Assembly (NCBI GenBank): GCA_039182965.1
Contig: JBCDBW010000002.1
Span: 15,063 to 79,062 of the forward strand
Source of the DNA: Verrucomicrobiota bacterium
GTDB taxonomy: Bacteria > Verrucomicrobiota > Verrucomicrobiia > Verrucomicrobiales > DEV007
Reading direction: 5' to 3'
DNA: 64,000 nt
This document shows, one piece after another, positions 1 through 64,000 of this stretch; position 1 is the stretch's first letter; each line of letters opens with the position of its first letter. The position numbers and the translations under genes are program-made. The notes beneath the pieces were generated by a model. The model saw only the letters and a list, made by a program, of their open reading frames with translations. It searched no databases and was not told where the DNA came from.

Positions 1-1
1 C

Positions 2-496
2 TTCATCAACGCGGAGGGCGACATTGCGGAAGTGGAGCGCAATATCTTCCGCGAGCTGCAGTATCAGAGTTCGTTGGAGTTGGATAGTCGGACATTTGAC
101 CGATTACGAACGATACCGCTTGCGAGTGAGATTGTTGTGCATGCGCGGCAGGACTTGGTGAGGCGGCTGGATTCTTATGAGCTGGAACACCGCGATTTGT
201 TTGCCCGCGTGGTTGAGATAGTTAAGGAGAGCTTTATGCCGATTATCACCCGGCATGCGATCTCCGGGCAATCGGTGGTGAGTTCGAATGACGAGATATT
301 TTCTGAGCCGCTTGCGTTGGCAATGTTGATCGATATCTTTTCAGAGCGTGGCTACCATGCTCGAGTTGACAAGCGGAAGGAGCAAATTCCGGTTCGATTC
401 AAGGTGGAAACGGGTGAGATAGAGTGCAAGGATCAGTGGGTGTATCGCATTCACGTCTTCTTTGAGGGTTCCGAGATTAGGCGGGGTCATCTTTAG
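2..496 (+). CDS. hypothetical protein, C-terminal fragment (frame open to left window edge)
   Basis: Frame 2 is open from base 2 (FINAEGDIAEVERNIF...) to TAG 494-496. The GTG at 32 in the ORF track is probably internal. No motif I recognise. Confidence 0.4.
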   Translation, partial: FINAEGDIAEVERNIFRELQYQSSLELDSRTFDRLRTIPLASEIVVHARQDLVRRLDSYELEHRDLFARVVEIVKESFMPIITRHAISGQSVVSSNDEIFSEPLALAMLIDIFSERGYHARVDKRKEQIPVRFKVETGEIECKDQWVYRIHVFFEGSEIRRGHL

Positions 497-557
497 CTGA
501 TTTTCTCGCGGCAGTTGTCGTGGAGTTCTGCGTGTTTTGTGAATCGGGTGGCTGGCA

Positions 558-571
558 CGATCTCGTCATTG
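558..571 (+). promoter_or_regulatory. candidate cis-element CGATCTCGTCATTG, copy 1 (64 nt upstream of ATG 635)
   Basis: Exact 14-mer shared with 6031-6044. Both copies lie in scarce intergenic DNA of the same co-directional locus. Confidence 0.25.
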
Positions 572-634
572 CCCGCAGCGTTTCCTTTCTTCATACTTTG
601 TGTCATTTTTTAGGGATTCCCATTGCAATGACCA

Positions 635-1834
635 ATGACACCTGACCCCCTTGCTGACGTCCTTTCTTGTGTCGATCGACGCTTTTTTTTGAAGGCCGGG
701 ATATTATTCGCCGCTGGGGTGGGCTTGAGCCAAAGGGTCCTTTGGTCACGGGACAACGGCGATAGTGCGGTGACCACACAGGTCGAACCTGAAGGCTTTT
801 TCACGCTTGGAAAACGAAAGGGGCATTGGTGGTTGATCACGCCGGAGGGGAAGCCGTTTTTTACGATGGGACTGAATCACATCGATCCCGCGAGTCTGCG
901 CTACCCCGAGAACATCGATATCTGGCGCGAAAAATACGGAGGTAGCACGGTCCGATGGATTGAGGAATCCGTCGTCCCCAACCTCAAGGAATGGGGGTTT
1001 AACACAGTCGGTTGGGTTCAGGAAGTTACGGTGGCGAAGTGGGAGCATTCTCGTCCATTCACGAACGATGAATACAAGGCGCTTGGGATGCCTTATTGCC
1101 ATCTGTTGCCTTTCATGGAATCGCATCAGTGGGAAAAGCATACCGTGCATTTCGACTTCAAAAGTGCGGATTGGGCGGAATGGTGTGATTACATTGCGCG
1201 GTCTCACTGCGCGGAGCTCGCTGATGATCGTAATTTGATTGGATACTTTTACAGTGATTGTCCCACTTGGACGCACGATCGGCCTGACAATCAGTGGCGC
1301 GGACCAATATTCGATCCAGACCGTTTGAAGTCGAAAGCGGGTCAGAGGGAGCTTTCGGAGCTCGCAGGGATTTATTATAAGACCGCACACGACGCCGTCC
1401 GGCGCTATGATCCGCATCACCTTATCCTCGGAGATCGGTATGAGGCCAACGCGCCCATTGCCATGGAGGTGGTCGACGCGGCGAAGCCATATATCGACGT
1501 GCTCTCCTTCCAGGACTTTCGAGATCCTGTGAAACATTTGGACGAATGGCATCAGAAGACGGGGATGCCGGTGTTACTAGCCGATGCTGCGGGCGTGAAT
1601 TTCCAGAGTACGGAATTTTGGAAGCCGAACAATGGGAATTGGTATGCCGAAACCCTAGCGGCCCTCCACCAAAACGCCGGTTGCATTGGTTTCCATCTTT
1701 GTGGCGCATACCAGCGCAACAAAGCCCGTCGCCGTGGTCTTCTTGATGAACGCGAGAATCCTGACACCGAGAACGTCGCCCTCATGAAGGCCGCCAATGA
1801 GAAAATCACCCAGTGGATGGAGAGCGAATTTTGA
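635..1834 (+). CDS. Tat-signal putative glycoside hydrolase (TIM-barrel, GH-A-like; paralog 1 of 3)
   Basis: 399-aa ORF. Twin-arginine leader DRRFFLKAG. Shares GHWWLITPEGKPFFTMGLNHID and LILGDRYEAN blocks with the ORFs at 7598 and 12975. CAZy family not assignable by eye. Confidence 0.7.
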   Translation: MTPDPLADVLSCVDRRFFLKAGILFAAGVGLSQRVLWSRDNGDSAVTTQVEPEGFFTLGKRKGHWWLITPEGKPFFTMGLNHIDPASLRYPENIDIWREKYGGSTVRWIEESVVPNLKEWGFNTVGWVQEVTVAKWEHSRPFTNDEYKALGMPYCHLLPFMESHQWEKHTVHFDFKSADWAEWCDYIARSHCAELADDRNLIGYFYSDCPTWTHDRPDNQWRGPIFDPDRLKSKAGQRELSELAGIYYKTAHDAVRRYDPHHLILGDRYEANAPIAMEVVDAAKPYIDVLSFQDFRDPVKHLDEWHQKTGMPVLLADAAGVNFQSTEFWKPNNGNWYAETLAALHQNAGCIGFHLCGAYQRNKARRRGLLDERENPDTENVALMKAANEKITQWMESEF

Positions 1835-3891
1835 TGAGAGTTGCGGTCGCTTCTCGTATGCCGTCCGCGATTCGGACTGCAGCACTTGGGGTGTGCATGC
1901 TGATTCTTGGATCTGAATCTGCCTGGGCTCGGCAGGCTGAAAGCTGGCCTTTGGCGCAGCGCCTGGCGAGCTTCTTGAGCCCGACTCAGAGGGACGAAGA
2001 GCAGAAGCTTGAGTCCTTGCAGAAACGGCTCGGCGAATTGCCGCCGCTCTCTCCCGGGCACCGTGGGCGAAGTATGGGGTTTCATAGCCGATTTCAACCG
2101 AAGCGGGATACGTCCTTGGATATCACCATCGACCTTGGAGAAGTCTTTCCCGTGGAGCGCATCGCAGTCTTTCCGGTACAAGGAATGTTCCGCGGTGCCA
2201 TTGTCGAGGGATACGGCTTTCCCAGCCACTTCGTAATTGAGCTCTCGGAGAACTCTGACTTTTCCGATCCCATTCGCACCCTCGACTCCCAAGCCACGCC
2301 GATCCGGCCCTTAGCGGACTACCCTGTGCAGTTTATTCTTGAGGAACCTATCGAGGCGCGATTCTTGCGTTTGAGGGTTCTCGAACACTGGACTCGTGAA
2401 GATGGGCGATTCCTCAGCGCCTTTGGAGAACTGATGGTACTTGCGGACTATCGCAACGTCGCCCTTCGAGCGAACGTGGACGCGGTCTCGTTCACCAGTT
2501 TGCCGGACTGGAATGAGACCTACATTGTGGACGGCCAGACCGATTTGGGGCTTCCGGTTCTTCCAGAACCGAGTCCGACGAACGGTTTCCTGACAAAAGG
2601 CACCAAGGATCGATTTGTCGACAGGTGGATCCAAGTCGAACTGCCTCGTGTGGTCGAGGTAGATGAAGTGGCGATTATTCCAGCCCAACCAGTGGATGCA
2701 CCGGACCAGTTTGGGCATGCATTTCCCCGACGGTTTCGTCTGCGCTTGAGCGAGCATGCCGATTTTACCGAGTCCCGGACCCTCTATAAAACCGATGAAT
2801 GGCCGTTTCCAAACCCGGGAGACAATCCTGTTAGATTCTCGGGCGGGGGCTACCCGGCGCGCTTCGTACGGTTGGAAGTGAGCGAGCTGGCTCGCATCAA
2901 CCTGGACCGCTGCAACATGTCGCTCGCGGAGATGCAAGTATTCGAGAAGGGAGTCAATGTTGCCATTGGTGCGAAGGTGAGCGCGAGCGACGTCTTCGAC
3001 GTCGAAAAGTTCTTTGAGGTCTGGCGTCCCGAATACCTTGTCGACGGATACAGTAGCCAAAATCGCTTAATTGGCTTGGAGGACTGGCTCGACGGATTGG
3101 ACGAGCGCCGAGCGGTTGAAACCGGGATTGCGGATCTGATCGATAGCATCGAGGCGCGCATCCAGCGCACTGTAGGATGGCTCCTCGGTGGTGCGAGTCT
3201 GGTTGTCTTCGCATCCATCGGCGTCATCGGGATGCTCTTGGTTCGACGCAAGCAGACTCTTTCACGGCAGCAGGAGTCGCTTCGGGCCCGGATCGCCCGG
3301 GACCTCCACGACGATCTTGGTAGTCGTCTTGGAGGCATGCGCTTGCTTAGCGAAAGCCTTCTCAGCGCCGACGAGCTTCCCGAGGAGTTTCGCGGTGATC
3401 TCGATCTCTTGCGCCAGTCAAGCGGCGAAGCAACCGACGCGATGCGCGATATCGTCTGGCTGCTCGACACGCGTGAACGTTCGCTCGAAAAGCTGCGTCA
3501 ACAGTTGAAGTTGCTGGTGCCTTCGATCGTTGGATCCATGCCTTGGGAATTTCATATTGATGAGGCCCCTAATGCGGAAGTCGATTTCGAGTTCCGTCGA
3601 CAGGTCGTTCTGGCGTTTCGCGAAGCGCTTAATAATGCTGCTCGTCACTCGAAGAGCACGCAGTTTGAATGTCGTGTCGGTGGCGATCGGGAGCGTTTTG
3701 CTTTTGAGGTCCGCGATTTTGGCGAGGGCTTTGACGAAGCTTCCATTGAGCGAGGTCTTGGGCTCAACAATCTGCGGAAGCGGGCGGAGGTCTTGAACGG
3801 CGAAGTCTCCATTGAAAGTGTTCCGGGGTCGGGCACGGTCGTCAAGTTCTCCGCCCCGTATCGCCGCATCAGGAAACACCGTCTCCCATGA
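1834..3891 (+). CDS. sensor histidine kinase (HisKA_3/HATPase_c) with two periplasmic F5/8 type C (discoidin/CBM32-like) domains
   Basis: ATG 1834 overlaps the upstream TGA (TGATG); an alternative ATG lies at 1813. Signal/TM segment, then two discoidin-like repeats (DITIDLGEVFPVERIAVFPV; RWIQVELPRVVEVDEVAIIP...ARFVRLEV), then a TM helix (LLGGASLVVFASIGVIGMLLV). H-box ARDLHDDLGSRL. ATPase G-boxes DFGEGF and GLGLNNLRKRAE. Confidence 0.85.
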   Translation: MRVAVASRMPSAIRTAALGVCMLILGSESAWARQAESWPLAQRLASFLSPTQRDEEQKLESLQKRLGELPPLSPGHRGRSMGFHSRFQPKRDTSLDITIDLGEVFPVERIAVFPVQGMFRGAIVEGYGFPSHFVIELSENSDFSDPIRTLDSQATPIRPLADYPVQFILEEPIEARFLRLRVLEHWTREDGRFLSAFGELMVLADYRNVALRANVDAVSFTSLPDWNETYIVDGQTDLGLPVLPEPSPTNGFLTKGTKDRFVDRWIQVELPRVVEVDEVAIIPAQPVDAPDQFGHAFPRRFRLRLSEHADFTESRTLYKTDEWPFPNPGDNPVRFSGGGYPARFVRLEVSELARINLDRCNMSLAEMQVFEKGVNVAIGAKVSASDVFDVEKFFEVWRPEYLVDGYSSQNRLIGLEDWLDGLDERRAVETGIADLIDSIEARIQRTVGWLLGGASLVVFASIGVIGMLLVRRKQTLSRQQESLRARIARDLHDDLGSRLGGMRLLSESLLSADELPEEFRGDLDLLRQSSGEATDAMRDIVWLLDTRERSLEKLRQQLKLLVPSIVGSMPWEFHIDEAPNAEVDFEFRRQVVLAFREALNNAARHSKSTQFECRVGGDRERFAFEVRDFGEGFDEASIERGLGLNNLRKRAEVLNGEVSIESVPGSGTVVKFSAPYRRIRKHRLP

Positions 3892-4550
3892 GCGAAAACT
3901 CCGATACCATCACCGTTTGGCTTGTTGAGGACAACGGCGTCTATAGACGCGGTGTCTCACGCGCCATTGACTCCGCGGAAGGGATGCGCTGTCCCAAAGC
4001 TTACGCCGATGCTGAGTCGGCCATTGCGGAACTCGAATCCCACCCGCGCCCCGACGTCATACTTCTTGACGTGGGCCTCCCTGGAATGGATGGACTCAGC
4101 GCCCTCCGACGATTCACGAAGATGGCCCCGGATACGCGTATCGTTTTACTTACCGTTTTCAATGACAGCGACAAGATCTTCAATGCCGTTTGCGCCGGAG
4201 CCAATGGTTACCTTCTCAAGACCGCCTCGACCGACCAGGTACTCTCGGCCGTTCGCCAAGCCGCTGCCGGCGGCGCCCCGATGGACCCGGACGTAGCGGG
4301 GCGTGTCCTGACGCTCTTCAATCAACTGGCCGAAGCAAAACCGGCTCAGACCGAAGACTATGGCCTCAGCGACCGTGAGAAGCAGATTCTTGAACAAATG
4401 GCCCGAGGACTCGTCAATAAAGAGATCGCTGATGTGCTTGACATCAGTCCTCACACAGTCGTGAACCACCTTCGCAGTATTTACGCCAAGCTACATGTGA
4501 ACACGAACACGGGGGCCGTGGCCAAGGCCATTCGAGAGGGGCTCGTTTAG
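3888..4550 (+). CDS. response regulator, NarL/FixJ family (REC + LuxR-type HTH)
   Basis: ATGA overlap with the kinase gene. Receiver motifs VWLVEDN and DVILLDVGLPGMDGL. C-terminal HTH LSDREKQILEQMARGLVNKEIADVLDISPHTVVNHLRSIYAKL. Confidence 0.9.
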   Translation: MSENSDTITVWLVEDNGVYRRGVSRAIDSAEGMRCPKAYADAESAIAELESHPRPDVILLDVGLPGMDGLSALRRFTKMAPDTRIVLLTVFNDSDKIFNAVCAGANGYLLKTASTDQVLSAVRQAAAGGAPMDPDVAGRVLTLFNQLAEAKPAQTEDYGLSDREKQILEQMARGLVNKEIADVLDISPHTVVNHLRSIYAKLHVNTNTGAVAKAIREGLV

Positions 4551-4582
4551 ACGCTGCCGTTCCAGGGACCGCTCAACCAAAG

Positions 4583-6028
4583 ATGAGCTTTTTTCAAATC
4601 TATTCTGTCATTATTCTCGCCGCCTTATTTCTTAATGGCACGAGTTTTGCCGCTGACAAGCACCCTAACATCCTTTTCGTTCTCGCCGATGATCTTGGTT
4701 GGCGTGATCTAGGCTGTTACGGGAGCGATTTTTATGAGACACCCAATATAGACCGGCTGGCTTCACAAGGCATGCGCTTTACCGACGCCTATGCCGCCGC
4801 GAACGTGTGCTCGCCGACGCGTGCTGCCATTCTGACTGGCAAGACTCCTGCACGCTTGCATTTGACAGATTTTCTCAGCGGCTTGGTGTTCCCACACGCA
4901 GCCTTGACTCCCCCGGAATGGCAGCGTCACTTCCTGCCTCTCGAAGAGGTCACCCTGGCTGAAATGCTAGGCCCTGCCGGTTACGAGAGCTTTTACTTTG
5001 GCAAGTGGCACTTGGGCCGACAGGAGTATTTTCCCACCGCTCAAGGCTTCGAACATGGGATCTGGGTATTAAAGTGGGGATTTAAGAGTTACTTCTATCC
5101 TTGGCCGGCTTCGGGAGATCTACCGGGCAAAGAAGGGGATTACTTCACGGATGCCATCACCGATCGCGTGATCGAAGCCCTAGAGCAAGCTCGAGATCGA
5201 CCCTTCTTCATTTTCCTATCTTACTTCAATCCACATCGGCCTACCGAAGCCAAAGAGCAACATGTTCGGTATTACGAGAGAAAACTCACTTCAGCGCACC
5301 TGCAACGCAATCCGATCAATGCAGGAATGATTCACAGTTTGGATGAGAATATCGGTAGAATCATGCGGGCTCTTGATGATGAGAACTTGGCCGAGGACAC
5401 CCTAGTTATTTTCACCTCTGACAATGGGGGCAATCATTATGCCGACGTACCCCAAAAAACGAGCAATTCGCCATTGAGAGCCGGCAAAGGTTCTGCATAT
5501 GAGGGAGCTTATCGAGTTCCTCTCATTGTTCGCTGGCCGAGAAGAATCCCGGAGGAATCCGAGAGCCGTGAGCCGGTCAGTAGCATCGATTTCTTTCCCA
5601 CCTTGGCGGAGCTCAGCGAGCAGGATCTACCGGCGGAACGAGAAATTGACGGGACAAGCTTATTGTCGGTCCTTACTCGGCAACAGCCGTTGGATCGCGA
5701 AGCTCTCTACTGGCATTACCCGCACTATCACAATGGCGGTGCATCGCCCCATGGAGTTGTTCGAAAGGGACGATACCGTTTGGTAGAGCATTTCGACGGG
5801 ACACCGGCTGAGCTTTACGACCTCGAAAGCGACCTTGGCGAGACCGTTAATTTGGCTTATTCGATGGAGGAGAAAACGAAGGAGCTCTTGACTGAACTTC
5901 GCGAATGGCGAGGACAGGTTGGCGCCCAGATGCCCACCGGCAATCCCAACTACGATCCGGAGCGAGTCGACCACGCGATTTTTTATCATCAATATATTGA
6001 GCAACAGAGCAATCGGCCGGTTCGCTGA
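4583..6028 (+). CDS. sulfatase (S1 family, arylsulfatase A-like), secreted
   Basis: Signal peptide. NILFVLADDLGWRDLGCYG. Formylglycine motif CSPTR followed by AAILTG. Confidence 0.9.
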   Translation: MSFFQIYSVIILAALFLNGTSFAADKHPNILFVLADDLGWRDLGCYGSDFYETPNIDRLASQGMRFTDAYAAANVCSPTRAAILTGKTPARLHLTDFLSGLVFPHAALTPPEWQRHFLPLEEVTLAEMLGPAGYESFYFGKWHLGRQEYFPTAQGFEHGIWVLKWGFKSYFYPWPASGDLPGKEGDYFTDAITDRVIEALEQARDRPFFIFLSYFNPHRPTEAKEQHVRYYERKLTSAHLQRNPINAGMIHSLDENIGRIMRALDDENLAEDTLVIFTSDNGGNHYADVPQKTSNSPLRAGKGSAYEGAYRVPLIVRWPRRIPEESESREPVSSIDFFPTLAELSEQDLPAEREIDGTSLLSVLTRQQPLDREALYWHYPHYHNGGASPHGVVRKGRYRLVEHFDGTPAELYDLESDLGETVNLAYSMEEKTKELLTELREWRGQVGAQMPTGNPNYDPERVDHAIFYHQYIEQQSNRPVR

Positions 6029-6030
6029 CG

Positions 6031-6044
6031 CGATCTCGTCATTG
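6031..6044 (+). promoter_or_regulatory. candidate cis-element CGATCTCGTCATTG, copy 2 (53 nt upstream of ATG 6098)
   Basis: Exact repeat of 558-571, in the largest intergenic gap of the plus-strand locus. Confidence 0.25.
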
Positions 6045-6097
6045 TCACGGTGTCCCTTTCTGATGATGATATTGAATTAGTCACGAATTCAACACCA

Positions 6098-7588
6098 ATG
6101 AAATCCAAAGCCCTCAAGTCATTTCTTGGTCTCATCGTCATTGTGTTGGTGGCTCAAGAAGCGCAAGGGGAGCGAATTATTGCGAATTTTGAGGATGAAA
6201 AATCGATTTCTCAGAGCAACACGACTCACGCGGCCATTGTTAGCTTGATTGACGATGCTCCCGAAGGGGAAGAGGGCCGTTCCGTCCGCACCGTGGTCAA
6301 CTCGGACGCTGGTGCCGCGAAATACTTTGGAATGGGGTTTATGATTCCGCAGACAGATCTTTCCGGTGCTGCCGAGCTTCGCTTTTCATTGAAAACCGAC
6401 ATCGCGGGCACCTTCAACTTTCAGATACACTCGGACAATCGCGTAAGTGTCTACCGGATCTCGACGGATGATTCAGCCCTGGGGAAGTGGCAGGAGTTCG
6501 CCGCGCCTGTGAAAGCGTTCACCAAAGCGGCATGGGCCGGCGACATGGTCGATTGGAGCAAGGTTAACAAGATCCAGATCACCGCCTTTGGGGAAGGGCC
6601 CTACAATGGAAAAACCATCATCCTTGATCGCGTCGTTGCCGACGGGAAGGCTGCGAAAACGGAGCCCGCTAGAGAAGAATACAGCGGTCCAGAACGGCGT
6701 GGTGGTCCAATCACCAATGTAGCTCCTGAAAAGACGTCACATTCAGCCGATCCGCCCGAAGGATTTCGCAGTCTTTTTGACGGCAAGACTTTGAGAGGGT
6801 GGAATGCGATGCCACGCCTACCCATCGCGAAGTATCCAGGGGCGCCGTTCAAGATGCCGCTCCAAGGTGAAGCGTTCGAGAATGCACGGGCGAACGTCGG
6901 CAAGTGGATGGTCGAGGACGGCGCCATCGTTGGCGGGCAGGATCCGCCCGGAAGCGGGCGGGGAGCTTACCTGGTTACCGAAGAGAAGTTTGGCGACTTC
7001 GAACTCATGATGGACATGAAGCCCGACTGGAAAGTTGATAGTGGATTTCTCGTTCGCACGGCGGCGAGCGGGAGCCCAGGCATCCAGATTCTCGTTGATC
7101 ATCGCCCTCAGGGTGGAATCGGCGGTTTTTACGGGAACGGTCTTGCCGGTGTGCATGCCATGCCCTTTGCGATCGATGCTGAGTATGATGACGAGGGTAA
7201 TCCTGTCGCCATCATTTCTGCCGGTCCGGATCCTGAGAAAGCCGAGCTGAACGCAAAGACCCGCGGGCTCCTTCAATACGCCGCGGATGTTGAGGACTTT
7301 CTTGACGCATGGAGGTGGGGGCAATGGAATACGATTAAGGTGCGCTGCGAGGGGCGCATTCCCACGCTCACGACCTGGGTCAACGGCGTGAAGATCTCCG
7401 TCCTCGAGATGAGCACGGTGGATTGGGAAAACTACGATGCCGAGGCCTGCTTTGAAATGCTCGGCCGCAAGGGACATATCTCCCTTGAAGTTCACAACAG
7501 CAACTTGAATCACTGGCTTGGCAAGGATCGTTGGTGGCCGGGTGCGGTTGTTCGTTGGAAAGATATCTTCATTCGCGAGCTGAACTAG
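6098..7588 (+). CDS. secreted CBM-like domain + DUF1080 (3-keto-disaccharide hydrolase family) protein
   Basis: ATG 6098 gives signal peptide MKSKALKSFLGLIVIVLVAQEAQG; the ORF track starts at GTG 6050. DUF1080 hallmarks SLFDGKTLRGWNA and C-terminal GHISLEVHN...VRWKDIFIRELN. The N-terminal ~190 aa is a beta-sandwich-like module. Confidence 0.8.
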   Translation: MKSKALKSFLGLIVIVLVAQEAQGERIIANFEDEKSISQSNTTHAAIVSLIDDAPEGEEGRSVRTVVNSDAGAAKYFGMGFMIPQTDLSGAAELRFSLKTDIAGTFNFQIHSDNRVSVYRISTDDSALGKWQEFAAPVKAFTKAAWAGDMVDWSKVNKIQITAFGEGPYNGKTIILDRVVADGKAAKTEPAREEYSGPERRGGPITNVAPEKTSHSADPPEGFRSLFDGKTLRGWNAMPRLPIAKYPGAPFKMPLQGEAFENARANVGKWMVEDGAIVGGQDPPGSGRGAYLVTEEKFGDFELMMDMKPDWKVDSGFLVRTAASGSPGIQILVDHRPQGGIGGFYGNGLAGVHAMPFAIDAEYDDEGNPVAIISAGPDPEKAELNAKTRGLLQYAADVEDFLDAWRWGQWNTIKVRCEGRIPTLTTWVNGVKISVLEMSTVDWENYDAEACFEMLGRKGHISLEVHNSNLNHWLGKDRWWPGAVVRWKDIFIRELN

Positions 7589-7597
7589 AAAGACAAG

Positions 7598-9097
7598 ATG
7601 AAACTCGCCCTTCCGATACTGATTCTCTTGAGCTTGATCGTTTTTTCCGTGACGGGCAACGAAGAGAATTTGCAGAGAATTTCCCTAACAAAGATCGACG
7701 GCCGTCATTGGCTCGTGGGGCCGGATGGGAAGCCGTTCTTTGCCCATGGCATCACCCACGTGAACGTCAATAGAGCCGATCCCCCAATCGATAAGGCAGA
7801 GTTTTCTCAGCTCTTCAAGGAACTTGGCTTCAATGCCTACGGATACGGCTGTCCGCCGATGCTCAAGTCTGACTTGCCTTATATCGAGAGTTGGTCGCAC
7901 CTCATTCCGAGCGCCTACTACCGGGGAAAGGGAGCGGTGAAATTTGTCGACATATTTGATCCGATTGAACAAGAACGTCTCGATGCCGGAGTGAAGTTCA
8001 ACTGCGCGCTTGGTCGCGAGAGCCGTCAAAACATTATCGGCTACTGCTGGACGGACCTAGGGTCCTGGCCATTGGCGAATCCCTCGGGCACGAACTGGGT
8101 GGAGTTCATACGCGCGCTACCGGGGGATGCACCTGGCCAGCAGGCTTATCGGAAGTTTCTCAGCACTTGGGAAGGAGATGATGAAACGGCCCGAGACCAA
8201 GAATTTCTTCGCCTCATCGCCCGCGAATATTTCCGGGTCGTCGGTGAAGCAAACCGGAAGTATGATCCAAACGCACTTGTCTTCGGCGATCGCTTTTCTT
8301 TCAACACCTTTGACCCTGTCGTTGTGGAAGAGATGTTGCCCTGGGTTGACGGCATTGCGATTCAGCCGCCCTTTTGGGGTCCCTTTCCCAAGGAGAAATT
8401 CGATGAGATTTACGAGCTCACGGGCAAACCGATTATCTTGTGTGACTTCGCTATCCGTTTCTCGGATGGCGATATAGACGTTCGCAGTCCCAAGCGTGAG
8501 GAGAACTCCATCGCTGCCGGTGACGCATACACCAATTATGTCAAAGCGGCTCTCGATACCGATTACATTCTCGGAGTCTTTTGGTGTAACCCGGTCGACA
8601 CGCCGAAGGGCTTTAACAACCCCGGCGTGAAGCAGGGCTTTTTTGGACCGAACCTTTCAGAGCGGCCCGGTTTGCACGAGGCGGTAAAAGAGTTGAACGC
8701 GTACCGAGAAGAGGTGACGCCCAAGGACGCTGTTTTCACTGTTGGTTCTTCGAAGGTGGGGGATACCGAGCCTGAGCCCGAGACGGAACAGATGCCGCCA
8801 CTTCAGCCTGCGAACGCAACTCCAAAGGTCACCTCGTGGATCGCCGGCCTGTTGGAGGAGTTAGATCTTTCGGACGACCAGACTCCGAAGTTCATTGCCA
8901 TCCAACAGGCTATGGTGGCCAAGTGGGCTGAGTTTGAAAAAATGCCCGCCGAGGATCGAAAGGTTGAACAGAACCAATACTACATGGAGCGCTTCAGAGA
9001 TCTCGAGGAGATTCTCACCGAGGAGCAGATGACCAGATACAGGGAAATCCGCGCGCGCCGCACCGCAGAGAGAAGGGCAAGCCAGGAGCTGAAGTGA
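7598..9097 (+). CDS. putative glycoside hydrolase (paralog 2 of 3) with C-terminal LTXXQ/Spy-CpxP-like helical tail
   Basis: Signal peptide. IDGRHWLVGPDGKPFFAHGITHVN and LVFGDRFSFN blocks shared with 635 and 12975. An acidic linker is followed by LDLSDDQ...ILTEEQMTRYREIRARR. Confidence 0.7.
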   Translation: MKLALPILILLSLIVFSVTGNEENLQRISLTKIDGRHWLVGPDGKPFFAHGITHVNVNRADPPIDKAEFSQLFKELGFNAYGYGCPPMLKSDLPYIESWSHLIPSAYYRGKGAVKFVDIFDPIEQERLDAGVKFNCALGRESRQNIIGYCWTDLGSWPLANPSGTNWVEFIRALPGDAPGQQAYRKFLSTWEGDDETARDQEFLRLIAREYFRVVGEANRKYDPNALVFGDRFSFNTFDPVVVEEMLPWVDGIAIQPPFWGPFPKEKFDEIYELTGKPIILCDFAIRFSDGDIDVRSPKREENSIAAGDAYTNYVKAALDTDYILGVFWCNPVDTPKGFNNPGVKQGFFGPNLSERPGLHEAVKELNAYREEVTPKDAVFTVGSSKVGDTEPEPETEQMPPLQPANATPKVTSWIAGLLEELDLSDDQTPKFIAIQQAMVAKWAEFEKMPAEDRKVEQNQYYMERFRDLEEILTEEQMTRYREIRARRTAERRASQELK

Positions 9098-11514
9098 TGA
9101 TTAGCTTTTCCAGATTGCCTTTCATCTTTCTCACGATTACGTGCGGAATCAGCACAGGCGAGGAAGCCGTCGATTTCAGCCGCGATATTCGTCCGATTCT
9201 TTCTGGCAAGTGTTTTAAGTGCCATGGCCCTGATTCCGGTTCCAGAGAAGCCGACCTTCGCCTCGACCTTCGCGACGCCGCCCTCGATGCCGAAGCCATC
9301 ATTGCGGGTGCCGCCCACGAAAGCTCGCTCTTTGACCGTGTTACCACTGGCGACCTCGACGATCGCATGCCCCCCAAGGGAAAGCCTCTCTCCCAAGAAG
9401 AAGTCAGACTTCTTCGAATCTGGATTGATGCAGGAGCCCCCTACGAAAACCACTGGGCCTACGAGAAACCGGTTCCAACCGACCTTCCCTCGGGTTCCAC
9501 CCATCCGATCGACCACTTTGTCCGAGCGCGTTTAGAGGAGAAAGGCCTTCGGCCCGCTCCTCCCGCCGATCCCGCTGTTCTTCTCCGCCGCCTCTCGCTG
9601 GACCTTATCGGAATCCCACCGACCATTGAAGAGGTCTCTCGCTTTGAAAGAGATCCCTCCGAGGCCTGCTACGAACGCGAAGTTGATCGCCTCCTTGCCT
9701 CGAATCATTTCGGCGAGAAGTGGGCGCGCCACTGGCTCGACCTCGCGCGATACGCCGACTCAAACGGATACCAGCATGACGATTTACGAACTATGTGGCC
9801 GTATCGCGATTGGGTCATCAATGCGCTCAACGAGGACATGCCATTCGACCGGTTCACCATTGAGCAGCTCGCGGGCGATCTCCTCCCGAACCCGTCGAGA
9901 GAGCAACTGGTGGCGACCGGCTTCCACCGCAATGTGGCCACCAACTTTTCGGGCGGTTCCAAGGTCAGGGAATTGCGTGCAGATATCCTTCACGACCGTG
10001 TGAGCACGACCGGGCAAGTGTGGTTGGCAATGACGATGGAATGCAGCCAATGCCATGATCACAAATTCGACCCGATTCCGCAGCGTGACTACTACGAACT
10101 CTACGCGTACTTCAATCAAGCAGTGACGGAGTTCGCCATGGAAGGGCCGGGAATGTTCCGCAAGAAGTTTATTGGCGCAGATCTTCCTTTCGTGGGATCT
10201 CGCATTGACAAGCGCCGCGTAGAGGAGATCAGCGACACCATAGAATTGGTGGCGGCGAAGCTTGAAGAAGCCAAGGCAACGGCTCTCGCCGACCAAGTGA
10301 AATGGGAGAGAGAGTTTCTTGACTCGGATCGTGGTGCCAACATTCCTTGGAAGCGATTTCCGTGGAATCTCCGGGGTGGCTTGAATCATCTCCGGATTCC
10401 GCCTGCCAAGCGAACGGACGACGAGAAGCTGAATGTAGAAGCCCTGCTGTTCTATGATCATCCGGCCACAGGGCCGCATGAGCGAACACTGGATCGGCTC
10501 AAGGAGGAGCGCGACGATTTGGTTGCCCGGACAATGGTCATGAAAGACGAGAAGGAGATGGTTCCGACGAACCTTTTTCTTCGTGGCGATTACACCAGTC
10601 TCGGGGAGCACGTCGAACCTGGCGTGCCCGACGTGCTCCATCCGCTTGATCCGGGACTTCCTCCGAATCGTCTCGGTCTGGCGCAGTGGATTGTTGACCC
10701 GGAGAATCCTCTGACGGCACGCGTGACCGTCAACCGTTTCTGGGCCGAGATATTTGGGCGTGGGATCGTTACCACTCCGGAGGACTTTGGTATGCAGAGT
10801 CCTTCTCCCACCCATCCCGAACTCCTCGACTGGCTTGCGCTTGAGTTCATTCGGCAGGATTGGTCGATGAAGCAGCTCATCAAAACCATCGTGATGTCTG
10901 AAACCTATCGCCAAACCGCAACGGCATGCGCGGAGAAGATGGCACAAGATCCCGCCAACGAGTGGTTGGCCCGTGGTCCGCGATTTCGGCTTTCGGCCGA
11001 GCTCATCCGTGACAATCTCCTTGCCATCTCGGGGCGGCTTTCGCGAAAGATTGGTGGCCCCGCCGTGTATCCGCCGCAGCCGGAGGGGCTCTGGAAAGAG
11101 ATTTCCGGAGCGGATGTCTCTCATTATCCTACCTCTGAGGGTGAGGACCGGCAGCGGCGCGGTCTCTACACTTTTTTGCGTCGAGGCAATCCGAATCCGA
11201 TGGTGCTTAACTTTGACGGTTCCGGGCGCTCCGCTTGCGTGACCTCGCGCGACCGATCCAACACTCCTGTCCAAGCCCTTAACCTCCTCAATGATCCCTG
11301 CTATGTGGAAGCGGCGCAGGCGTTCGCGGCATGGATTGAAGGCGTTCCGGGGGACGACTTTTCCAAGGCGACCGCGGCCTTTCGGCGTGCCGTCGCCCGC
11401 CAGCCTTCTGAAGCGGAAAGGCAAGCTCTCGTAGCTCTTTATGAAAAGCACGGCTCCTGGTTTTCTGTGGCCCAGGTCATCCTGAATCTCGACGAAACCC
11501 TAACAAAGTCATGA
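9097..11514 (+). CDS. PSCyt1/PSCyt2(DUF1549)/PSD1(DUF1553) domain protein
   Basis: ATG 9097 overlaps the upstream TGA; the track starts at GTG 9094. Signal peptide. CFKCHGPDSGSREADLRLD (CxxCH). DUF1549-type HFGEKWARHWLDLARYADSNGY. Second CxxCH at CSQCHDHKFDP. DUF1553-type C-terminal half. Confidence 0.85.
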   Translation: MISFSRLPFIFLTITCGISTGEEAVDFSRDIRPILSGKCFKCHGPDSGSREADLRLDLRDAALDAEAIIAGAAHESSLFDRVTTGDLDDRMPPKGKPLSQEEVRLLRIWIDAGAPYENHWAYEKPVPTDLPSGSTHPIDHFVRARLEEKGLRPAPPADPAVLLRRLSLDLIGIPPTIEEVSRFERDPSEACYEREVDRLLASNHFGEKWARHWLDLARYADSNGYQHDDLRTMWPYRDWVINALNEDMPFDRFTIEQLAGDLLPNPSREQLVATGFHRNVATNFSGGSKVRELRADILHDRVSTTGQVWLAMTMECSQCHDHKFDPIPQRDYYELYAYFNQAVTEFAMEGPGMFRKKFIGADLPFVGSRIDKRRVEEISDTIELVAAKLEEAKATALADQVKWEREFLDSDRGANIPWKRFPWNLRGGLNHLRIPPAKRTDDEKLNVEALLFYDHPATGPHERTLDRLKEERDDLVARTMVMKDEKEMVPTNLFLRGDYTSLGEHVEPGVPDVLHPLDPGLPPNRLGLAQWIVDPENPLTARVTVNRFWAEIFGRGIVTTPEDFGMQSPSPTHPELLDWLALEFIRQDWSMKQLIKTIVMSETYRQTATACAEKMAQDPANEWLARGPRFRLSAELIRDNLLAISGRLSRKIGGPAVYPPQPEGLWKEISGADVSHYPTSEGEDRQRRGLYTFLRRGNPNPMVLNFDGSGRSACVTSRDRSNTPVQALNLLNDPCYVEAAQAFAAWIEGVPGDDFSKATAAFRRAVARQPSEAERQALVALYEKHGSWFSVAQVILNLDETLTKS

Positions 11515-12965
11515 AGGCAGACGAAATCGATCGCTTGAGAGCCGGGAATCGCAGTTTGGCGCGTCGAGAATTTTTTCGACGCGGCACTTTGGGGATCGGG
11601 TCTCTCGCGTTGTCGAAACTGCTGCAGGACGATCTCGGGGCATCGATCTTCGGGAACGATAATGCGATCCTCAAGTCTCACCATGCCCCGAAAGCCAAAC
11701 GGGTGATCTTTCTCCACATGGTCGGCGGTCCCTCGCAGATGGACACCTTTGATCCGAAGCCCGAGCTGGATAAGTGGGATGGAAAGAGTCTTCCGGAGGA
11801 GCTCACGCGGGGTCAAAAGTTCGCGTTCATAACCGGGGATGCGCGGGCCATCAGATCGCCTTACTCCTTTGCGCCCCGGGGCGAGAGTGGAATGATCATG
11901 TCGGAACTTTTTCCTCACCTCGCGACCGTTGCGGATGAGCTTACGATGATCCGGAGCATGCAAACCAACGAGATCAACCATGGGTCCGGCGAGCTCTTTC
12001 TTCACACCGGTCATGGTAGACTGGGCAGGCCCACTTTTGGTGCCTGGACCTCTTACGGACTTGGTTCAGAGAACTCGAACCTTCCTTCATACGTTGTCCT
12101 CAAGGACCAGCATCCCAATGCCGGGCCGTCGGCCTGGAGCAGCGGTTTTCTTCCGTCGAAGCACCAGGGGGTTCTTTTTCGCACTGGCCGCAACCCGCTT
12201 TTTTATCTTGAGAATCCCCACGACGTTTCCGCGAGCGAGCGGGGCGACGTGATCGACGCTATTGGCGAGCTGAACGGACTTGCGTTTGATCGATACCAGG
12301 ATCCGGAGATACAGACCCGCATCGCACAGTATGAGCTGGCATACCGTATGCAAACGTCGGTTCCTGAACTGTCGGATCTGAAGCGTGAGCCGGAGCACGT
12401 TCTCAGTCTATACGGGCTCGACGCGGACGGAGAGGGCGGTGACTTTGCGAAGAACTGCCTCCTTGCGAGACGGCTCTGCGAACGCGGGGTACGGTTTGTT
12501 CAGATTTTCAACAAGGGTTGGGACCATCACGCCAATATTTACCAAGCTCTTCCGCGATCCGCAGCAAAGGTTGACCGGGCCTGCGCCGGTCTCCTAATCG
12601 ACCTCAAGCAGCGAGGTTTGCTCGACGACACCTTGGTCATTTGGGGCGGCGAGTTCGGCCGGACGCCTATGGTTCAGGAAAACAACGCCGGCACGGGCGC
12701 CAAAACTGCTCCGGGTCGCGATCACCACAAGGAATGCTTTACCATCTGGATGGCAGGTGGAGGGGTCAAGAAGGGATACACTTATGGCGCGACCGATGAT
12801 TTTGGATTCGGGGTGACGGAGAATGCCGTGCACGTTCACGACTGGCATGCGACTTGTCAGCACCTTCTCGGGATTGACCACGAGCAACTGACTTACCGCC
12901 ATCAGGGGCGTGATTTTCGTCTGACCGACGTTCATGGTCACATCGTTAGGAACATCCTTGCCTAA
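11511..12965 (+). CDS. DUF1501 domain protein (sulfatase/alkaline-phosphatase-fold), Tat signal
   Basis: ATGA overlap with the upstream gene. Twin-arginine ARREFFRRGTLGIGSLAL. DUF1501 blocks FLHMVGGPSQMDTFDPKPE and VIWGGEFGRTP. Confidence 0.85.
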   Translation: MKADEIDRLRAGNRSLARREFFRRGTLGIGSLALSKLLQDDLGASIFGNDNAILKSHHAPKAKRVIFLHMVGGPSQMDTFDPKPELDKWDGKSLPEELTRGQKFAFITGDARAIRSPYSFAPRGESGMIMSELFPHLATVADELTMIRSMQTNEINHGSGELFLHTGHGRLGRPTFGAWTSYGLGSENSNLPSYVVLKDQHPNAGPSAWSSGFLPSKHQGVLFRTGRNPLFYLENPHDVSASERGDVIDAIGELNGLAFDRYQDPEIQTRIAQYELAYRMQTSVPELSDLKREPEHVLSLYGLDADGEGGDFAKNCLLARRLCERGVRFVQIFNKGWDHHANIYQALPRSAAKVDRACAGLLIDLKQRGLLDDTLVIWGGEFGRTPMVQENNAGTGAKTAPGRDHHKECFTIWMAGGGVKKGYTYGATDDFGFGVTENAVHVHDWHATCQHLLGIDHEQLTYRHQGRDFRLTDVHGHIVRNILA

Positions 12966-12974
12966 TTTTTGCCC

Positions 12975-14468
12975 ATGAGGACCCTCCCAATTTTCGTGAT
13001 CTTTGCTGCGTTGCTTGTTTCTTCGCCTCATGCGGCCGAACTTGATGTTTACGGGGGATTTACCGACATCAAGGGTGAGAAAACGGGCTTTTTTCACACG
13101 GAAAAGATCGATGGTCGTTGGTGGTTGATCACGCCGGAAGGGAATGCGTTCTGGGGAATCGGGATGGCGCATCCGATCACGGGCTTTACTCAAAGTGCGG
13201 TGACTTTTGTGTATGATGGTGACCAGCAGGCCTGGCTCAAGGGGAGCATCGAACTGATGCGTGGCCTGGGTTACAACTGTGTGTGGTCTGGCCCCTACTG
13301 TCCTGAGCGCCTTCAATCGGACTTTGTTGACCGTTCTTTGGCGGAGGAAGTGTTTCGGGAAGCCAAGATCCCATACGTATTTCCTCTCCCGATTTTAAAA
13401 CACAGCGTGGAAATGGTTCCCGGGGAGAAACGTCCTGATGTCTTTTCTGATCGATTCGCGGCGTTTGTCAATAAGTTGGTTGCCGAGCATGTCCCAAGGC
13501 TCAAAGATGACCGGTGGGTCATGGGGTATTACTATGGTTTTGCTCCATGGATGGACGATGTCACCTGGCTGAATGATCTGATCGAGCGGAAAGATAGTCC
13601 CGGACGCGAACGATTGTTGGGCGTCCTTGAAAGGCGATACGAGGGCAATATTGAAGCGTTGAATGCGGTTTACGGGACGAGCTTTCAGTCGTTCGAGCAA
13701 CTCAAACAGTCGGGTGCACTGATCGTTTATCCCGACTGGGTCAAGCGTCACAAAATGGGGTATGCTCCGATGGCCGAAGCGGCGGGTTCGCAGAAACTCT
13801 ATGATGATGCCCAAGCGCTTCTTGGGGAGATTGTGGAGCATACCTATCGGATCGCTCATGATGCCGTTCGTCGACACGACCAAAACCATCTTATTTTTGG
13901 ATGTTACATCAAGGAGGCATCGTTGAATCTTGAAAACTGGAAGCGGATTGGGCCGTACATCGACGTGATCGCGCCGCAGCATGTGAGTCAGGTTTTTCCG
14001 ATCGATCCTGTTGTTGAGGCTTTGGACAAGCCTGCCTTCATCAGTGACCAACCGTTTGGAAACGTTTATCCTTTGCCGTTGGTAACCGCCAAGAATGCAC
14101 CCGGCGCGGTTCCTGATCATCTTGATCGGCTCGTGCTCTACGATCTGCTAGCGAATCGGATTTCGAAGGATCCCAACTTCATTGGGGTCGATTTTTGCGC
14201 GGTTCTCTTTGATCAATCGCATGAAGACAAGGCATACGAAATCGGGCAACCGGGCTTTTACACCAAATATGGAGAGCCCAAGCAGCCGCTTTGCGAGACA
14301 GTGATTGGATTCAATGAGCAGATGCTGAGCCATTTGAGGGAGCCGATGAGCGGAGAGGAATTGGAACTTTTAGACCGGCAATTTCACGAGACGCTCGACC
14401 GTTATCGGGCGGTCATGAGAGATCGAAAGGGTTTTCTCCTGAGAAACCCTAGGGTAAGTTATCGATAG
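12975..14468 (+). CDS. putative glycoside hydrolase (paralog 3 of 3)
   Basis: ATG 12975 (track starts at TTG 12969) gives signal peptide MRTLPIFVIFAALLVSSPHAA. IDGRWWLITPEGNAFWGIGMAHPI and LIFGCYIKEAS blocks are paralogous to 635 and 7598. Confidence 0.7.
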   Translation: MRTLPIFVIFAALLVSSPHAAELDVYGGFTDIKGEKTGFFHTEKIDGRWWLITPEGNAFWGIGMAHPITGFTQSAVTFVYDGDQQAWLKGSIELMRGLGYNCVWSGPYCPERLQSDFVDRSLAEEVFREAKIPYVFPLPILKHSVEMVPGEKRPDVFSDRFAAFVNKLVAEHVPRLKDDRWVMGYYYGFAPWMDDVTWLNDLIERKDSPGRERLLGVLERRYEGNIEALNAVYGTSFQSFEQLKQSGALIVYPDWVKRHKMGYAPMAEAAGSQKLYDDAQALLGEIVEHTYRIAHDAVRRHDQNHLIFGCYIKEASLNLENWKRIGPYIDVIAPQHVSQVFPIDPVVEALDKPAFISDQPFGNVYPLPLVTAKNAPGAVPDHLDRLVLYDLLANRISKDPNFIGVDFCAVLFDQSHEDKAYEIGQPGFYTKYGEPKQPLCETVIGFNEQMLSHLREPMSGEELELLDRQFHETLDRYRAVMRDRKGFLLRNPRVSYR

Positions 14469-14488
14469 CTCTTGAATTAGCGATATTT

Positions 14489-16384
14489 ATGAATTCCCCG
14501 TCCTTAACCCTTGCGGCTTTTGTATTGGTGGCCACCACCTCTGGTCTTTTCTCAGTTCATGCAACTGAGGGATCTCGTCCCAACGTGCTTTTCATCATTG
14601 CGGATGATTTGAACGACATGCCCTTGGACCCCGAGGGCAAGCCGCATGTTCCGACTCCGAATTTCGACCGTTTGGCGGCGCGGGGAGTGAGTTTTACGAA
14701 TGCGCACTGCAACGATCCGATTTGTGCGCCCTCGCGGTCGAGCATGATGACGGGGCTGTATCCGCAGACCTCGAGTCTTTATTGGTTCGAGGATTATCGA
14801 CAGAACGCGATTCTCAGCAAGTGTGTCACCTTGACGGAACACTTAGCGACGAACGGGTATGACGTGTACACGACGGGGAAGATTTATCATGGCAATCAGG
14901 ACCCGAAGGGATTTTATGCGGGGAAAGGACTGGGCGGGAATATTGGCCCCTGGCCTTGGGATGGGAGGAAGCAAACGCGGCGAGGATTCATCCCGCATCC
15001 GCAGCAGATGTATTTCTATGCCGATGATGCCGATCCGGACATTGATTACAAGTGGGAGCATACCTTTGGTCCGCTCACGATGATCCCGGAATATGCTGAG
15101 GATTCGGATAATGGGATTCCCGGGTATCGCGGTTGGACGCTATCGGGCAAGCCTTGGCGCTATGTGTCGGACGATGACCGTGACGCGATGCCGGACGAGG
15201 AGCATGCGGCGTGGGCGGCGGATGTTCTCAGTCAAGAACATGACAAGCCGTTTGCGCTCTTTGCGGGATTCAGCCGGACTCATACGCCGTTGTATGCGCC
15301 GCAGAAGTATTTCGATATGTTCCCGTTGGAGGAGATCGAAGTGCCGGGGACATATCTGGAGGGGGATTTGGAGGATTGTGCGCCCAGTTTGGCCAACAAG
15401 AGCCTTTATGCATTCCGGCGTTACCAGATGCTCTTCAAGCATGAGGATCGTCCCCAGCTCTTCAAGGAATGGCTGCAGGCATACATGGCTTGTGTGGCCT
15501 TTGTTGACGATCAAGTGGGCGCCGTTCTGGATGCACTTGACGCGAGTGATTATGCCGACGATACGGTGGTAATTTTGACCAGTGATCACGGGTGGCACGT
15601 GGGAGGCAAGGAAGCGATCTACAAGCAGACGCTGTGGGACAGTGGGACGCGGATTCCGTTCATCGTGGCGGGTTTGGAGGGGATGCCAGAGGGGGTCACC
15701 TGCCATCAGCCGATTTCGTTGATCGATGTTTACCCGACATTGGTCGATATCTGCGGATTGCCGAAGGATCCGCACGCGGGGCGTTCCGATTACCCGCTCG
15801 ATGGTCACAGCATCGTGCCTTTGCTGTTTGATCCGGAGGGTGAGTGGTCAGGTCCTGAGGTGGCTATTACGGCGTTGCCGGGGAAGGATCACAGCCAGCT
15901 GCGGGAACATGTCGGGACGCTGTATCCGCATTTTTCCGTTCGTTCCGCGGACTGGCGATACAGCCTGACATCGGACGGTCAGGAGGAGCTTTATTATTAT
16001 CCGGACGATCCGCTTGAATTTACCAATCTGGCCAGTCGGGAAGAGTTTGCCGAGGTGAAGGCGGAACTAAAGGAACAACTGATCGCGCTTCGCGACGGAG
16101 ATGCTTGGGAGGATTATGAGTCTTTGCCGAGCGAAGAACTGGAGGCTTTCGAGCTTCTTTCCGAGGTGAAAGGGCCGGCGAGCCTGAAGCTTGGAGATGT
16201 GGTTGTTGCCGAGGTCGAGGCCGACGAGTGGTCTCCGTTTCGTGTTCGCGTCGCTGGCACCCGTAGCCAGGTTTGGCTGGACAACCGAGTGGCGTCGGAT
16301 GAGGTCCGGCAAGCTGAATTTACTGCTGGGGCACTGACGTCGGATGAAGGTGAACTTCGCGATATCAGAATTCGGAAACTTTGA
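14489..16384 (+). CDS. sulfatase (S1 family) with ~110-aa C-terminal extension
   Basis: Signal peptide. NVLFIIADDLNDM. CAPSRSSMMTG. The tail ends GELRDIRIRKL, which resembles the DUF1080 C-terminal signature. Confidence 0.88.
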   Translation: MNSPSLTLAAFVLVATTSGLFSVHATEGSRPNVLFIIADDLNDMPLDPEGKPHVPTPNFDRLAARGVSFTNAHCNDPICAPSRSSMMTGLYPQTSSLYWFEDYRQNAILSKCVTLTEHLATNGYDVYTTGKIYHGNQDPKGFYAGKGLGGNIGPWPWDGRKQTRRGFIPHPQQMYFYADDADPDIDYKWEHTFGPLTMIPEYAEDSDNGIPGYRGWTLSGKPWRYVSDDDRDAMPDEEHAAWAADVLSQEHDKPFALFAGFSRTHTPLYAPQKYFDMFPLEEIEVPGTYLEGDLEDCAPSLANKSLYAFRRYQMLFKHEDRPQLFKEWLQAYMACVAFVDDQVGAVLDALDASDYADDTVVILTSDHGWHVGGKEAIYKQTLWDSGTRIPFIVAGLEGMPEGVTCHQPISLIDVYPTLVDICGLPKDPHAGRSDYPLDGHSIVPLLFDPEGEWSGPEVAITALPGKDHSQLREHVGTLYPHFSVRSADWRYSLTSDGQEELYYYPDDPLEFTNLASREEFAEVKAELKEQLIALRDGDAWEDYESLPSEELEAFELLSEVKGPASLKLGDVVVAEVEADEWSPFRVRVAGTRSQVWLDNRVASDEVRQAEFTAGALTSDEGELRDIRIRKL

Positions 16385-16411
16385 GCCGTGAGCGGGCACC
16401 CATCGATATAA

Positions 16412-17983
16412 ATGAAAACTGTTACCCTATCCATCATTGGAGCCTTTGTTAGCATTGTGCCAAAGCCCTCGTCTTTGGCGGAGGTGATACCCGTGCCGAG
16501 CGAGGTGATTCATGAAAGGATAGCTGAAGCTGAGCCGCGAAATGTCGTGTTCATCCTTTCCGATGACCATCGGTATGACGCGATGGGTTTCATGGGGCAT
16601 CCATTGGCGATCACTCCCACTATGGATGCGATGGCCGAGGAAGGGGTGCATTTGAAGAATGCGTTTGTCACGACTTCGCTCTGTTCGCCGAGCCGGGCGT
16701 CGATTCTGACAGGTCTCTACACCTTTCGGCATCGGGTAATCGACAATCAGCGGATGGTGCCGGAGGGCACGATTTTCTTTCCGCAGTATCTTCAGGATGC
16801 GGGATACGAAACGGGCTTCGTGGGCAAGTGGCACATGGGGCATGCAAACGATGATCCGCGACCGGGATTTGATTACTGGGTGAGTTTCAAGGGGCAGGGA
16901 CAGTATTATCCCCCGGGGCCTCAATACACCATTAACGTGAACGGTGAGCGGGTGCCGCAGGACGGGTATATCACGCCGTTGCTGACGCGATATGCGATAG
17001 AGTTTCTGGAGGAGCAGACCGAACGCGAGAAGCCGTTCTTTCTCTATCTTTCGCACAAGGCGGTGCATGGACCGTTTACGCCGGAGCCGAAGTACAAGGG
17101 GAGCACCGGTGAGCTTCCTTTTGAGTTGCCGGCATCTGCGGAAAAGCCGTCGGATAATCAGGAAAACCGCCCGCGCTGGGTGCTTGATCAGCGGAACAGC
17201 TGGCATGGAATGGATTTTCCGCTTCATACCGGGTCGACGGCGGAGGCCTTTCTTCGCAGTTACTGTGAAGCGTTACGATCCGTTGATGACAGTATCGGCG
17301 CGATCATGGAGCAGTTGAAGAAGATGGGAATCTATGACGAGACACTGGTGATTTACATGGGGGACAACGGGTATCTGTTTGGTGAGCATGGCTTAATCGA
17401 CAAGCGTGTTGCGTATGAGACGTCTGCGCGTGTTCCCATGTTGATGCAATGTCCTGAATTGTTTGAAGGGGGGACGGTCGTAGAAGAGGTGGTGGCGAAC
17501 ATTGACATTGCCCCCACGGTGATGGAGGCAATGGGCTTAGCAACGCCGCCGCATATGGACGGACGGAGTTTTCTCCCGCTTGCGGGGGGAGAGAAAGTGC
17601 CTTGGCGGGATTACTTTTTGTATTGCTATTACTGGGAGCAAAACTATCCGCAGACGCCAACGCATTTTTCGTTGCGAGGGGATCAATACAAATACATCAC
17701 CTACTACGGGGTTTGGGATACCGATGAGTTGTTTGATATTCAGGCGGATCCGATGGAGCAGAATAACCTTATTCATGATCCGGCGTTTGCGGCGGTCCGA
17801 GATGAGATGCAGGGGAGGCTGTATGGTATGATGGATGAGCTTGGCGGGATGGCGATTCCGATGAATCCGCCCCGTGGCAAGCAGCAGAACAAACGATTGC
17901 GTGACAAGGGGGGGCCAGACTCCGCAGATTTTCCGGAAGCTTTTGTTGTAGACGAGCCTTTGCGGAAGGAGCTTAACAAATAG
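16412..17983 (+). CDS. sulfatase (S1 family; GlcNAc-6-sulfatase-like N-terminus)
   Basis: Signal peptide. NVVFILSDDHRYDAMGFMGH. CSPSRASILTG. Confidence 0.9.
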   Translation: MKTVTLSIIGAFVSIVPKPSSLAEVIPVPSEVIHERIAEAEPRNVVFILSDDHRYDAMGFMGHPLAITPTMDAMAEEGVHLKNAFVTTSLCSPSRASILTGLYTFRHRVIDNQRMVPEGTIFFPQYLQDAGYETGFVGKWHMGHANDDPRPGFDYWVSFKGQGQYYPPGPQYTINVNGERVPQDGYITPLLTRYAIEFLEEQTEREKPFFLYLSHKAVHGPFTPEPKYKGSTGELPFELPASAEKPSDNQENRPRWVLDQRNSWHGMDFPLHTGSTAEAFLRSYCEALRSVDDSIGAIMEQLKKMGIYDETLVIYMGDNGYLFGEHGLIDKRVAYETSARVPMLMQCPELFEGGTVVEEVVANIDIAPTVMEAMGLATPPHMDGRSFLPLAGGEKVPWRDYFLYCYYWEQNYPQTPTHFSLRGDQYKYITYYGVWDTDELFDIQADPMEQNNLIHDPAFAAVRDEMQGRLYGMMDELGGMAIPMNPPRGKQQNKRLRDKGGPDSADFPEAFVVDEPLRKELNK

Positions 17984-18041
17984 ATTCGTGGGTGCGGAAT
18001 TTTTGGATCGAGGGGTGTTGGAGGAAAGATAGTTACGTGCC

Positions 18042-20786
18042 ATGTCGTTGATGAGGGGCGTCGGGTTGTCTGTTTGCCAGACACCAGGTCGTACCTCAGT
18101 CGAAGCGATGGAGTTAATACCCACAAGAATCGGCCGGCGCGTCCGGTCCATGACGGCATTGGTCGCTTTTGTGATGTGGATCCTGCCAACCGCCGATTTT
18201 CAAGTGGCGATGGCGGAAAGCGCCAGACCGGATGTTCTGTTGATTATTGTCGACGATATGAATTGGCGATTGGGTTGCTATGGGGATGAGTATGTCCACA
18301 CGCCGAATCTTGATCGGCTGGCGGATCGGGGGGTTCGATTTGATCGCGCGTATTGCAACTATCCGGTATGCGGGCCGTCACGGACGTCCTTTCTGAGTGG
18401 TCGATACCCGGGGACGACGGGCGTTTTCGGCAATGGCGTGGATCCGCGGACCGTTCTGGGAGATGAGTATCGATTTCTTCCCGAGTATTTTCGTGATCAC
18501 GGTTATGAAACGGTGGGTGTGGGTAAGATTCCGCATACGCCGGAGCATCTTGATTCGATGGAGTGGGATTTTCATTTGGATCCGCAATGGGAACCGGAGG
18601 CGGTGTTTGACGGTGTGTTGCCGAAGGACACGCTCGATTGGCCGGAGGAGCGGCATCCGGACGGAATTAGCACGCGGTTGGCGGTGGAGTATCTGGAGGC
18701 GGAGCGGGACCGGCCGCTTTTTTTGACCGTTGGGCTTCATCGTCCGCATGCCCCCCGGGCCGCGCCTCGCGAATATTGGGACTTGATTGACCCGAAGAGT
18801 CTTCCGATTCCGGAGCCGGGGATTGTTTCGGTGGGGATTCCTTCAATTGCCTTTCCTCCGAAGGTGGAGCTGGAATATCCGGTCGCGAAGATTCGGTCCA
18901 CGCTTCATGCGTATCACGCCACGACTGCCTTTGTGGATGCGCAGGTGGGGATGCTCCTGGATGTGTTGGACCGGAAGGATCGTTGGGATGATACTGTCGT
19001 TATTTTTTTCAGTGATCATGGGGTTTATCGGGGAGAGCACGGTGGGTTTTGGCAGAAGATGACGCTGATGGAAGAGGCACTGAAAGTTCCTCTTCTAATT
19101 CATTTGCCGGGCGGATTGGAAGGGGCCTCGAGCCCGGCGCCGGTGGGGTTGGTAGATATCTTCCCAACCTTGACCGAAGCCTGTGGATTGCCGACACAAG
19201 ATGGGGTTGAAGGCGAAAGTCTCGTGCCGTTGCTTCGCGGGGCCGGCGAAGGGCGCGACAAAGACGCGGCGTTTGCGACTGTTTTGAGGAAGGAGGGTAA
19301 GGAAGATCGTTTTGCCCACACGGTTCGGACGAGTCGTTGGGGTTATACGGAGTGGCCGGATGGGTCGAAGCAGCTCTATGATCACGAGCAGGATCCAGAA
19401 GAGTTGGTGAACCTGGCCGGGAAAGCGGAGCACGAAGCGATTGAGAAGCGGTTAGCCCGGCGGCTTGAGCTTCATCGCGGGAAGGGTGTCACGGGAGATG
19501 GGCACCCCGGGAAGCGACCGAATATCGTGTTGATTCTAACAGATGATCTTGGGTACGAGGACACAGGTGTTCATGGCGCGCCTGATGTGATCACGCCACA
19601 TCTTGATGCCCTTGCGGAGAACGGCGTTCGTTGCACGGATGCTTATGTGACTTCGCCAGTGTGTTCGCCCAGTCGCGCCGGTGTTCTGACGGGCCGCTAT
19701 CAGAACCGTTTTGGGTTTGAGTTTTTGGTGGGTGATGAAGTGATTGCGGAGCCTGGACAACTGATTGGATTGGATCCTGAAGAGATCACGATCGCCGATC
19801 GATTGCGCGATTTGGGGTATATCACCGGCTGCGTTGGGAAGTGGCACTTGGGCCGGGAGGAGCCCTTTTATCCGACGAATCGCGGGTTCGATGAGTTTTA
19901 CGGAACCTTTGGTCAGAGCGGGTATTACTCGCCGATGCTTGTGGATTCGAGAGATGGAATGCAGCCGAAGAAGGTGAAGGAGCCGGGCTATTACACGACG
20001 GACGATTACAATCGCCGAGCGGTCGAGTTTGTATACGAGCATCAAGATAAGCCCTTCTTTTTGTTTCTCTCGCACTTTGCCGTGCACAAGCCACATGACG
20101 CGACGGAACGGTATCTCGAGCGGTTTCCGGAGGTTGCCGACCCGATACGTCGCGCTTACCTGGCGATGCTTTCGGCTATGGATGATGGCGTGGGTCAGTT
20201 GGTCGGTGCGCTCGAGGAGACGGGGCTGGAAGAGAACACGCTTATTATCTTTTTGAGTGACAATGGTGGGACGCAGGGCAGTTCGAATCAGCCGTTGCGG
20301 GGACGGAAGGGAGGAACCTGGGAAGGAGGGATTCGCGTCCCGATGTTCATTCAGTGGAAGTCGCGTTTGCCTCAAGGAATGGTTTATTCGAAGCCGGTGA
20401 TTTCACTTGATATCTTGCCGACCTGCGTTGCGGCCGCGGGCGGCGTGGTCGATGAGGAGTGGAGTTTGGACGGCGTCAATTTGATGCCCTTTTTCGACGG
20501 AGCGAAGGAGGGCTCGCCGCACGATGCGTTGTATTGGCGGTTTGGGACCCAGTGGGCGATTCGGAAAGGGGATTGGAAGCTGTTGCAAGCCCGAGAGGGG
20601 AAAACCGGTTCGATCCAGATCGCGGAAGAGGGGCCAATGCGGTTGTTTTATCTTGGCGAAGATTTGTCCGAGGAGCGAGATTTGGCGGGTGAGCGGCCAG
20701 CGCACGCGGCCAAGCTTCGTCGCCACTGGGAGGCCTGGGCCGAGCAACTGTCGGAACCGCGTTGGCTGCCTGTTCCTGTTGAGTGA
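18042..20786 (+). CDS. tandem (double-domain) sulfatase: iduronate-2-sulfatase-like + arylsulfatase-like
   Basis: Two complete catalytic cores. Domain 1: DVLLIIVDDMNWRLGCYG and CGPSR (18369-18383). Domain 2: NIVLILTDDLGYEDTGVHG and CSPSR (19662-19676). Start is uncertain (ATG 18042, 18108 or 18150). Confidence 0.88.
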   Translation: MSLMRGVGLSVCQTPGRTSVEAMELIPTRIGRRVRSMTALVAFVMWILPTADFQVAMAESARPDVLLIIVDDMNWRLGCYGDEYVHTPNLDRLADRGVRFDRAYCNYPVCGPSRTSFLSGRYPGTTGVFGNGVDPRTVLGDEYRFLPEYFRDHGYETVGVGKIPHTPEHLDSMEWDFHLDPQWEPEAVFDGVLPKDTLDWPEERHPDGISTRLAVEYLEAERDRPLFLTVGLHRPHAPRAAPREYWDLIDPKSLPIPEPGIVSVGIPSIAFPPKVELEYPVAKIRSTLHAYHATTAFVDAQVGMLLDVLDRKDRWDDTVVIFFSDHGVYRGEHGGFWQKMTLMEEALKVPLLIHLPGGLEGASSPAPVGLVDIFPTLTEACGLPTQDGVEGESLVPLLRGAGEGRDKDAAFATVLRKEGKEDRFAHTVRTSRWGYTEWPDGSKQLYDHEQDPEELVNLAGKAEHEAIEKRLARRLELHRGKGVTGDGHPGKRPNIVLILTDDLGYEDTGVHGAPDVITPHLDALAENGVRCTDAYVTSPVCSPSRAGVLTGRYQNRFGFEFLVGDEVIAEPGQLIGLDPEEITIADRLRDLGYITGCVGKWHLGREEPFYPTNRGFDEFYGTFGQSGYYSPMLVDSRDGMQPKKVKEPGYYTTDDYNRRAVEFVYEHQDKPFFLFLSHFAVHKPHDATERYLERFPEVADPIRRAYLAMLSAMDDGVGQLVGALEETGLEENTLIIFLSDNGGTQGSSNQPLRGRKGGTWEGGIRVPMFIQWKSRLPQGMVYSKPVISLDILPTCVAAAGGVVDEEWSLDGVNLMPFFDGAKEGSPHDALYWRFGTQWAIRKGDWKLLQAREGKTGSIQIAEEGPMRLFYLGEDLSEERDLAGERPAHAAKLRRHWEAWAEQLSEPRWLPVPVE

Positions 20787-20817
20787 AGAGTCCTTAAACC
20801 GTTATGATTCTCAGCAA

Positions 20818-22440
20818 ATGAAGCGTCGGCGATTCATTGGAGTTGTTCCTTTGGTTGGAATTGGTTCGCTTGCTTCTTATGCCGGAATCGCTGCAGAGGG
20901 GGCCAAGGCGCCGTTTCGGGTGATTTACAGCAATGACACGACCCATATTCTGTCGTGTCGAAGTCCAGGGCCGGAGCGGGACCGACCTTTCACGGATGAA
21001 GATCTTCGAAAGTCGATTCTCGAAGCGGAAGGTGTGGACGCTCATTTTTTGCAGCCCGGGCTTGGCTGGATTCCATGGTGGCGTTCGAGTATTTATTCTG
21101 CGGAGGATCATCATGCTTGGTTACGTGATAAGCATGGCGTGAAGGGTGTGACTAGGATTGGCGAGTATTTGCTAGGGGGTGGCGACATGCTTAAGACATT
21201 GGTGGCCACCTGCCGGGAGATTGGCGTGGCACCTTTCTTGAGTTTTCGCTTGAACGATGGACATCACACGCGGGATTTGGCTGACGCCTTGGCGCGGGGC
21301 AGGCCGACCACAAAGATGGCGCGTCATTACTGGGACAATTACAAAGCCTTTCGGATCGGTCCGAATATGGCGAGCTGGGACGAGTGTGTATTTGACTGGG
21401 GGATACCCGAGGTTCGTGAATACAAATTTGCCCTTCTTGAGGAGGCTTGTGCGAATTACGATCTCGCCGGTCTCGAGCTGGATTTCCTTCGGCATTGGAG
21501 TCGATTTGGGGTGTCTGTGCCGCTTGAGGAGCGTCGGGAAATTACGAACGGGTTCGTGGCGCGCGTGCGGGAGATGCTTGATCGGACCGGTCGTGAGAGG
21601 GGGCTTCCTCAGCGCTGGCTGAGTGTTCGTGTTCCGGCCAATTCGACTATTCGACCTGAGCAGGGAGTGGATTTACGGGAAATGACTCAAGCCGGAGTGG
21701 ATATGGTTAATTTGTCTTACAGTTACTTCACGTGGCAAGACGGGAATCCCGGTCAGGCTCGGGAAGAAATTGGCGACGAGGGTTCGATCTACGTGGAAAT
21801 GACGCATACCACGATGACGGGCAAGGCCACAGCGGGGAGTGGAACGCAGCCGTTTCTGAGGACCACCGACGAGCAGTTTTACACGACGGCCCGTCTTGCA
21901 TACGAACAGGGAGCGGACGGGGTGAGTCTGTTTAATTTCCCCTATTACCGCTATCATGTGACGGAATCGATCGGTCCGTTTCATGAACCTCCGTTTCATG
22001 TTCTGCCTCGGTTAAAGCGGCGGCGATACCTGGATCGGCAGCCCCAATGGGTTTTCGCGAGTGCAGGAAGGAATGATTCGATATTGGGTGACAAGCCGCT
22101 CCCAACCATTCTGAAGCGCGGGGCCTCCCAGCTTTTTTCGCTTCGTATGATACCCGAGAAGAATCGTCCGGCGGATGGCTTATTGCGCCTGCGGTCAGAC
22201 GAAGCTATCGATGATCGCGAGATTGAAGTGCGGTTTAACGGCGAGGTTTTGAAGTCTGTGGCGGCGGAAATACATCCGCGCAGTGACTCATACGCGGGGA
22301 CGTGGTTGGGGAAGCCTTCGCAGTTTGCCTGTTTTGTTCTGCCGAAGTCTGTGTCTTTGGAGTCCATCAACGAAGTTGAAGTTCTCGTTAGCGGGGGGAT
22401 TAGAGTGCGCTTAGTTTATTTTGATCTCATCCTGGGCTGA
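20818..22440 (+). CDS. Tat-signal TIM-barrel protein, glycoside-hydrolase-like (GHL10/DUF187-like)
   Basis: ATG 20818 gives MKRRRFIGVVPLVGIGSLASYAGIAA. The track ORF (from 20524) runs back into the previous gene. DWGIPEVREYKFALLEEACANYDLAGLELDFLRH resembles the GHL10 core. Function is uncertain. Confidence 0.6.
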   Translation: MKRRRFIGVVPLVGIGSLASYAGIAAEGAKAPFRVIYSNDTTHILSCRSPGPERDRPFTDEDLRKSILEAEGVDAHFLQPGLGWIPWWRSSIYSAEDHHAWLRDKHGVKGVTRIGEYLLGGGDMLKTLVATCREIGVAPFLSFRLNDGHHTRDLADALARGRPTTKMARHYWDNYKAFRIGPNMASWDECVFDWGIPEVREYKFALLEEACANYDLAGLELDFLRHWSRFGVSVPLEERREITNGFVARVREMLDRTGRERGLPQRWLSVRVPANSTIRPEQGVDLREMTQAGVDMVNLSYSYFTWQDGNPGQAREEIGDEGSIYVEMTHTTMTGKATAGSGTQPFLRTTDEQFYTTARLAYEQGADGVSLFNFPYYRYHVTESIGPFHEPPFHVLPRLKRRRYLDRQPQWVFASAGRNDSILGDKPLPTILKRGASQLFSLRMIPEKNRPADGLLRLRSDEAIDDREIEVRFNGEVLKSVAAEIHPRSDSYAGTWLGKPSQFACFVLPKSVSLESINEVEVLVSGGIRVRLVYFDLILG

Positions 22441-22496
22441 GAAGCGGAAATGGGCAGAGATGACGCGTGGATGAAGGTGGGATCCGGGGAATGGGC

Positions 22497-25073
22497 TCAC
22501 CGATCGGTTTTTGCGGCTATTGGTTGAAGGTTGGCAGAGACTCTTTTCAGGAAGTGTTCGTGGTGGCGGGTGCGGTAGTCGACGAGATGGTAGGTGGCGA
22601 TTTTGATCATGTCCTGGAGGAACATGAAAATCAGATTATAGCCCCAAATGAACGCTGCCCATGCCCACGGGAGCGGCGTCATAAAGATGCCGAAGCAAGC
22701 GATCAGCAGAGCGATTCCCTGAGTGCCGAGGAGTGCGGAAACGAGAATGGGAGAGGGGGCTGGTTTGGAGAAGAGTGAGTGCTCGGAGCGGGTTACGAAG
22801 AGGAGGAGGTGACCGCTGATTACCAGTTGAAGGAAGATAGCTGTTTGAAGTTGTGTCTCATCGAGAGAGGGGAGCCAAGGGATCGTTTCTTGGAGGTTGG
22901 TCCGTCCAAGGATGAAGAGGCCGAAAGTCTGGACGACGGCGACGAGTCCGAGGATGGAAGAAATTGTTAGGACTCGATGCATTTGCCATCGCGCGGGTTT
23001 CTTCTGGACTCGGGTATGGTCATACGCAATTGTCATGATGGGGATATCATCGAGGAGAGCGAGGAGGATAATCATGACCGCGGTGAGGGGACGAAAGCTA
23101 AAAGCCAGCATTGAGAGCACGACGAAGAACATGATATCGATTGTCATCGCGATGCGATAGATCGTGTAGCTCATCATGCGTAGGAAGATTTGGCGTGCTT
23201 CTTCGATGGCCTGTATAATTACGGAGAGTCCGGGTGCGGTGAGGATGAGAGCGGCTGCGGCGCGCGCGGCATCGGTGGCTCCAGACACGGCGACGCCGCA
23301 GTCGGCTTGTTTGAGGGCGGGAGCGTCGTTGACGCCATCGCCGGTCATCGCTACGAGGTGTCCCCGATTTTGCAGGGCTTTCACGATGGCGAATTTGTGT
23401 TCTGGAAAGACGCGACCAAATCCGTCTGATGTTTCGACACGTTCTTCGACATCTGGGGGAAGGTTAGAGACATCTACGTCCTTGGAGAAGACATCGGCTG
23501 CGGCGACGAGGTGTGCGCCCATGCCGAGTTTTTTGGCGATTTGATCCCCGATGGCCACGTCGTCGCCGGTAATCATTTTGACGCCGACTCCATTGGCTTT
23601 CGCCTGAGCGATGGTCTCTTTGGAATCGTCGCGGGGAGGATCGAACATCGGCAGGATGCCAAGGAACTGCCATGTTCTGCCGTCGTCTGTGGATTGGGCG
23701 ACGCCAAGCGAGCGGAATCCACGATTGGCGAGGTCGGAAACGGTTTCCTCCGCAAACTCCCGAATTTTGCCGTCGATATTGCAAAGCTTGGCGATCACAT
23801 GCGGGGCGCCTTTGGTGCAACGAATTTCGCCGTCGGGACCGGTCAGCGTGGCTTCGGTTCGTTTTGAAACAGGGTCGAAGGGCGTGAATTTGGTTTGGGT
23901 GAAGGCGGCGAGGGCGGAGGGATCGTTGAATGCTGCGATTACGGCATGATCAATGGCATCGTCCGATTCCTGCTGGGATGCGAGGGCACCGGCGAGGAGG
24001 GCTTGATCTGGCTGGATTCCTGGAGGGGTGAGTGGTTTGTCGAGGGTGAGTTGATTTTTTGTGAGGGTGCCGGTTTTGTCGGAGCAGAGGATATCCACGC
24101 CTGCGAGTTCTTCGATTGCTTGAAGGCGGGACACGATCGCCTTGCGTTTTGAGAGTGCGAGCGCACCTAGGGCCATCGTAACGGAGAGCACGGCGGGCAT
24201 CGCGACCGGAATGGAAGCGATTACCAGGATGAGGACGAATTGGAGAATATCGAGGACATCGGTCCATTGCCATGATGGGGCGAGGACGAGATCTCGGTAG
24301 AGTTCGACCGTAATAAGGATCAAGCTTAGGGCGAGTGAGAGGAAGATGAGAAAATTTCCGATGCTCATGACTGCCTGTTGAAAGTGCGAGACGGCACCGG
24401 CCTTTGCGACGAGGTTGGCGGTCCGACCGAAGAATGTGTTTGGGCCGGTTGAGACGACGACGGCGGTCATGACTCCTTGTTTCGCGATACTGCCTGAGTA
24501 GGCGGCGTCGCCGGACTTTTTATTTACAGGCAGCGACTCACCTGTGAGTGCGGCTTGGTCGATGCTGAGATAAGCGCCCTCGACGAGTTTGCAGTCGGCT
24601 GGGACGACGTCGCCGAGTTTGATTGTAATTAGGTCGCCGGGGACGAGTTCGGCGGCGGGAATTGAAGTCCAGGATTGATCGCGCCTGGCGCGCGCTTTCA
24701 GGGCGAGCCCACTTTTCAGGGCATCAAGCGCATTGGATGCCTTGCGCTCTTCCCAGTATCCGATGGCGGCATTGAAGATCAGCATGAAGAGAATGATGGA
24801 GAAATCGGTCCAATGCTGAACGAGGAGGGAAAGGAGAGCGGCGATTTCGATCATCCAAGGGATGGGTCCCCAGAAGTAGCCGAGCAACTGTTTAAGGAGA
24901 TTGTTTTTTTCGGTGGCTAGCTCATTGGGGCCGAATGATTCGAGGCGATCGTTGGCCTCGCTTGAAGAGAGGCCGTCTGCGGATGTATTGAGCTTTGCGA
25001 GCACCTGGGTAAGATCGGCCGATTCGGCCTCCTCGATGGACATGCTATGCGGGTTGACAGAGGCAGTTGACAT
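22497..25073 (-). CDS. P-type ATPase, plasma-membrane H+-ATPase-like (P3A subfamily)
   Basis: 858 aa. CSDKTGTLT phosphorylation site. MITGDDVAIG. TGDGVNDAPALKQADCGVAVSGATDAARAAAALILTAPGLSVIIQAIEEARQIFLRMMSYTIYRIAMTI closely resembles plant and fungal PMA. Confidence 0.9.
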   Translation of the reverse strand: MSTASVNPHSMSIEEAESADLTQVLAKLNTSADGLSSSEANDRLESFGPNELATEKNNLLKQLLGYFWGPIPWMIEIAALLSLLVQHWTDFSIILFMLIFNAAIGYWEERKASNALDALKSGLALKARARRDQSWTSIPAAELVPGDLITIKLGDVVPADCKLVEGAYLSIDQAALTGESLPVNKKSGDAAYSGSIAKQGVMTAVVVSTGPNTFFGRTANLVAKAGAVSHFQQAVMSIGNFLIFLSLALSLILITVELYRDLVLAPSWQWTDVLDILQFVLILVIASIPVAMPAVLSVTMALGALALSKRKAIVSRLQAIEELAGVDILCSDKTGTLTKNQLTLDKPLTPPGIQPDQALLAGALASQQESDDAIDHAVIAAFNDPSALAAFTQTKFTPFDPVSKRTEATLTGPDGEIRCTKGAPHVIAKLCNIDGKIREFAEETVSDLANRGFRSLGVAQSTDDGRTWQFLGILPMFDPPRDDSKETIAQAKANGVGVKMITGDDVAIGDQIAKKLGMGAHLVAAADVFSKDVDVSNLPPDVEERVETSDGFGRVFPEHKFAIVKALQNRGHLVAMTGDGVNDAPALKQADCGVAVSGATDAARAAAALILTAPGLSVIIQAIEEARQIFLRMMSYTIYRIAMTIDIMFFVVLSMLAFSFRPLTAVMIILLALLDDIPIMTIAYDHTRVQKKPARWQMHRVLTISSILGLVAVVQTFGLFILGRTNLQETIPWLPSLDETQLQTAIFLQLVISGHLLLFVTRSEHSLFSKPAPSPILVSALLGTQGIALLIACFGIFMTPLPWAWAAFIWGYNLIFMFLQDMIKIATYHLVDYRTRHHEHFLKRVSANLQPIAAKTDR

Positions 25074-25361
25074 TGTCTGAGGTGGGAAAGGCGCGGTTCG
25101 GGTTGCTGGGCCGGATCGATAGCAGAAGAGATGGCTCTCGCGTGTCCTTTTCCCGCACGGGTGAAAGTTGGTGAGATTGAATTGATCGGCCCGGGCGATG
25201 GGCCACTAGGTGATACCAAAGCTTGGTAGGCGTGGCGTCAAGCTTGCGTGGGGTCGAGGCTCTATCTCCCAGGGGTGAGAGGCAGGGTTATGGGTGCGGG
25301 ATCATTTTATTTACAATTTCAATTACTTGACTCAGTCTAGAAGTAGATTCATTTTGCCACC

Positions 25362-25811
25362 ATGAAGGACCCGGCGAAGCATCTGCGCGAGCATGGCGTA
25401 GCCGTTACGGCACAGCGAATTGCAGTCTTGCGTGCGGTAGGGCGCAGCCCTCATGGGACTGCGGATTCCGTTGCTGCAGAGGTGCGAAGGGAAATTGGGA
25501 CGATATCTCGCCAAGCTGTTTACAATGTGCTCGCGGTTCTGTCGGAGAAGGGACTGATTCGGCGGATACAGCCTGCGGGGTCACCGGCTCGATTTGAAGA
25601 TCGTGTTGGCGACAATCATCATCATCTCATTTGTCGAGTCTGTGGTAAGATGGTAGACGTTGATTCTGCTGTAGGAGATGCGCCGCGTCTGACAGCAGCG
25701 AACGATTCGGGCTTTGAGATTGACGAGGCGGAGGTGATTTACTGGGGAACTTGTCCGTCCTGTTTTGATGCGCCTTCGAAGCCTGCGAGCAAAGATCGCG
25801 ACAATGCGTGA
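25362..25811 (+). CDS. Fur family transcriptional regulator (FurA/PerR-like, upstream of katG)
   Basis: 149 aa. Winged-helix N-terminus. [16 protein letters not shown] and CPSC metal sites. Precedes katG by 60 nt. Confidence 0.88.
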
Positions 25812-28109
<2,298 letters not shown>

Positions 28110-28257
28110 GGTTTGTTGTAGCTGCTGGTTCCAGGGAGCTCGAGGTTGGACTTGGGTGTGGCCCCACCATGAGGGTCATGGTGAGGCGCGGTTCCCCTTG
28201 ACTTGTTGTCGATCTTCACCATTGGTTGAGTTGGAGGGGTTCATGGCAATCTAGGGT

Positions 28258-29343
28258 ATGAGCAGGCTGTTGATTCGTTCAGGTGGCGACTTAGAAAAGT
28301 CATTTGTTCCGACTTTCTCGTTGACGTTTCCTGGGTGTTCGTGTCTTGGCCAAAGAGGGGTGACGACGCTGGTCTTGAGTGTTTTCGTTGCCTCGATGAT
28401 GGTATGTGCCACCCTCGCGGATGCGGTGGAATTTGAGTTTGAGATTGAACCGCTTCGGTCGTCAGCGGAGTTGACGGCTGCCGCTCTTCAATCGGATGGC
28501 GTGGGGCTGGGTGCACTTGGTTCGAATTTTGTGACTCAATCTTTTCCGCTTGATGGTAGTATCACGCTTGACGTATCGGTGCTTGGGAGCCAGGTACTAT
28601 CGGTTGATTTTGTCACACTTGATCTCGAGTATGTTGCCACTCTCGAAAATCCAATTTCCTATTTTTTGACTGCAAATGACGCCACCCCTTTTGAAGGGGC
28701 GGTAATTGAGTACCGGATTCCTTTTGATCCTGCCTTAGCGAGCGGCAGCACGATCATTCCTTTTCAACCAAGACTGACACTGACTAGTGGCGACGCCGGG
28801 ACTGAGAGTGGAACGCTTGGCGACATCGAGGTTACGAACGCGGTGTTTGGCTTTGTGGCAACGGCGCAAACATTCGACAATCCGTTGGTGGATGACGGCT
28901 TTCCGGCTGACTTGGGGCCTTATCCCAGCGGTGCATTTGAAGGGCAGCCAGTGGGTCCCTATGGTTTTTCGGGTTCCGTCTCATTGACAGGGAATTGTCT
29001 TCGGTTTTCGGGTGGCACCTTTTTTACTGCGGGTGCCGGGGGTGATGGCTTGATACGCAGCGCGCAGACGCACCGTGGTTCTTTTGAGGCGATTGCTCTG
29101 TTTCGACCGGTCGATGGTGTGGAAATCTTTGAGTTCAGAACGAGTGGGACGACGGTGACGTTGACGTGGGATTCCGATGTTAGTGCGACCTATCAAGTTC
29201 TTGGCGGCGTAGACCTGGTGTGTTTTCCGTATGTGGTAGCGACAGGCGTTAGCTCGCAGGGCCCTGTTAGCACCATGTCTTTTACGATTCCGACAGAGAT
29301 GCAGCCGTTAGCTCGGGGTTTTTTTGTGATCGAGGAGGAGTAA
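28258..29343 (+). CDS. secreted beta-rich hypothetical protein
   Basis: Hydrophobic leader TTLVLSVFVASMMVCATLADA; GTG 28360 is a plausible alternative start. FN3-like C-terminal VTLTWDSDVSATYQVLGGVDL. No family recognised. Confidence 0.55.
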   Translation: MSRLLIRSGGDLEKSFVPTFSLTFPGCSCLGQRGVTTLVLSVFVASMMVCATLADAVEFEFEIEPLRSSAELTAAALQSDGVGLGALGSNFVTQSFPLDGSITLDVSVLGSQVLSVDFVTLDLEYVATLENPISYFLTANDATPFEGAVIEYRIPFDPALASGSTIIPFQPRLTLTSGDAGTESGTLGDIEVTNAVFGFVATAQTFDNPLVDDGFPADLGPYPSGAFEGQPVGPYGFSGSVSLTGNCLRFSGGTFFTAGAGGDGLIRSAQTHRGSFEAIALFRPVDGVEIFEFRTSGTTVTLTWDSDVSATYQVLGGVDLVCFPYVVATGVSSQGPVSTMSFTIPTEMQPLARGFFVIEEE

Positions 29344-29517
29344 GGGGGCTTTACTTTTCTGGTGAAGGAGGCGGTGAGTGCGACTGTATCGATTCGGGCT
29401 CCGGGCAGCGGCGTGCTTTTTATTTTCCCAGGCGGGGGATTTACGGTGGTTTGTCCCGAAAGATTGGGATCGACAGGGCGTTAACACTGGAGAGCCGAAT
29501 TTACCGGGGAACACACC

Positions 29518-30843
29518 ATGACCATAATCAATCGCAGAGCACTCCTTCGAGGGATGGCAGCCAGTGCCGGCGCGGCCATAGGATCTAGTTTGTTGCCGGA
29601 GTTTGTTCGGGCGATGCCCCTTGCAAGGGGTGTGCCGAAGAGGGTCATTTTCTTTCTGCAGAACCAAGGTTTTGATCCGGCGACGGCAATTCCGAAGGGG
29701 CTGAAGGAGAGTTGTTCCCTAGCGGGGGTGACGTTGCCTGAGCCGGTGAATCCTCTAGAGCCGATCAAGGACATGCTTCACATTGTGAATGGTCTGCACG
29801 GTCAGCATACCAGTCCGTCGCACAGTGCCTACTTTGGAGCGCTGGGTGGTTATCGCGGGGGCATTGGTATTCCGGCGCGTGGCGCGACAATCGATCATGT
29901 GATCAGTCAGGAATTGCCGGAAACTATTCTACCACATCTTTGTATTGGGATGGATTCGTTAGAGAACATGCAGTCGCGTCCGACGTTGGCGACTTTGTCT
30001 GCGGCGGGACCAGGTCAGCCGATGTTCATGCATTCCAATCCGAATGACCTATACGAACTTTTGTTTGGCGGACTTTCGACGGGGGATGTGAAGCGTCGAT
30101 ACGAGGCGCGGTCGAAGGTTTACAACAAGATCGAAAAGCTCGCGGGTATTGCGGGCCGAGGACTTCCGGAGGGGGACCGGGAGCGCTATGGCAGTTACGT
30201 TGACGGTTTTCGTGACATCAATGGATTGCGTGATCGCTTGGCGGGTGTGACGGACCACTTGAAGGATTTTGCTCCGGAGTATGATGAAGGGTATACGAAT
30301 CCTGAATTCGAGACGGACTGGCATGATCGCCTTCTTGATATTGGCCTGGCGTCCTTGAAGTCTGGGATTACGAACACGCTTACGATTGGTTCCGGCCGGG
30401 GAGAGATTTTCGGAGCTTGGAAGGGTTTGGGGGTGGTTGAGCAGGGGCACAATCTTGGTCACATGCCGCAACCGGACAACGACATTTGGATCAAGATTCG
30501 CCAATACAATTGCCGGATGCTTGTCAAGATGGTGCGCGAGCTTGAGTCCATGCCGGAAGGTGAGGGGTCGATGATGGACAACACAGTGATTGTTTACACG
30601 AGCAACAATGCCGACAAGCAGCACACGAGCGGCAGCAATTGGCCATTTATTCTGATCGGCAACGGGGGCAGCCCCTTTAAGACTGGTCAATTTACGCAGA
30701 TGGAAGACAAGCGTCCGATCAACGCGATGTATTCGACTCTTCTTCATGCTGCCGGTGCGCCGCAGGATCGTTTCAACATGGACGAGAAGACAGCGGCCAC
30801 CCATGACACGAAGGTTGGACCGATCGAAGAACTTCTCGCCTGA
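29518..30843 (+). CDS. DUF1552 domain protein, Tat signal
   Basis: [26 protein letters not shown]1552-type blocks [18 protein letters not shown] and [22 protein letters not shown]. Confidence 0.85.
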
Positions 30844-30847
30844 ACCC

Positions 30848-33253
30848 ATGTCAAATCCCACCGCGATTTTTGGCGCGATTGGGCTTTTTACCGCGTCGTT
30901 AACGACTGTGGGAGCCGAGGAGCCGGTCCGTTCTTTCAAGTCTTTCGCGGAGCCGTTCCTGGTCGAGTATTGCTTTGACTGTCATGACGCGAGCACGGAG
31001 AAGGGCGGTGTCTCCTTGGAAGAGCTAGCGGACATCAGTCCCGACAACGCGGTTTTATGGAAGTCGGTTTGGGAGCAGGTGGCGCTGGGTGAGATGCCGC
31101 CTCGCGACAAGAAGAATCAACCGGAGAAGATGGATCGGTTTTGGTTGTCGCAGTGGATCACGGGAGGGCTGGAACAGGCTTTGGCTGACGAGGGTGGATT
31201 CTACACTCATCTCCATCCGGCCAAGGCGAATCATCTCGATCATGATCTTTTGTTTGGTGAGGCGGAAATTGAGTTCAAGCCGGCTTCAACGCCGGCACGG
31301 ATTTGGCGTATTCATCCCCAGGAGCATTTGGTGCGACTTAATGAATTGATCGACAAGGAGCCGGATTACGATCCGGAGAACCCGGGATTGCGTGCACGGG
31401 GTGATCACATTCCGTGGAATACCCTGGGCGAGGTGAGGGTCTATTTCGGGCTCGACCGCATCACCGGTTGGGTAGGGGGGAGTGCGGCTTATACGGCGGC
31501 GATCACCGGATTTCCGCCGATTCTCACCACGGCGAACGACCACGGGTTGCGGAACTATGCGATGCAATACTCCGTCAACGGGGCGGAGGCGACGCAGATT
31601 TCGCAGAACGCCGAGGATATTCTTGTTTTCATGGCGCATGGTCCGAAGGGCGAGCCGTATCAATTTGTCGACGATCCGAAGAAGGTGAAGCGGCCCGCCG
31701 AGTATGATGGGTTGGACATTCGCGGGACGATTCAGAGTTTGGTGTATTCACGGGATCCGCAGCGTCCTCTGACTCCGGTTTACGAATTGCTGAAGGAGCC
31801 GGGCGTCACGGATGAGAAGATTCGAGCGGCGGTTGATTTTCTTTTTGAGGCGCTGACCTTCCGTCCACCGACGAAGAAGGAAGCGAAGACCTATGTTCGC
31901 ATGGTGCAGGAAGCGATTGCGGATCTTGGGGAGGAAGAGGGTGCGATCCTGGGGCTGTCCTCGATTTTTCTTGATCGAGAGGCGTTGTTTCGCACGGAAC
32001 TTGTGGAATACGGCACGCCGGACGAGCACGATCGGGTGATGTTGCAGGATTGGGAGTTGGCTCTTGCCGTCAATGGGGCATTCAGCTATCTCCCGCCGAA
32101 TTCGGAGCTACGCCAGGCGGTTCTTGACGGTCGCATGAAAACGCGTGAGGACGTTGAGCGTGAGGTTGCGCGAATTATAGAGGATCCCAGCATTCGGAAG
32201 CCGCGGGTGCTTCAGTTTTTTAGGGAGTATTTTGACTATGATAGGGCGGGTCGCATTTGTAAGGACACGGCTGCTTTGAAGAAGGCCGCGGGCGGCAATG
32301 ACACGAGGAGATACACCGAGGCAATGTACGCCGCGACTCAAAGCACCGATCGCCTTATCGAGCTGATTCTTGAGGAGGACCGCGACGTTCTCTCTGAGAT
32401 ACTAACCACGGATCGCGTTGTTTATGATCGTCGGAACGACACTTTGTATTACAGCACTCACGAGAATCTGAAGAATCCCAAGCCGAAGCCCCATCCTGAG
32501 AAGCGTAACAAGAAGATCGAACCCACGCCTGAGGAGAAGGGACACACCATTCTACCCGACGGTGAAAGAATCAGCGTTCGAGTGCCGGCTCTTCGCTATT
32601 ACAGTGGCAATTCTGATCGGATATTGACCACCGCTCCGAAGGAAGAGCGCATGGGAATTCTTACGCATCCGGCGTGGCTCGTTTCGCACACGGACGCAAT
32701 GGACAACCATGCGATTCACCGTGGCAAGTGGGTTCGGGAGCGCTTACTTGGGGGGGCGGTTCCAGATGTGCCGATCACGGTTGATGCCCAACTTCCCGAT
32801 GAACCAGGCACGACCTTGCGCCACCGGATGAGGGTGACGTCTGAGGAGTATTGCTGGAGTTGTCATGACAAGATGGATCCGCTGGGTTTTCCTTTTGAGA
32901 TGTATAATCATATTGGTTTGTATCGCACGACCGAATATGGCGAGCCGGTCGATACGAGCGGGGAGATTATCGACAGTGGCGATCCTTCTATTGATGGGCC
33001 GGTTACGGATGCATTGGATCTGATTCGGAAACTTGCGGAGAGTGAGCGTGTCGAGCAGGTGTTTGTGCGTCACGCGTTCCGTTATTGGATGGGGCGTAAC
33101 GAGACTCTCAACGATGCTCCGATTCTCCAAGAGGCCTGGCGCGCGTATCGCGACAGTGGGAGTATGAATGCGTTGATTACTTCGCTGGTGACTTCGGATG
33201 CATTCCTTTACCGCCAGGTGACGCCGAAGCGTAAGGGCATTGCTTCCGAGTAG
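30848..33253 (+). CDS. PSCyt3/PSD (DUF1587-DUF1592-DUF1595-DUF1588-DUF1585 family) protein
   Basis: ATG 30848, 4 nt after the DUF1552 stop, gives signal peptide MSNPTAIFGAIGLFTASLTTVGA. CFDCHDASTEKGGVSLEEL. C-terminal CWSCHDKMDPLGFPFE. Confidence 0.85.
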   Translation: MSNPTAIFGAIGLFTASLTTVGAEEPVRSFKSFAEPFLVEYCFDCHDASTEKGGVSLEELADISPDNAVLWKSVWEQVALGEMPPRDKKNQPEKMDRFWLSQWITGGLEQALADEGGFYTHLHPAKANHLDHDLLFGEAEIEFKPASTPARIWRIHPQEHLVRLNELIDKEPDYDPENPGLRARGDHIPWNTLGEVRVYFGLDRITGWVGGSAAYTAAITGFPPILTTANDHGLRNYAMQYSVNGAEATQISQNAEDILVFMAHGPKGEPYQFVDDPKKVKRPAEYDGLDIRGTIQSLVYSRDPQRPLTPVYELLKEPGVTDEKIRAAVDFLFEALTFRPPTKKEAKTYVRMVQEAIADLGEEEGAILGLSSIFLDREALFRTELVEYGTPDEHDRVMLQDWELALAVNGAFSYLPPNSELRQAVLDGRMKTREDVEREVARIIEDPSIRKPRVLQFFREYFDYDRAGRICKDTAALKKAAGGNDTRRYTEAMYAATQSTDRLIELILEEDRDVLSEILTTDRVVYDRRNDTLYYSTHENLKNPKPKPHPEKRNKKIEPTPEEKGHTILPDGERISVRVPALRYYSGNSDRILTTAPKEERMGILTHPAWLVSHTDAMDNHAIHRGKWVRERLLGGAVPDVPITVDAQLPDEPGTTLRHRMRVTSEEYCWSCHDKMDPLGFPFEMYNHIGLYRTTEYGEPVDTSGEIIDSGDPSIDGPVTDALDLIRKLAESERVEQVFVRHAFRYWMGRNETLNDAPILQEAWRAYRDSGSMNALITSLVTSDAFLYRQVTPKRKGIASE

Positions 33254-33277
33254 CGTGCGCGTTGCGCGAGGAGGCTG

Positions 33278-34678
33278 CTACATTGGAGCGATCCGTTTTG
33301 AGCCGACGTCGGTGGTGAGCATCACGTGGGCGTTGAAACTGCGGTAAATCAGGTCGTTTTTGATTTCCTGGTGGTCGGCTGAGTCCCAAAGATTGACGAA
33401 CTCCCATGGATCTTCTTGCAGATCGTAGAGCTCTCCGGAGTTTTTTCCGTGGTATACGCTCAGCTTGTATCGCTCATCGCGATACATCGTGGCGAAGCTT
33501 CCGTCCCCGCCGGTGAAGAAACTGTCGAGGGAATCGAAATATTCACAGCGGACGAAGTCCCGGTGGTGATCGGGCGTGGCTTCACCTTCGAGGATCGGGG
33601 TGAGGCTTTTGCCTTGGGCGTAATCGGGTTGAGGCAGGCCGGCGAGGTCGAGGATGGTTGCGGTCATGTCGAGCAGTTCGACGAGAGCGTCGCTGCGAAG
33701 GTCCTGTTTGAATCTGCCGGGGCATGAGAAAATGAGCGGGACGCGCACGAGTCCTTCGTAGAATCGGCATCCTTTGTACATGAGTCCGTGATCTCCGAGG
33801 GTTTCGCCGTGATCGCTGGTGAAGATGATAATCGTGTTCTCCCGTTGACCGCTTTCGTCGAGGTATGCGAGCAGGCGCCCGAATTGATCGTCGATTTGGG
33901 CGATCATCGCGTAGTAGAGGGCTTGCTTTTGTTTTGCTTCGTGTTGTTCCGGGGTTTGGACTTCTCCTTGGAAATCGACGTTTGCCAGTTGGGCCTGTTG
34001 TTCGAGATCGCTTGTTTTGAAATGCGGGCCGGGCATTTCATCGGGGTTGAATTGGTCGGCGTAGGATTTGGGAGGGATGAATGGTGGGTGGGGATCGTAG
34101 ATATTGACGGAGAGGAACCAAGGGCCGTTGCGCGATTCGTTGAAGAACTCGAGGGCGCGTTCGGTGGCCCAGGTGGTTTGGTGGAACTCGGTGGGAATGC
34201 GGTCTGTGCTTTCGCGCATGGCATTGAGGTCGCCTCCTTTTTTGCGGACCCATTCCGCGTAGTCGTGTCCTTCGGGCCAGTCGTCGCGTGGAGCGTGGCT
34301 GAATTTCCAGTAGCGATAGCCATCGTCGAGACGGGGTTCCGTGCGTTTTCCGGAGCTTTGGAGGTGGAATTTGCCGATGTTTCCGCAGTCGTATCCGCTA
34401 TCGGCGAGCAGTTTGCTGATGAGGGGTGGGTGATCGGGGAAAGTGTCGTTGCCGTTTCGGGTGTTGTGGAGGCGGCTGGGATACATGCCGGTCATGAAAC
34501 TGGAACGACTTGGCGTGCAGATGGGGCTTTGGCAGTAGGTGGTGGTGAAGCTGGTGCCTTCGGAGACGAGACGGTCAATGGTCGGGGTATGCACATAGGG
34601 ATTACCGAGGGCGCCGATCGTGTCGAAGCGTTGTTGGTCCGTGCAGTAGAGGAGAATATTCGGGTGTGTGTTACTCAT
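33278..34678 (-). CDS. sulfatase (S1 family) without signal peptide (predicted cytoplasmic)
   Basis: ATG 34678 (MSNTHPNILLYCTDQQRFD...) or TTG 34690. The catalytic core begins within 10 residues of either start. CTPSRSSFMTG. 8-nt overlap (ATGAGTAA) with the tctA stop. Confidence 0.88.
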   Translation of the reverse strand: MSNTHPNILLYCTDQQRFDTIGALGNPYVHTPTIDRLVSEGTSFTTTYCQSPICTPSRSSFMTGMYPSRLHNTRNGNDTFPDHPPLISKLLADSGYDCGNIGKFHLQSSGKRTEPRLDDGYRYWKFSHAPRDDWPEGHDYAEWVRKKGGDLNAMRESTDRIPTEFHQTTWATERALEFFNESRNGPWFLSVNIYDPHPPFIPPKSYADQFNPDEMPGPHFKTSDLEQQAQLANVDFQGEVQTPEQHEAKQKQALYYAMIAQIDDQFGRLLAYLDESGQRENTIIIFTSDHGETLGDHGLMYKGCRFYEGLVRVPLIFSCPGRFKQDLRSDALVELLDMTATILDLAGLPQPDYAQGKSLTPILEGEATPDHHRDFVRCEYFDSLDSFFTGGDGSFATMYRDERYKLSVYHGKNSGELYDLQEDPWEFVNLWDSADHQEIKNDLIYRSFNAHVMLTTDVGSKRIAPM

Positions 34679-36176
34679 TGCTTCCGTCAACGTTACCGGG
34701 GAGTTTGTTTTTGCGTGCGAGTTGCTTGTTTCTCACGATTGGCATGATCAGTAATAGGAGCGATATTCCGCAGAATGCCAGTGAGAGGGGGCGGGTGACG
34801 AGCGGCAGGAAGCTGCCTCCTGATTGCATGAGTCCGGCGACGAGGTTTTCTTCAGCGACCGGTCTGAGGACGAAACCGATGACGAAGGGGGCGAGGGGGA
34901 TTTTGAATCGGTCCATGGCGAATCCAGCAATGCCGAACGCGAGCATGACCCAGACGTCGAAGAAGCGGTTAGCCAACGCGTAGGAGCCGATCACGCAGAA
35001 GGTCATAATTACGGGGACGAGGATGTATCGCGGGACGGAGCCGAGGCGTGCGATCCATCTGACGGACGCGATCATCATGAAGACCATGCAGACATTGGCC
35101 CAGAAGTATGATCCCGTGATGGCGTGGACGATTTCTGGATCGGATTCGAAGAGCATGGGCCCTGGTGCGAGGCCGTGGATGACGAAGGCACCGAGAAGGA
35201 TGGCATCGATGACGCTGCCGGGGATTCCGAGGGCGATGAGGGGGATGAGGGCGCCGCCGACGGTGGCGTTATTGGCGGATTCGGAAGCGACGACACCGTA
35301 GTCGCAGCCTTTTCCGAATTCGTCGGGTGTTTTTGAAGCGTTACGGGCGGCGGAGTAGGCCATGACCGAGCCGATGTTGGCACCGACGCCGGGGAGGATG
35401 CCGACCCAGGTGCCGATGAGGCTGCTCCTGAGGATGTTAACGGCTTGCTGTCGCCATTCGGTGAGGGTGAGGAACATGCCTTTGCGGTTTCCTTGAATAT
35501 CGCTATTGGAGGTTGCCGTGTGACGAAGGGCTTCGTTTAAGATTTGGCTCAGGGCGAAGAGGCCGATGAGGACGGGGAGAAGTTTGAAGCCATCGTTGAG
35601 TTCGGAAATGCCGAGGGTAAGTCGGATTTGACCGGTGCCGGGTGCGACGCCGGGCATGGCGATTAGGATACCGAGGAGGCCTGCGAAGATGCCTCGGATT
35701 TGGGATTTGCCGCCGACGCTGGCGATGAGGACGAGGGCCATGAGGACCATGGAGAAGAACTCGAATGGGCCCATGCGAGTGGACCATTTGGCCATGGGTC
35801 CGGCAAGGAGAATGAGGAATAGCCAGGAGAAGATGCCTCCCGCAAAAGAGGCGAGCACGCCGAGGCCGAGGGCGCGGCCGGGACGACCGGACTTCGCCAT
35901 GGGGTAGCCATCGAGCGTGGTCATCATGGATGCGGGGGTGCCAGGCATGCGCATGAGGGTGGCGGTAATGAGTCCGCCGCTGACGGAGCCCACATACATC
36001 GCGACGAGTAGAATCAGGGCGTCGCTTCCATTCATGGAGTACGTGAGCGGCAAGGTGAGCGCGATGAGCATTGCCCCGGTGAGGCCGGGAGTCGCGCCGA
36101 CGAGGATGCCGAGGGCGGTGCCGATGAGAATCCATCCGGCAGCGCCGGGGTCTGAGATGAATGTCAGTCCTTCCAT
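34671..36176 (-). CDS. tctA: tripartite tricarboxylate transporter (TTT) large permease TctA
   Basis: 501 aa, polytopic. GATPGLTGAMLIALTLP and TLDGYPMAKSGRPGRALG are typical of TctA/DUF112. Confidence 0.9.
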   Translation of the reverse strand: MEGLTFISDPGAAGWILIGTALGILVGATPGLTGAMLIALTLPLTYSMNGSDALILLVAMYVGSVSGGLITATLMRMPGTPASMMTTLDGYPMAKSGRPGRALGLGVLASFAGGIFSWLFLILLAGPMAKWSTRMGPFEFFSMVLMALVLIASVGGKSQIRGIFAGLLGILIAMPGVAPGTGQIRLTLGISELNDGFKLLPVLIGLFALSQILNEALRHTATSNSDIQGNRKGMFLTLTEWRQQAVNILRSSLIGTWVGILPGVGANIGSVMAYSAARNASKTPDEFGKGCDYGVVASESANNATVGGALIPLIALGIPGSVIDAILLGAFVIHGLAPGPMLFESDPEIVHAITGSYFWANVCMVFMMIASVRWIARLGSVPRYILVPVIMTFCVIGSYALANRFFDVWVMLAFGIAGFAMDRFKIPLAPFVIGFVLRPVAEENLVAGLMQSGGSFLPLVTRPLSLAFCGISLLLLIMPIVRNKQLARKNKLPGNVDGSNE

Positions 36177-36188
36177 ATTTGGGTTGTT

Positions 36189-37535
36189 TTACGGCAAGTC
36201 GATAACGAGGACCTGAGTGAAGAGATAGAAGCAACCGAAGCCGAGCGCGAGTCCGGCACCGACGAGGATGAAGACGGGGCGGATGCCGATGGGTCGTCCT
36301 TTGAGCCAAGCCAAGCCAAGCAGGGGGACGTAGACGAGGGTGGCGACGGGAAAAGAGACGCGGCCGATTTGCATGGCGAGGACGTAAGCGGCGCTCAAGA
36401 GCAGGACGGCGATCATGAGGGGCCAGCGGAGTGGGGCACTACTTGAGTTTGGTTCTCTGCTTGATCGGCCCGCGTTTTTTCGGAGTTCGTCAATTAGAAT
36501 CCAGGCTGCACAGAGGCTGAGAATTACAATGAGGAAGTTCGGTAAGTTGGGGAGGCGATCGAGTTCGGCGATTCCCACGGATGCGATTGCTTTTTCGCGG
36601 CGATCGATTTCGCGGCGCAGCGCGTCTCCTCGAAGAACGACTGGATCCACCTTCATTTCCGCGAGAGTTTCGCGGAGGGCTTCGCTGTTCATCGCCCGTT
36701 CGAGGGCATCTGCGAAGACTTCGATTCGCTCTTGTGGGGTACCGCGTGGGGCCCACCAGAATTGGATGCCTGAGCTTACGACATCGTATCCTTGCTCAGT
36801 GGCGGTGGGCAGATCTGGTGCCTCGGGATGGCGATCTTGTCCGAGAAACGCGAGCGCGCGGATGCCGGCATCGCGGAATTGGAAATATTCGGATATCGAG
36901 AAAGCGGTGGCGTCGATGTGACCGCCTTGGAGGGACGCGAAGCGTTTGGCGCCGCCGCCGGTTTGGACGTATCGGAATGCGCTGCCAGGTGCTTGGGCTT
37001 CGAGTTGGCGTCCGGCGAAATAACTGGGGGCCCCGACATTGGCGCCGAAGACGATGGTGTCGGGCTCGGCACCGGCTGTTTCCATCAGAGAGGCGAGGTC
37101 TTGGTGGGGAGAATTTTCGTCGACGCAGACGACCATCCCGGCGGTGCCGGTGGCGGCGATCGGGGTGAAGGCTTCGGGGCCGTAGGGGGTGATGCCGGCG
37201 TACTTCGCGGTGATGATGCCTTCGTGGAGATTGAGGAGAGTGTATCCATCTGCGAGCGCGTCTTTGACCCGGCGGCTGCCGATGGAACCGCCGGCTCCGG
37301 GCACGTTAATGACGACGAGCGGCTGGGGGAGGAGGTTTTCGTCGCGGATTGTTTTTTGGACGACCCTTACAAACTGATCGCTGCCCCCTCCGGCGCCGAA
37401 GGGAACGATGATTTTGACGGGCTTGTGGGGATAGGATTGGGAGGGCTTGTCGTCGGAAGGATTACAAGCTGCCAGCAGTAGAGCTGTGGCACAGAGCCAC
37501 CACACTCGTATTCCCAGGTTGTATGAGTCCCGCAT
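36189..37535 (-). CDS. TctC (Bug-family solute-binding lipoprotein) fused to a TctB-like 4-TM domain
   Basis: Lipobox LLLAAC. TctC blocks KIIVPFGAGGGSDQFVR, NVPGAGGSIGS and ADGYTLL. The C-terminal ~130 aa has four hydrophobic helices (FLIVILSLCAAWIL...LMIAVLLLSAAYVLA...VYVPLLGLAWL...FILVGAGLALGFGCFYLF). Confidence 0.8.
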   Translation of the reverse strand: MRDSYNLGIRVWWLCATALLLAACNPSDDKPSQSYPHKPVKIIVPFGAGGGSDQFVRVVQKTIRDENLLPQPLVVINVPGAGGSIGSRRVKDALADGYTLLNLHEGIITAKYAGITPYGPEAFTPIAATGTAGMVVCVDENSPHQDLASLMETAGAEPDTIVFGANVGAPSYFAGRQLEAQAPGSAFRYVQTGGGAKRFASLQGGHIDATAFSISEYFQFRDAGIRALAFLGQDRHPEAPDLPTATEQGYDVVSSGIQFWWAPRGTPQERIEVFADALERAMNSEALRETLAEMKVDPVVLRGDALRREIDRREKAIASVGIAELDRLPNLPNFLIVILSLCAAWILIDELRKNAGRSSREPNSSSAPLRWPLMIAVLLLSAAYVLAMQIGRVSFPVATLVYVPLLGLAWLKGRPIGIRPVFILVGAGLALGFGCFYLFTQVLVIDLP

Positions 37536-37590
37536 CGCATCTAGTGAAGCGGGGAATGATAGCGAGCGTCAATGGAAGTCGATGGGCAGG

Positions 37591-37809
37591 TTACGGGGTG
37601 AGGAGGAGCTCGAGGAACCGGTCCCGGGCGGCGAGATTGGAGCCGATGAGACGTGAGGCTTTGTCTTTCTCGCGTGAGGAGGCCTTTCCAGCGACGACGC
37701 GCCGGAGGAGGCGTCCCTCCTTGCGTTTGAGGGGCGTTGCCGGGGCCTTTTCAGGGATTGGGAGGGGATGATCGTTGGAGGTGGGGTGGCTGGTGGAGAT
37801 GTTTTTCAT
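37591..37809 (-). CDS. small basic hypothetical protein (72 aa), speculative
   Basis: ORF preceded by AAAAAGGAAAAGTCTCC before the ATG. No similarity recognised. Lies in the 680-nt gene-poor gap upstream of tctCB. Confidence 0.25.
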   Translation of the reverse strand: MKNISTSHPTSNDHPLPIPEKAPATPLKRKEGRLLRRVVAGKASSREKDKASRLIGSNLAARDRFLELLLTP

Positions 37810-37924
37810 GGAGACTTTTCCTTTTTGTTTACCGGGATACCGGCATCACGGGGAAGTCTTTCACGAAAAACGCACCCAATTCGGGTAAGGAAGGGGGTGA
37901 GACGCCTGCTTGGGGTGAGCCGGT

Positions 37925-38074
37925 TTAACGACTTCCTTTCTCTACTTGGGAGATCGAGGAGGCTTCCGAAGGATCGTCTCTGGAGGAAGAGAAATTTTTA
38001 TCCAGCCAGTGCAGGAGGGCGATGACGGCAATGACGATGATAATGAGGCTTTGTGGTTTGATGGTGGTGTCCAT
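37925..38074 (-). CDS. small single-TM hypothetical protein (49 aa), speculative
   Basis: Hand translation: MDTTIKPQSLIIIVIAVIALLHWLDKNFSSSRDDPSEASSISQVEKGSR, then TAA. Preceded by AAAAAGGACC before the ATG. Below the ORF-track length cutoff. Confidence 0.2.
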   Translation of the reverse strand: MDTTIKPQSLIIIVIAVIALLHWLDKNFSSSRDDPSEASSISQVEKGSR

Positions 38075-38139
38075 GGTCCTTTTTCTTTGGTTATTGTCAC
38101 AGGGCGCTGGAGGGGCATGGATGGCACCATTCCACTTGA

Positions 38140-38182
38140 GAATGACAAAGTGGGGGGCGGATGGATGACAGTTTTGTCATTC
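38140..38182. repeat. perfect 10-bp inverted repeat GAATGACAAA / TTTGTCATTC with a nested alternative hairpin
   Basis: Left arm 38140-38149, right arm 38173-38182. The right arm can alternatively pair with ATGACA at 38165-38170 (loop GTTT). Sits just downstream of the DUF1080 stop at 38218. Confidence 0.4.
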
Positions 38183-38217
38183 CTGGCCAAGGGGGTGAGA
38201 GGGAGGGGTCTGGTCGG

Positions 38218-39219
38218 CTAGTCGACGACGGGATGGAAAAAGATGTTCCGGTATTGGACGGAGGTATGATCGCCCTGCAGGTAGAGGGGACCTGGAGAGG
38301 TGATATCGGATTGGTAGGCGCCCATGGTGTTGCCGACAATGGGTTGGTTATCGATGACCGTTTCTCCATTGAGGATGACGGTGGCGTGGCGATCGACGAT
38401 GGTGATTTCGTATTTTTGCCATTCACCGCCTACCTTGCCGGCCATCTTCGTAGGTTCGATGCGGCCAAAGATGGCGCCGACCCCCTGGATGCCCTGCATG
38501 CGGGAGTCACGATCGACGACTTGGGCTTCGTAGGCGCCACGGACGTAAATGCCGCTATTGCCGCCGGGGGGGACGTTGAATTCGATTTCGAGTTTGCCAT
38601 CGCCGAAGACACCTTCGGTGCGGAGGTTTCCGTAGCGTGAGAAGGGGTCGAAGGTTTCTTTTGGGGTTTCGTTGACGAGGATGCCGTCGGCGGCTTTCCA
38701 GCCGTTGCGGTGTTCGGGGTTGGAGAGTTTCCAACCGGAGAGGTCGGTGCCGTTGAAGAGGGAGACCGGCTCGCCGAATTTTACCTGAGAGAGGTCGGGG
38801 GCATCCGGGAGGGGCGGGAGACGTTTACCTGTGTGCGTGAGGGTGGATTGATCGGGAAGGGTGGTCACGAGGGTGATGGTGTCGCCATCGACGGTTGCCG
38901 TATGTGAGCAGGGAACGCGGTCTCCGGTGGGCGGGCCGCCGGGGAACTCGGGGTTACCCACTCGAAGGTTTCGGGTGAAGGTGAGTTCGTTATTGGCGAA
39001 GTCGAAGTCGGCGAGGTTCTTTGATTGTCCGACGGACCAGAGTTGGCCGGTGAACTGGTTGTCGACGACCTCAAGGGTGAGCCAACCGGCGTCGCTATTG
39101 TTCATTTTGATGGCCCAGTTGCCGATGAATTCACCGGCGCCGGCAAACGCGGATAGTGGGAGGAGGGTGATGCCGAAAAGGACAATCAGGAAGCGATCAA
39201 TCGGCGGGTGAGTGATCAT
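38218..39219 (-). CDS. secreted DUF1080 (3-keto-disaccharide hydrolase family) protein with N-terminal beta domain
   Basis: ATG 39219 overlaps the upstream TAA (TAATG) and gives signal peptide MITHPPIDRFLIVLFGITLLPLSAFA. SLFNGTDLSGWKL and LYLQGDHTSVQYRNIFFHPV motifs. Confidence 0.85.
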   Translation of the reverse strand: MITHPPIDRFLIVLFGITLLPLSAFAGAGEFIGNWAIKMNNSDAGWLTLEVVDNQFTGQLWSVGQSKNLADFDFANNELTFTRNLRVGNPEFPGGPPTGDRVPCSHTATVDGDTITLVTTLPDQSTLTHTGKRLPPLPDAPDLSQVKFGEPVSLFNGTDLSGWKLSNPEHRNGWKAADGILVNETPKETFDPFSRYGNLRTEGVFGDGKLEIEFNVPPGGNSGIYVRGAYEAQVVDRDSRMQGIQGVGAIFGRIEPTKMAGKVGGEWQKYEITIVDRHATVILNGETVIDNQPIVGNTMGAYQSDITSPGPLYLQGDHTSVQYRNIFFHPVVD

Positions 39220-40778
39220 TATTTCTTTTTCTTTGAGTGAGAGATGGAGGGGCGGGCGACTTTTTCGTTGGGGCCGCGCATAACGTAGGGTTCCCACTGG
39301 GCTTTTGCTTTTTCCCATTCTTCAAGGGTGCGGGTGGGATACCAGGCGGGCCAGCCGATCGAGTTGAAGTCCAGACTGTCGGGGTTATCGCGAACCCACA
39401 CATCGACGGTATCGGTGGGGCAGGACTCGGGGAAGGCGTTTTCGGCGCGGAAGGTATCGGAGACCCCTTGGTCATCGATCACGTTTTCGCGCCAGTCTTG
39501 GAGTTCGGCGAGGAGTTTCGCTTTGATATCGGCGTATTCCGGGTCATCGGCGACATTGTTAACTTCGTGGGGGTCTTTCTTAAGGTCGAAGAGTTCGAAA
39601 TCGGGTTTGGTGGGCGCGAAAAAGGCGGCTTGTTCGGGGTTGAGTTGGCCTTTCATGTTGAGGATGTTCATTTCGGCGAGCATGGGGTAGGCGCCCTCTT
39701 TGTATCGGTTGTATTGGCACCAAGCGCGCTCGGGCATTAGGTTTTGGATGAGTTTGTAGTCTTTCGAGCGGATGGCGCGCATGGAGTCGTGGGTTTCGTC
39801 CATCTTATCGCGCGCGGCGAAGACGTATTGGCGGTTTTTCACATCGTCGCTGAAGAGGCTTTTTCCGTGGAGCGGGACGGGCGCTTCAACCCCAGCGGCT
39901 TCGAGGATTGTGGCGCAGAGGTCGATGGATTGGACGAGGTCGTCGCTGACTTGACCGGGTTCGATTTTTCCGGGCCAGCGGACGATCATGGGGATGCGGA
40001 TTCCGCCGTCGTAGAGGAATTGTTTGCCGCGGATGTGGCAGCGGCCGTGGTCGCCGATAAAGATGACGATTGTATTTTCGGCGAGGCCTTCGTCGTCGAG
40101 GCGTTTCAGAACTTCGCCGACCTGGCGATCGACGAGTTGCATTTGTTCGAGGCCGTTTGCCCAGTCGCGTTTGACGAAGTCGGTGTCGGGATAGTAGGGG
40201 GGCAGTTCGACGTCGGCGATATCGATGGGGCGGTCGGGGTCGCGATCCCACGTGCGATGGGTGCCACCGAAGGTAATGCGGGCGAAGAAGGGTTGATCGG
40301 GCTCACGTTCGTTCCAATCGCGGCCCATAAAGAGATCGGCGTGGCTATTGGGCGTAAAGTTGCAGTCGATTTTCTTGCTGAGAAGGGCGGTGAAATACCC
40401 AGCGTCGGCGAGCAGGTGAGGGACGGGTTTGATCCCGTGGGGGAGGGGCTGTTTGTCGTGTTCGCGGTGTTGATTGGCGCGGATATAATTTTGGTGGAAG
40501 CCGGTCATCATGGCGGACCGGGAAGTGGAGCAGACCGGCGAGGTGGTGAAGGCGTTTTCGTATCGGATGCCTTCTTCGGCGAGTTTATCGACGTGCGGGG
40601 TGTGGAGGCCTTTGGTGCCGTAGCATGAGAGGTCGGCGGACCAGTCTTCGATGGTGATCCACAATACGTTAGGGGAATCCGCGGTTTCATCCAGATGCGG
40701 CTTTGCTGCGTCCAGGGATGTGATACCGGCGGTGGCGAGGGCGGTGCATGCGAGGAGGTATTTCAGGGGGGGATTCAT
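39219..40778 (-). CDS. sulfatase (S1 family) with atypical C-S-T-S-R active-site motif
   Basis: Signal peptide. NVLWITIEDWSADLSCYG. VCSTSRSAMMTG, verified on DNA at 40518-40532 as TGC TCC ACT TCC CGG. Confidence 0.88.
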   Translation of the reverse strand: MNPPLKYLLACTALATAGITSLDAAKPHLDETADSPNVLWITIEDWSADLSCYGTKGLHTPHVDKLAEEGIRYENAFTTSPVCSTSRSAMMTGFHQNYIRANQHREHDKQPLPHGIKPVPHLLADAGYFTALLSKKIDCNFTPNSHADLFMGRDWNEREPDQPFFARITFGGTHRTWDRDPDRPIDIADVELPPYYPDTDFVKRDWANGLEQMQLVDRQVGEVLKRLDDEGLAENTIVIFIGDHGRCHIRGKQFLYDGGIRIPMIVRWPGKIEPGQVSDDLVQSIDLCATILEAAGVEAPVPLHGKSLFSDDVKNRQYVFAARDKMDETHDSMRAIRSKDYKLIQNLMPERAWCQYNRYKEGAYPMLAEMNILNMKGQLNPEQAAFFAPTKPDFELFDLKKDPHEVNNVADDPEYADIKAKLLAELQDWRENVIDDQGVSDTFRAENAFPESCPTDTVDVWVRDNPDSLDFNSIGWPAWYPTRTLEEWEKAKAQWEPYVMRGPNEKVARPSISHSKKKK

Positions 40779-40796
40779 CCTTTTCGAGATTTGGAG

Positions 40797-43547
40797 TTAT
40801 TGGACACCGGAGAACTGGTCGACATTCATCTCTTGTTCCCAGGTGATGAGTTGTTTCGTGAGTTTTTGGACGATCTCTGGGTGGGCTTCCGCGAGATCCG
40901 CTTGTTCGTAGCGATCTTTTTCGACGTTGTATAGGTTTACTTTGCCGCTGCGGTAGGCGAGCAATTTCCATGGTCCTTCGCGAACGGAGGCGTAGAGGTC
41001 TTGGTAAGCTCGGTATGCGAAGACTGGCTGACCGCGTTCAAGAGTGGCATTATTTTTGATGGTGGACAAGAGGGAGACGCCATCGAGGTCTTCGTGATTA
41101 GCGGGGTTGCCGCCGGCGATTTCGACGAAGGTGGGGAAGAGGTCCGTGGTTTGGACGATGCTGGTATTCGTGGCGCCTTTCGCGGGAGTGACGCCGGGCC
41201 AATGAACGAAGAACGGGACGCGGGCGCCGCCTTCGCCGAGGGTGTCGGTGCGTTTGCTGCCGCGGAAGGGTGGATTTTCCCACCAGCTGCCTTGATCGGA
41301 GGTAAACACGATGAGGGTATCTTTGTCGACGCCCTTGGCTTTGAGGGTGTCGCGCACGCGACCGACGGATTCGTCGACGGAGGCGATCATCGCGGCGTAT
41401 TGGGCTTCGGCACCTTCGAGGCCTTTGTCTTCGAAATGTTTGACGAGGTCTTTTCGGCCGATGTGGGGTTTGTGGACGCCGTAGTACCAGAGGGAAATCA
41501 TGAAGGGTTGATTGCGGTCGTAGTCTTCGATGAAGGCAACGGTTTCGTCCGTAAGTTTGTCGGTGAGGTATCTTTCCTTTTCCTCTTCCAAGACGTCGGA
41601 GTATTTGAAATACGGCGGGTAATAGGACCCGGGGTGGCCAGCGTTCGCGGTTCCGATTTGGCGATCGAAGCCTTGTTTGACAGGGTGGAATTTTTCGTGA
41701 CCGAGGTGCCATTTACCGACGAAGAGGTTGTAGTATCCGAGTCTTTTGAGAGCTTCGGCGTAGGTGGTGTGTTCGAGGGGGAGCCAATTGCGGCATGGGA
41801 ATTGGGCGGGGTCGTCGGGCCAGAGATTGAATTCCACATCGGTGCGTCCGAAGTCATCGAAGTCGGGGTGTTTGGGGCCGCCGGGAATATGGCGGACGAT
41901 TTGGAGGCGAGCGGGGTGTTTGCCGGTAACGAGGGTGCTTCGGCTGGGGCTACAGGTGGGGCTGGCGATGTAGGCTTGTTCGAAGTCGATACTTTCGGAG
42001 GCTAGTTGGTCGATGCGGGGTGTTTCGTAGACAGGATGTCGATATCCGACGTCTGTCCAGCCGAGGTCATCGACGAAGAAGAGAACGATATTCGGTTTGT
42101 CATCCGAGCGGTCCTTTCTTACTGCGGGATCGAGAGGGGCGTTGGAATTGGGGATCTTTGCGGAGTGGCTTTTGGTTACGGATTGATGCTTGGGGTCATC
42201 GGCCAGGTTGGTGAACTCATTCGGATCGGAACGATGGTCGTAGAGTTCTTCCGAGCCATCGGCGTATTTGATGTATCGCCAGTTTTGGGAGCGGACGGCG
42301 TTGTTGCCGGGACCCTGGGTGGTGAGGGCGACCCGATTTTTCTGGGCGTCGGGATTCTTCAGGAGGGGGACGAGACTTTTTCCGTCGAGGTTAGGCGGCG
42401 ACTCGAGTTCGCAGAGTTCGGCGAGGGTGGGGTAGACATCGATGAGGCTTACGGGCCGCCGGGACTGCCTGCCTCTTTTGATGCCGGGGGCAGCGACGAT
42501 GAGGGGGACGTTAGTCGTTTGTTCCCAGAGGGCAAATTTTTCCCAGTGTTCTTTATGGCCGAGGTGATATCCGTGGTCAGACCAGAGCACGACGACCGTG
42601 TTATCGGCGATCGGGCTTTTCTCCAGGGCGTCGAGGAGGCGACCGACCATGGCATCGGCGAAGGTGGCGGAGGCGAGATAGGCTTGGACGGCATCGGGCC
42701 ATTTTTTGTTTTCCGTGATCCATTCGTGCCAATGGCGCCGGGCCATATCCTGGCCGGCGGCGGGGACATCATCGAGATCATCTGGGGGAGCTTCCGGGGT
42801 ATAATCGGAATCGGGGTATTGGTCGAAGTATGAGGCGGGGGTATACCAAGGAATGTGTGGGCGGTAGATGCCGACGGCGAGAAAGACGGGCTGCTCATGA
42901 TCTTGCGCGAGGATTTCTTCGGCCCATGAGACGACTTTGGCGTCGCCCATTTCATCGTCTTCGATCTCGAGGGCGGCCCAGTCAAAGAAGCCTTTGTAGA
43001 ATTTTTTGTTTCCGTTGGTGGGAACCTGAGGGGGGAGCGCTTCTTTTGGGAGTTGTTGTTGTTTTGAGGGGAAGAAGTCGTCCCAAGGTTCCGGGTCGAG
43101 ATAGCCTTCGTGCCCCCAGTTGCTCAGGGAAGCGGCGTGATAGAGTTTTCCTCCGCCGAGGGTGAGGTAGCCGTTGTCTTTAAAAAGCTGCGGCAGGGTT
43201 GTGGCGTCTTTGAGAGTGTTCGATTCGCGCCAGTCTTGCCAGTTGTAGTAGACGCCGCTGGAATTGGGGTGGAGACCAGTCATCACCGCGACGCGGGAAG
43301 GGTTGCACGCGGGGGCGGCACAGTGAGCGTTGGTGAAGAGGACCCCGTTTTGGGCGAGCCGATCGATGTGGGGTGTATGGGCTTTTGGCTCGTGGTTGAG
43401 GGCTCCGATGCCGTTATTGAGGTCATCGATGGCGATGAAGAGGACATTATAACGCGAGGCTTCATCCGAGTGTGGTTTTGCCGCGACGGGCGAAGCCACG
43501 ACGACGGACAGAGTGAGGATGCCGGCGAGGTAGAGGAGGCGGGGCAT
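40797..43547 (-). CDS. tandem (double-domain) sulfatase
   Basis: Signal peptide. Domain 1: NVLFIAIDDLNNGIG and CNPSRVAVMTG. Domain 2: NIVLFFVDDLGWTDVGY and CSPSRSTLVTG. Same domain order as the 18042 gene. Confidence 0.9.
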   Translation of the reverse strand: MPRLLYLAGILTLSVVVASPVAAKPHSDEASRYNVLFIAIDDLNNGIGALNHEPKAHTPHIDRLAQNGVLFTNAHCAAPACNPSRVAVMTGLHPNSSGVYYNWQDWRESNTLKDATTLPQLFKDNGYLTLGGGKLYHAASLSNWGHEGYLDPEPWDDFFPSKQQQLPKEALPPQVPTNGNKKFYKGFFDWAALEIEDDEMGDAKVVSWAEEILAQDHEQPVFLAVGIYRPHIPWYTPASYFDQYPDSDYTPEAPPDDLDDVPAAGQDMARRHWHEWITENKKWPDAVQAYLASATFADAMVGRLLDALEKSPIADNTVVVLWSDHGYHLGHKEHWEKFALWEQTTNVPLIVAAPGIKRGRQSRRPVSLIDVYPTLAELCELESPPNLDGKSLVPLLKNPDAQKNRVALTTQGPGNNAVRSQNWRYIKYADGSEELYDHRSDPNEFTNLADDPKHQSVTKSHSAKIPNSNAPLDPAVRKDRSDDKPNIVLFFVDDLGWTDVGYRHPVYETPRIDQLASESIDFEQAYIASPTCSPSRSTLVTGKHPARLQIVRHIPGGPKHPDFDDFGRTDVEFNLWPDDPAQFPCRNWLPLEHTTYAEALKRLGYYNLFVGKWHLGHEKFHPVKQGFDRQIGTANAGHPGSYYPPYFKYSDVLEEEKERYLTDKLTDETVAFIEDYDRNQPFMISLWYYGVHKPHIGRKDLVKHFEDKGLEGAEAQYAAMIASVDESVGRVRDTLKAKGVDKDTLIVFTSDQGSWWENPPFRGSKRTDTLGEGGARVPFFVHWPGVTPAKGATNTSIVQTTDLFPTFVEIAGGNPANHEDLDGVSLLSTIKNNATLERGQPVFAYRAYQDLYASVREGPWKLLAYRSGKVNLYNVEKDRYEQADLAEAHPEIVQKLTKQLITWEQEMNVDQFSGVQ

Positions 43548-43565
43548 GGAGGGGGTTATTTTTGC

Positions 43566-44870
43566 TTATGTGATGAGTTCGTTGATGAGGCCTGTGGAGT
43601 CTCCAAAAGAATCCGTATTGACCCCGCAGCCCTTGAGTTGGGAGAGCCAGAGGTTGCAGAGGGGGGTTTTGGGATCATCCATGACGATATGTTGGCCTTG
43701 TTTGAAGCCGGCTCCCCCTCCGGCGATTAGCGTTGGGCAATTTCGGAGGGTATGCACGGAGAAGAGGTTCGTGCCGAAGGTCAGGGATGTTTGGTCGAAG
43801 AGACTGGAGCCATCGGCTTCCTTTGATGCTTTGAGTTTATCGATGAAACGGGCGAGGAATTTCGCATTGTGGAAATCCCGCATCTCGGACACGTCGCGAC
43901 GTTCGCCGTGGGAGTAGTGACTCATTGTATGCGCACTGATTCCGGCGCCGAGGCTAGAGATCATGGTATCGACGGGCATGCGGTAAGTGAAGACGCGGGT
44001 GGCGTCGACTTGCATTGCGGCGACCATCAGGTCGACCATTACTCCCATTTCCTCATAGCCGATGAGGGAATCGGAAGGTTCGGTGAGGGGTGGGTCGGGT
44101 TGTTTCTTTTCGATGCCGAGCCATTGTTCTTCTTTTGAGAGGCGAACTTCGATTTCGCGAACGGACTCGAAGTATTCATCGAGTTTCTCGTTATCAGACT
44201 TGCTGATTTTGCCTTGCACGGATTTGGCGTCGGACATCACCGTATCGAGGACGCTGCGTTGTTCGGAGAGGCGGGCTTGGCGTTCGGCGAGGGGGGTATT
44301 TTCGTTGGAGAAGAGGCGATGGAAGGCGGCGACTGGGGTTTCGAGGCCTGAGACTGGTTTCCCTTGTCGGTTCCATGCGAGTGAGAGGCCGGGACCGTGT
44401 CCATCGCCGCCGGAGTTGCCTTTTCCCTTGGCGCAGAGTTGGATTGAGGCGAACCGAGTGTCCGTGCCGAGTTGTTCAGCTGCGAGTTGGTCGACGGAAA
44501 TCGTATTGTGAAAGCTTTGGCCAGGGACGGCGTATCGATTGGCACCGGTTAGCCAGAAAGTGCTGCCGCTGTGACCGTCCTGCGAATCTTTATGCATGAG
44601 ATTTTGGAGGAAGGTCAGGTCGTGACGATGTTTTTCGAGGGGTTTGAGTATATCGGGAAACGTGTAATCGGTGCCGACGTCGTCTTGATGGGGAAACCAT
44701 TTATCGGCGGTGACGCCGAAGCCCATGCCGAGCCAGACCATACGTTTTGGGCTGACGGGAGCGGTCGCAGCGGCGGCGAATTTGCGGAATCCGAATGATT
44801 CGAGGAAAGGCAACGCGATGGCGGCAGAGCTGCTTTTCAGGATGGCGCGACGAGTGATGTTGTTTTTCAT
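43566..44870 (-). CDS. DUF1552 domain protein, Tat-like signal
   Basis: ATG 44870 lies 7 nt after the upstream stop and gives MKNNITRRAILKSSSAAIALPFLESF. Paralogous to 29518 (HSGSTFWLTG, SHYSHGE, FGTNLFSVHTLRNCPTLIAGG). Confidence 0.85.
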   Translation of the reverse strand: MKNNITRRAILKSSSAAIALPFLESFGFRKFAAAATAPVSPKRMVWLGMGFGVTADKWFPHQDDVGTDYTFPDILKPLEKHRHDLTFLQNLMHKDSQDGHSGSTFWLTGANRYAVPGQSFHNTISVDQLAAEQLGTDTRFASIQLCAKGKGNSGGDGHGPGLSLAWNRQGKPVSGLETPVAAFHRLFSNENTPLAERQARLSEQRSVLDTVMSDAKSVQGKISKSDNEKLDEYFESVREIEVRLSKEEQWLGIEKKQPDPPLTEPSDSLIGYEEMGVMVDLMVAAMQVDATRVFTYRMPVDTMISSLGAGISAHTMSHYSHGERRDVSEMRDFHNAKFLARFIDKLKASKEADGSSLFDQTSLTFGTNLFSVHTLRNCPTLIAGGGAGFKQGQHIVMDDPKTPLCNLWLSQLKGCGVNTDSFGDSTGLINELIT

Positions 44871-44877
44871 GGTGACG

Positions 44878-47535
44878 TTACTTGCTTTGGAATGTTTTTG
44901 ATTGGACGAGAGCGTGAATGAAGTCGGCGATTTCGTAGTCGCTTGATTTTGCCTGGGCAACGATCTTGTGGGCGAGTTCGTGATCGGTGAATCCGAAGGG
45001 GCGACCGAGTCCGTACGATATGAGAGCTTCCGTGAGACCCATCGCGAAGCCGTCTAGTTCGTCGGCGACGAGATCGCGCAGTTCGAAGAAACTCGAGAAG
45101 GTTCTTCCTTGGTTGAGAGTGCCGCTGGGATCGATGGGGAACTCACCGAGAACCGATTGTTTTCTGCCTCGGATGACATCCGTTTCTCGCCACATACCTG
45201 CGGCGTCGAAGTTCTCCATACCGAACCCGATGGGATCGATTTTCTGGTGGCATTGGGCGCACTGCGGTTCTTGTTGGTGGATGAGGACGAGATCGCGTGA
45301 GGAGAGGATTTCGTCTTCGAAGCGACTTAATTGGGGGACATTTGGGGGAGCGGGTGGTGGGGGGTCGTTGAGGAGTTTTCGGAGGACCCAGACGCCGCGT
45401 TCCACGGGCGAAGATCGTTGTCCATCGGATCCCATGGCGGCGACGGCGGCGGAGCCGATGAGGCCGCCGCGCGGAGAGTCTTTGGGGACAGTGACTTTCC
45501 GCCAGTGATGGCCTTCGACGCCTTCGATACCGTAGTAATCTGCGAGCACATCGTTGATTACGACAAAGTCGGATTTGAGAAGATGGCGCAGAGGAAGCTT
45601 TTCGTGAAGGAGAGTTGAGATGGTTTGGTAGATTTCTTCTCCGGCGCTGTCGCGGGCGGCGTTATCGAACTCGGGGTAATCGCGGCCTTCGAAAGCAAAC
45701 ATTCCGAGCCGATACATTTCGAGCCATTGGAAGGCGAAGCTGCGGATGAATCGATCAGAGCGAGAATCGGCGAGGAGGCGTTTGGTTTGTTTTTCGAGGA
45801 TCCAAGGCTTCGCCAGTTTGCCATCTTTGCCGAGAGCGAGGAGTTCTTCGTCGGGAGGTTCGCTCCAGAGGAAGTATGAGAGGCGGTTTGCCAGTTCGGT
45901 CCCTGTCAATTTTTCGGAGGTTTCGTTGCTGGCAGCTTCCACCATGTAGAGGAAACTGGGCGAGGTGAGTACGATGGCGAGGGGATCGATGAGGGCTTGG
46001 GTGAGATCTTCGCCTTCCGCGCGCTTGATTTGGAAGCGCGTCACGAGTTTGTCGACGAAATCGGGCTCGGGTTGTTTGCCGCGGAAGGCTTGCGTCGTAA
46101 AGCGGCGGATTACTTCCCTGGCGTAGTCTTCTTCACTCTGAGCATCTTCTTTTTCGAAAAGAACTTTTGCGACGGCCGGATTCGGTTCCTCGGGGAGGGG
46201 GCCTTCCATTTCGACCCAATCGATCCAAACGCCCCAAGGGGTTCCGTAGCCGTTTTCCTCAACGTAGATGGAATGTAAGTTTTTGTCGCCGCGATCCATG
46301 TGGGTACGTTTTTGGACCCAGTATGCGGCGTCGGCTCCGGGTTCATGCTCGATCGGGAACTCGATCACTTGTGGATCATTTAGTGGAGCGGAGACTTTGC
46401 GCCAGCCGAGGCGGGTTGCGTTTTGATCTTCGCGGCGGGAAAACTCGAGATAGCGAAAGCGTGCGGGATCATCCTCGTAGGTAGCGGCGCGGACACGGAT
46501 GACGTACTTCCCCGGCTGCCAGGCTCGTAATTGTGGGAATTTCATCTGGGTGAATCCGTTCTTGATGGTTATCATGAGGGCGGCGCCTTTTTTGTTTTCG
46601 GGAGCATCGAGCCATTTTTGAAGAGGGACGAATCTGTCGGAGATGGCTCCGCTTGAGCGGTTGCCTTGCCACGCGTCGAGGAAGCCAAATTGCTTGGCGG
46701 CTTCGTCGGTTCCCCCTGCGCCCAAAAAGGAGTAGTATCGCTCTGCTCGATCGAGGCTTTCGGCTGCCAAGTTGGCGTAGTGTGGGTAGTAGAATTCTTC
46801 GGGCTCGATACGGATGATTTCGGATTCTCGCAGCGGTTTGGCCAGGAGTGCGAGTTCCAGGGCGTTGCGGGCGGTGCCGAGGTATTGTTCAAGTTGGTCG
46901 CTGGAGAAGTAGAGGGAAGCGCCTTCGGTATCGAATTCTGCGTTGGCGCGATCATCGGGCAGGTTTGAGGTATCGGGTCTGATTCCCAGGAGGGCCTCGA
47001 GCGTGTTCGCGTATTCACGTCGGTTGAGTCGGCGGAGGGCGATCTCACCACCAGAATCGCTCAGGACGCTTCGGGCGAGGACCATTTGTTCGGACAGGTC
47101 ACGGAGGAACTCGGTTTTTTCTTCTGCGCTTACTTGTTTTTTATCTTCCGGCGGCATTTCACCGGAGTTCATCGCATTGAGGACCTTGTTCCAAATTTCG
47201 GCGGTCCGGATGTCATCTGTGAGTGTGAAGGAGAGGGTCTCGAGGTTGACTTCACCTTTCTCGGTGCTGGAGTCGTGGCAATCGAGGCAATACGTGTCCA
47301 AGACATCGAAGTGCCGGTCCGGCATGACGGCTTGCAGATCATCTGTGGCTGCGTGGGCGAAAGTAGTGGAGCAGATCAGGCCGGAGGCGACTATTTTCAG
47401 GGTTCTGAGAGCGACGGTCGTGGATGCAAAGGCGGCAACCAGTCTTTGGTGTCGGCGTGCATTTCCCCCCGGGTGTCGAGGGAGGGATGGAGGGGTGAGG
47501 AAGCTTGGGAGCTTTTTGGTTGTGAAGAGCATCAT
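44878..47535 (-). CDS. PSCyt3/PSD (DUF1587-DUF1592-DUF1595-DUF1588-DUF1585 family) protein
   Basis: 885 aa. CLDCHDSSTEKGEVNLE near the N-terminus. CAQCHQKIDPIGFGMENFD near the C-terminus. Paralogous to 30848. Confidence 0.85.
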   Translation of the reverse strand: MMLFTTKKLPSFLTPPSLPRHPGGNARRHQRLVAAFASTTVALRTLKIVASGLICSTTFAHAATDDLQAVMPDRHFDVLDTYCLDCHDSSTEKGEVNLETLSFTLTDDIRTAEIWNKVLNAMNSGEMPPEDKKQVSAEEKTEFLRDLSEQMVLARSVLSDSGGEIALRRLNRREYANTLEALLGIRPDTSNLPDDRANAEFDTEGASLYFSSDQLEQYLGTARNALELALLAKPLRESEIIRIEPEEFYYPHYANLAAESLDRAERYYSFLGAGGTDEAAKQFGFLDAWQGNRSSGAISDRFVPLQKWLDAPENKKGAALMITIKNGFTQMKFPQLRAWQPGKYVIRVRAATYEDDPARFRYLEFSRREDQNATRLGWRKVSAPLNDPQVIEFPIEHEPGADAAYWVQKRTHMDRGDKNLHSIYVEENGYGTPWGVWIDWVEMEGPLPEEPNPAVAKVLFEKEDAQSEEDYAREVIRRFTTQAFRGKQPEPDFVDKLVTRFQIKRAEGEDLTQALIDPLAIVLTSPSFLYMVEAASNETSEKLTGTELANRLSYFLWSEPPDEELLALGKDGKLAKPWILEKQTKRLLADSRSDRFIRSFAFQWLEMYRLGMFAFEGRDYPEFDNAARDSAGEEIYQTISTLLHEKLPLRHLLKSDFVVINDVLADYYGIEGVEGHHWRKVTVPKDSPRGGLIGSAAVAAMGSDGQRSSPVERGVWVLRKLLNDPPPPAPPNVPQLSRFEDEILSSRDLVLIHQQEPQCAQCHQKIDPIGFGMENFDAAGMWRETDVIRGRKQSVLGEFPIDPSGTLNQGRTFSSFFELRDLVADELDGFAMGLTEALISYGLGRPFGFTDHELAHKIVAQAKSSDYEIADFIHALVQSKTFQSK

Positions 47536-47550
47536 GCGGAGGACGGGGGG

Positions 47551-48888
47551 CTATTTTGCAAAGTCGAACTCCAGCGTGGGGCCGGCTGCTTCGGGATGAG
47601 TGTCGCTCGCGAATGCGAGGACGAGACTGGGCACGAGTTCGCCTGTGACGGGATCGACTTCGGCGTCGAGTATGAAAGTGACCGATTGCCCTCTGTTTTC
47701 CTTCAGGAAAGTGAGAAGACGCTCGCCAGCGAGGAAACGACTTCCGGTTTGGCGGCTCCTGGGGATCTCGATGTGTCCGATGAGCGTGCCGTCTTCGGGG
47801 TTGGGACCGGATTCCCATGTGGCGCTCAAGTCCCAGTCGCTCTTTTCTTTGTTAGTGAGTCCGTAAACGGCGATTTTGCTGACTTTCGGCAGGCGCGTGG
47901 CATATCCGATACCACTGGGAACTTGGTTGAGGCGCAGGCGAACCGATTCGATGGACGTCATGTCGACTTCGGGGACTTCGAAGGCGAAGAAGGATCGTCT
48001 TTCGTGGTTGGTCTCCTTGTTCTTTCGTTTGACCATTAACTTATCGGGGTGGAGCCATTTCTCTTTGTTGGCGCGAATGACGGAAGTGGAGCGGCCGTTG
48101 GTGCCGATGCGGAGGGTATTTTGGGCGGGTTCGATCTCTGCTTCCGGAAGCGTTCCTTCGTAGGTGGAGAGAGTATTGTCTGTGATCGTGGCGCCCTGTT
48201 GGTCGAAGACGCGGACCTCTTCCCCGGTCGTTTCCATAAACACGGCTACTTCTCCTTCGATGACTTCGACATTGGTGTAATCACGTTCATCGGCGACGTT
48301 GACGGCGAAAGCGGTCCCGTAATCGATGACATGACCTTCGGGGGTCTCGAGGGCAAAACCGATGGCGGATTCCGGGACATTCAGGATGGCGGCGCCGCTG
48401 TTTAGGCGGGCGCGCATGGGGCCTTTCAGGTAGAGCTGCGAGGGGGCCTCGAGAAGCATTTCGGCACCAGAGCGGAAACGGATTGTCGCGATTCCGGAGG
48501 TGAGTTTCATGCGGCCGCGCGTGAGTTTTGAGCCGGGCTCGGTGGGGAGGGAGCTTTCCCAAGCGGCATCTTCACTGGAAACCAGTTCGGCGATGATTTT
48601 GGGTTTAGAGGCTTGTGTCCATGCGAGCGTGGCGAGGAGGATAACCGCGGCGGCGGCGGAAAGCCAGGCGACGGGACGGAAGACGGGGGAGATTAGTTTT
48701 GAGTCTGCGGCGGCGGCATCGGCTTGTTGTTCGAGGGCTATTTCGCGAAGGGCGGCGTCATGGCCGGCTTCGGTGATGAACTTTTTTCGAAGCTCGGGAT
48801 TTTCGGCGAGCAAATCATCAAGTTTGGCGACATCGGATTCAGAGGCTTCGCCGATGAAGTAGCGATGGATGAGTGATTCTGGTTTCAT
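47551..48888 (-). CDS. FecR-family anti-sigma factor with C-terminal DNRLRE/CBM96-like beta-sandwich
   Basis: ATG 48888 lies 1 nt after the sigma-gene TAA (TAAGATG); the track starts at TTG 48909. Cytoplasmic anti-sigma helix region, a single TM (WLSAAAAVILLATLAW), and a FecR domain (GIATIRFRSGAEMLLEAPSQLYL). The tail carries RRSFFAFEV...SVRLRLN...IAVYGL...WDLSATWESGP...LVLAFASD...PTLEFDF. Confidence 0.8.
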   Translation of the reverse strand: MKPESLIHRYFIGEASESDVAKLDDLLAENPELRKKFITEAGHDAALREIALEQQADAAAADSKLISPVFRPVAWLSAAAAVILLATLAWTQASKPKIIAELVSSEDAAWESSLPTEPGSKLTRGRMKLTSGIATIRFRSGAEMLLEAPSQLYLKGPMRARLNSGAAILNVPESAIGFALETPEGHVIDYGTAFAVNVADERDYTNVEVIEGEVAVFMETTGEEVRVFDQQGATITDNTLSTYEGTLPEAEIEPAQNTLRIGTNGRSTSVIRANKEKWLHPDKLMVKRKNKETNHERRSFFAFEVPEVDMTSIESVRLRLNQVPSGIGYATRLPKVSKIAVYGLTNKEKSDWDLSATWESGPNPEDGTLIGHIEIPRSRQTGSRFLAGERLLTFLKENRGQSVTFILDAEVDPVTGELVPSLVLAFASDTHPEAAGPTLEFDFAK

Positions 48889-48889
48889 C

Positions 48890-49435
48890 TTAGAAGGACT
48901 CCCGGGCAACGGTTTGGTGGACGCAGAGGGAGAGTTTTTCGCGGAGGCGTCCGAGTAGTTTGTAGAGGGCGTTGGCGGATTTCCCGGAGTGTTGGGCGAG
49001 GGATTTTACTTTGCCGTCGCTGGAGTAGGGTGCGAGGAGAAGTTCCTGATGTGAGTTTGAGAACCGGGCTAGACAGACGCGCAGCGCTTTCATGGCTTTT
49101 GCTTGTTCATCGGGATCGACGGCTTCGGCTTCATCGGCGAGCAATTCAAGCACAGCGGGGCTGAATACGTGCTTGTCGCGGCCGCGCTTGGAGAGTTCGG
49201 AGAGGCATTTGAAGCGGACGATGACTTTGGCCCAGGGGAGGAAACCGTCTTCGTGTTCGAGCTGATCGAACTTCTGCCAGAGGGTGAGACTGGCCTCCTG
49301 GATGACCTCGTCAACGAGTGTCCAATTGGGGAGGAGTGAACGGGCAAAGGCTCTCAGGGCGGGTTCGTGTCGCATGAGAAGGGGCATGAAATCACCTTCT
49401 GAGGGACGGTTCCCGGGGTTTTCAGGGCTGGCCAT
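48890..49435 (-). CDS. RNA polymerase sigma-70 factor, ECF subfamily
   Basis: 181 aa. Region 2 (DEVIQEASLTLWQKFDQ...FLPWAKVIVRFK) and region 4 (VKSLAQHSGKSANALYKLLGRLREKL). Confidence 0.88.
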   Translation of the reverse strand: MASPENPGNRPSEGDFMPLLMRHEPALRAFARSLLPNWTLVDEVIQEASLTLWQKFDQLEHEDGFLPWAKVIVRFKCLSELSKRGRDKHVFSPAVLELLADEAEAVDPDEQAKAMKALRVCLARFSNSHQELLLAPYSSDGKVKSLAQHSGKSANALYKLLGRLREKLSLCVHQTVARESF

Positions 49436-49523
49436 ATACCAACTTATTCCGGGACGAGGGTGGACCTGCCGATTTTTTCTGAGAAATCGGAGGAAAAGGT
49501 TGGAAATACGGGGGTTTCCGGGC

Positions 49524-50333
49524 TTATTCGAGGGGCATCAGTTCGATGTTTCGGAACCAGACGGGTTGGCCCTCGGCTTGGAGGGCGATGTGTCCGAAGC
49601 TCAGGGGAATGGGGGCCCCGGCCTTGAGGAGAGCCTCGGCGGATTCGACGCGCCCTTCGGGATCGAGTTGGGGGTGTTGGTATCGGAGGACTTCAGTGCC
49701 ATTGACGTGGTGAATGATCTCCTCATTTCCCCGGACCTCGATTTCGACCTGGACCCACTCATCTGGGGGAAAGGTGGAGGCGGTGGATTGGACGATGTGT
49801 TGGGTGACGAGTTGGCCGTCGATTTCTAGATTGGTGCCTGGGGTGCACACGTTTCCGGTGGGGCGCTTTCCTTTCCCTGCGTCGGCGAGGAACTGGAACT
49901 CGAGGCTGACGGGGAATTCCTGATCGAGCCCCATGCTTTGCGGGGACTGGGAGTGGATCATGAAACCGCTGTTGAGGTTCACGAACTTGGGGGCATCGGG
50001 CATCATTTCTCCGATGAAGCGATATTCCATGCGGAGTCGGTAGTGGGAATAGGGGATGTTAGTGTAGAGGTGTCCGTATTGGTTATCGAATTTTTCGTAG
50101 TCGTCGTAGGTGACTTTAAGGATGCCGTCTTCCACTCGAAACGTATCGGCAAAGTTTTCTCCGAGAGGGTGGCCGGTGATTTTGACGGTCCAGCCGTCGA
50201 GGTTCTTTCCGTTGAAGAGCGACACCCAATCAGAGTGATCTTCGGTGGTCTCTGGAGAGGGCTTGTTCGCGAGCAAGATCGGGGATGAGATTAGGGCGAG
50301 GAGCATGGTGATGAGGCGAGTGATGGGGTTCAT
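49524..50333 (-). CDS. secreted DUF1080 (3-keto-disaccharide hydrolase family) protein
   Basis: ATG 50333 gives MNPITRLITMLLALISSPILLA; the alternative ATG is 50378. SLFNGKNLDGWTV and GHIALQAEGQPVWFRNIELMPLE motifs. Confidence 0.85.
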   Translation of the reverse strand: MNPITRLITMLLALISSPILLANKPSPETTEDHSDWVSLFNGKNLDGWTVKITGHPLGENFADTFRVEDGILKVTYDDYEKFDNQYGHLYTNIPYSHYRLRMEYRFIGEMMPDAPKFVNLNSGFMIHSQSPQSMGLDQEFPVSLEFQFLADAGKGKRPTGNVCTPGTNLEIDGQLVTQHIVQSTASTFPPDEWVQVEIEVRGNEEIIHHVNGTEVLRYQHPQLDPEGRVESAEALLKAGAPIPLSFGHIALQAEGQPVWFRNIELMPLE

Positions 50334-50438
50334 GCTGCTTATTTTGGCACTGTTGGCGTTGGGGGGATAGCTTTTCATCGCGTGATGGACGGGCCCACGG
50401 ATTCCGATTAATTTTCCTTCGAAGTATTTTTTCCTATT

Positions 50439-51440
50439 ATGAAGAAGATCGTTTTTTCTCTCTGTATTCTCGGATGTTTGAGCTGTGTTTTGCCGGCTGC
50501 GGACGCGCCGAAGGTGGTATTTTTGACCGGGGACGGGGAGTATCGGTCTGAGGAGTCGATGCCGATGTTAGCGCGGCTATTGGAGCGGGATTTTGGGTAT
50601 GACGTGACGGTGGGATTTTCAGTGGATGAGGAGGGGGTCGTGGATCCGCACGAGCAGGGATCGTTGACGGGCACGGAGGAATTGGCGGACGCGGATTTAC
50701 TGGTTTTGTTTTTGCGGTTTCGGCGACCGGACGAGGAGACGTTCGGGCGGATACTGGCGCATTTGGAATCGGGAAAGCCGGTCGTGGGATTTCGGACGGC
50801 GACGCATTCGTTTCGGTTCGACGACGGATCTCCGCATGCGGGATGGGGATACCAGGATGATCCGGAGTTTGTGCACAGCTTGGCGGGGGGAGAGACGATG
50901 CGGGAGTTGCTGGGTCAGAAGTGGATCACGCATCATGGTCATTTTGATGACGGGGAGAAGCCGTTGACGGAGGTGGCGGTAGTGGAGGGCGCGGGGGAGC
51001 ATCCCATTTTGCGTGGGGTGGAACCATTTGGGGCGTATTCGTGGTTGTATCATGTGGAAGGTGGGGATGATACCGTGGCGGGGGAGCCGGTGTTTTTGTT
51101 AGAAGGGACCGCTTTGCGCTCGAAGAAAGAGGAACGGGGAGAGTTGGACCGGTATCCGTTGACGAATCCAGTGGCGTGGACGAAGACGCATGCGTTTGGT
51201 GAGGAGCCGGCGCGGGTTTTCACGACGACCTTGGGACATCCGTATGATTTTCGGGAGCCGGCGATGCGGCGATTGGCGTTGCAGGGGATCTTGTGGGCGT
51301 TGGGGCGGGAGGATGAGATTCCGGAGGGGGGCGTCGATGTGGACGTGGTGGGGGAGTATGCGCCGAGCAATTCGGGGTTTGGGGATGCTTATAAAGGGGG
51401 TAAGAAGCCGGAGGATTTTTTTGTGCCGGCGGGGGAGTGA
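50439..51440 (+). CDS. ThuA-like (trehalose utilisation) domain protein, secreted
   Basis: Signal peptide. KVVFLTGDGEYRSEESMPMLARLLE and FTTTLGHPYDFREPAMRRLALQGILWAL fit the ThuA family. Confidence 0.75.
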   Translation: MKKIVFSLCILGCLSCVLPAADAPKVVFLTGDGEYRSEESMPMLARLLERDFGYDVTVGFSVDEEGVVDPHEQGSLTGTEELADADLLVLFLRFRRPDEETFGRILAHLESGKPVVGFRTATHSFRFDDGSPHAGWGYQDDPEFVHSLAGGETMRELLGQKWITHHGHFDDGEKPLTEVAVVEGAGEHPILRGVEPFGAYSWLYHVEGGDDTVAGEPVFLLEGTALRSKKEERGELDRYPLTNPVAWTKTHAFGEEPARVFTTTLGHPYDFREPAMRRLALQGILWALGREDEIPEGGVDVDVVGEYAPSNSGFGDAYKGGKKPEDFFVPAGE

Positions 51441-51466
51441 CGGGGTGGAGGTCGCGGGGGGTGTGT

Positions 51467-51527
51467 CGGTAGGGGTAAGGAGGAGCGTTGCGGTCGAGCG
51501 GGCCGTTCGCCCCTACCGTATTTTCTT
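51467..51527 (+). terminator. possible terminator between convergent thuA-like and sulfatase genes
   Basis: 9-bp stem CGGTAGGGG (51467-51475) / CCCCTACCG (51510-51518) followed by TATTTTCTT. The 34-nt loop is long for a canonical intrinsic terminator. Confidence 0.3.
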
Positions 51528-51570
51528 CGCCAGTCCGTTCTGCTCTCGCTGAAGCTACGAAGGGCAAGCC

Positions 51571-53121
51571 CTACCGGGTTGAGGGAGGGGGGTCGACCGT
51601 CCATCCGGAGGTGGAGATTTTGCCGTAGTAGGGGTAGTAGTCCCAAAGGATTTCGCCGCCGGTGAGGCGAGGGTCTTCGGTTTCTTTGAGGTATTCGAAG
51701 AGTTGTTTGCGAAGTTGTTTTTGGGTTTCGAAGTGGTCGATGGAGCCCGCGAGGTTTTGCATTTGCCAGGGGTCGGACGTGACTTCGTATAGTTCTTCGG
51801 TGGGGCGCATTCCGAAGGCGAGTTCGGCGAGTTCGGCGATGCCGTGTTGGTTGCGGTTTTCCATCATGAACGTTTTGGTGGGAGAGGCATCGATTTCTCC
51901 ATAGGGGAGGGAGCGGGCGCAGACGGTGGGATCGGGGGAGCCGGAGGGCCAGCGGGAGGATTCGAAGTTGTGGATGTAGAGAAAATCTTTGGTGCGAATG
52001 GCGCGGCACGGGTATCCTTTGCCGCCTTGACGGCAGCCGTCGTGTCGTTCCATGGCGCTGTAGGCGGCAGAGAAGGCGGCGGGATTGTAGTGGTTCTTTA
52101 GAATGGGGACGAGGGAGCGGGCGGTCATTTGTTGAGGCGGGGTGAGACCGGCAGCTTCAAGGAAGGTAGGAGCGAGGTCGCTCAGGTTGATAAAAGCCTC
52201 GACGGTGCGTCCGGGTTTGTTGATGCCTTTGGGCCAACGGATGGCGAGGGGGACGCGCGTTCCCGAGTCGTAGAGGCTGGCTTTGGCCCGAGGGAAGGGC
52301 ATGCCGTGATCGCTAGTGATGACGACGATGGTATTTTCTAGTTTGTCGGCGGCTTCCAGGGCGGCGATAGCGCGGTCGACGTGGTGGTCGAAGTGTTCAA
52401 TTTCGATTAGATAGTCGAGGATGTCGTTTCGGACGATATTGTTGTCGGGGAAGATAGGAGGGACGACCGCTTTGTCGGGGTCTTTTCCGGTGAGGACGCC
52501 GGTGCCGGATTGGTAGCCTCGGTGAGGTTCGCTGGTGCCGAGCCAGAAGCAGAAGGGTTGGTCGTCGGGGACTTGGGCGAGGAAGTCATTGAAGTTGGCG
52601 GCGTAGTCGGTGTTGCGCATCGCTTTGAAGGGCGGCGGCGTCGTCCTTTGGTCGAAGAGGGGGCCGGCCGGATTTTCAGAGCGGCCGCCGGGTTCGAGGC
52701 GGCCGGGGGACCAGGCTTTGCCGGTGGCGCCGATGGCGTATCCGGCTTCTCGGAGCAGTTGGGGATAGGTTGGGAATTTCGCGTGGAGGGTGCTGTGGAT
52801 ATTGCCGGCTTCTTCGAGGCGCCAGATGTGTTGGCCGGTGAGGATGGCGCTGCGGGAGGGGCCGCAAGTGGGGGCGTCGCAGAAGGCGTGGACGAAGCGA
52901 AGGCCTTCGCGGGCGACGCGGTCGAAGGCGGGGGTTAGGACGACGGGATCGCCGTTGGCACCGGTGTGGTTGTAGGACTGGTCGTCGGAGATGCAGAAGA
53001 GAATATTTGGGCGCTCGGTTTCTTTGTCAGGATTCGTTTCTTCGGCCACGCCTGGCGAGAGAATCGTGAGCACGAGAGTTGTGATGGAGAGGAACACTTT
53101 TGGGGACGGATCCTTGATCAT
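51571..53121 (-). CDS. sulfatase (S1 family), secreted
   Basis: Signal peptide. NILFCISDDQSYNHTGANG. CGPSRSAILTG. Confidence 0.9.
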   Translation of the reverse strand: MIKDPSPKVFLSITTLVLTILSPGVAEETNPDKETERPNILFCISDDQSYNHTGANGDPVVLTPAFDRVAREGLRFVHAFCDAPTCGPSRSAILTGQHIWRLEEAGNIHSTLHAKFPTYPQLLREAGYAIGATGKAWSPGRLEPGGRSENPAGPLFDQRTTPPPFKAMRNTDYAANFNDFLAQVPDDQPFCFWLGTSEPHRGYQSGTGVLTGKDPDKAVVPPIFPDNNIVRNDILDYLIEIEHFDHHVDRAIAALEAADKLENTIVVITSDHGMPFPRAKASLYDSGTRVPLAIRWPKGINKPGRTVEAFINLSDLAPTFLEAAGLTPPQQMTARSLVPILKNHYNPAAFSAAYSAMERHDGCRQGGKGYPCRAIRTKDFLYIHNFESSRWPSGSPDPTVCARSLPYGEIDASPTKTFMMENRNQHGIAELAELAFGMRPTEELYEVTSDPWQMQNLAGSIDHFETQKQLRKQLFEYLKETEDPRLTGGEILWDYYPYYGKISTSGWTVDPPPSTR

Positions 53122-53278
53122 GATTCTGTGGGACGCGTCGAGTGAGCGAAAGGGTCAGGGGCGTCCAAGAGAAATTATCGTTCGGAATGGGCATTTGTTC
53201 TAGGATGAGGTGGCCTATTTTTGTGATGACTTGGACGTCGGACTGCGGCTGAGGCGATTTGAGGTGCAAGCGGTTGCA

Positions 53279-54220
53279 TTAGTCCGCCGTGCAGGCTTTG
53301 CCGATGGCCCGCACATGGCGGTGATCGGTGCCGCAGCAGCCTCCGTAGACGGTCAGATTTGGAAGGATTTTTTTGAGGCGGCGAAGGCGGTCTGCGAGAT
53401 CTGCTGGATCGCCGTCATCGAGGGTCTCGCTATTGTCGAGTTCTTCGTGGCTGAGGGTGGAGGCGTTTGCGCGAATGCCTTTGATGCGATGGCTCCAGTC
53501 TTCGCCGTTGTCGAAAGCGTCTTCGAAATGGGTGGGGTGGGCGCAGTTGATCATGAAGTAGGCGGCGCTGCCGTTCGTATCGGCGTCGGTGCGGCGGATG
53601 GCGTCGCCGAGTTTTTCTCCGCTGGGGAGAGCACCATCGGTTTCGAGTGTGAATGAGATAACGGAGGGAATACCGGCGGCCATGGCCGAGTTGACGATAC
53701 CGATGGCTTCTTCGACGTAATTGAGTGTCATCGCGGTGATGAGGTCGACGTTGGCATCGGCGAAGGTTTTGACTTGGTGGTCGTGGTAGGATTCTGCCTC
53801 CGAAGGTGACATTTGTGAAGAGGGGGAATATCCGTCGCCCCGTGGACCGATACAGCCGCTAATGGGCAGTTGGGAGATGCGATCGGAGTATGTGTTGCGG
53901 ATGGATTCGAGATCGGCGATGGATTGCTTATTGGCGGCGATGAGCTCTTTTTTCGAGTAACCGATTTTTCTAGCCCAATCGGGATTGGCGCGCCAGGTGG
54001 GGCTTTCGAGGATGAAACCGGTATCGTATTCGGCAGCGATTTCGAGATAGGTATGGAAGTAATCGCGCAGGGTGTTCCGGCCGATGTCATGGCGAAGGAG
54101 GTGAAAGGCGGCGAACTCTGGGAGTTCAATTCCTTTATGAAAGATGAGAGTGGTTTCCAGTCCGCCGTCGGTGAGGAAAGGGCGAGAGGCTTGGCTAACG
54201 GGGTCGGTCATTGTGATCAT
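53279..54220 (-). CDS. mmuM: homocysteine S-methyltransferase family protein
   Basis: LTDGGLETTLIF N-terminal motif and C-terminal zinc-site GGCCGTDHRHV. Confidence 0.85.
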   Translation of the reverse strand: MITMTDPVSQASRPFLTDGGLETTLIFHKGIELPEFAAFHLLRHDIGRNTLRDYFHTYLEIAAEYDTGFILESPTWRANPDWARKIGYSKKELIAANKQSIADLESIRNTYSDRISQLPISGCIGPRGDGYSPSSQMSPSEAESYHDHQVKTFADANVDLITAMTLNYVEEAIGIVNSAMAAGIPSVISFTLETDGALPSGEKLGDAIRRTDADTNGSAAYFMINCAHPTHFEDAFDNGEDWSHRIKGIRANASTLSHEELDNSETLDDGDPADLADRLRRLKKILPNLTVYGGCCGTDHRHVRAIGKACTAD

Positions 54221-54243
54221 GGCATGTTGTTTAGCGGATCCAG

Positions 54244-54882
54244 TTATTGTGACATTGACGGGTCGAATTGCGGTTTGCGGAACATTGGGTAAACGATGGG
54301 GGAGGAGCTGGTCTGTATTTCGCCTATGAGCCGGAAGCCGTGTTTTTCGTAGAGGGGTATATTGGTGGCGCTGCTGGATTCCAGGTAAGCGGGGGTGCGT
54401 GATCGGTCGCAGCGGGTGAGGGTGTGTTTGAGGAGTGCGGACCCTAGTCCTTGATTTTGTTGGGCGGGCTCGACGGCAATGAGTGGGAGATACCAGTGTT
54501 CCTCTTTCGGGTGGAAATCGTCCATTTGTTCGAAGAGCGCGAACGCTTCGCGGAGGCGGTGGCGGGGAACGGTTTCTTCGATTACGCGGGTGATGACTTC
54601 GTCGTCGGCGTGTTCGTTTGGTGGAAGCCAGTAGGCGACACCCTGGAAGTTATCGATATGGAAAGAAGTGTTGCAGGCGATGGAGGGACCGACGAAGGCA
54701 TCGACGAATCGTGGAAAGCCTTGGGTGTAGGAATGGGCGTCGGGATAGAGCCATCGGATGGCAGGGTCGGCAGCGAATGCGAGTAGAGTCGTGCGGCGGG
54801 CACGGGAGGATTCATTTGGGCCGACGATGGTCTGGATGGGGATTGAGGGGGTGGATACGTGAGCTTGGGTGGTTGTGATCAT
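54244..54882 (-). CDS. GNAT family N-acetyltransferase
   Basis: Acetyl-CoA motif QNQGLGSALLKHTL. PLYEKHGFRLIGE. 23 nt upstream of mmuM. Confidence 0.8.
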   Translation of the reverse strand: MITTTQAHVSTPSIPIQTIVGPNESSRARRTTLLAFAADPAIRWLYPDAHSYTQGFPRFVDAFVGPSIACNTSFHIDNFQGVAYWLPPNEHADDEVITRVIEETVPRHRLREAFALFEQMDDFHPKEEHWYLPLIAVEPAQQNQGLGSALLKHTLTRCDRSRTPAYLESSSATNIPLYEKHGFRLIGEIQTSSSPIVYPMFRKPQFDPSMSQ

Positions 54883-54995
54883 TGTCGTGAAAATGCGGGG
54901 ATCCTTCTTTGGAGAATTGGTTCTTCGTCACGAAGTAGGCGTGAGGGGGGGCCTTACATCGTGAGGGAGTTGAAGTTTTTGGGGCGGATCGTCGC

Positions 54996-56804
54996 CTAGA
55001 CCGTCCAGTGCACCGGCTTTTCAGGAGAATAGGCGCAGAATGTGCCGGTGCGTATGGAATTTTCCAAGTGGCGGCCGAGGGCGGGGTGGGCGGCTTCGAT
55101 TTTTCGGATGGCGCTTCGGATTCTCCAGGTGACGGCGGAGCGTGCGCGTTCGGCAGGAGCGGCCATTTTTCGCGAGCGTCCTCCGACCCCGACGGATTTG
55201 GCGAGGTGATCGATGAGCGGGTCCAATTCTTCGCGAATACTTTCGGCGCGGGCGGAGTCGTTTGCGGCTTTGGCGTCTTCGAGGTCAGCCTGGAGTTCGC
55301 GGATGTTCCGGGCGTATTCGCTACGGGCCTTGGCATCCATGATTTCATCCGGGGCACCATCTTCGGAGACGTTGCCCATGAGTTCGGTGCAATGGATTTC
55401 GGCATCTTTGTTTGCGAGAATGCGTTCGATATCCTTAAAGCCCTTTATCTCGGGCAGGCGTGTTTTTGCGCCTTCGTAGGCGACGATACGGAGATTGTTT
55501 TCGAGGCGGAAGACGGGGTGATCGTTTTGGGCGACTTTTATGGGTGATGGGGTGGGCGACGCGGCTGGTTTTTCTTCGAAACCGGCGAGCCGAAGTCCAT
55601 TGATGTAGAGGTTGGCATCCTCTTTGCGTTTGAACGGGTTCACTTCGATGAGCCAGTCGCGAGGTTCTCCGGTATGTGCGCGGCGGCCGGAGACGATTTT
55701 TTCCTGGAAGGCTTCTAAAAAGAGGTCCCGGTAAGTGGCAGCTTTTTGTGGATCGTTTTGATAGGCATGAGCGATGGCGACGAAGGCAGCCAGATCGATC
55801 CAAACGTTGGTGAGGGGCGCTTTGAGGGCCATGGCGATGCCTTCATCGAATTTCTTTTGCATCATGAGAATGACGCCGCCGTATGCAAAATACCAAGGAT
55901 CGCAGTAGGGATTGAGAGCAAGCGCGCGATCAAAAATTTGTTCTGCGCGTTCGTGGGAGCCCAAGAAAGTGAAGCAGCTGGCGATTTGGACGAGGTGATC
56001 AGCATCGTTGGGATTGAGTTCGAAAGCACGGGTGATGTGTTCTTCCGCTTTTTCAAACTCGCGCCGGAAGAGGTAGACTCGGCCGAGGACGAGGTGAGCA
56101 ACGGAGTCGTTTTGATCGAGTTGGAAGGCGTGGTGGGCGTATTGGAAGGCGCGGCACTCGCTGATTTCGCTGAGTTCCCAATTTTGGCAGCTCCATTCAT
56201 TGAAGTGTGAGAGCGAGAGGCCAACAAAGGCTCTTGGGTAGTGAGGGTCGATTTCGAGAGCCCGTTCGAAGAGTTCCCTGGCTTCCTCATCCGATTCAAT
56301 ATTGCCTTCACGCAGTTTCTCGAGGCCTCTCAGCCAGCAGTCATAGGCTTCGAGTTCCGTGATTGATTTTCTTCGGGCGGCGCCGAGGGTGGCGGCGTCG
56401 ATTTGTTTGGAGAGTGTGGAGGTAACTTTTTCCGAGATGCTTTCCTGGAGGGAGAAGACATCGGCGGCAGGTGAATCGAATCGATCGGCCCAAACGACGC
56501 TTCCGGATTTAGGATCGATGAGCTGGGTATTTACGCGGATTTGGTGGTCTTCGTTTCGGACGCTTGTTTTGAGGAGGAGATCGGCGGCCAATTCTTGGGC
56601 GATTGACCTGTCGTCGAGGTTTTGAATTCTGGGAGAGAAGGATGAGTGGTGTGAGATGAGACCGAGATTCGGGAAGCGGGAGAGGTCGGTAATGAGATCT
56701 TCGATAAAGCCGCGCGAGAAGTAGGCCTTTTCCTTAGAATCGGCAAGCTCATCGCTTGCGGGAAGGACGGCTAGTCGGAGGGCTGGGGCGGCAAAGGTTT
56801 CCAT
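54996..56804 (-). CDS. TPR-repeat protein with TolB-N-like N-terminus and a conserved uncharacterised C-terminal module
   Basis: N-terminus AYFSRGFIEDLITDLSRFPNLGLISHHS. Multiple TPR repeats (ALEIDPHYPRAFVGL..., AFELNPNDADHL..., ALALNPYCDPW...). C-terminus IVAYEGAKTRLPEIKGFKDIERIL...GGRSRKMAAPAERARSAVTWRIRSAIRKIEAAHPALGRHLENSIRTGTFCAY. Confidence 0.7.
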   Translation of the reverse strand: METFAAPALRLAVLPASDELADSKEKAYFSRGFIEDLITDLSRFPNLGLISHHSSFSPRIQNLDDRSIAQELAADLLLKTSVRNEDHQIRVNTQLIDPKSGSVVWADRFDSPAADVFSLQESISEKVTSTLSKQIDAATLGAARRKSITELEAYDCWLRGLEKLREGNIESDEEARELFERALEIDPHYPRAFVGLSLSHFNEWSCQNWELSEISECRAFQYAHHAFQLDQNDSVAHLVLGRVYLFRREFEKAEEHITRAFELNPNDADHLVQIASCFTFLGSHERAEQIFDRALALNPYCDPWYFAYGGVILMMQKKFDEGIAMALKAPLTNVWIDLAAFVAIAHAYQNDPQKAATYRDLFLEAFQEKIVSGRRAHTGEPRDWLIEVNPFKRKEDANLYINGLRLAGFEEKPAASPTPSPIKVAQNDHPVFRLENNLRIVAYEGAKTRLPEIKGFKDIERILANKDAEIHCTELMGNVSEDGAPDEIMDAKARSEYARNIRELQADLEDAKAANDSARAESIREELDPLIDHLAKSVGVGGRSRKMAAPAERARSAVTWRIRSAIRKIEAAHPALGRHLENSIRTGTFCAYSPEKPVHWTV

Positions 56805-57190
56805 TGGGCCGGAGTCTTATTTGGAACTTATCCATGAGGGGAAGAGGGACAAATTCTTTTCGAAGGAGGCAGCGGTGGTTGGCAGAGTTCGCGGGCGTTA
56901 TTTTTGGAGAGGAGCTGTTTCGGTGTTGGAGGCGGATTTCTGGGGGGAAATTCTTGACGGGAATTCCGGTTCACGATTCTTCGCCTATTGGTATTTTCCG
57001 GAAGTGGTGGCCATTGGTCTTAATTCGATCGAACGAGTGCACTTGAGAAGAGCGTTGCGGACGATCCGGAGGATCGTTCTTACGGGGAGGGGGAGGAAGA
57101 GAGTCTGTCCGTGCCAGAAACGAAGTTCTTCCTGGGGAGTGTTGTCTGCCCGCAAGGAGAGGAGAGGGAGAGATAAAAGTGAGATGGGTT

Positions 57191-57973
57191 CTAGAGGAGT
57201 TGGTGGAGGGTGGGGCCGATTTCGTTCTGAATGATCACATCGGCAACGGTATCGAGAGGGGTCTCGGTGCGATTGATGATAATGAGTTTGGCGCCATTTT
57301 GCTTGGCGATGAGTGGGAAACCGGCGGCGGGGTGGACGACGAGAGATGATCCGACGGCGATGAGGAGATCGCAGTCCTGGCAGAGGGTGGTAGCGCGATC
57401 GATGTTGGCGGCATTGAGGGATTGGCCGAAGGAAATCGTGGCGGGTTTGAGAAGGCCGCCGCAGGATTGGCATTCGGGTGCGGGGTCACCGGCGGCGATG
57501 CGGTCACACGCTTCGTCCATGGATATCGTGGCGCTACAGGAGAGGCAAGATACCTCGACGGTAGTGCCGTGAAGCTCGATAACTTGATCTGCGGGAAGGC
57601 CGGCTTTTTGATGAAGGCCCTCGATGTTCTGGGTAATCATGGCGAGGAGTTTTTCGGAGTGATGGAGGTCGGCGAAGAATTGGTGACCGGCATTGGGGTT
57701 GGCGTCGCGCATTTCGGGCCACATTGAGGATTTTTGGCGCCAATACTCGATGCGGTCAGCGCGGTTTGCGACGAATTGGTCGAAGTAGACAGTGCGGTTG
57801 TTTGCCCAGATGCCATCGGGGGAGCGGAAGTCGGGGATTCCGGATTCGGTGGAGATGCCGGCGCCACTGAAGCCGACGATTTTTGAAGCGCTAGCGACGA
57901 GTTCCCGGGCGCGCTTGATGATTGGCGTTGCTTCGGTCGACGGGCCGTTCGGGTGATCGGGAGAGTAGGGCAT
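57191..57973 (-). CDS. cobB: NAD-dependent protein deacylase (Sir2/CobB family)
   Basis: GAGISTESGIPDFRSPDGIW, QNIEGLHQKAG, ELHGT, and Zn ribbon CLSC...CQSCGG. Confidence 0.88.
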   Translation of the reverse strand: MPYSPDHPNGPSTEATPIIKRARELVASASKIVGFSGAGISTESGIPDFRSPDGIWANNRTVYFDQFVANRADRIEYWRQKSSMWPEMRDANPNAGHQFFADLHHSEKLLAMITQNIEGLHQKAGLPADQVIELHGTTVEVSCLSCSATISMDEACDRIAAGDPAPECQSCGGLLKPATISFGQSLNAANIDRATTLCQDCDLLIAVGSSLVVHPAAGFPLIAKQNGAKLIIINRTETPLDTVADVIIQNEIGPTLHQLL

Positions 57974-58036
57974 TGTGTGGGGGCAGTTGGAGGATTCACG
58001 CTCTAGTAGACCTGCGAGTGGCAGTGTCCTCGATGG

Positions 58037-58831
58037 TCATCCCGTCTTTCTTGGTGCGAGGTGTTTGGTCAGGAATCGTTGAGGGGCGCGGAAGCGGGAC
58101 CAGTTTTCGAAAAATCGGGAATCGGCAGCAAGGTTTTCGGGTGTGCGAAGGCTGGTGCGAGCTTCAGAGACGATTGTCCGGGGGATGCCGTCGAGCTCAA
58201 GCAGGTTCAGCACCATGCGGGCGAGTTTGGGATTCTTGTTAGTGAGCTGGTGTTCTTCCTGTCCGGGGATATATCCGGGAAGGTGGACGTGACGAACCTT
58301 GGAACCGTATTTCCAGAGGAACACCTTCATTTCGTGGCGCAACTCTGGGAAGGGGCAATCCTCGAGGCTGTATTTCCACAAGTGTTCGACATCGAGGGTG
58401 AGGTGATTGTGCGTTTCGGCCCAGCGATAGAACGCTTCGTATCGAACCTTTCCGTTTTCGACGGCAAGACAAAGAGGCTTTTTCTTCTTATCAAGTTCGG
58501 CGTGATATTTTTGAAGCATGCCCGGGTGAATAATCATGACGGAACATTGAAGGGAGCGGTAGAGCTTGATGATTTTTTTTATTTTTCTCGTGGCGATGGG
58601 TCCCTTGTTGGGGAAGTGCAGTGTGTAACGCATGGGGAAGCGTTTGACTGCATCGACGGACGCGTTCCAGTCTCTGAGAGCGGCGGCGTTCAGGGATACT
58701 TCGGCGGCGCGGTATCCGGCATCCCATGCGGTTTCCATATTTGCCACGGTGGGATGTAGTTTTGTAGCGAAGGTCAGCATGTCACCATTGCGTGAAAGGA
58801 ATGGTGTGCTGAGGGTGGTTGAGAGAAGCAT
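58037..58831 (-). CDS. xylose isomerase-like TIM-barrel (sugar phosphate isomerase/epimerase family) protein
   Basis: Pattern YTLHFP, VMIIHPG, LAVENG and LTLDVEHLW is typical of the AP-endonuclease-2/xylose-isomerase-like fold. Function unknown. Confidence 0.5.
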   Translation of the reverse strand: MLLSTTLSTPFLSRNGDMLTFATKLHPTVANMETAWDAGYRAAEVSLNAAALRDWNASVDAVKRFPMRYTLHFPNKGPIATRKIKKIIKLYRSLQCSVMIIHPGMLQKYHAELDKKKKPLCLAVENGKVRYEAFYRWAETHNHLTLDVEHLWKYSLEDCPFPELRHEMKVFLWKYGSKVRHVHLPGYIPGQEEHQLTNKNPKLARMVLNLLELDGIPRTIVSEARTSLRTPENLAADSRFFENWSRFRAPQRFLTKHLAPRKTG

Positions 58832-58887
58832 TTTGAGCTGAAGAGATCAAGCTTGAGTTCCGGTGAAAAGGATTTTGGTTTGGAACA

Positions 58888-59739
58888 ATGGAGGAGGGGA
58901 GTCTCAAAGGGAAGATTTGCCATGGAGGATTGGAGAGAGATGAGTTTCTTTTCAGGCCGGACTCGGAGATGTGGCGGGTGAACCGGGAACGGTGTGGTCT
59001 TATATACGGACCTGCAGCGGCGATTTTGCAGATTGCGCATCCGCGGATTGCACAAGGGGTGTACGACCACAGTGATTTTCGCGGGGATACCTTGGGGCGA
59101 TTGCAGAGGACCTTGCGGGGAACGAACGGGATTGCGTTTGGGCGCATCTCGGAAGCGGAGGCGATGAAAGCGCGGCTATCGGCGGTTCATGGCGAGGTAC
59201 GCGGTGAAGTTTTGGAGGGGGTTGAAGGGCGGCGAGGGTATTCGGCGTTTGAGCCGGAGTTGTTGGTGTGGGTGTTGGCGACTTTGGTGATCGCGGCGTT
59301 ACGCGGATATGAATTGATATACGGGGAAGTGTCTTTGGATCGGAAGGAACGGTTTTACCGGGATATGTGTCGATTTGGGACGTATTTTGGAGTGAATGAA
59401 GCTGATTGTCCGGAGGGGTGGGGGAAATTTGAGACGTACTACGAAGAAATGATTGAGGGTGACCTGTTAGGTGGTCATGCCATATGCGCTGAATTAGCGG
59501 AAGTGATTGTTCACCCTCGGGATACGATGGGGACGCGTTTATTGGGACGTGGCATTGATTTTATGGCAATTGAGTTGTTGCCGGATCGGGTGCGAGAGCG
59601 ACTGGGATTGCGATCGACGGCGTGGACGAGGGCACGGATGAGGGTGGCTCGCCTTGTGTTGCGGCGTGCATGGATTCATGTGCCGCGAAGATGGCGATTT
59701 TATCCCGAGTATCTGAGGGCGACTAGTCGTTCGACTTAG
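58888..59739 (+). CDS. DUF2236 (MpaB-type oxygenase family) protein
   Basis: RVNRERCGLIYGPAAAILQIAHPRIAQGVYDHSDF is characteristic of DUF2236. Confidence 0.75.
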   Translation: MEEGSLKGKICHGGLERDEFLFRPDSEMWRVNRERCGLIYGPAAAILQIAHPRIAQGVYDHSDFRGDTLGRLQRTLRGTNGIAFGRISEAEAMKARLSAVHGEVRGEVLEGVEGRRGYSAFEPELLVWVLATLVIAALRGYELIYGEVSLDRKERFYRDMCRFGTYFGVNEADCPEGWGKFETYYEEMIEGDLLGGHAICAELAEVIVHPRDTMGTRLLGRGIDFMAIELLPDRVRERLGLRSTAWTRARMRVARLVLRRAWIHVPRRWRFYPEYLRATSRST

Positions 59740-59748
59740 GCCCATGAC

Positions 59749-60006
59749 CTAGTAGTGACAGGGGCGCTCGTAGCGTCGGTTGTAGTAGTGTTTTCCGCCG
59801 CGGTATTGGTCGCGATTGTTATCGGCAATGGCGTATCCGACGAGTCCGGCAGCGGCGATGCCGGCGACGGCGAGGGCGGGGTCCACCGTTTGGACGGGGC
59901 GTCCGTAGGCGTCGTAGGTAGTGGTGCAGCTGGTGGCAGTGAGGCCGACGAGGGCCAGGGCGACTGCGAGGATTTTAAGGGAAAAAGCGGATTTCAGTAT
60001 TTTCAT
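59749..60006 (-). CDS. small glycine-zipper lipoprotein
   Basis: 85 aa. Lipobox LTATSC. Glycine zipper AVAGIAAAGLVGYAIA. Confidence 0.6.
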   Translation of the reverse strand: MKILKSAFSLKILAVALALVGLTATSCTTTYDAYGRPVQTVDPALAVAGIAAAGLVGYAIADNNRDQYRGGKHYYNRRYERPCHY

Positions 60007-60051
60007 GGTCCATTGGACGGGCTCCGCGGGAGAATATTCGGGGAATTTTTC

Positions 60052-60825
60052 TCATGACGTTTCGGCTTGCTGGAGCTCTTCCATGGCATGGAGGGTGCCG
60101 GCGACGGTTCCGAAGGTGGGGGCGATCATCCAGCCGACGATGGGGATGGCGAGGAGGAGGAAGTATCCGGCACCGAGGCCGGTCGCGAGGGCGCGATGGG
60201 ATTTTGCGTAGGCGATGCTTTCGTCGACGGAGAACCCTTTGTATTCGAGTGGAAAATCGATGAGACCGAAGCCGACGAAGCGCGATTCGATGAGGAACAC
60301 GAGGGTGGTGGTGAAGAGGGCGAGCGGAGGGACGAAGAAACCGATGGCGAGCAGTGAGAGAGTGGCGGAGAGCTCGAGGAAGATGGAGCGGGTATTGATG
60401 TAGACGCTTCGCTTGAGGGCGGCTTTGAAGTCGAGTTTGATTTTGAATTGGGTTCCTTCGAGTCCCCGGACGGTGAGTTCGGAGAGTCTTGCGAGGAAAG
60501 GGGCGAGAACGATCAGGACGATACGTTTGTGAAGGAAAACGAACACGGCGAGCATGGCGAAAGCGCCGAGGATCCCGGCGATCCAGTTGATGGTTTCGTC
60601 GAGCCAGCGGACGGGAATGTCGACTGTTCGGTCGACGTATTGAGAGAGGGCAATGGCGGAGAGGATGACAATAGTGAGGATAGCGAGGCTCAGCAGGAAG
60701 CTGAGAGCGGCGGGGGCGAGAAGGTAGTGGCCGAGGCGGTAACGGCGGACTGTGCCGGGGACACGCAGGTAGGCGCGGAGCCCTGAGAGGATGCCGTGGA
60801 CGTAATTTCTTTTTGAGGCGGGCAT
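60052..60825 (-). CDS. EI24/CysZ-family (DUF540) membrane protein, putative sulfate transporter
   Basis: 257 aa, polytopic. APFLARLSE and DFPLEYKGFSVDESIAY align by eye with E. coli CysZ APFNGLLAE and DYPFDNHKVPFKEM. Confidence 0.6.
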   Translation of the reverse strand: MPASKRNYVHGILSGLRAYLRVPGTVRRYRLGHYLLAPAALSFLLSLAILTIVILSAIALSQYVDRTVDIPVRWLDETINWIAGILGAFAMLAVFVFLHKRIVLIVLAPFLARLSELTVRGLEGTQFKIKLDFKAALKRSVYINTRSIFLELSATLSLLAIGFFVPPLALFTTTLVFLIESRFVGFGLIDFPLEYKGFSVDESIAYAKSHRALATGLGAGYFLLLAIPIVGWMIAPTFGTVAGTLHAMEELQQAETS

Positions 60826-60932
60826 GGGGAGCGGGGTCTTCTTTCGAAATTATCGGTCTTAGACGGAGTGAGGCAAGCGGGTGATGAGGAGTTGTTTCAG
60901 GTGAGGGTTGCGATTAGCGTTTCGAGGGGCGG

Positions 60933-61874
60933 ATGGATATGCTGAGAAGGAAGATGAGAGATACTGTTGTTGTCCTTTTGGCAATGGGATATTGCTTGGC
61001 TGGGACGGTGATGGCGCGGACTTGGACGTCCACGGATGGGCGGACGATTGAGGCTGAATTTGTGAGTGCGACGGAGGAGGAAGTCACGATACGGCGTGAA
61101 TCGGACGGGCGCACGTTCGCGATCAAGTTGGATACGTTGTCCGAGGGTGATCGGAAGGAAGTGGCGGAGCGACTAGCGGCGGAGGGGCGTCCGGCGGCGA
61201 TTGAGGCGGGGCCGTATTTGGAATTATTGGATGAGGAGTGGGCTTCGTTTGTGTATGAGGATGAATTGCCGGTGCGGCTGTACGGTCCGAAGCGGACGAA
61301 GGCGACGGATTTGCTGCCGTTGGTGATCTATTTGCATGGCGTGGGGCAGAAGGGGGAGGACAACGAGCGGCAGTTGGGCGGGGACGTGCGGAAGTTTGCG
61401 GACGAGGAGAACTTTGGGGAGCGGCCGTGTATTGTTGTGGTGCCGCAGTGTGCGGAAGACAGTAATTGGAAGGGGGAATCGGGGCAGCAGTTGATCAAGT
61501 TGGTGAAGGAGATGTTGGAATTGGCGCCAGTGGACGCGTCCCGTGTTTATTTAACGGGGTATTCGATGGGTGGGTATGGGACGTGGGCATTGCTGGCTCA
61601 GGAGCCGGAATTATTTGCAGCGGGGATACCCGTGGCGGGCGGGGCGAATCCCAACCAGGCTGAGGCGTTGAAGGATATCCCGATCTGGGCCTTTCATGGC
61701 GCGAAGGATCCGACTGTCAAAGTGGAGCAATCGCGTGGGATCGTAGAGGCCTTAAAGGCGATCGATGGAAAGATCAAGTATACGGAATATCCGGATAAGG
61801 ATCATGGGATTTCCTGGGATGTATTTGGGGATGGCGAGATGCATGAGTGGTTGTTTTTGCAGAAGCGTGAGTGA
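60933..61874 (+). CDS. SHD1 domain + alpha/beta-hydrolase (esterase) protein, paralog A
   Basis: Signal peptide. SHD1 domain RTWTSTDGRTIEAEFVSATEEEVTIRRESDGRTFAIKLDTLSEGDRKEV. Hydrolase part LVIYLHGVGQKGEDN with GYSMGG nucleophile elbow, GAKDPTV and DKDHG. Confidence 0.8.
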   Translation: MDMLRRKMRDTVVVLLAMGYCLAGTVMARTWTSTDGRTIEAEFVSATEEEVTIRRESDGRTFAIKLDTLSEGDRKEVAERLAAEGRPAAIEAGPYLELLDEEWASFVYEDELPVRLYGPKRTKATDLLPLVIYLHGVGQKGEDNERQLGGDVRKFADEENFGERPCIVVVPQCAEDSNWKGESGQQLIKLVKEMLELAPVDASRVYLTGYSMGGYGTWALLAQEPELFAAGIPVAGGANPNQAEALKDIPIWAFHGAKDPTVKVEQSRGIVEALKAIDGKIKYTEYPDKDHGISWDVFGDGEMHEWLFLQKRE

Positions 61875-61936
61875 TGAGGGGGTCTTTGCGAGGGGACGGT
61901 CTGGGTTCTTGACGGGGTGAGTGGCGAGGGGGTTGA

Positions 61937-62875
61937 ATGAGAGTTATGAAGTTGCTTTGGACGACAGGGGTGCTGTGGGGAATTCTCTCTGGGGTGGTCA
62001 TTGGGCAGGACATCAGGACGTGGACGTCGGAGGATGGGCGGACGATGGAGGGGGAATTGCGGGAGTTTACGGAGGAAGAGGTGCGGGTGATGCGACGGTC
62101 GGATCTGAATATCGTTACGATTCCGTTGGAGAAATTGAGTGAGGACGATCAAGCATATGTGCGGTCGTTATTGATTGGCGAAGCGCGGGCGGACGGGTTG
62201 AAGGAGGGACCGTATGCGGAAATGATCACGGGTGAGTTTGTGCGGAGTACCACGGAGGGCGGGATGCCGTTTCAGTTTTGGGGGTCACCGGACTTTAAGA
62301 AGGGGGAGGAGTATCCCTTGGTTCTGGCGTTGCATGGTGGTGGAACGCGAGGTGGTGATGAGGATTGGCCGCCGGGGACAGCGGCGACCATTTGGACGAA
62401 GGAAGAGTTGCAAGAAGAGCGGCCATGTTTTGTGGTGGCCCCACGGTGTCCGGAGGACAAGAGTTGGCGTGGGGAATATGGGGACAAGGCAGCGGCCTTG
62501 GTGCGGGCGTTGTCGGACGCGCTTCCGATTGACCGAAATCGGATTTATGTGACGGGGAGTTCTTTGGGCGGGGGAGGGAGTTGGTATCAGATCAGTTCGC
62601 ATCAAGATTTGTATGCGGGGACCGTGTTGATGGCGAATGGTGGGCCCGTGCCGGATTTGGAAACGTTTAAGGATTTCCCCATCTGGCAATTCCATGGGGA
62701 GCTTGATGTGGACACTCCGGTTGACGGGGCGCGGAAGATGGCGGAGGCGATGGAGAAAGCGGGGGCCTCGAATTATGAATACACCGAGCTTAAGGGAGCG
62801 CCGCATTCCGTGGGCGGGCTGGTTTATCCTGATGTGAAGGTTCAGGAGTGGTTGTTTTCCCAGTCGAGGGAGTAG
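61937..62875 (+). CDS. SHD1 domain + alpha/beta-hydrolase (esterase) protein, paralog B
   Basis: Signal peptide. RTWTSEDGRTMEGELREFTEEEVRVMRRSDLNIVTIPLEKLSEDDQAYV. GSSLGG, GELDVDTPV and GAPHS. Lies 62 nt after paralog A. Confidence 0.8.
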   Translation: MRVMKLLWTTGVLWGILSGVVIGQDIRTWTSEDGRTMEGELREFTEEEVRVMRRSDLNIVTIPLEKLSEDDQAYVRSLLIGEARADGLKEGPYAEMITGEFVRSTTEGGMPFQFWGSPDFKKGEEYPLVLALHGGGTRGGDEDWPPGTAATIWTKEELQEERPCFVVAPRCPEDKSWRGEYGDKAAALVRALSDALPIDRNRIYVTGSSLGGGGSWYQISSHQDLYAGTVLMANGGPVPDLETFKDFPIWQFHGELDVDTPVDGARKMAEAMEKAGASNYEYTELKGAPHSVGGLVYPDVKVQEWLFSQSRE

Positions 62876-62881
62876 GGGCGA

Positions 62882-64000
62882 CTATTTTTTCTTATCTCCC
62901 TTTCCGGCCAATTCCGCTTCCCGTGTGGCGAGGAAATCGTGGGAAATTTGTTTGGCTTTTTCGCGGTCGGCGGCGTCGTAGTCCCAGAATTCCTGGATAA
63001 TGGCTTCGACTTCGGGGTAGTCTTCGCCGGTGTCACCGACGGCGGTGCGGAGTTCGGAGAGTTGTTCTTTGAGTTCTTTGATGACGCCTTCGTATTCGGG
63101 GTTATCGTATTGATTGACCGTTTCCTGGGGATCGTTTTTGAGGTCGTATAGTTCCCATGCGGGCGGGGTGCGGTATTCGCCTTTGTAGTTTGCTCCGTAG
63201 TAGAAGATGAGCTTGTGGTCCTTGGTGCGGATGCCGACGTGGCCGGGGTTATCGTGGTGGGCCATGTGCATCCAGTAGCGGTAGTAGGCGGCTTTTTTCC
63301 AGTCGTCGGGTTCTTCGGTTGTTTCACAGATTTCCTTAAAGCTGCGGCCTTGAACGGAATCGGGAATATCGATGCCGGCGAAGTCGAGCATGGTGGGAGC
63401 AAAATCGACGTTCTCGACGATGGCATCGGTGCGGGAGCCGGCGGGGATGGACTCTGGGTAGCGAATGAGGAAGGGCATGCGCTGGGATTCCTCATACATC
63501 CAGCGTTTATCCTGGTAATCGTGTTCACCGAGCATGAAGCCTTGGTCGCCGGTGTAGATGATAATGGTATTATCCATGAGATCGTTTTCTTCGAGGTAAG
63601 CGAAGAGGCGGCCGAGATTATCGTCGATACCCTTGACGCAGCGGAGGAATTTCTTGAGGTAAACGTTGTAGGCCATCTTCTTGATTTCGTCGTCGAGGTA
63701 GTAACCGGGATCGAAGTTGGCGGGATATTCTTCGGGGAATTTTTTCGGGAGGTCTTTGGAATAGGAGCGGCGGGGGTTGCGGTCTCCGATGGAGGTGCCG
63801 ATGTGGGGGATGAGTTCATCGTTATGGCCGCGGGTAGCGATGGAGCCGAACTTCGGGTCGTGGGAGTTCCAGAGGGTATCGGGTTCCGGGATATCGATAT
63901 CTGCGAGGTAATCCTGGTATCGCTCCGCATTTTCGAAGTAGTCGTGCGGGGCTTTGTAGTGGTGCATGAGGAAGAAGGGTTTTGACTTATCGCGTTTGTT
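62882..64000 (-). CDS. sulfatase (S1 family), C-terminal part; N-terminus beyond right window edge
   Basis: The frame stays open upstream of the track ATG (…NKRDKSKPFFLMHHYKAPH). IIIYTGDQGFMLGEH and ESQRMPFLIRYP are typical sulfatase C-terminal blocks. The active-site motif lies outside the window. Confidence 0.85.
   Translation of the reverse strand, partial: NKRDKSKPFFLMHHYKAPHDYFENAERYQDYLADIDIPEPDTLWNSHDPKFGSIATRGHNDELIPHIGTSIGDRNPRRSYSKDLPKKFPEEYPANFDPGYYLDDEIKKMAYNVYLKKFLRCVKGIDDNLGRLFAYLEENDLMDNTIIIYTGDQGFMLGEHDYQDKRWMYEESQRMPFLIRYPESIPAGSRTDAIVENVDFAPTMLDFAGIDIPDSVQGRSFKEICETTEEPDDWKKAAYYRYWMHMAHHDNPGHVGIRTKDHKLIFYYGANYKGEYRTPPAWELYDLKNDPQETVNQYDNPEYEGVIKELKEQLSELRTAVGDTGEDYPEVEAIIQEFWDYDAADREKAKQISHDFLATREAELAGKGDKKK

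Follow-up and report, generated by a model that had tools for sequence, protein, structure and literature searches.

The 64,000-nucleotide stretch of DNA that we analysed (the window) carries a minus-strand unit of three genes, a tctC-tctB fusion, tctA, and an S1 formylglycine-type sulfatase, which we read, with a probability of about 0.7, as a self-contained uptake-and-desulfation unit with a sulfated sugar acid as its most plausible ligand class. Because the pairing of importer and leaderless sulfatase recurs in dozens of bacterial species, some small acid bearing a sulfate group is probably taken up and then desulfated in the cytoplasm. The features of the unit are as follows.

37536..38217 (-): upstream intergenic region, 682 nt (ORF map)
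36189..37535 (-): tctC-tctB fusion gene, 448 aa (ORF map and Pfam)
37464..37535 (-): TctC N-terminal export and lipoprotein-type signal, MRDSYNLGIRVWWLCATALLLAAC (translation)
36615..37370 (-): TctC ligand-binding domain, residues 56-307 (alignments to BugD, 25hk, and 4x9t; 51 orthologues)
36192..36545 (-): TctB-like membrane part, residues 331-448, four helices (Pfam TctB, L005 alignment, model helices)
36177..36188 (-): spacer between tctCB stop and tctA start, 12 nt (sequence)
34671..36176 (-): tctA, large permease subunit, 501 aa (Pfam TctA)
34671..34678 (-): overlap of sulfatase start and tctA stop, 8 nt, ATGAGTAA (sequence)
33278..34678 (-): leaderless Cys-type S1 sulfatase, 466 aa (Pfam Sulfatase and SGSH_C, N-terminus, AlphaFold2 model)
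34505..34519 (-): CTPSR formylglycine motif, C54 to R58 (translation; 99-100% conserved)

The gene order and coordinates given in an earlier note on this DNA were confirmed from the ORFs, the sequence, and Pfam. The TAA stop of tctCB is followed by 12 nt (aacaacccaaat) and the tctA ATG at 36176, and the sulfatase ATG at 34678 sits within ...AATGAGTAA, which gives an 8-nt overlap with the tctA stop. The same note had proposed translational coupling of tctA and the sulfatase. The overlap is present, and it recurs identically in Stieleria varia (L098) and in a 97%-identical relative (L009), but it is not conserved, since across orthologous loci tctA and the sulfatase are separated by anything from -20 to +249 nt (-8 nt in the window). 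The conserved feature is operon linkage, not overlap-based translational coupling, and the three genes are probably cotranscribed. Promoter and regulatory sequences may lie in the 682-nt intergenic region, where a terminator-like hairpin (37887-37873) would close the upstream gene; a promoter consensus scan of this region gave match counts not above those of shuffled sequence, and no Rfam family matched it.

The N-terminus of the sulfatase leaves no room for an export leader, because an in-frame TGA stop lies only 19 codons upstream of the ATG and the first beta-strand of the AlphaFold2 model (pTM 0.86) spans residues 7-13. We searched for an upstream in-frame start that could add a signal peptide and found only a TTG at 34690, four codons before the ATG. 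The best 10-residue Kyte-Doolittle score is 0.64, with neither a hydrophobic segment nor a twin-arginine; scores for the other seven sulfatase ORFs in the window are 1.97-3.02, and each of these has a hydrophobic N-terminal segment preceding the NI/V-x-x..DD core. Among 80 species-level orthologues, 63 have at most 11 open codons before the PNIL core. The other 17 all retain a start codon 3-7 codons ahead of this core, an ATG in 15 cases. Longer N-termini in database entries were rejected as leaders, being miscalled starts or an internal insertion. A leader is absent throughout the orthologue family.

The enzyme itself matches Pfam Sulfatase over residues 6-347 (E 9e-52), plus SGSH_C. Its catalytic motifs are intact and invariant or nearly so (D14/Q15, C54-T-P-S-R58, K103/H105, H197, D289/H290, and K302 are 99-100% conserved in 81 orthologues), and it is predicted to be catalytically competent. 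The best sequence and structure matches are the arylsulfatases SpAS1 and SpAS2 (4upi, 4upl), the phosphonate monoester hydrolases RlPMH and BcPMH (2vqr, 2w8s), and the carbohydrate sulfatase BT1918 (S1_46, 7oz8), which share with it the formylglycine alkaline-phosphatase-superfamily fold, including the C-terminal subdomain. They are about equally distant from it, however, at only 26-28% identity and a query-normalised TM of ~0.8. We know of no physiological substrate for SpAS or the PMHs themselves. The sulfatase fell below every NCBIfam equivalog cut-off, the best model being 'arylsulfatase', and scored far under the cut-offs of the arylsulfatase, PehA, and choline sulfatase models.

In the fusion protein, a periplasmic solute-binding part is joined to the small membrane subunit. 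Pfam places TctC at residues 56-307 (E 5e-28) and TctB at residues 331-448 (E 3e-10), and among the 120 homologues listed nearly all have both domains. The N-terminal hydrophobic segment covers residues 6-24, with a lipobox-like LAAC read by eye only. In the AlphaFold2 model (mean pLDDT 89.6), a binding-protein fold at residues 40-320 is followed by four long helices (331-359, 371-390, 395-410, and 418-442). The TctB part covers profile positions 32-137 of 137, and compared with the unfused 174-aa TctB of L005, the TctC domain occupies the place of TctB helix 1. TctA is matched over its full length (E 9.5e-144, profile positions 3-423 of 423) and is 56-68% identical to the tctA products adjoining orthologous sulfatases.

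The binding domain points to an acidic ligand. Foldseek matched its fold to carboxylate binders only (aspartate, glutamate, malate, oxoadipate, and terephthalate), and the target-normalised TM-scores with the solved TctC/Bug proteins were 0.77-0.86 throughout. The glycine-rich PF-x-AGG-x-x-D motif is also conserved (PFGAGGGSD in the alignment to BugD, 25hk, and 4x9t and 51 orthologues). Across those 51 orthologues we mapped the invariant and near-invariant columns; the basic residues R88, R89, K197, and R198 are group-specific and absent from BugD, 25hk, and 4x9t, which as far as alignments go is consistent with a second anionic group on the ligand. Once exported, the TctC domain would be anchored through its N-terminal signal at one end and its C-terminal fusion to the TctB helices at the other, and would capture a small anionic, carboxylate-bearing ligand in the periplasm; TctA would carry it across the inner membrane, presumably inwards; and the leaderless Cys-type formylglycine sulfatase would cleave its sulfate ester in the cytoplasm, releasing sulfate and leaving a hydroxy-acid to be catabolised. 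As ligand class, sulfated sugar acids the size of a monosaccharide (uronate or aldonate) would be the most plausible.

Next, we looked at how often transporter and sulfatase occur together. The orthologue group (69-78% identical) spans Verrucomicrobiota, Planctomycetota, a few Proteobacteria, and a few Chloroflexota. In 43 of 80 species-level loci (26/31 in Verrucomicrobiota and 17/45 in Planctomycetota) the gene immediately upstream of the sulfatase is a same-strand tctA, and in 2 more tctA is divergent; by our own estimate, chance would put tctA in the upstream position for about one in a few thousand genes. Two look-ups that started from a fused TctCB protein, in the cultured strains Stieleria varia and Rubinisphaera italica, both showed tctA and the sulfatase downstream. 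The adjacency survives rearrangement across phyla, with genes on the same strand, divergent, or convergent and TctC/B fused or unfused; in Hyphomicrobiaceae the genes are convergent, with separate TctC, TctB, and TctA plus a GntR/FCD regulator. No TTT gene was present within up to 8 kb on each side at 27 of 72 informative loci, and no alternative transporter took its place there. The unit often lies among secreted sulfatases in Verrucomicrobiota, but the suggested tie to such neighbours is not required, since in Rubinisphaera and Planctomycetaceae (L001 and L006) the three genes have only unrelated neighbours. PVC loci have no catabolic genes adjoining the unit, so the sugar-acid assignment draws on analogues in Alphaproteobacteria and on a small number of single loci.

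The combination of a TTT system with a leaderless sulfatase recurs in cultured Alphaproteobacteria. On a Falsirhodobacter algicola plasmid, TctB-TctA-TctC is followed by two leaderless sulfatases, the first of them 49% identical. Another, unrelated leaderless subfamily (N-terminus M..FDSLNR) is also TTT linked: it follows TctC-TctB-TctA in L090 and forms a sulfatase-TctC-TctB-TctA operon in Salipiger abyssi, adjoined by an IlvD/Edd dehydratase, a sugar kinase, an FCD regulator, and a leaderless FGE. Wider relatives (33-48% identity) lie within CUT1 sugar ABC operons. Neither an FGE nor an anSME gene was found in the 64-kb window by ORF and profile search. Cytoplasmic formylglycine maturation nevertheless appears feasible, by anSME, which adjoins a Dehalococcoidia orthologue (TIGR03942, 382 bits versus a 349-bit cut-off), or by leaderless FGE, whose genes adjoin relatives in Salipiger, Chelativorans, and Phaeobacter. 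With the linkage among orthologues, the Alphaproteobacterial repeats, the second TTT-linked subfamily, the relatives in sugar ABC operons, and the family-wide lack of a leader, import and cytoplasmic desulfation of a sulfated carboxylate, as the earlier note had suggested, is well supported.

The same mechanism might instead serve a non-carbohydrate sulfated hydroxy-acid, a possible though unlikely variant in which algal or seagrass sulfated phenolic acids (4-sulfooxybenzoate, zosteric acid) or small O-sulfated aliphatic acids would be the candidates. The closeness of SpAS1 and SpAS2, the 'arylsulfatase' model, and the existence of TTT binding proteins for aromatic acids such as terephthalate agree with it, but the wider relatives are found within sugar ABC operons alongside 6-deoxyhexose pathway genes, and the Salipiger unit adjoins a sugar-acid dehydratase and kinase. 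An acyl-CoA ligase directly upstream in Alcaligenaceae and a shikimate-dehydrogenase-like gene overlapping the sulfatase stop in Hyphomicrobiaceae also fit a non-carbohydrate ligand, yet each is a single locus, and another Hyphomicrobiaceae locus has a DUF1537-family acid-sugar kinase.

It is less likely still that the unit scavenges sulfur rather than carbon, taking up any available sulfate ester at low sulfate as the pseudomonad ats cluster does. Seawater holds ~28 mM sulfate and many carriers are of marine origin (Tara Oceans, seawater, Black Sea MAGs), so sulfur is not limiting there; the frequent position among secreted sulfatases in Verrucomicrobiota and the very high sequence conservation, which suggests one specific substrate, also argue against scavenging. 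In its favour are the sulfur-starvation genes atsACBR as a precedent (PMC3596284) and a Hyphomicrobiaceae sulfatase (L021) near TauD and a luciferase-like monooxygenase. Very improbable is a phosphonate-monoester or phosphodiester hydrolase (SulfAtlas S1_0-like) served by an importer of acidic phosphorus esters: RlPMH and BcPMH are among the best matches (2vqr, E 6e-47, query-normalised TM 0.80) and likewise use formylglycine (PMC5066984), but PehA scored 222 bits against a 900-bit cut-off, under the arylsulfatase model, the genuine sulfatases SpAS1 and BT1918 match equally well or better, and relatives are accompanied by sulfatase-maturing enzymes and other sulfatases. That the sulfatase is exported after all (miscalled start, nonclassical route, or hitchhiking) and acts in the periplasm beside the transporter has only the general expectation of secreted PVC sulfatases behind it and is hardly credible given the upstream stop, the short open N-termini of the orthologues, the nonhydrophobic N-terminus with a fold from residue 7, and the cytoplasmic type of the maturases adjoining relatives.

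Among known systems, characterised TTT transporters, namely TctCBA (citrate), SlcHFG, Halomonas TctABC, TphC, AdpC, and MatC, have the same three components as the sugar-acid unit proposed here (PMC5812351; PDB matches) and share its TctC fold and glycine-rich motif. Those on record for 3-sulfolactate (SlcHFG) and galactarate/glucarate (Halomonas TctABC) show that acids containing sulfur, and sugar acids, have been ligands of such systems before (PMC5812351). The window TctC is, however, only 23-27% identical to any characterised TctC and is fused to a TctB without its first helix, whereas the TTT review mentions only rare TctA-TctB fusions (PMC5812351). None of the known TTT systems is paired with a sulfatase, as the window unit is.

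Also comparable are the Alphaproteobacterial relatives on Salipiger, Rhizobium, Chelativorans, and Phaeobacter plasmids (33-49% identity), for which, in CUT1 sugar ABC operons, our literature search found no characterisation. Like the window sulfatase they have no leader and are linked to a transporter, their genes lying between those of the transport system; in three of the four an FGE gene belongs to the operon or lies no more than a few kilobases away. They share the logic of import first and desulfation second; their transporters are CUT1 sugar ABC systems, whereas that of the window is a carboxylate-type TTT.

Pseudomonas AtsA is not known to have a signal peptide, and the ats cluster, like the window unit, encodes a sulfate-ester uptake system beside a sulfatase acting after import. 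It consists of the arylsulfatase gene atsA and the sulfate-ester ABC transporter atsRBC (PMC3596284). Unlike the window unit, with its TTT secondary transporter, it has an ATP-driven ABC system, is regulated by sulfur starvation with broad specificity, has a sulfatase of another subfamily, and implies no carboxylate requirement. The GlcNAc-6-sulfate cluster of Bifidobacterium breve UCC2003 has a single-component permease as its transporter and encodes an anSME. On the published account (Egan et al. 2016, cited in PMC7326374), its sulfatase is intracellular and, as proposed for the window unit, the sulfated substrate is imported and desulfated within the cell; there it is a monosaccharide set free by other organisms and used as a carbon source, but the substrate is neutral except for its sulfate group, and phylum and habitat differ. 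The earlier statement that such modules had not been characterised therefore holds for the TTT-coupled form, on which we found no paper in the literature searched, but not for the concept, which was already known from atsACBR (PMC3596284) and, on that same account, from B. breve (PMC7326374). Transporter-coupled intracellular sulfatases have precedents in Pseudomonas and B. breve; what differs here is the TTT transporter.

Open reading frames and Pfam matches bore out in every detail the gene order, strand, 12-nt gap and 8-nt overlap that the earlier note had claimed for the transporter-sulfatase unit, which comprises three genes:

37535 to 36189, minus strand: tctC-tctB fusion, 448 aa (Pfam TctC at residues 56 to 307, TctB at residues 331 to 448)
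36176 to 34671, minus strand: tctA, 501 aa (full-length Pfam TctA match PF01970, E value = 9.5 × 10−144)
34678 to 33278, minus strand: sulfatase, 466 aa (Pfam Sulfatase at residues 6 to 347, plus SGSH_C)

The tctCB stop is followed after 12 nt by the tctA start, and the sulfatase begins with the ATG at 34678, inside ...AATGAGTAA, which produces the 8-nt overlap with the tctA stop. There is no upstream in-frame start that could encode a signal peptide: the only alternative is a TTG 4 codons upstream, and an in-frame TGA stands 19 codons upstream. Neither a hydrophobic stretch nor a twin arginine was found in the sulfatase N-terminus, MSNTHPNILLYCTDQQR (best 10-residue hydropathy, 0.64), and the first beta-strand of the protein comprises residues 7 to 13 (AlphaFold2 model, pTM 0.86). 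All seven other sulfatase ORFs of the window have a hydrophobic N-terminal segment (1.97 to 3.02) ahead of the core. The first reading had proposed both that this sulfatase has no leader and that every other complete sulfatase in the window has one, and both proposals stand. The nearest downstream gene, at a distance of 24 nt, is a convergent PSCyt gene, and a 682-nt intergenic region precedes the unit. Scans of the unit for promoter and terminator consensus sequences gave nothing exceeding shuffled expectation, an Rfam search of the window returned no match, and no regulator gene adjoins the unit in the window.

The sulfatase carries an S1 Sulfatase domain (PF00884, E value = 8.6 × 10−52), and its model matched S1 structures with a TM-score of ~0.8 (Foldseek). 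Relatives were present in at least 579 species (scan of one genome per species), the best 80 loci of which, at 69 to 97% identity, formed our orthologue set: 45 Planctomycetota, 31 Verrucomicrobiota, and one each from Hyphomicrobiaceae, Alcaligenaceae, Dehalococcoidia and an unclassified source. Across 81 sequences, the formylglycine motif C54-T-P-S-R58-SSFMTG was 99 to 100% conserved, as were D14-Q15, K103/H105, H197, D289-H290 and K302, which are putatively metal and sulfate binding, judging from their motif positions; 37% of positions were at least 98% identical. Database homologues at 70 to 78% identity number more than 120 and are nearly all 463 to 472 aa long. In 63 of the 80 loci no more than 11 open codons precede the PNIL core, and in the remaining 17 the start codon (ATG in 15) lies 3 to 7 codons ahead of it. 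Database homologues of 489 to 515 aa were considered as leader-bearing forms and rejected as miscalled starts or an internal insertion. Given the leaderless N-termini and the near-invariant catalytic motifs, this looks like an active, leaderless, Cys-type S1 family under strong constraint.

Assignment to one subfamily was tried by PDB sequence search, NCBIfam and Foldseek and abandoned, several clades being about equally distant. The nearest SulfAtlas-labelled structures belong to S1_46, S1_0, S1_7, S1_30 and S1_11 (20 to 28% identity), and the protein is about equally far (26 to 28% identity) from arylsulfatases, phosphonate monoester hydrolases and carbohydrate sulfatases. It scored below the NCBIfam cut-offs for arylsulfatase (PRK13759, 274 versus 481 bits), choline-sulfatase (TIGR03417, 211 versus 433 bits) and PehA (NF045661, 222 versus 900 bits).

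Next, we looked into how often tctA and the sulfatase occur together. The adjacency seen in the window recurred: 43 of the 80 orthologue loci (26 of 31 in Verrucomicrobiota and 17 of 45 in Planctomycetota) have tctA as the immediately preceding gene on the sulfatase strand, and 2 more have it divergent; 27 have no tctA in their flanks, and 8 have too little upstream sequence to tell. Between the tctA stop and the sulfatase start the distance varies from −20 to +249 nt (it is −8 nt in the window) and does not exceed 20 nt in about two-thirds of linked loci, with overlaps in at least six. The linked tctA genes are orthologous (56 to 68% identity), as are the linked tctC genes (45 to 60% identity). 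The linkage survives rearrangement: in Hyphomicrobiaceae the arrangement is convergent, with unfused TctC, TctB and TctA and a GntR/FCD regulator; in one Planctomycetaceae group tctA and the sulfatase are divergent; and two loci have TctCB on the other strand, downstream. Two fused TctCB loci looked up in cultured strains, those of Stieleria varia and Rubinisphaera italica, both have tctA and the sulfatase downstream, the former with the same 8-nt overlap. Conservation of the neighbourhood ends with the three genes; no other sulfatase is found nearby in the Rubinisphaera and Planctomycetaceae loci, and further sulfatases are often close by in Verrucomicrobiota.

The recurrent neighbours of the 35 orthologue loci without tctA include no alternative transporter; they are a KAS/FAD-oxidoreductase/FabZ/FabI-like cluster (Pirellulaceae), an alpha/beta hydrolase and a Gfo/Idh/MocA oxidoreductase. 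In four such Pirellulaceae loci (L056, L065, L068 and L086), which have no TTT neighbour, the sulfatase directly follows a conserved cluster of a ketoacyl synthase, two FAD oxidoreductases, a FabZ-like and a FabI-like protein, and a Ser/Thr kinase gene lies 3′ of it. A reciprocal metagenome scan with TctA, for which the single-protein patterns were strict, returned only two loci. In one (L090), the genes after the TTT include a leaderless sulfatase of another subfamily; in the other (L089), the 400 nt remaining downstream contain no sulfatase.

We then evaluated the transporter proteins. TctA matches PF01970 over the full profile length, as expected of a TctA permease (TC 2.A.80). The TctC domain scored 98.8 bits against PF03401 (cut-off, 27) and is preceded by an N-terminal hydrophobic signal with LAAC, read by eye. 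In the AlphaFold2 model of TctCB (mean pLDDT 89.6), TctC matched every solved TctC/Bug protein with TM-scores of 0.77 to 0.86 normalised to the target (Foldseek); the matches include BugD, Bug27, TphC, MatC and AdpC, and the ligands named in the matched entries are all carboxylates. The motif PF-x-AGG-x-x-D is conserved, as PFGAGGGSD in the window protein, and it is this motif and the overall fold that support the predicted binding and transport of a carboxylate. Four further residues, R88, R89, K197 and R198 (in GSRR and QTGGGAKRF), are conserved in sulfatase-linked TctC orthologues and align with uncharged residues in BugD, 25hk and 4x9t; at the level of the alignment, this pattern would fit a ligand with a second anionic group.

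The TctB region (PF07331, 40.7 bits versus a cut-off of 29.1) is fused to the TctC C-terminus, lacks the first TctB helix and is not a separate four-helix protein; the last 118 residues fold into four helices whose homologues in TctB are helix 2 and those after it. In the model the TctC domain stands where helix 1 would be, which leaves the topology consistent, and the fusion is predicted to tether the binding protein to the membrane subunit. Nearly all of the 120 TctCB homologues listed have both domains. A reduced TctB part, with ~93 to 99 nt between the TctC domain and tctA, was found in 15 of 35 loci, all Verrucomicrobiota, and the three products examined (L035, L067 and L081) keep one C-terminal helix. 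Fusion is the rule in Planctomycetota and in part of Verrucomicrobiota, and the proteins are unfused in Alphaproteobacteria. In a 2018 review of TTT systems (PMC5812351) the only fusions named are rare ones of TctA with TctB, and this tethered binding-protein architecture goes unmentioned.

Other leaderless sulfatases are also encoded with importers. A Falsirhodobacter algicola plasmid (L092) carries TctB-TctA-TctC, a 49%-identical leaderless sulfatase and then a second leaderless sulfatase; directly after this operon lies a ClC-type chloride channel gene (11891 to 13696), which may provide a route for anion (sulfate) efflux. A second leaderless subfamily, with the N-terminus M..FDSLNR, is unrelated to the first (24 to 25% identity). 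One member follows LysR-TctC-TctB-TctA on the L090 metagenome contig (848 to 5733), and another heads a sulfatase-TctC-TctB-TctA operon on Salipiger abyssi pPABY1 (L097, 6401 to 11001). The latter adjoins an IlvD/Edd dehydratase, a sugar kinase, FCD and LysR regulators and a leaderless FGE, a set typical of sugar-acid catabolism. Relatives at 33 to 48% identity are encoded within CUT1 sugar ABC operons of Salipiger, Rhizobium, Chelativorans and Phaeobacter. For Chelativorans and Phaeobacter the operon itself has an annotated FGE, and for Salipiger there is one ~4 kb off; the Chelativorans operon further includes 6-deoxyhexose pathway genes (rhamnose mutarotase, SDR and FAH family). The Dehalococcoidia orthologue adjoins an anSME, as relatives adjoin leaderless FGE genes. 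Taken together, these loci show a recurrent design in which leaderless sulfatases are encoded with importers, and they show that maturation machinery predicted to act in the cytoplasm exists.

The window itself is rich in sulfatases, with eight genes, two of them double-domain fusions. The features around the unit are as follows:

18042 to 20786, plus strand: tandem double sulfatase, ~915 aa, two complete sulfatase domains
40797 to 43547, minus strand: tandem double sulfatase, ~915 aa, two complete sulfatase domains
39219 to 40778, minus strand: secreted sulfatase with C-S-T-S-R, Thr at the usual Pro/Ala site of the formylglycine motif
9094 to 12965, 29518 to 33253 and 43566 to 47535: PVC-specific gene pairs (DUF1549/DUF1553 with DUF1501; PSCyt/DUF1592 with DUF1552), interleaved with sulfatases
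6050 to 7588, 38218 to 39318 and 49524 to 50378: three PF06439 3-keto-disaccharide-hydrolase (DUF1080) proteins
60052 to 60825, minus strand: CysZ/EI24-family sulfate transporter, 25 kb from the unit

The CysZ/EI24 transporter is a possible route for sulfate set free in the cytoplasm. Among the window ORFs scanned, Pfam gave no match to a glycoside hydrolase or lyase, and no FGE or anSME gene lies within the 64 kb. Several Verrucomicrobiota loci likewise have the PSCyt/DUF1552 pair next to the TTT-sulfatase unit. In the window the DUF1552 ORF (29518 to 30843, plus strand) and the PSCyt ORF (30746 to 33253, plus strand) overlap by 98 nt as listed, and the true PSCyt start is probably further downstream than 30746. 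Plus-strand GC skew rises from ~0 (4 to 12 kb) to +0.36 (60 to 64 kb) independently of gene orientation, an unusually strong strand asymmetry.

The best-supported reading, to which we give a probability of roughly 0.7, is that a small sulfated carboxylate would be captured in the periplasm by TctC, imported by TctA and relieved of its sulfate by the cytoplasmic sulfatase, leaving a hydroxy-acid free to be metabolised. Four observations count against it: about a third of the orthologues have no nearby TTT, the window has no maturation-enzyme gene, the sulfatase is equidistant from three enzyme groups, and it falls under all NCBIfam equivalog cut-offs. Within this reading we tentatively favour, at somewhat under even odds, a sulfated sugar acid as the class of substrate, because of the dehydratase and kinase context in Salipiger, the FCD regulator and DUF1537 acid-sugar kinase in Hyphomicrobiaceae, the sugar-linked relatives and the known galactarate/glucarate TTT. 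The main alternative is a sulfated aromatic or aliphatic acid. A role in sulfur scavenging is less likely. That the enzyme is a phosphonate-ester hydrolase is also less likely, its identity to such hydrolases being equalled by that to arylsulfatases and carbohydrate sulfatases. Marine Verrucomicrobiota and Planctomycetota sulfatases are usually regarded as secreted, polysaccharide-trimming enzymes, and export of this one is less likely given its leaderless N-terminus.

That a highly conserved, leaderless and so presumably cytoplasmic sulfatase goes with a carboxylate importer in 45 or more species, and in cultured strains besides, points towards small sulfated acids as a pool of compounds that cells would take up whole. 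The finding offers a handle on the compound's identity because the binding domain is directly screenable, and a sulfated ligand would extend the range of the poorly studied TTT family. The system is testable, since cultured carriers include Stieleria varia, Rubinisphaera italica, Rhodopirellula sp. SM50 and Falsirhodobacter algicola. More speculatively, and in our view rather doubtfully, the unit could be dedicated to a single sulfated carboxylate metabolite in aquatic dissolved organic matter, such as a sulfated sugar acid, and be a widespread means of taking it up, which would explain the 70 to 78% enzyme identity across phyla. If true, no TTT before this one would have had a sulfate ester as its ligand; the unit would have its binding protein covalently tethered through the TctC-TctB fusion, and would give the large leaderless S1 clade its first physiological substrate.

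Among known systems, the Pseudomonas ats cluster likewise imports a sulfate ester and desulfates it inside the cell (PMC3596284), as does the intracellular GlcNAc-6-sulfate system of B. breve (PMC7326374). The unit belongs to neither, because its transporter class and sulfatase subfamily differ and a carboxylate is implied: the ats cluster (atsRBC-atsA) has an ABC-type sulfate-ester transporter and sulfur-starvation (CysB-type) regulation, whereas the unit has a TTT and no ABC genes inside it. It counts as a TTT system in all respects but one, since TctB does not occur as a protein of its own, and no description of a TTT paired with a sulfatase was found in the literature searched. Import followed by desulfation is thus already known; its TTT-coupled version is new in that literature.

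Follow-up and report, generated by a model that had tools for sequence, protein, structure and literature searches.

What can a FecR-type anti-sigma factor sense when no TonB-dependent transducer is encoded beside it? This question is raised by a locus in the genome of a marine Verrucomicrobiota bacterium, which we analysed within a 64-kb stretch of DNA (the window). Seven ORFs run along the minus strand from 49435 to 38218, as the initial annotation had stated, and its description of them as tightly packed matched the junctions read in the sequence. The sigma and anti-sigma genes meet at TAA-G-ATG, followed by gaps of 15 nt (anti-sigma to PSCyt3 gene), 7 nt (PSCyt3 to DUF1552), 18 nt (DUF1552 to tandem sulfatase) and 18 nt (tandem to second sulfatase); the second sulfatase and DUF1080 genes overlap via TAATG, the true start of the latter being 39219 (333 aa). 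The gene identities proposed at the outset agreed with Pfam and NCBIfam assignments. All five cargo proteins have an N-terminal segment that is either hydrophobic and signal-peptide-like or of the twin-arginine type, judged by eye from the translations rather than with a predictor. Dozens of genomes in two phyla contain this sigma/anti-sigma pair with its cargo, so the arrangement exceeds chance. The seven genes probably constitute an autoregulated switch in which an ECF sigma/anti-sigma pair turns on exported sulfated-glycan-processing proteins.

The first gene (48890..49435, minus strand) encodes a 181-aa ECF sigma factor of TIGR02989, the 'Rhodopirellula/Verrucomicrobium family', with a score (158.4 bits) above the curated cutoff (124.55) that places it in the ECF (group 4) subfamily. 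TIGR02937 spans residues 19–169 and Pfam Sigma70_r2 matched at 5e-13, revealing a small sigma factor with regions 2 and 4 only; no similarity to E. coli FecI was detectable by sequence comparison. The initial annotation had suggested looking for a shared ECF promoter upstream of 49435, and a conserved bipartite motif, putatively this promoter, was found there (49444..49480, minus strand), consisting of an A-tract, C-GGCAGG-T (−35-like, 49471–49464), a 15-nt spacer and GAATAA (−10-like, 49449–49444). Across the family the motif reads CGGCAGGT-N15-GAATAR and ends 6–8 nt upstream of the sigma ATG. The distance in the window is 8 nt, a position from which a transcript with no leader, or almost none, is predicted. 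The motif was present in 41 of 75 upstream regions, and 33 of its 40 matches in the 1.34 Mb searched directly precede sigma genes. Motif class shifts with sigma clade, and the promoter-to-ATG distance stays constant among sigma factors with N-terminal extensions of different lengths. The hexamers are unlike the classic ECF GGAAC/CGTC motifs, which counts against the best explanation set out below.

The switch itself recurs across Verrucomicrobiota and Planctomycetota. Synteny across PVC genomes, a check called for by the initial annotation, was conserved: the sigma gene lies directly upstream of the anti-sigma gene in 74 of 77 related loci, and most loci continue with a specific PSCyt3/DUF1552 orthogroup, with sulfatases or with both. 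ECF sigma factors typically have a co-encoded anti-sigma factor and an autoregulated, group-specific bipartite promoter, for which the 15-nt-spacer motif is a candidate. Where at least 4.5 kb of downstream sequence was available (60 loci), 31 loci had a PSCyt3+DUF1552 pair, 39 had sulfatases and 8 had neither. Single genomes contain several paralogous modules that differ from one another in promoter class and cargo.

On an alternative reading the seven genes do not form a single unit: the sigma/anti-sigma pair would be a two-gene operon acting elsewhere, with the cargo under promoters of its own. Downstream cargo does differ between genomes, and at two loci (L013 and L017) extra motif copies lie directly upstream of cargo genes, indicating that a cargo gene can be driven by a separate promoter; moreover, our promoter and terminator scans used an E. 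coli-type consensus, which is blind to PVC promoters, so that internal ones may escape detection. However, gaps of 1–18 nt and one overlap leave no space for a promoter plus leader, the window holds one real copy of the motif and no second, and relatives at 45–62% anti-sigma identity keep the same tight gene order. The consensus scan of 37500–50500 detected no minus-strand terminator-like site inside the unit; the sole one in this interval, a hairpin at 37873..37887 and a weak operon-end candidate, lies ~330 nt past the last gene, with 680 nt between it and the next gene. We therefore regard a split unit as very improbable, and the single tight unit originally claimed, headed by one clade-specific motif, is supported.

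The cargo begins with two proteins that the initial annotation had placed in the position of SusC/D-like capture or uptake components. The first (44878..47535, minus strand) is an exported 885-aa protein with Pfam domains PSCyt1/PSD3/PSD5/PSD4(DUF1592)/PSCyt3/PSD2 and two CxxCH haem-c motifs, at aa 83–87 (47289–47275) and aa 759–763 (45261–45247), both invariant in 46 of 46 relatives; sequence searches returned no solved structural relative. The second (43566..44870, minus strand) is a 434-aa Tat-exported DUF1552 (HXXSHH) protein (Pfam 2.8e-74) with an invariant Arg-Arg pair. DUF1552 aligned with DUF1501 in hhalign (probability 95.8%, E 8e-9), and every Foldseek match of its AF2 model (pTM 0.81) was a member of the alkaline-phosphatase superfamily, so that its predicted fold is that of the sulfatase/alkaline-phosphatase superfamily. 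DUF1552 proteins beside this anti-sigma are 59–81% identical across two phyla, versus 22–42% for most other copies. The sulfatase-type fold of Tat-exported DUF1552 and the dihaem motifs of its cytochrome partner do not support a SusC/D-like role, and together the two resemble a periplasmic enzyme with a redox partner rather than a barrel-plus-lid transporter.

This outcome limits the proposal that the locus is a PVC analogue of the Bacteroidetes polysaccharide utilization locus (PUL) circuit: the resemblance is confined to regulatory logic and does not extend to the SusC/D parts. As in Bacteroidetes PULs, an ECF sigma factor and a FecR-domain anti-sigma factor head a co-oriented glycan cluster that may include sulfatases. 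In those PULs the signal is supplied by a SusC-like TonB-dependent transducer that partners SusD. Here, by contrast, the genes in the SusC/SusD position encode a cytochrome with two haem motifs and a Tat-exported protein of sulfatase fold, and no SusC-like transporter or SusD-like lipoprotein had a Pfam match anywhere in the window.

Three sulfatase domains follow, all of PF00884 and all carrying the C-x-[PTA]-x-R motif of S1 formylglycine-dependent sulfatases. A 916-aa tandem S1 sulfatase (40797..43547, minus strand; two Pfam Sulfatase stretches, 6e-103) has CNPSR in its N-domain (S1_7-like) and CSPSR in its C-domain (S1_16/S1_19-like); aa 26–456 match 6hhm, an S1_7 ulvan sulfatase, and aa 479–906 match 9fo1, an S1_16 kappa-carrageenan sulfatase (E 1.6e-70). 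The second protein (39219..40778, minus strand; 519 aa) is S1_8A-like, its CSTSR active-site motif aligning with CSTAR in the lambda-carrageenan-specific S1_8A sulfatase 9bb9/9bes (E 1e-102). The solved nearest relatives of the three domains thus act on carrageenans and ulvan. The last gene (38218..39219, minus strand) encodes an exported 333-aa DUF1080 protein of the 3-keto-disaccharide-hydrolase family (3keto-disac_hyd, PF06439 1e-37, aa 152–328), the N-terminal ~150 aa being unassigned; its relatives in the PDB, 4qhz among them, are labelled 'putative glycosyl hydrolase'.

The second gene (47551..48888, minus strand) encodes a 445-aa single-pass anti-sigma factor, which we examined with Pfam, Foldseek and an AF2 model (pLDDT 90.5). 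Its layout is of FecR type, with N-terminal cytoplasmic helices (aa 1–61, 48888–48706; helices at 3–61 in the model), one TM segment (aa 74–94, 48669–48607) and a periplasmic FecR beta-domain (aa 100–245, 48591–48154). Pfam FecR (PF04773) matched the window protein above cutoff (3.4e-7) and 83 of 85 homologues, and the FecR part of the model matched 4m0n (BDI_1681) and 6ovk_R (PupR) in Foldseek. Gly191-Thr192 (48313..48318, minus strand), a candidate self-cleavage site, is invariant in 85 homologues and aligns with the Gly-Thr of E. coli FecR 'LGTEF', in a pairwise alignment that is itself weak (E 0.14). Self-cleavage at Gly-Thr is documented for FecR and FoxR (PMC9249621).

The locus resembles the FecI/FecR/FecA systems (E. 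coli Fec, Pseudomonas FoxR and PupR) in having an ECF sigma gene immediately before that of a single-pass anti-sigma factor with an N-terminal sigma-binding domain, a periplasmic FecR domain and a candidate Gly-Thr self-cleavage motif, and by analogy regulated proteolysis is the likely release mechanism. Unlike in FecR and PupR, the C-terminal transducer-docking (STN-like/FecR_C) subdomain, for which Pfam gave no match, is replaced by a CBM96-like beta-sandwich. Nor is there a TonB-dependent receptor or transducer by Pfam in any window ORF, as the initial annotation had claimed, or in four annotated homologous loci. The sigma factor also differs from that of Fec in belonging to TIGR02989, and the putative regulon comprises sulfatases and cytochrome-type proteins instead of iron uptake.

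The tail (aa 258–445, 48117–47554, minus strand) had been described as a C-terminal CBM96/DNRLRE-type beta-sandwich of ~190 aa, and the model, Foldseek and transitive homology all point the same way. Its best PDB match was 8wab_A, a chondroitin-sulfate-binding CBM (E 1.2e-8, TMt 0.79, rmsd 2.9 Å), and it shares the fold of 7vbo, the alginate-binding CBM96 (E 5.7e-7, TMt 0.65). Direct HMM matches were weak and below curated cutoffs: CBM96 gave E 7.8e-4 to 3.6e-3 (17.6–19.7 bits; Pfam cutoff 26) and DNRLRE E 1.7e-4 (21.7 bits; NCBIfam cutoff 34), and 8 of 85 close homologues matched CBM96 at E<=0.01. Homology is supported transitively: more distant FecR+tail proteins score 30.7–34 bits, which exceeds the Pfam CBM96 cutoff, and in phmmer the tail matches a protein of three CBM96 repeats at E 9e-9. 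Nearly all phmmer matches of the tail had anti-sigma architecture, the one other real match checked being this three-repeat protein, and at phmmer sensitivity none was fused to a carbohydrate-active enzyme. Known CBM96 examples are appended to polysaccharide lyases, whereas the present subfamily is found, with few exceptions, as the C-terminal end of FecR anti-sigma factors. The tail has the same sandwich as CBM96/DNRLRE (TM6-N4, 7vbo) and 8wab, and the same structural neighbours, the protein-binding TGF-beta prodomains among them. The known ligands of 7vbo and 8wab are anionic polysaccharides, fitting a sulfatase operon; polysaccharide binding by TM6-N4 relies on the basic residues Lys27 and Arg36 (PMC9971899). 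Direct glycan sensing by this predicted CBM-like tail is plausible.

On our best explanation, which we consider probable, the cytoplasmic N-terminal helices of the anti-sigma factor would at rest hold the TIGR02989-type sigma factor at the membrane. The tail would then detect an anionic or sulfated periplasmic oligosaccharide, or a partner protein loaded with one, making the anti-sigma factor a substrate of the usual site-1/site-2 proteolysis and freeing the sigma factor. Sigma–RNA polymerase at CGGCAGGT-N15-GAATAR may then produce one leaderless polycistronic mRNA encoding sigma and anti-sigma, which would give positive feedback, together with the dihaem PSCyt3/PSD cytochrome, DUF1552, three sulfatase domains and the DUF1080 protein. 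A bolder and less probable reading makes FecR–CBM96 anti-sigma factors a PVC-wide class of transducer-free periplasmic receptors. These would bind anionic or sulfated oligosaccharides directly and control autoregulated operons with leaderless transcripts, and the tightly linked, unusually conserved PSCyt3/DUF1552 pair under that control would be a redox-coupled enzyme for breaking down sulfated glycans.

The same circuit could operate with the tail docking a protein, the likeliest partner being a PSCyt3/DUF1552 complex that would act as true sensor or transducer, in the way that FecA serves FecR. In paralogues whose cargo differs, mean pairwise identity is 50% in the tail and 39% in the cytoplasmic anti-sigma domain, which is not what substrate-specific glycan sensors would predict; this conservation and the lack, at phmmer sensitivity, of carbohydrate-active-enzyme fusions make a protein partner a live rival. 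A specific PSCyt3/DUF1552 orthogroup, far more conserved than other DUF1552 copies, follows the anti-sigma gene, and the protein-binding TGF-beta prodomains share the fold of the tail. Yet roughly one in two of the loci with sufficient flanking sequence has no such pair in the 9 kb downstream, the cargo at some loci being sulfatases alone or something else, and the closest structures are CBMs that bind anionic glycans, so we consider protein docking rather doubtful. Many ECF/anti-sigma pairs, of the RseA type, sense envelope stress. If this pair did likewise, the trigger would be misfolded or overloaded exports and the tail would merely shield the anti-sigma factor from periplasmic proteases, consistent with periplasmic domains that are highly conserved whatever the cargo. 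The presence in one genome of several modules that differ in promoter class and cargo argues instead for signal-specific circuits, and the cargo comprises sulfatases and periplasmic redox enzymes throughout, with no chaperones or proteases, making a general envelope-stress or export-load sensor very improbable.

A precedent for the direct sensing that we favour comes from Clostridium thermocellum SigI/RsgI, in which a membrane anti-sigma factor with an extracytoplasmic carbohydrate-binding module and autoproteolysis in its periplasmic domain relays a polysaccharide signal to glycan-degrading genes (PMC10328401). SigI/RsgI is the best functional analogue of the proposed direct sensing, although SigI is not an ECF sigma factor, both families are unrelated to those here and the Gram-positive sensor sits at the cell surface rather than in the periplasm, as proposed here. 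Indeed, Pfam and NCBIfam scans found neither a SigI-type sigma domain nor an RsgI N-terminal domain in the two proteins.

Sulfatases and PSCyt/DUF1501/DUF1552 genes number from dozens to hundreds in Planctomycetota and Verrucomicrobiota. The pairing of PSCyt3 with a conserved neighbour of unknown function, and its nearness to sulfatases, were noted previously, and pairing is common to the PSCyt2/PSD1+DUF1501 and PSCyt3/PSD+DUF1552 sets of these phyla (He et al. 2017, PMC5615132). New here are the tie between one DUF1552/PSCyt3 orthogroup and a dedicated sigma/anti-sigma pair, the fold relationship among DUF1552, DUF1501 and sulfatases, and the promoter motif. The regulators of this module form a defined family whose sensor domain is plausible, and the promoter motif can be searched genome-wide for regulon definition; cultured hosts include Rubripirellula reticaptiva, Novipirellula rosea, Luteolibacter algae and Thalassoglobus neptunius. 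If the bolder reading above is correct, it would give a first way into the function of the PSCyt/PSD and DUF1552 families. A FecR-type anti-sigma factor with a lectin-like module in place of its transducer-docking end would extend cell-surface-signalling logic to bacteria without an outer-membrane partner.

In this Verrucomicrobiota MAG, seven minus-strand open reading frames run from 49435 to 38218, and direct reading of their junctions matched the initial annotation in each detail: a single G separates the sigma factor TAA from the anti-sigma ATG, the subsequent intergenic gaps measure 15, 7, 18 and 18 nt, and a TAATG overlap joins the second sulfatase gene to the DUF1080 gene, which therefore starts at 39219. 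A 680-nt gap 3′ of the last gene contains the sole minus-strand terminator-like hairpin in 37500–50500, called in a promoter and terminator scan that used E. coli-type consensus, gave counts no higher than chance and is uninformative for PVC bacteria. A short inverted repeat, GGAATGACAAAACTGTCATCC, lies at 38150–38200 (minus strand), about 40 nt past the DUF1080 stop, and lacks a T-run; an Rfam search of the window found no RNA family. At 49524–51440, another DUF1080 gene sits 88 nt 5′ of the sigma gene on the same strand, with a ThuA-family gene divergent beside it (both families are tied to 3-keto-sugar metabolism), and the upstream-DUF1080 layout recurs in the closest related locus, L005 (80% anti-sigma identity). 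On the other side of the operon, a TctA gene and a fused TctC–TctB gene of a tripartite tricarboxylate transporter (34671–37535, minus strand) precede the next sulfatase gene.

The 181-aa sigma factor scored 158 bits against TIGR02989, the ‘Rhodopirellula/Verrucomicrobium family’ (cutoff 124.55); a FecI-like identity was rejected, as no similarity to E. coli FecI was detected. Comparison of regions 5′ of sigma genes revealed a conserved motif, made up of an A-tract, then CGGCAGGT and, after a 15-nt spacer, GAATAR. It occurs in 41 of 75 regions, that of the window among them, and is a candidate for the shared promoter sought 5′ of 49435. Under the strict pattern, 33 of 40 matches in 1.34 Mb were directly 5′ of sigma genes. 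The window holds one real copy (GGCAGG at 49470 and GAATAA at 49449–49444, minus strand) and one further match, at 54760 on the plus strand within an opposite-strand gene; chance alone predicts about 2.8 matches. Sigma genes just 26–32% identical to that of the window are preceded by different bipartite motifs, and such a change of motif with sigma clade would be the behaviour of group-specific ECF promoters. Because the −10-like hexamer ends 6–8 nt from the ATG, and because the N-terminal extension of the sigma factor varies from 10 to 22 residues with an internal Met not present in all, the geometry points to a putative leaderless transcript starting at the ATG. Additional strict copies of GGCAGG-N15-GAATAR were found immediately 5′ of cargo genes in two homologous loci, before DUF1552 in L013 (1676–1702) and before a sulfatase gene in L017 (14023–14049), and are useful for regulon definition.

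The anti-sigma factor (445 aa) carries a FecR domain scoring over the Pfam cutoff. Its AlphaFold2 model, built with 85 homologues in the alignment (mean pLDDT 90.5), comprises cytoplasmic helices (aa 3–61), a transmembrane helix (aa 74–94), a FecR beta-domain (aa 100–245) and a separate beta-sandwich tail (aa 258–445). Foldseek searches of the PDB placed the anti-sigma factors BDI_1681 and PupR among the top matches of the FecR part, and matched the tail, read initially as a CBM96/DNRLRE-type module, best to a chondroitinase CBM that binds chondroitin sulfate (8wab_A; E 1.2e-8, target TM 0.79, rmsd 2.9 Å) and to an alginate-binding CBM96 (7vbo; E 5.7e-7). By HMM, the window tail itself scored under the curated cutoffs of both Pfam CBM96 (17.6–19.7 bits; cutoff 26) and NCBIfam DNRLRE (21.7 bits; cutoff 34), CBM96 was matched at E ≤ 0.01 by only 8 of 85 close homologues, and searching PDB sequences with the anti-sigma profile yielded nothing useful. 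The connection to CBM96 thus comes from the fold search and from transitive HMM matches only. When the tail alone was searched against 1.84 billion representatives, three of eight distant FecR-plus-tail proteins checked exceeded the CBM96 cutoff (30.7–34 bits), and the tail matched a three-repeat CBM96 protein at E 9e-9; on these grounds, we accept the tail as a predicted divergent CBM96/DNRLRE-superfamily domain, in keeping with the first reading. The tail subfamily is nearly confined to the C-terminus of FecR anti-sigma factors in that search, in which nearly all matches had the anti-sigma architecture and none was fused to a carbohydrate-active enzyme. The absence of a TonB-dependent transducer also held, no such receptor being found in the window, nor in the four homologous loci with annotation, and Pfam and NCBIfam scans of the anti-sigma factor detected no FecR_C/STN-like domain. 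Gly191-Thr192 is invariant, and a weak alignment (E 0.14) of the anti-sigma factor with E. coli FecR places it opposite ‘LGTEF’; self-cleavage of FecR and FoxR is documented at the aligned Gly-Thr site (PMC9249621).

Synteny across PVC genomes was assessed by phmmer with the window proteins in 83 loci (80 from species-representative genomes plus four exact look-ups, minus L001, which occupies the same place as L006). The sigma gene lay directly 5′ of the anti-sigma gene in 74 of the 77 loci with upstream room. Sixty loci offered 4.5 kb or more of downstream sequence. In 31 of these, a PSCyt3+DUF1552 pair was encoded on the same strand no more than 9 kb away; sulfatases were present in 39, with 18 loci having both and 8 having neither. 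The module is hosted by Verrucomicrobiota and Planctomycetota, often as several paralogues per genome; L013 and the family member P0094 come from MAGs assigned to ‘Bdellovibrionota’ and ‘Rhodothermales’, which could reflect mis-binning or transfer beyond the PVC group. Alternative cargo included F5/8-type-C proteins, FAD oxidoreductases, a Tat-signal GFO/IDH/MocA enzyme, a CotH/Laminin_G giant protein, and DUF7133 proteins that carry a cytochrome c or cupredoxin domain. Large DUF7133 proteins with C-terminal cytochrome c/cupredoxin domains lie among sulfatases 3′ of the anti-sigma gene in L025 (12944–15724) and L044 (7157–9997), further tying sulfatases to periplasmic electron carriers.

In the window operon, all five cargo proteins start with either a twin-arginine motif or a hydrophobic stretch resembling a signal peptide, as judged by eye from the translations. 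For the C-domain of the tandem sulfatase the nearest enzyme is an S1_16 sulfatase acting on kappa-carrageenan (E 1.6e-70), and for its N-domain an S1_7 ulvan sulfatase. The second sulfatase is about half identical over aligned regions to a lambda-carrageenan-specific S1_8A enzyme (E 1e-102) and shares its unusual C-S-T-x-R motif; CSTSR, at first taken for an oddity, proved normal among S1_8A-type enzymes. The last gene encodes a DUF1080 protein. Sulfatases are abundant throughout the window, and a second regulator-headed cluster (1813–22440, plus strand) begins with a histidine kinase bearing an F5/8-type-C (discoidin) domain and a response regulator of the LuxR type, ahead of co-oriented genes for a sulfatase, DUF1080, an unknown, PSCyt2/PSD1, DUF1501, a second unknown, two sulfatases, a tandem sulfatase and a third unknown; its cargo theme is like that of the operon, but its sensor type differs. 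Plus-strand GC skew across 12000–64000 is strongly positive (0.15–0.40) whatever the gene orientation, with the same sign for plus-strand genes at 12–33 kb and minus-strand genes at 33–58 kb.

The third protein of the operon (885 aa) has a PSCyt1/PSD3/PSD5/PSD4/PSCyt3/PSD2 architecture and no relative found in the PDB by sequence. Since every relative (46 of 46) retains both of its CxxCH motifs, it is a predicted dihaem c-type cytochrome. Its partner DUF1552, with an invariant twin-arginine motif, was related by profile–profile comparison to DUF1501 (probability 95.8%, E 8e-9, 357 columns), which was linked in turn to sulfatases (93%). All matches of the DUF1552 model (pLDDT 79, pTM 0.81) belonged to the alkaline phosphatase superfamily (steroid sulfatase, LtaP, BT3057 and YejM), with modest TM scores of 0.37–0.45. 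The DUF1552 fold and the two haem motifs led us to reject the SusC/D-like role proposed initially; the pair instead looks like a periplasmic enzyme/redox couple. He et al. 2017 (PMC5615132) had previously noted that the two are paired and lie near sulfatases. The DUF1552 adjoining this anti-sigma factor forms a distinct orthogroup, with 59–81% identity across phyla in 24 of 33 adjacent copies; most other copies share 22–42%, and the best 120 database matches of the operon protein were all at least 67% identical. A second DUF1552/PSCyt3 pair at 29518–33253 (plus strand) has reversed gene order and no adjacent sigma/anti-sigma genes, its DUF1552 being just 22% identical to that of the operon, and in L005 (11359–18942) an additional DUF1552–PSCyt3 pair lies between the anti-sigma gene and the orthologous PSCyt3–DUF1552 pair.

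The operon would probably be governed by an autoregulated sigma/anti-sigma switch with the CBM96-like tail as its sensor; that the tail itself binds glycan, taken alone, is nearly an even call. In the main rival reading, which appears doubtful, the tail docks a protein partner, the co-conserved PSCyt3/DUF1552 complex being the likeliest. In its favour are a mean pairwise identity of 50% in the tail versus 39% in the cytoplasmic domain, the failure to find any carbohydrate-active enzyme bearing the tail, and the use of the same fold for protein binding in TGF-beta prodomains. Less likely are a general stress sensor and separate transcription units, both of which we regard as very improbable.

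A sigma/anti-sigma switch sensing through its tail would work like FecIR-type signalling without the transducer and, if glycan is sensed directly, like SigI/RsgI of Clostridium thermocellum (PMC10328401), but would be a full member of neither system; it also falls outside the PUL definition because SusC/D is absent. We found no literature linking CBM96/DNRLRE with FecR or anti-sigma factors, planctomycete ECF surveys lying outside this comparison, and none on ECF/FecR control of PVC sulfatases. The common cargo theme of the module is sulfatases together with periplasmic redox proteins. In the Rubripirellula loci L002 (68–8268) and L039 (1102–9262), another sigma gene lies directly 5′ of the FecR–CBM96 module, and its partner is a 564-aa anti-sigma-like protein with Laminin_G_3 as its tail; genes for a sulfatase, PSCyt2/PSD1 and DUF1501 come next. 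This second pair suggests that lectin-tailed anti-sigma factors heading PSCyt operons are a general rule.
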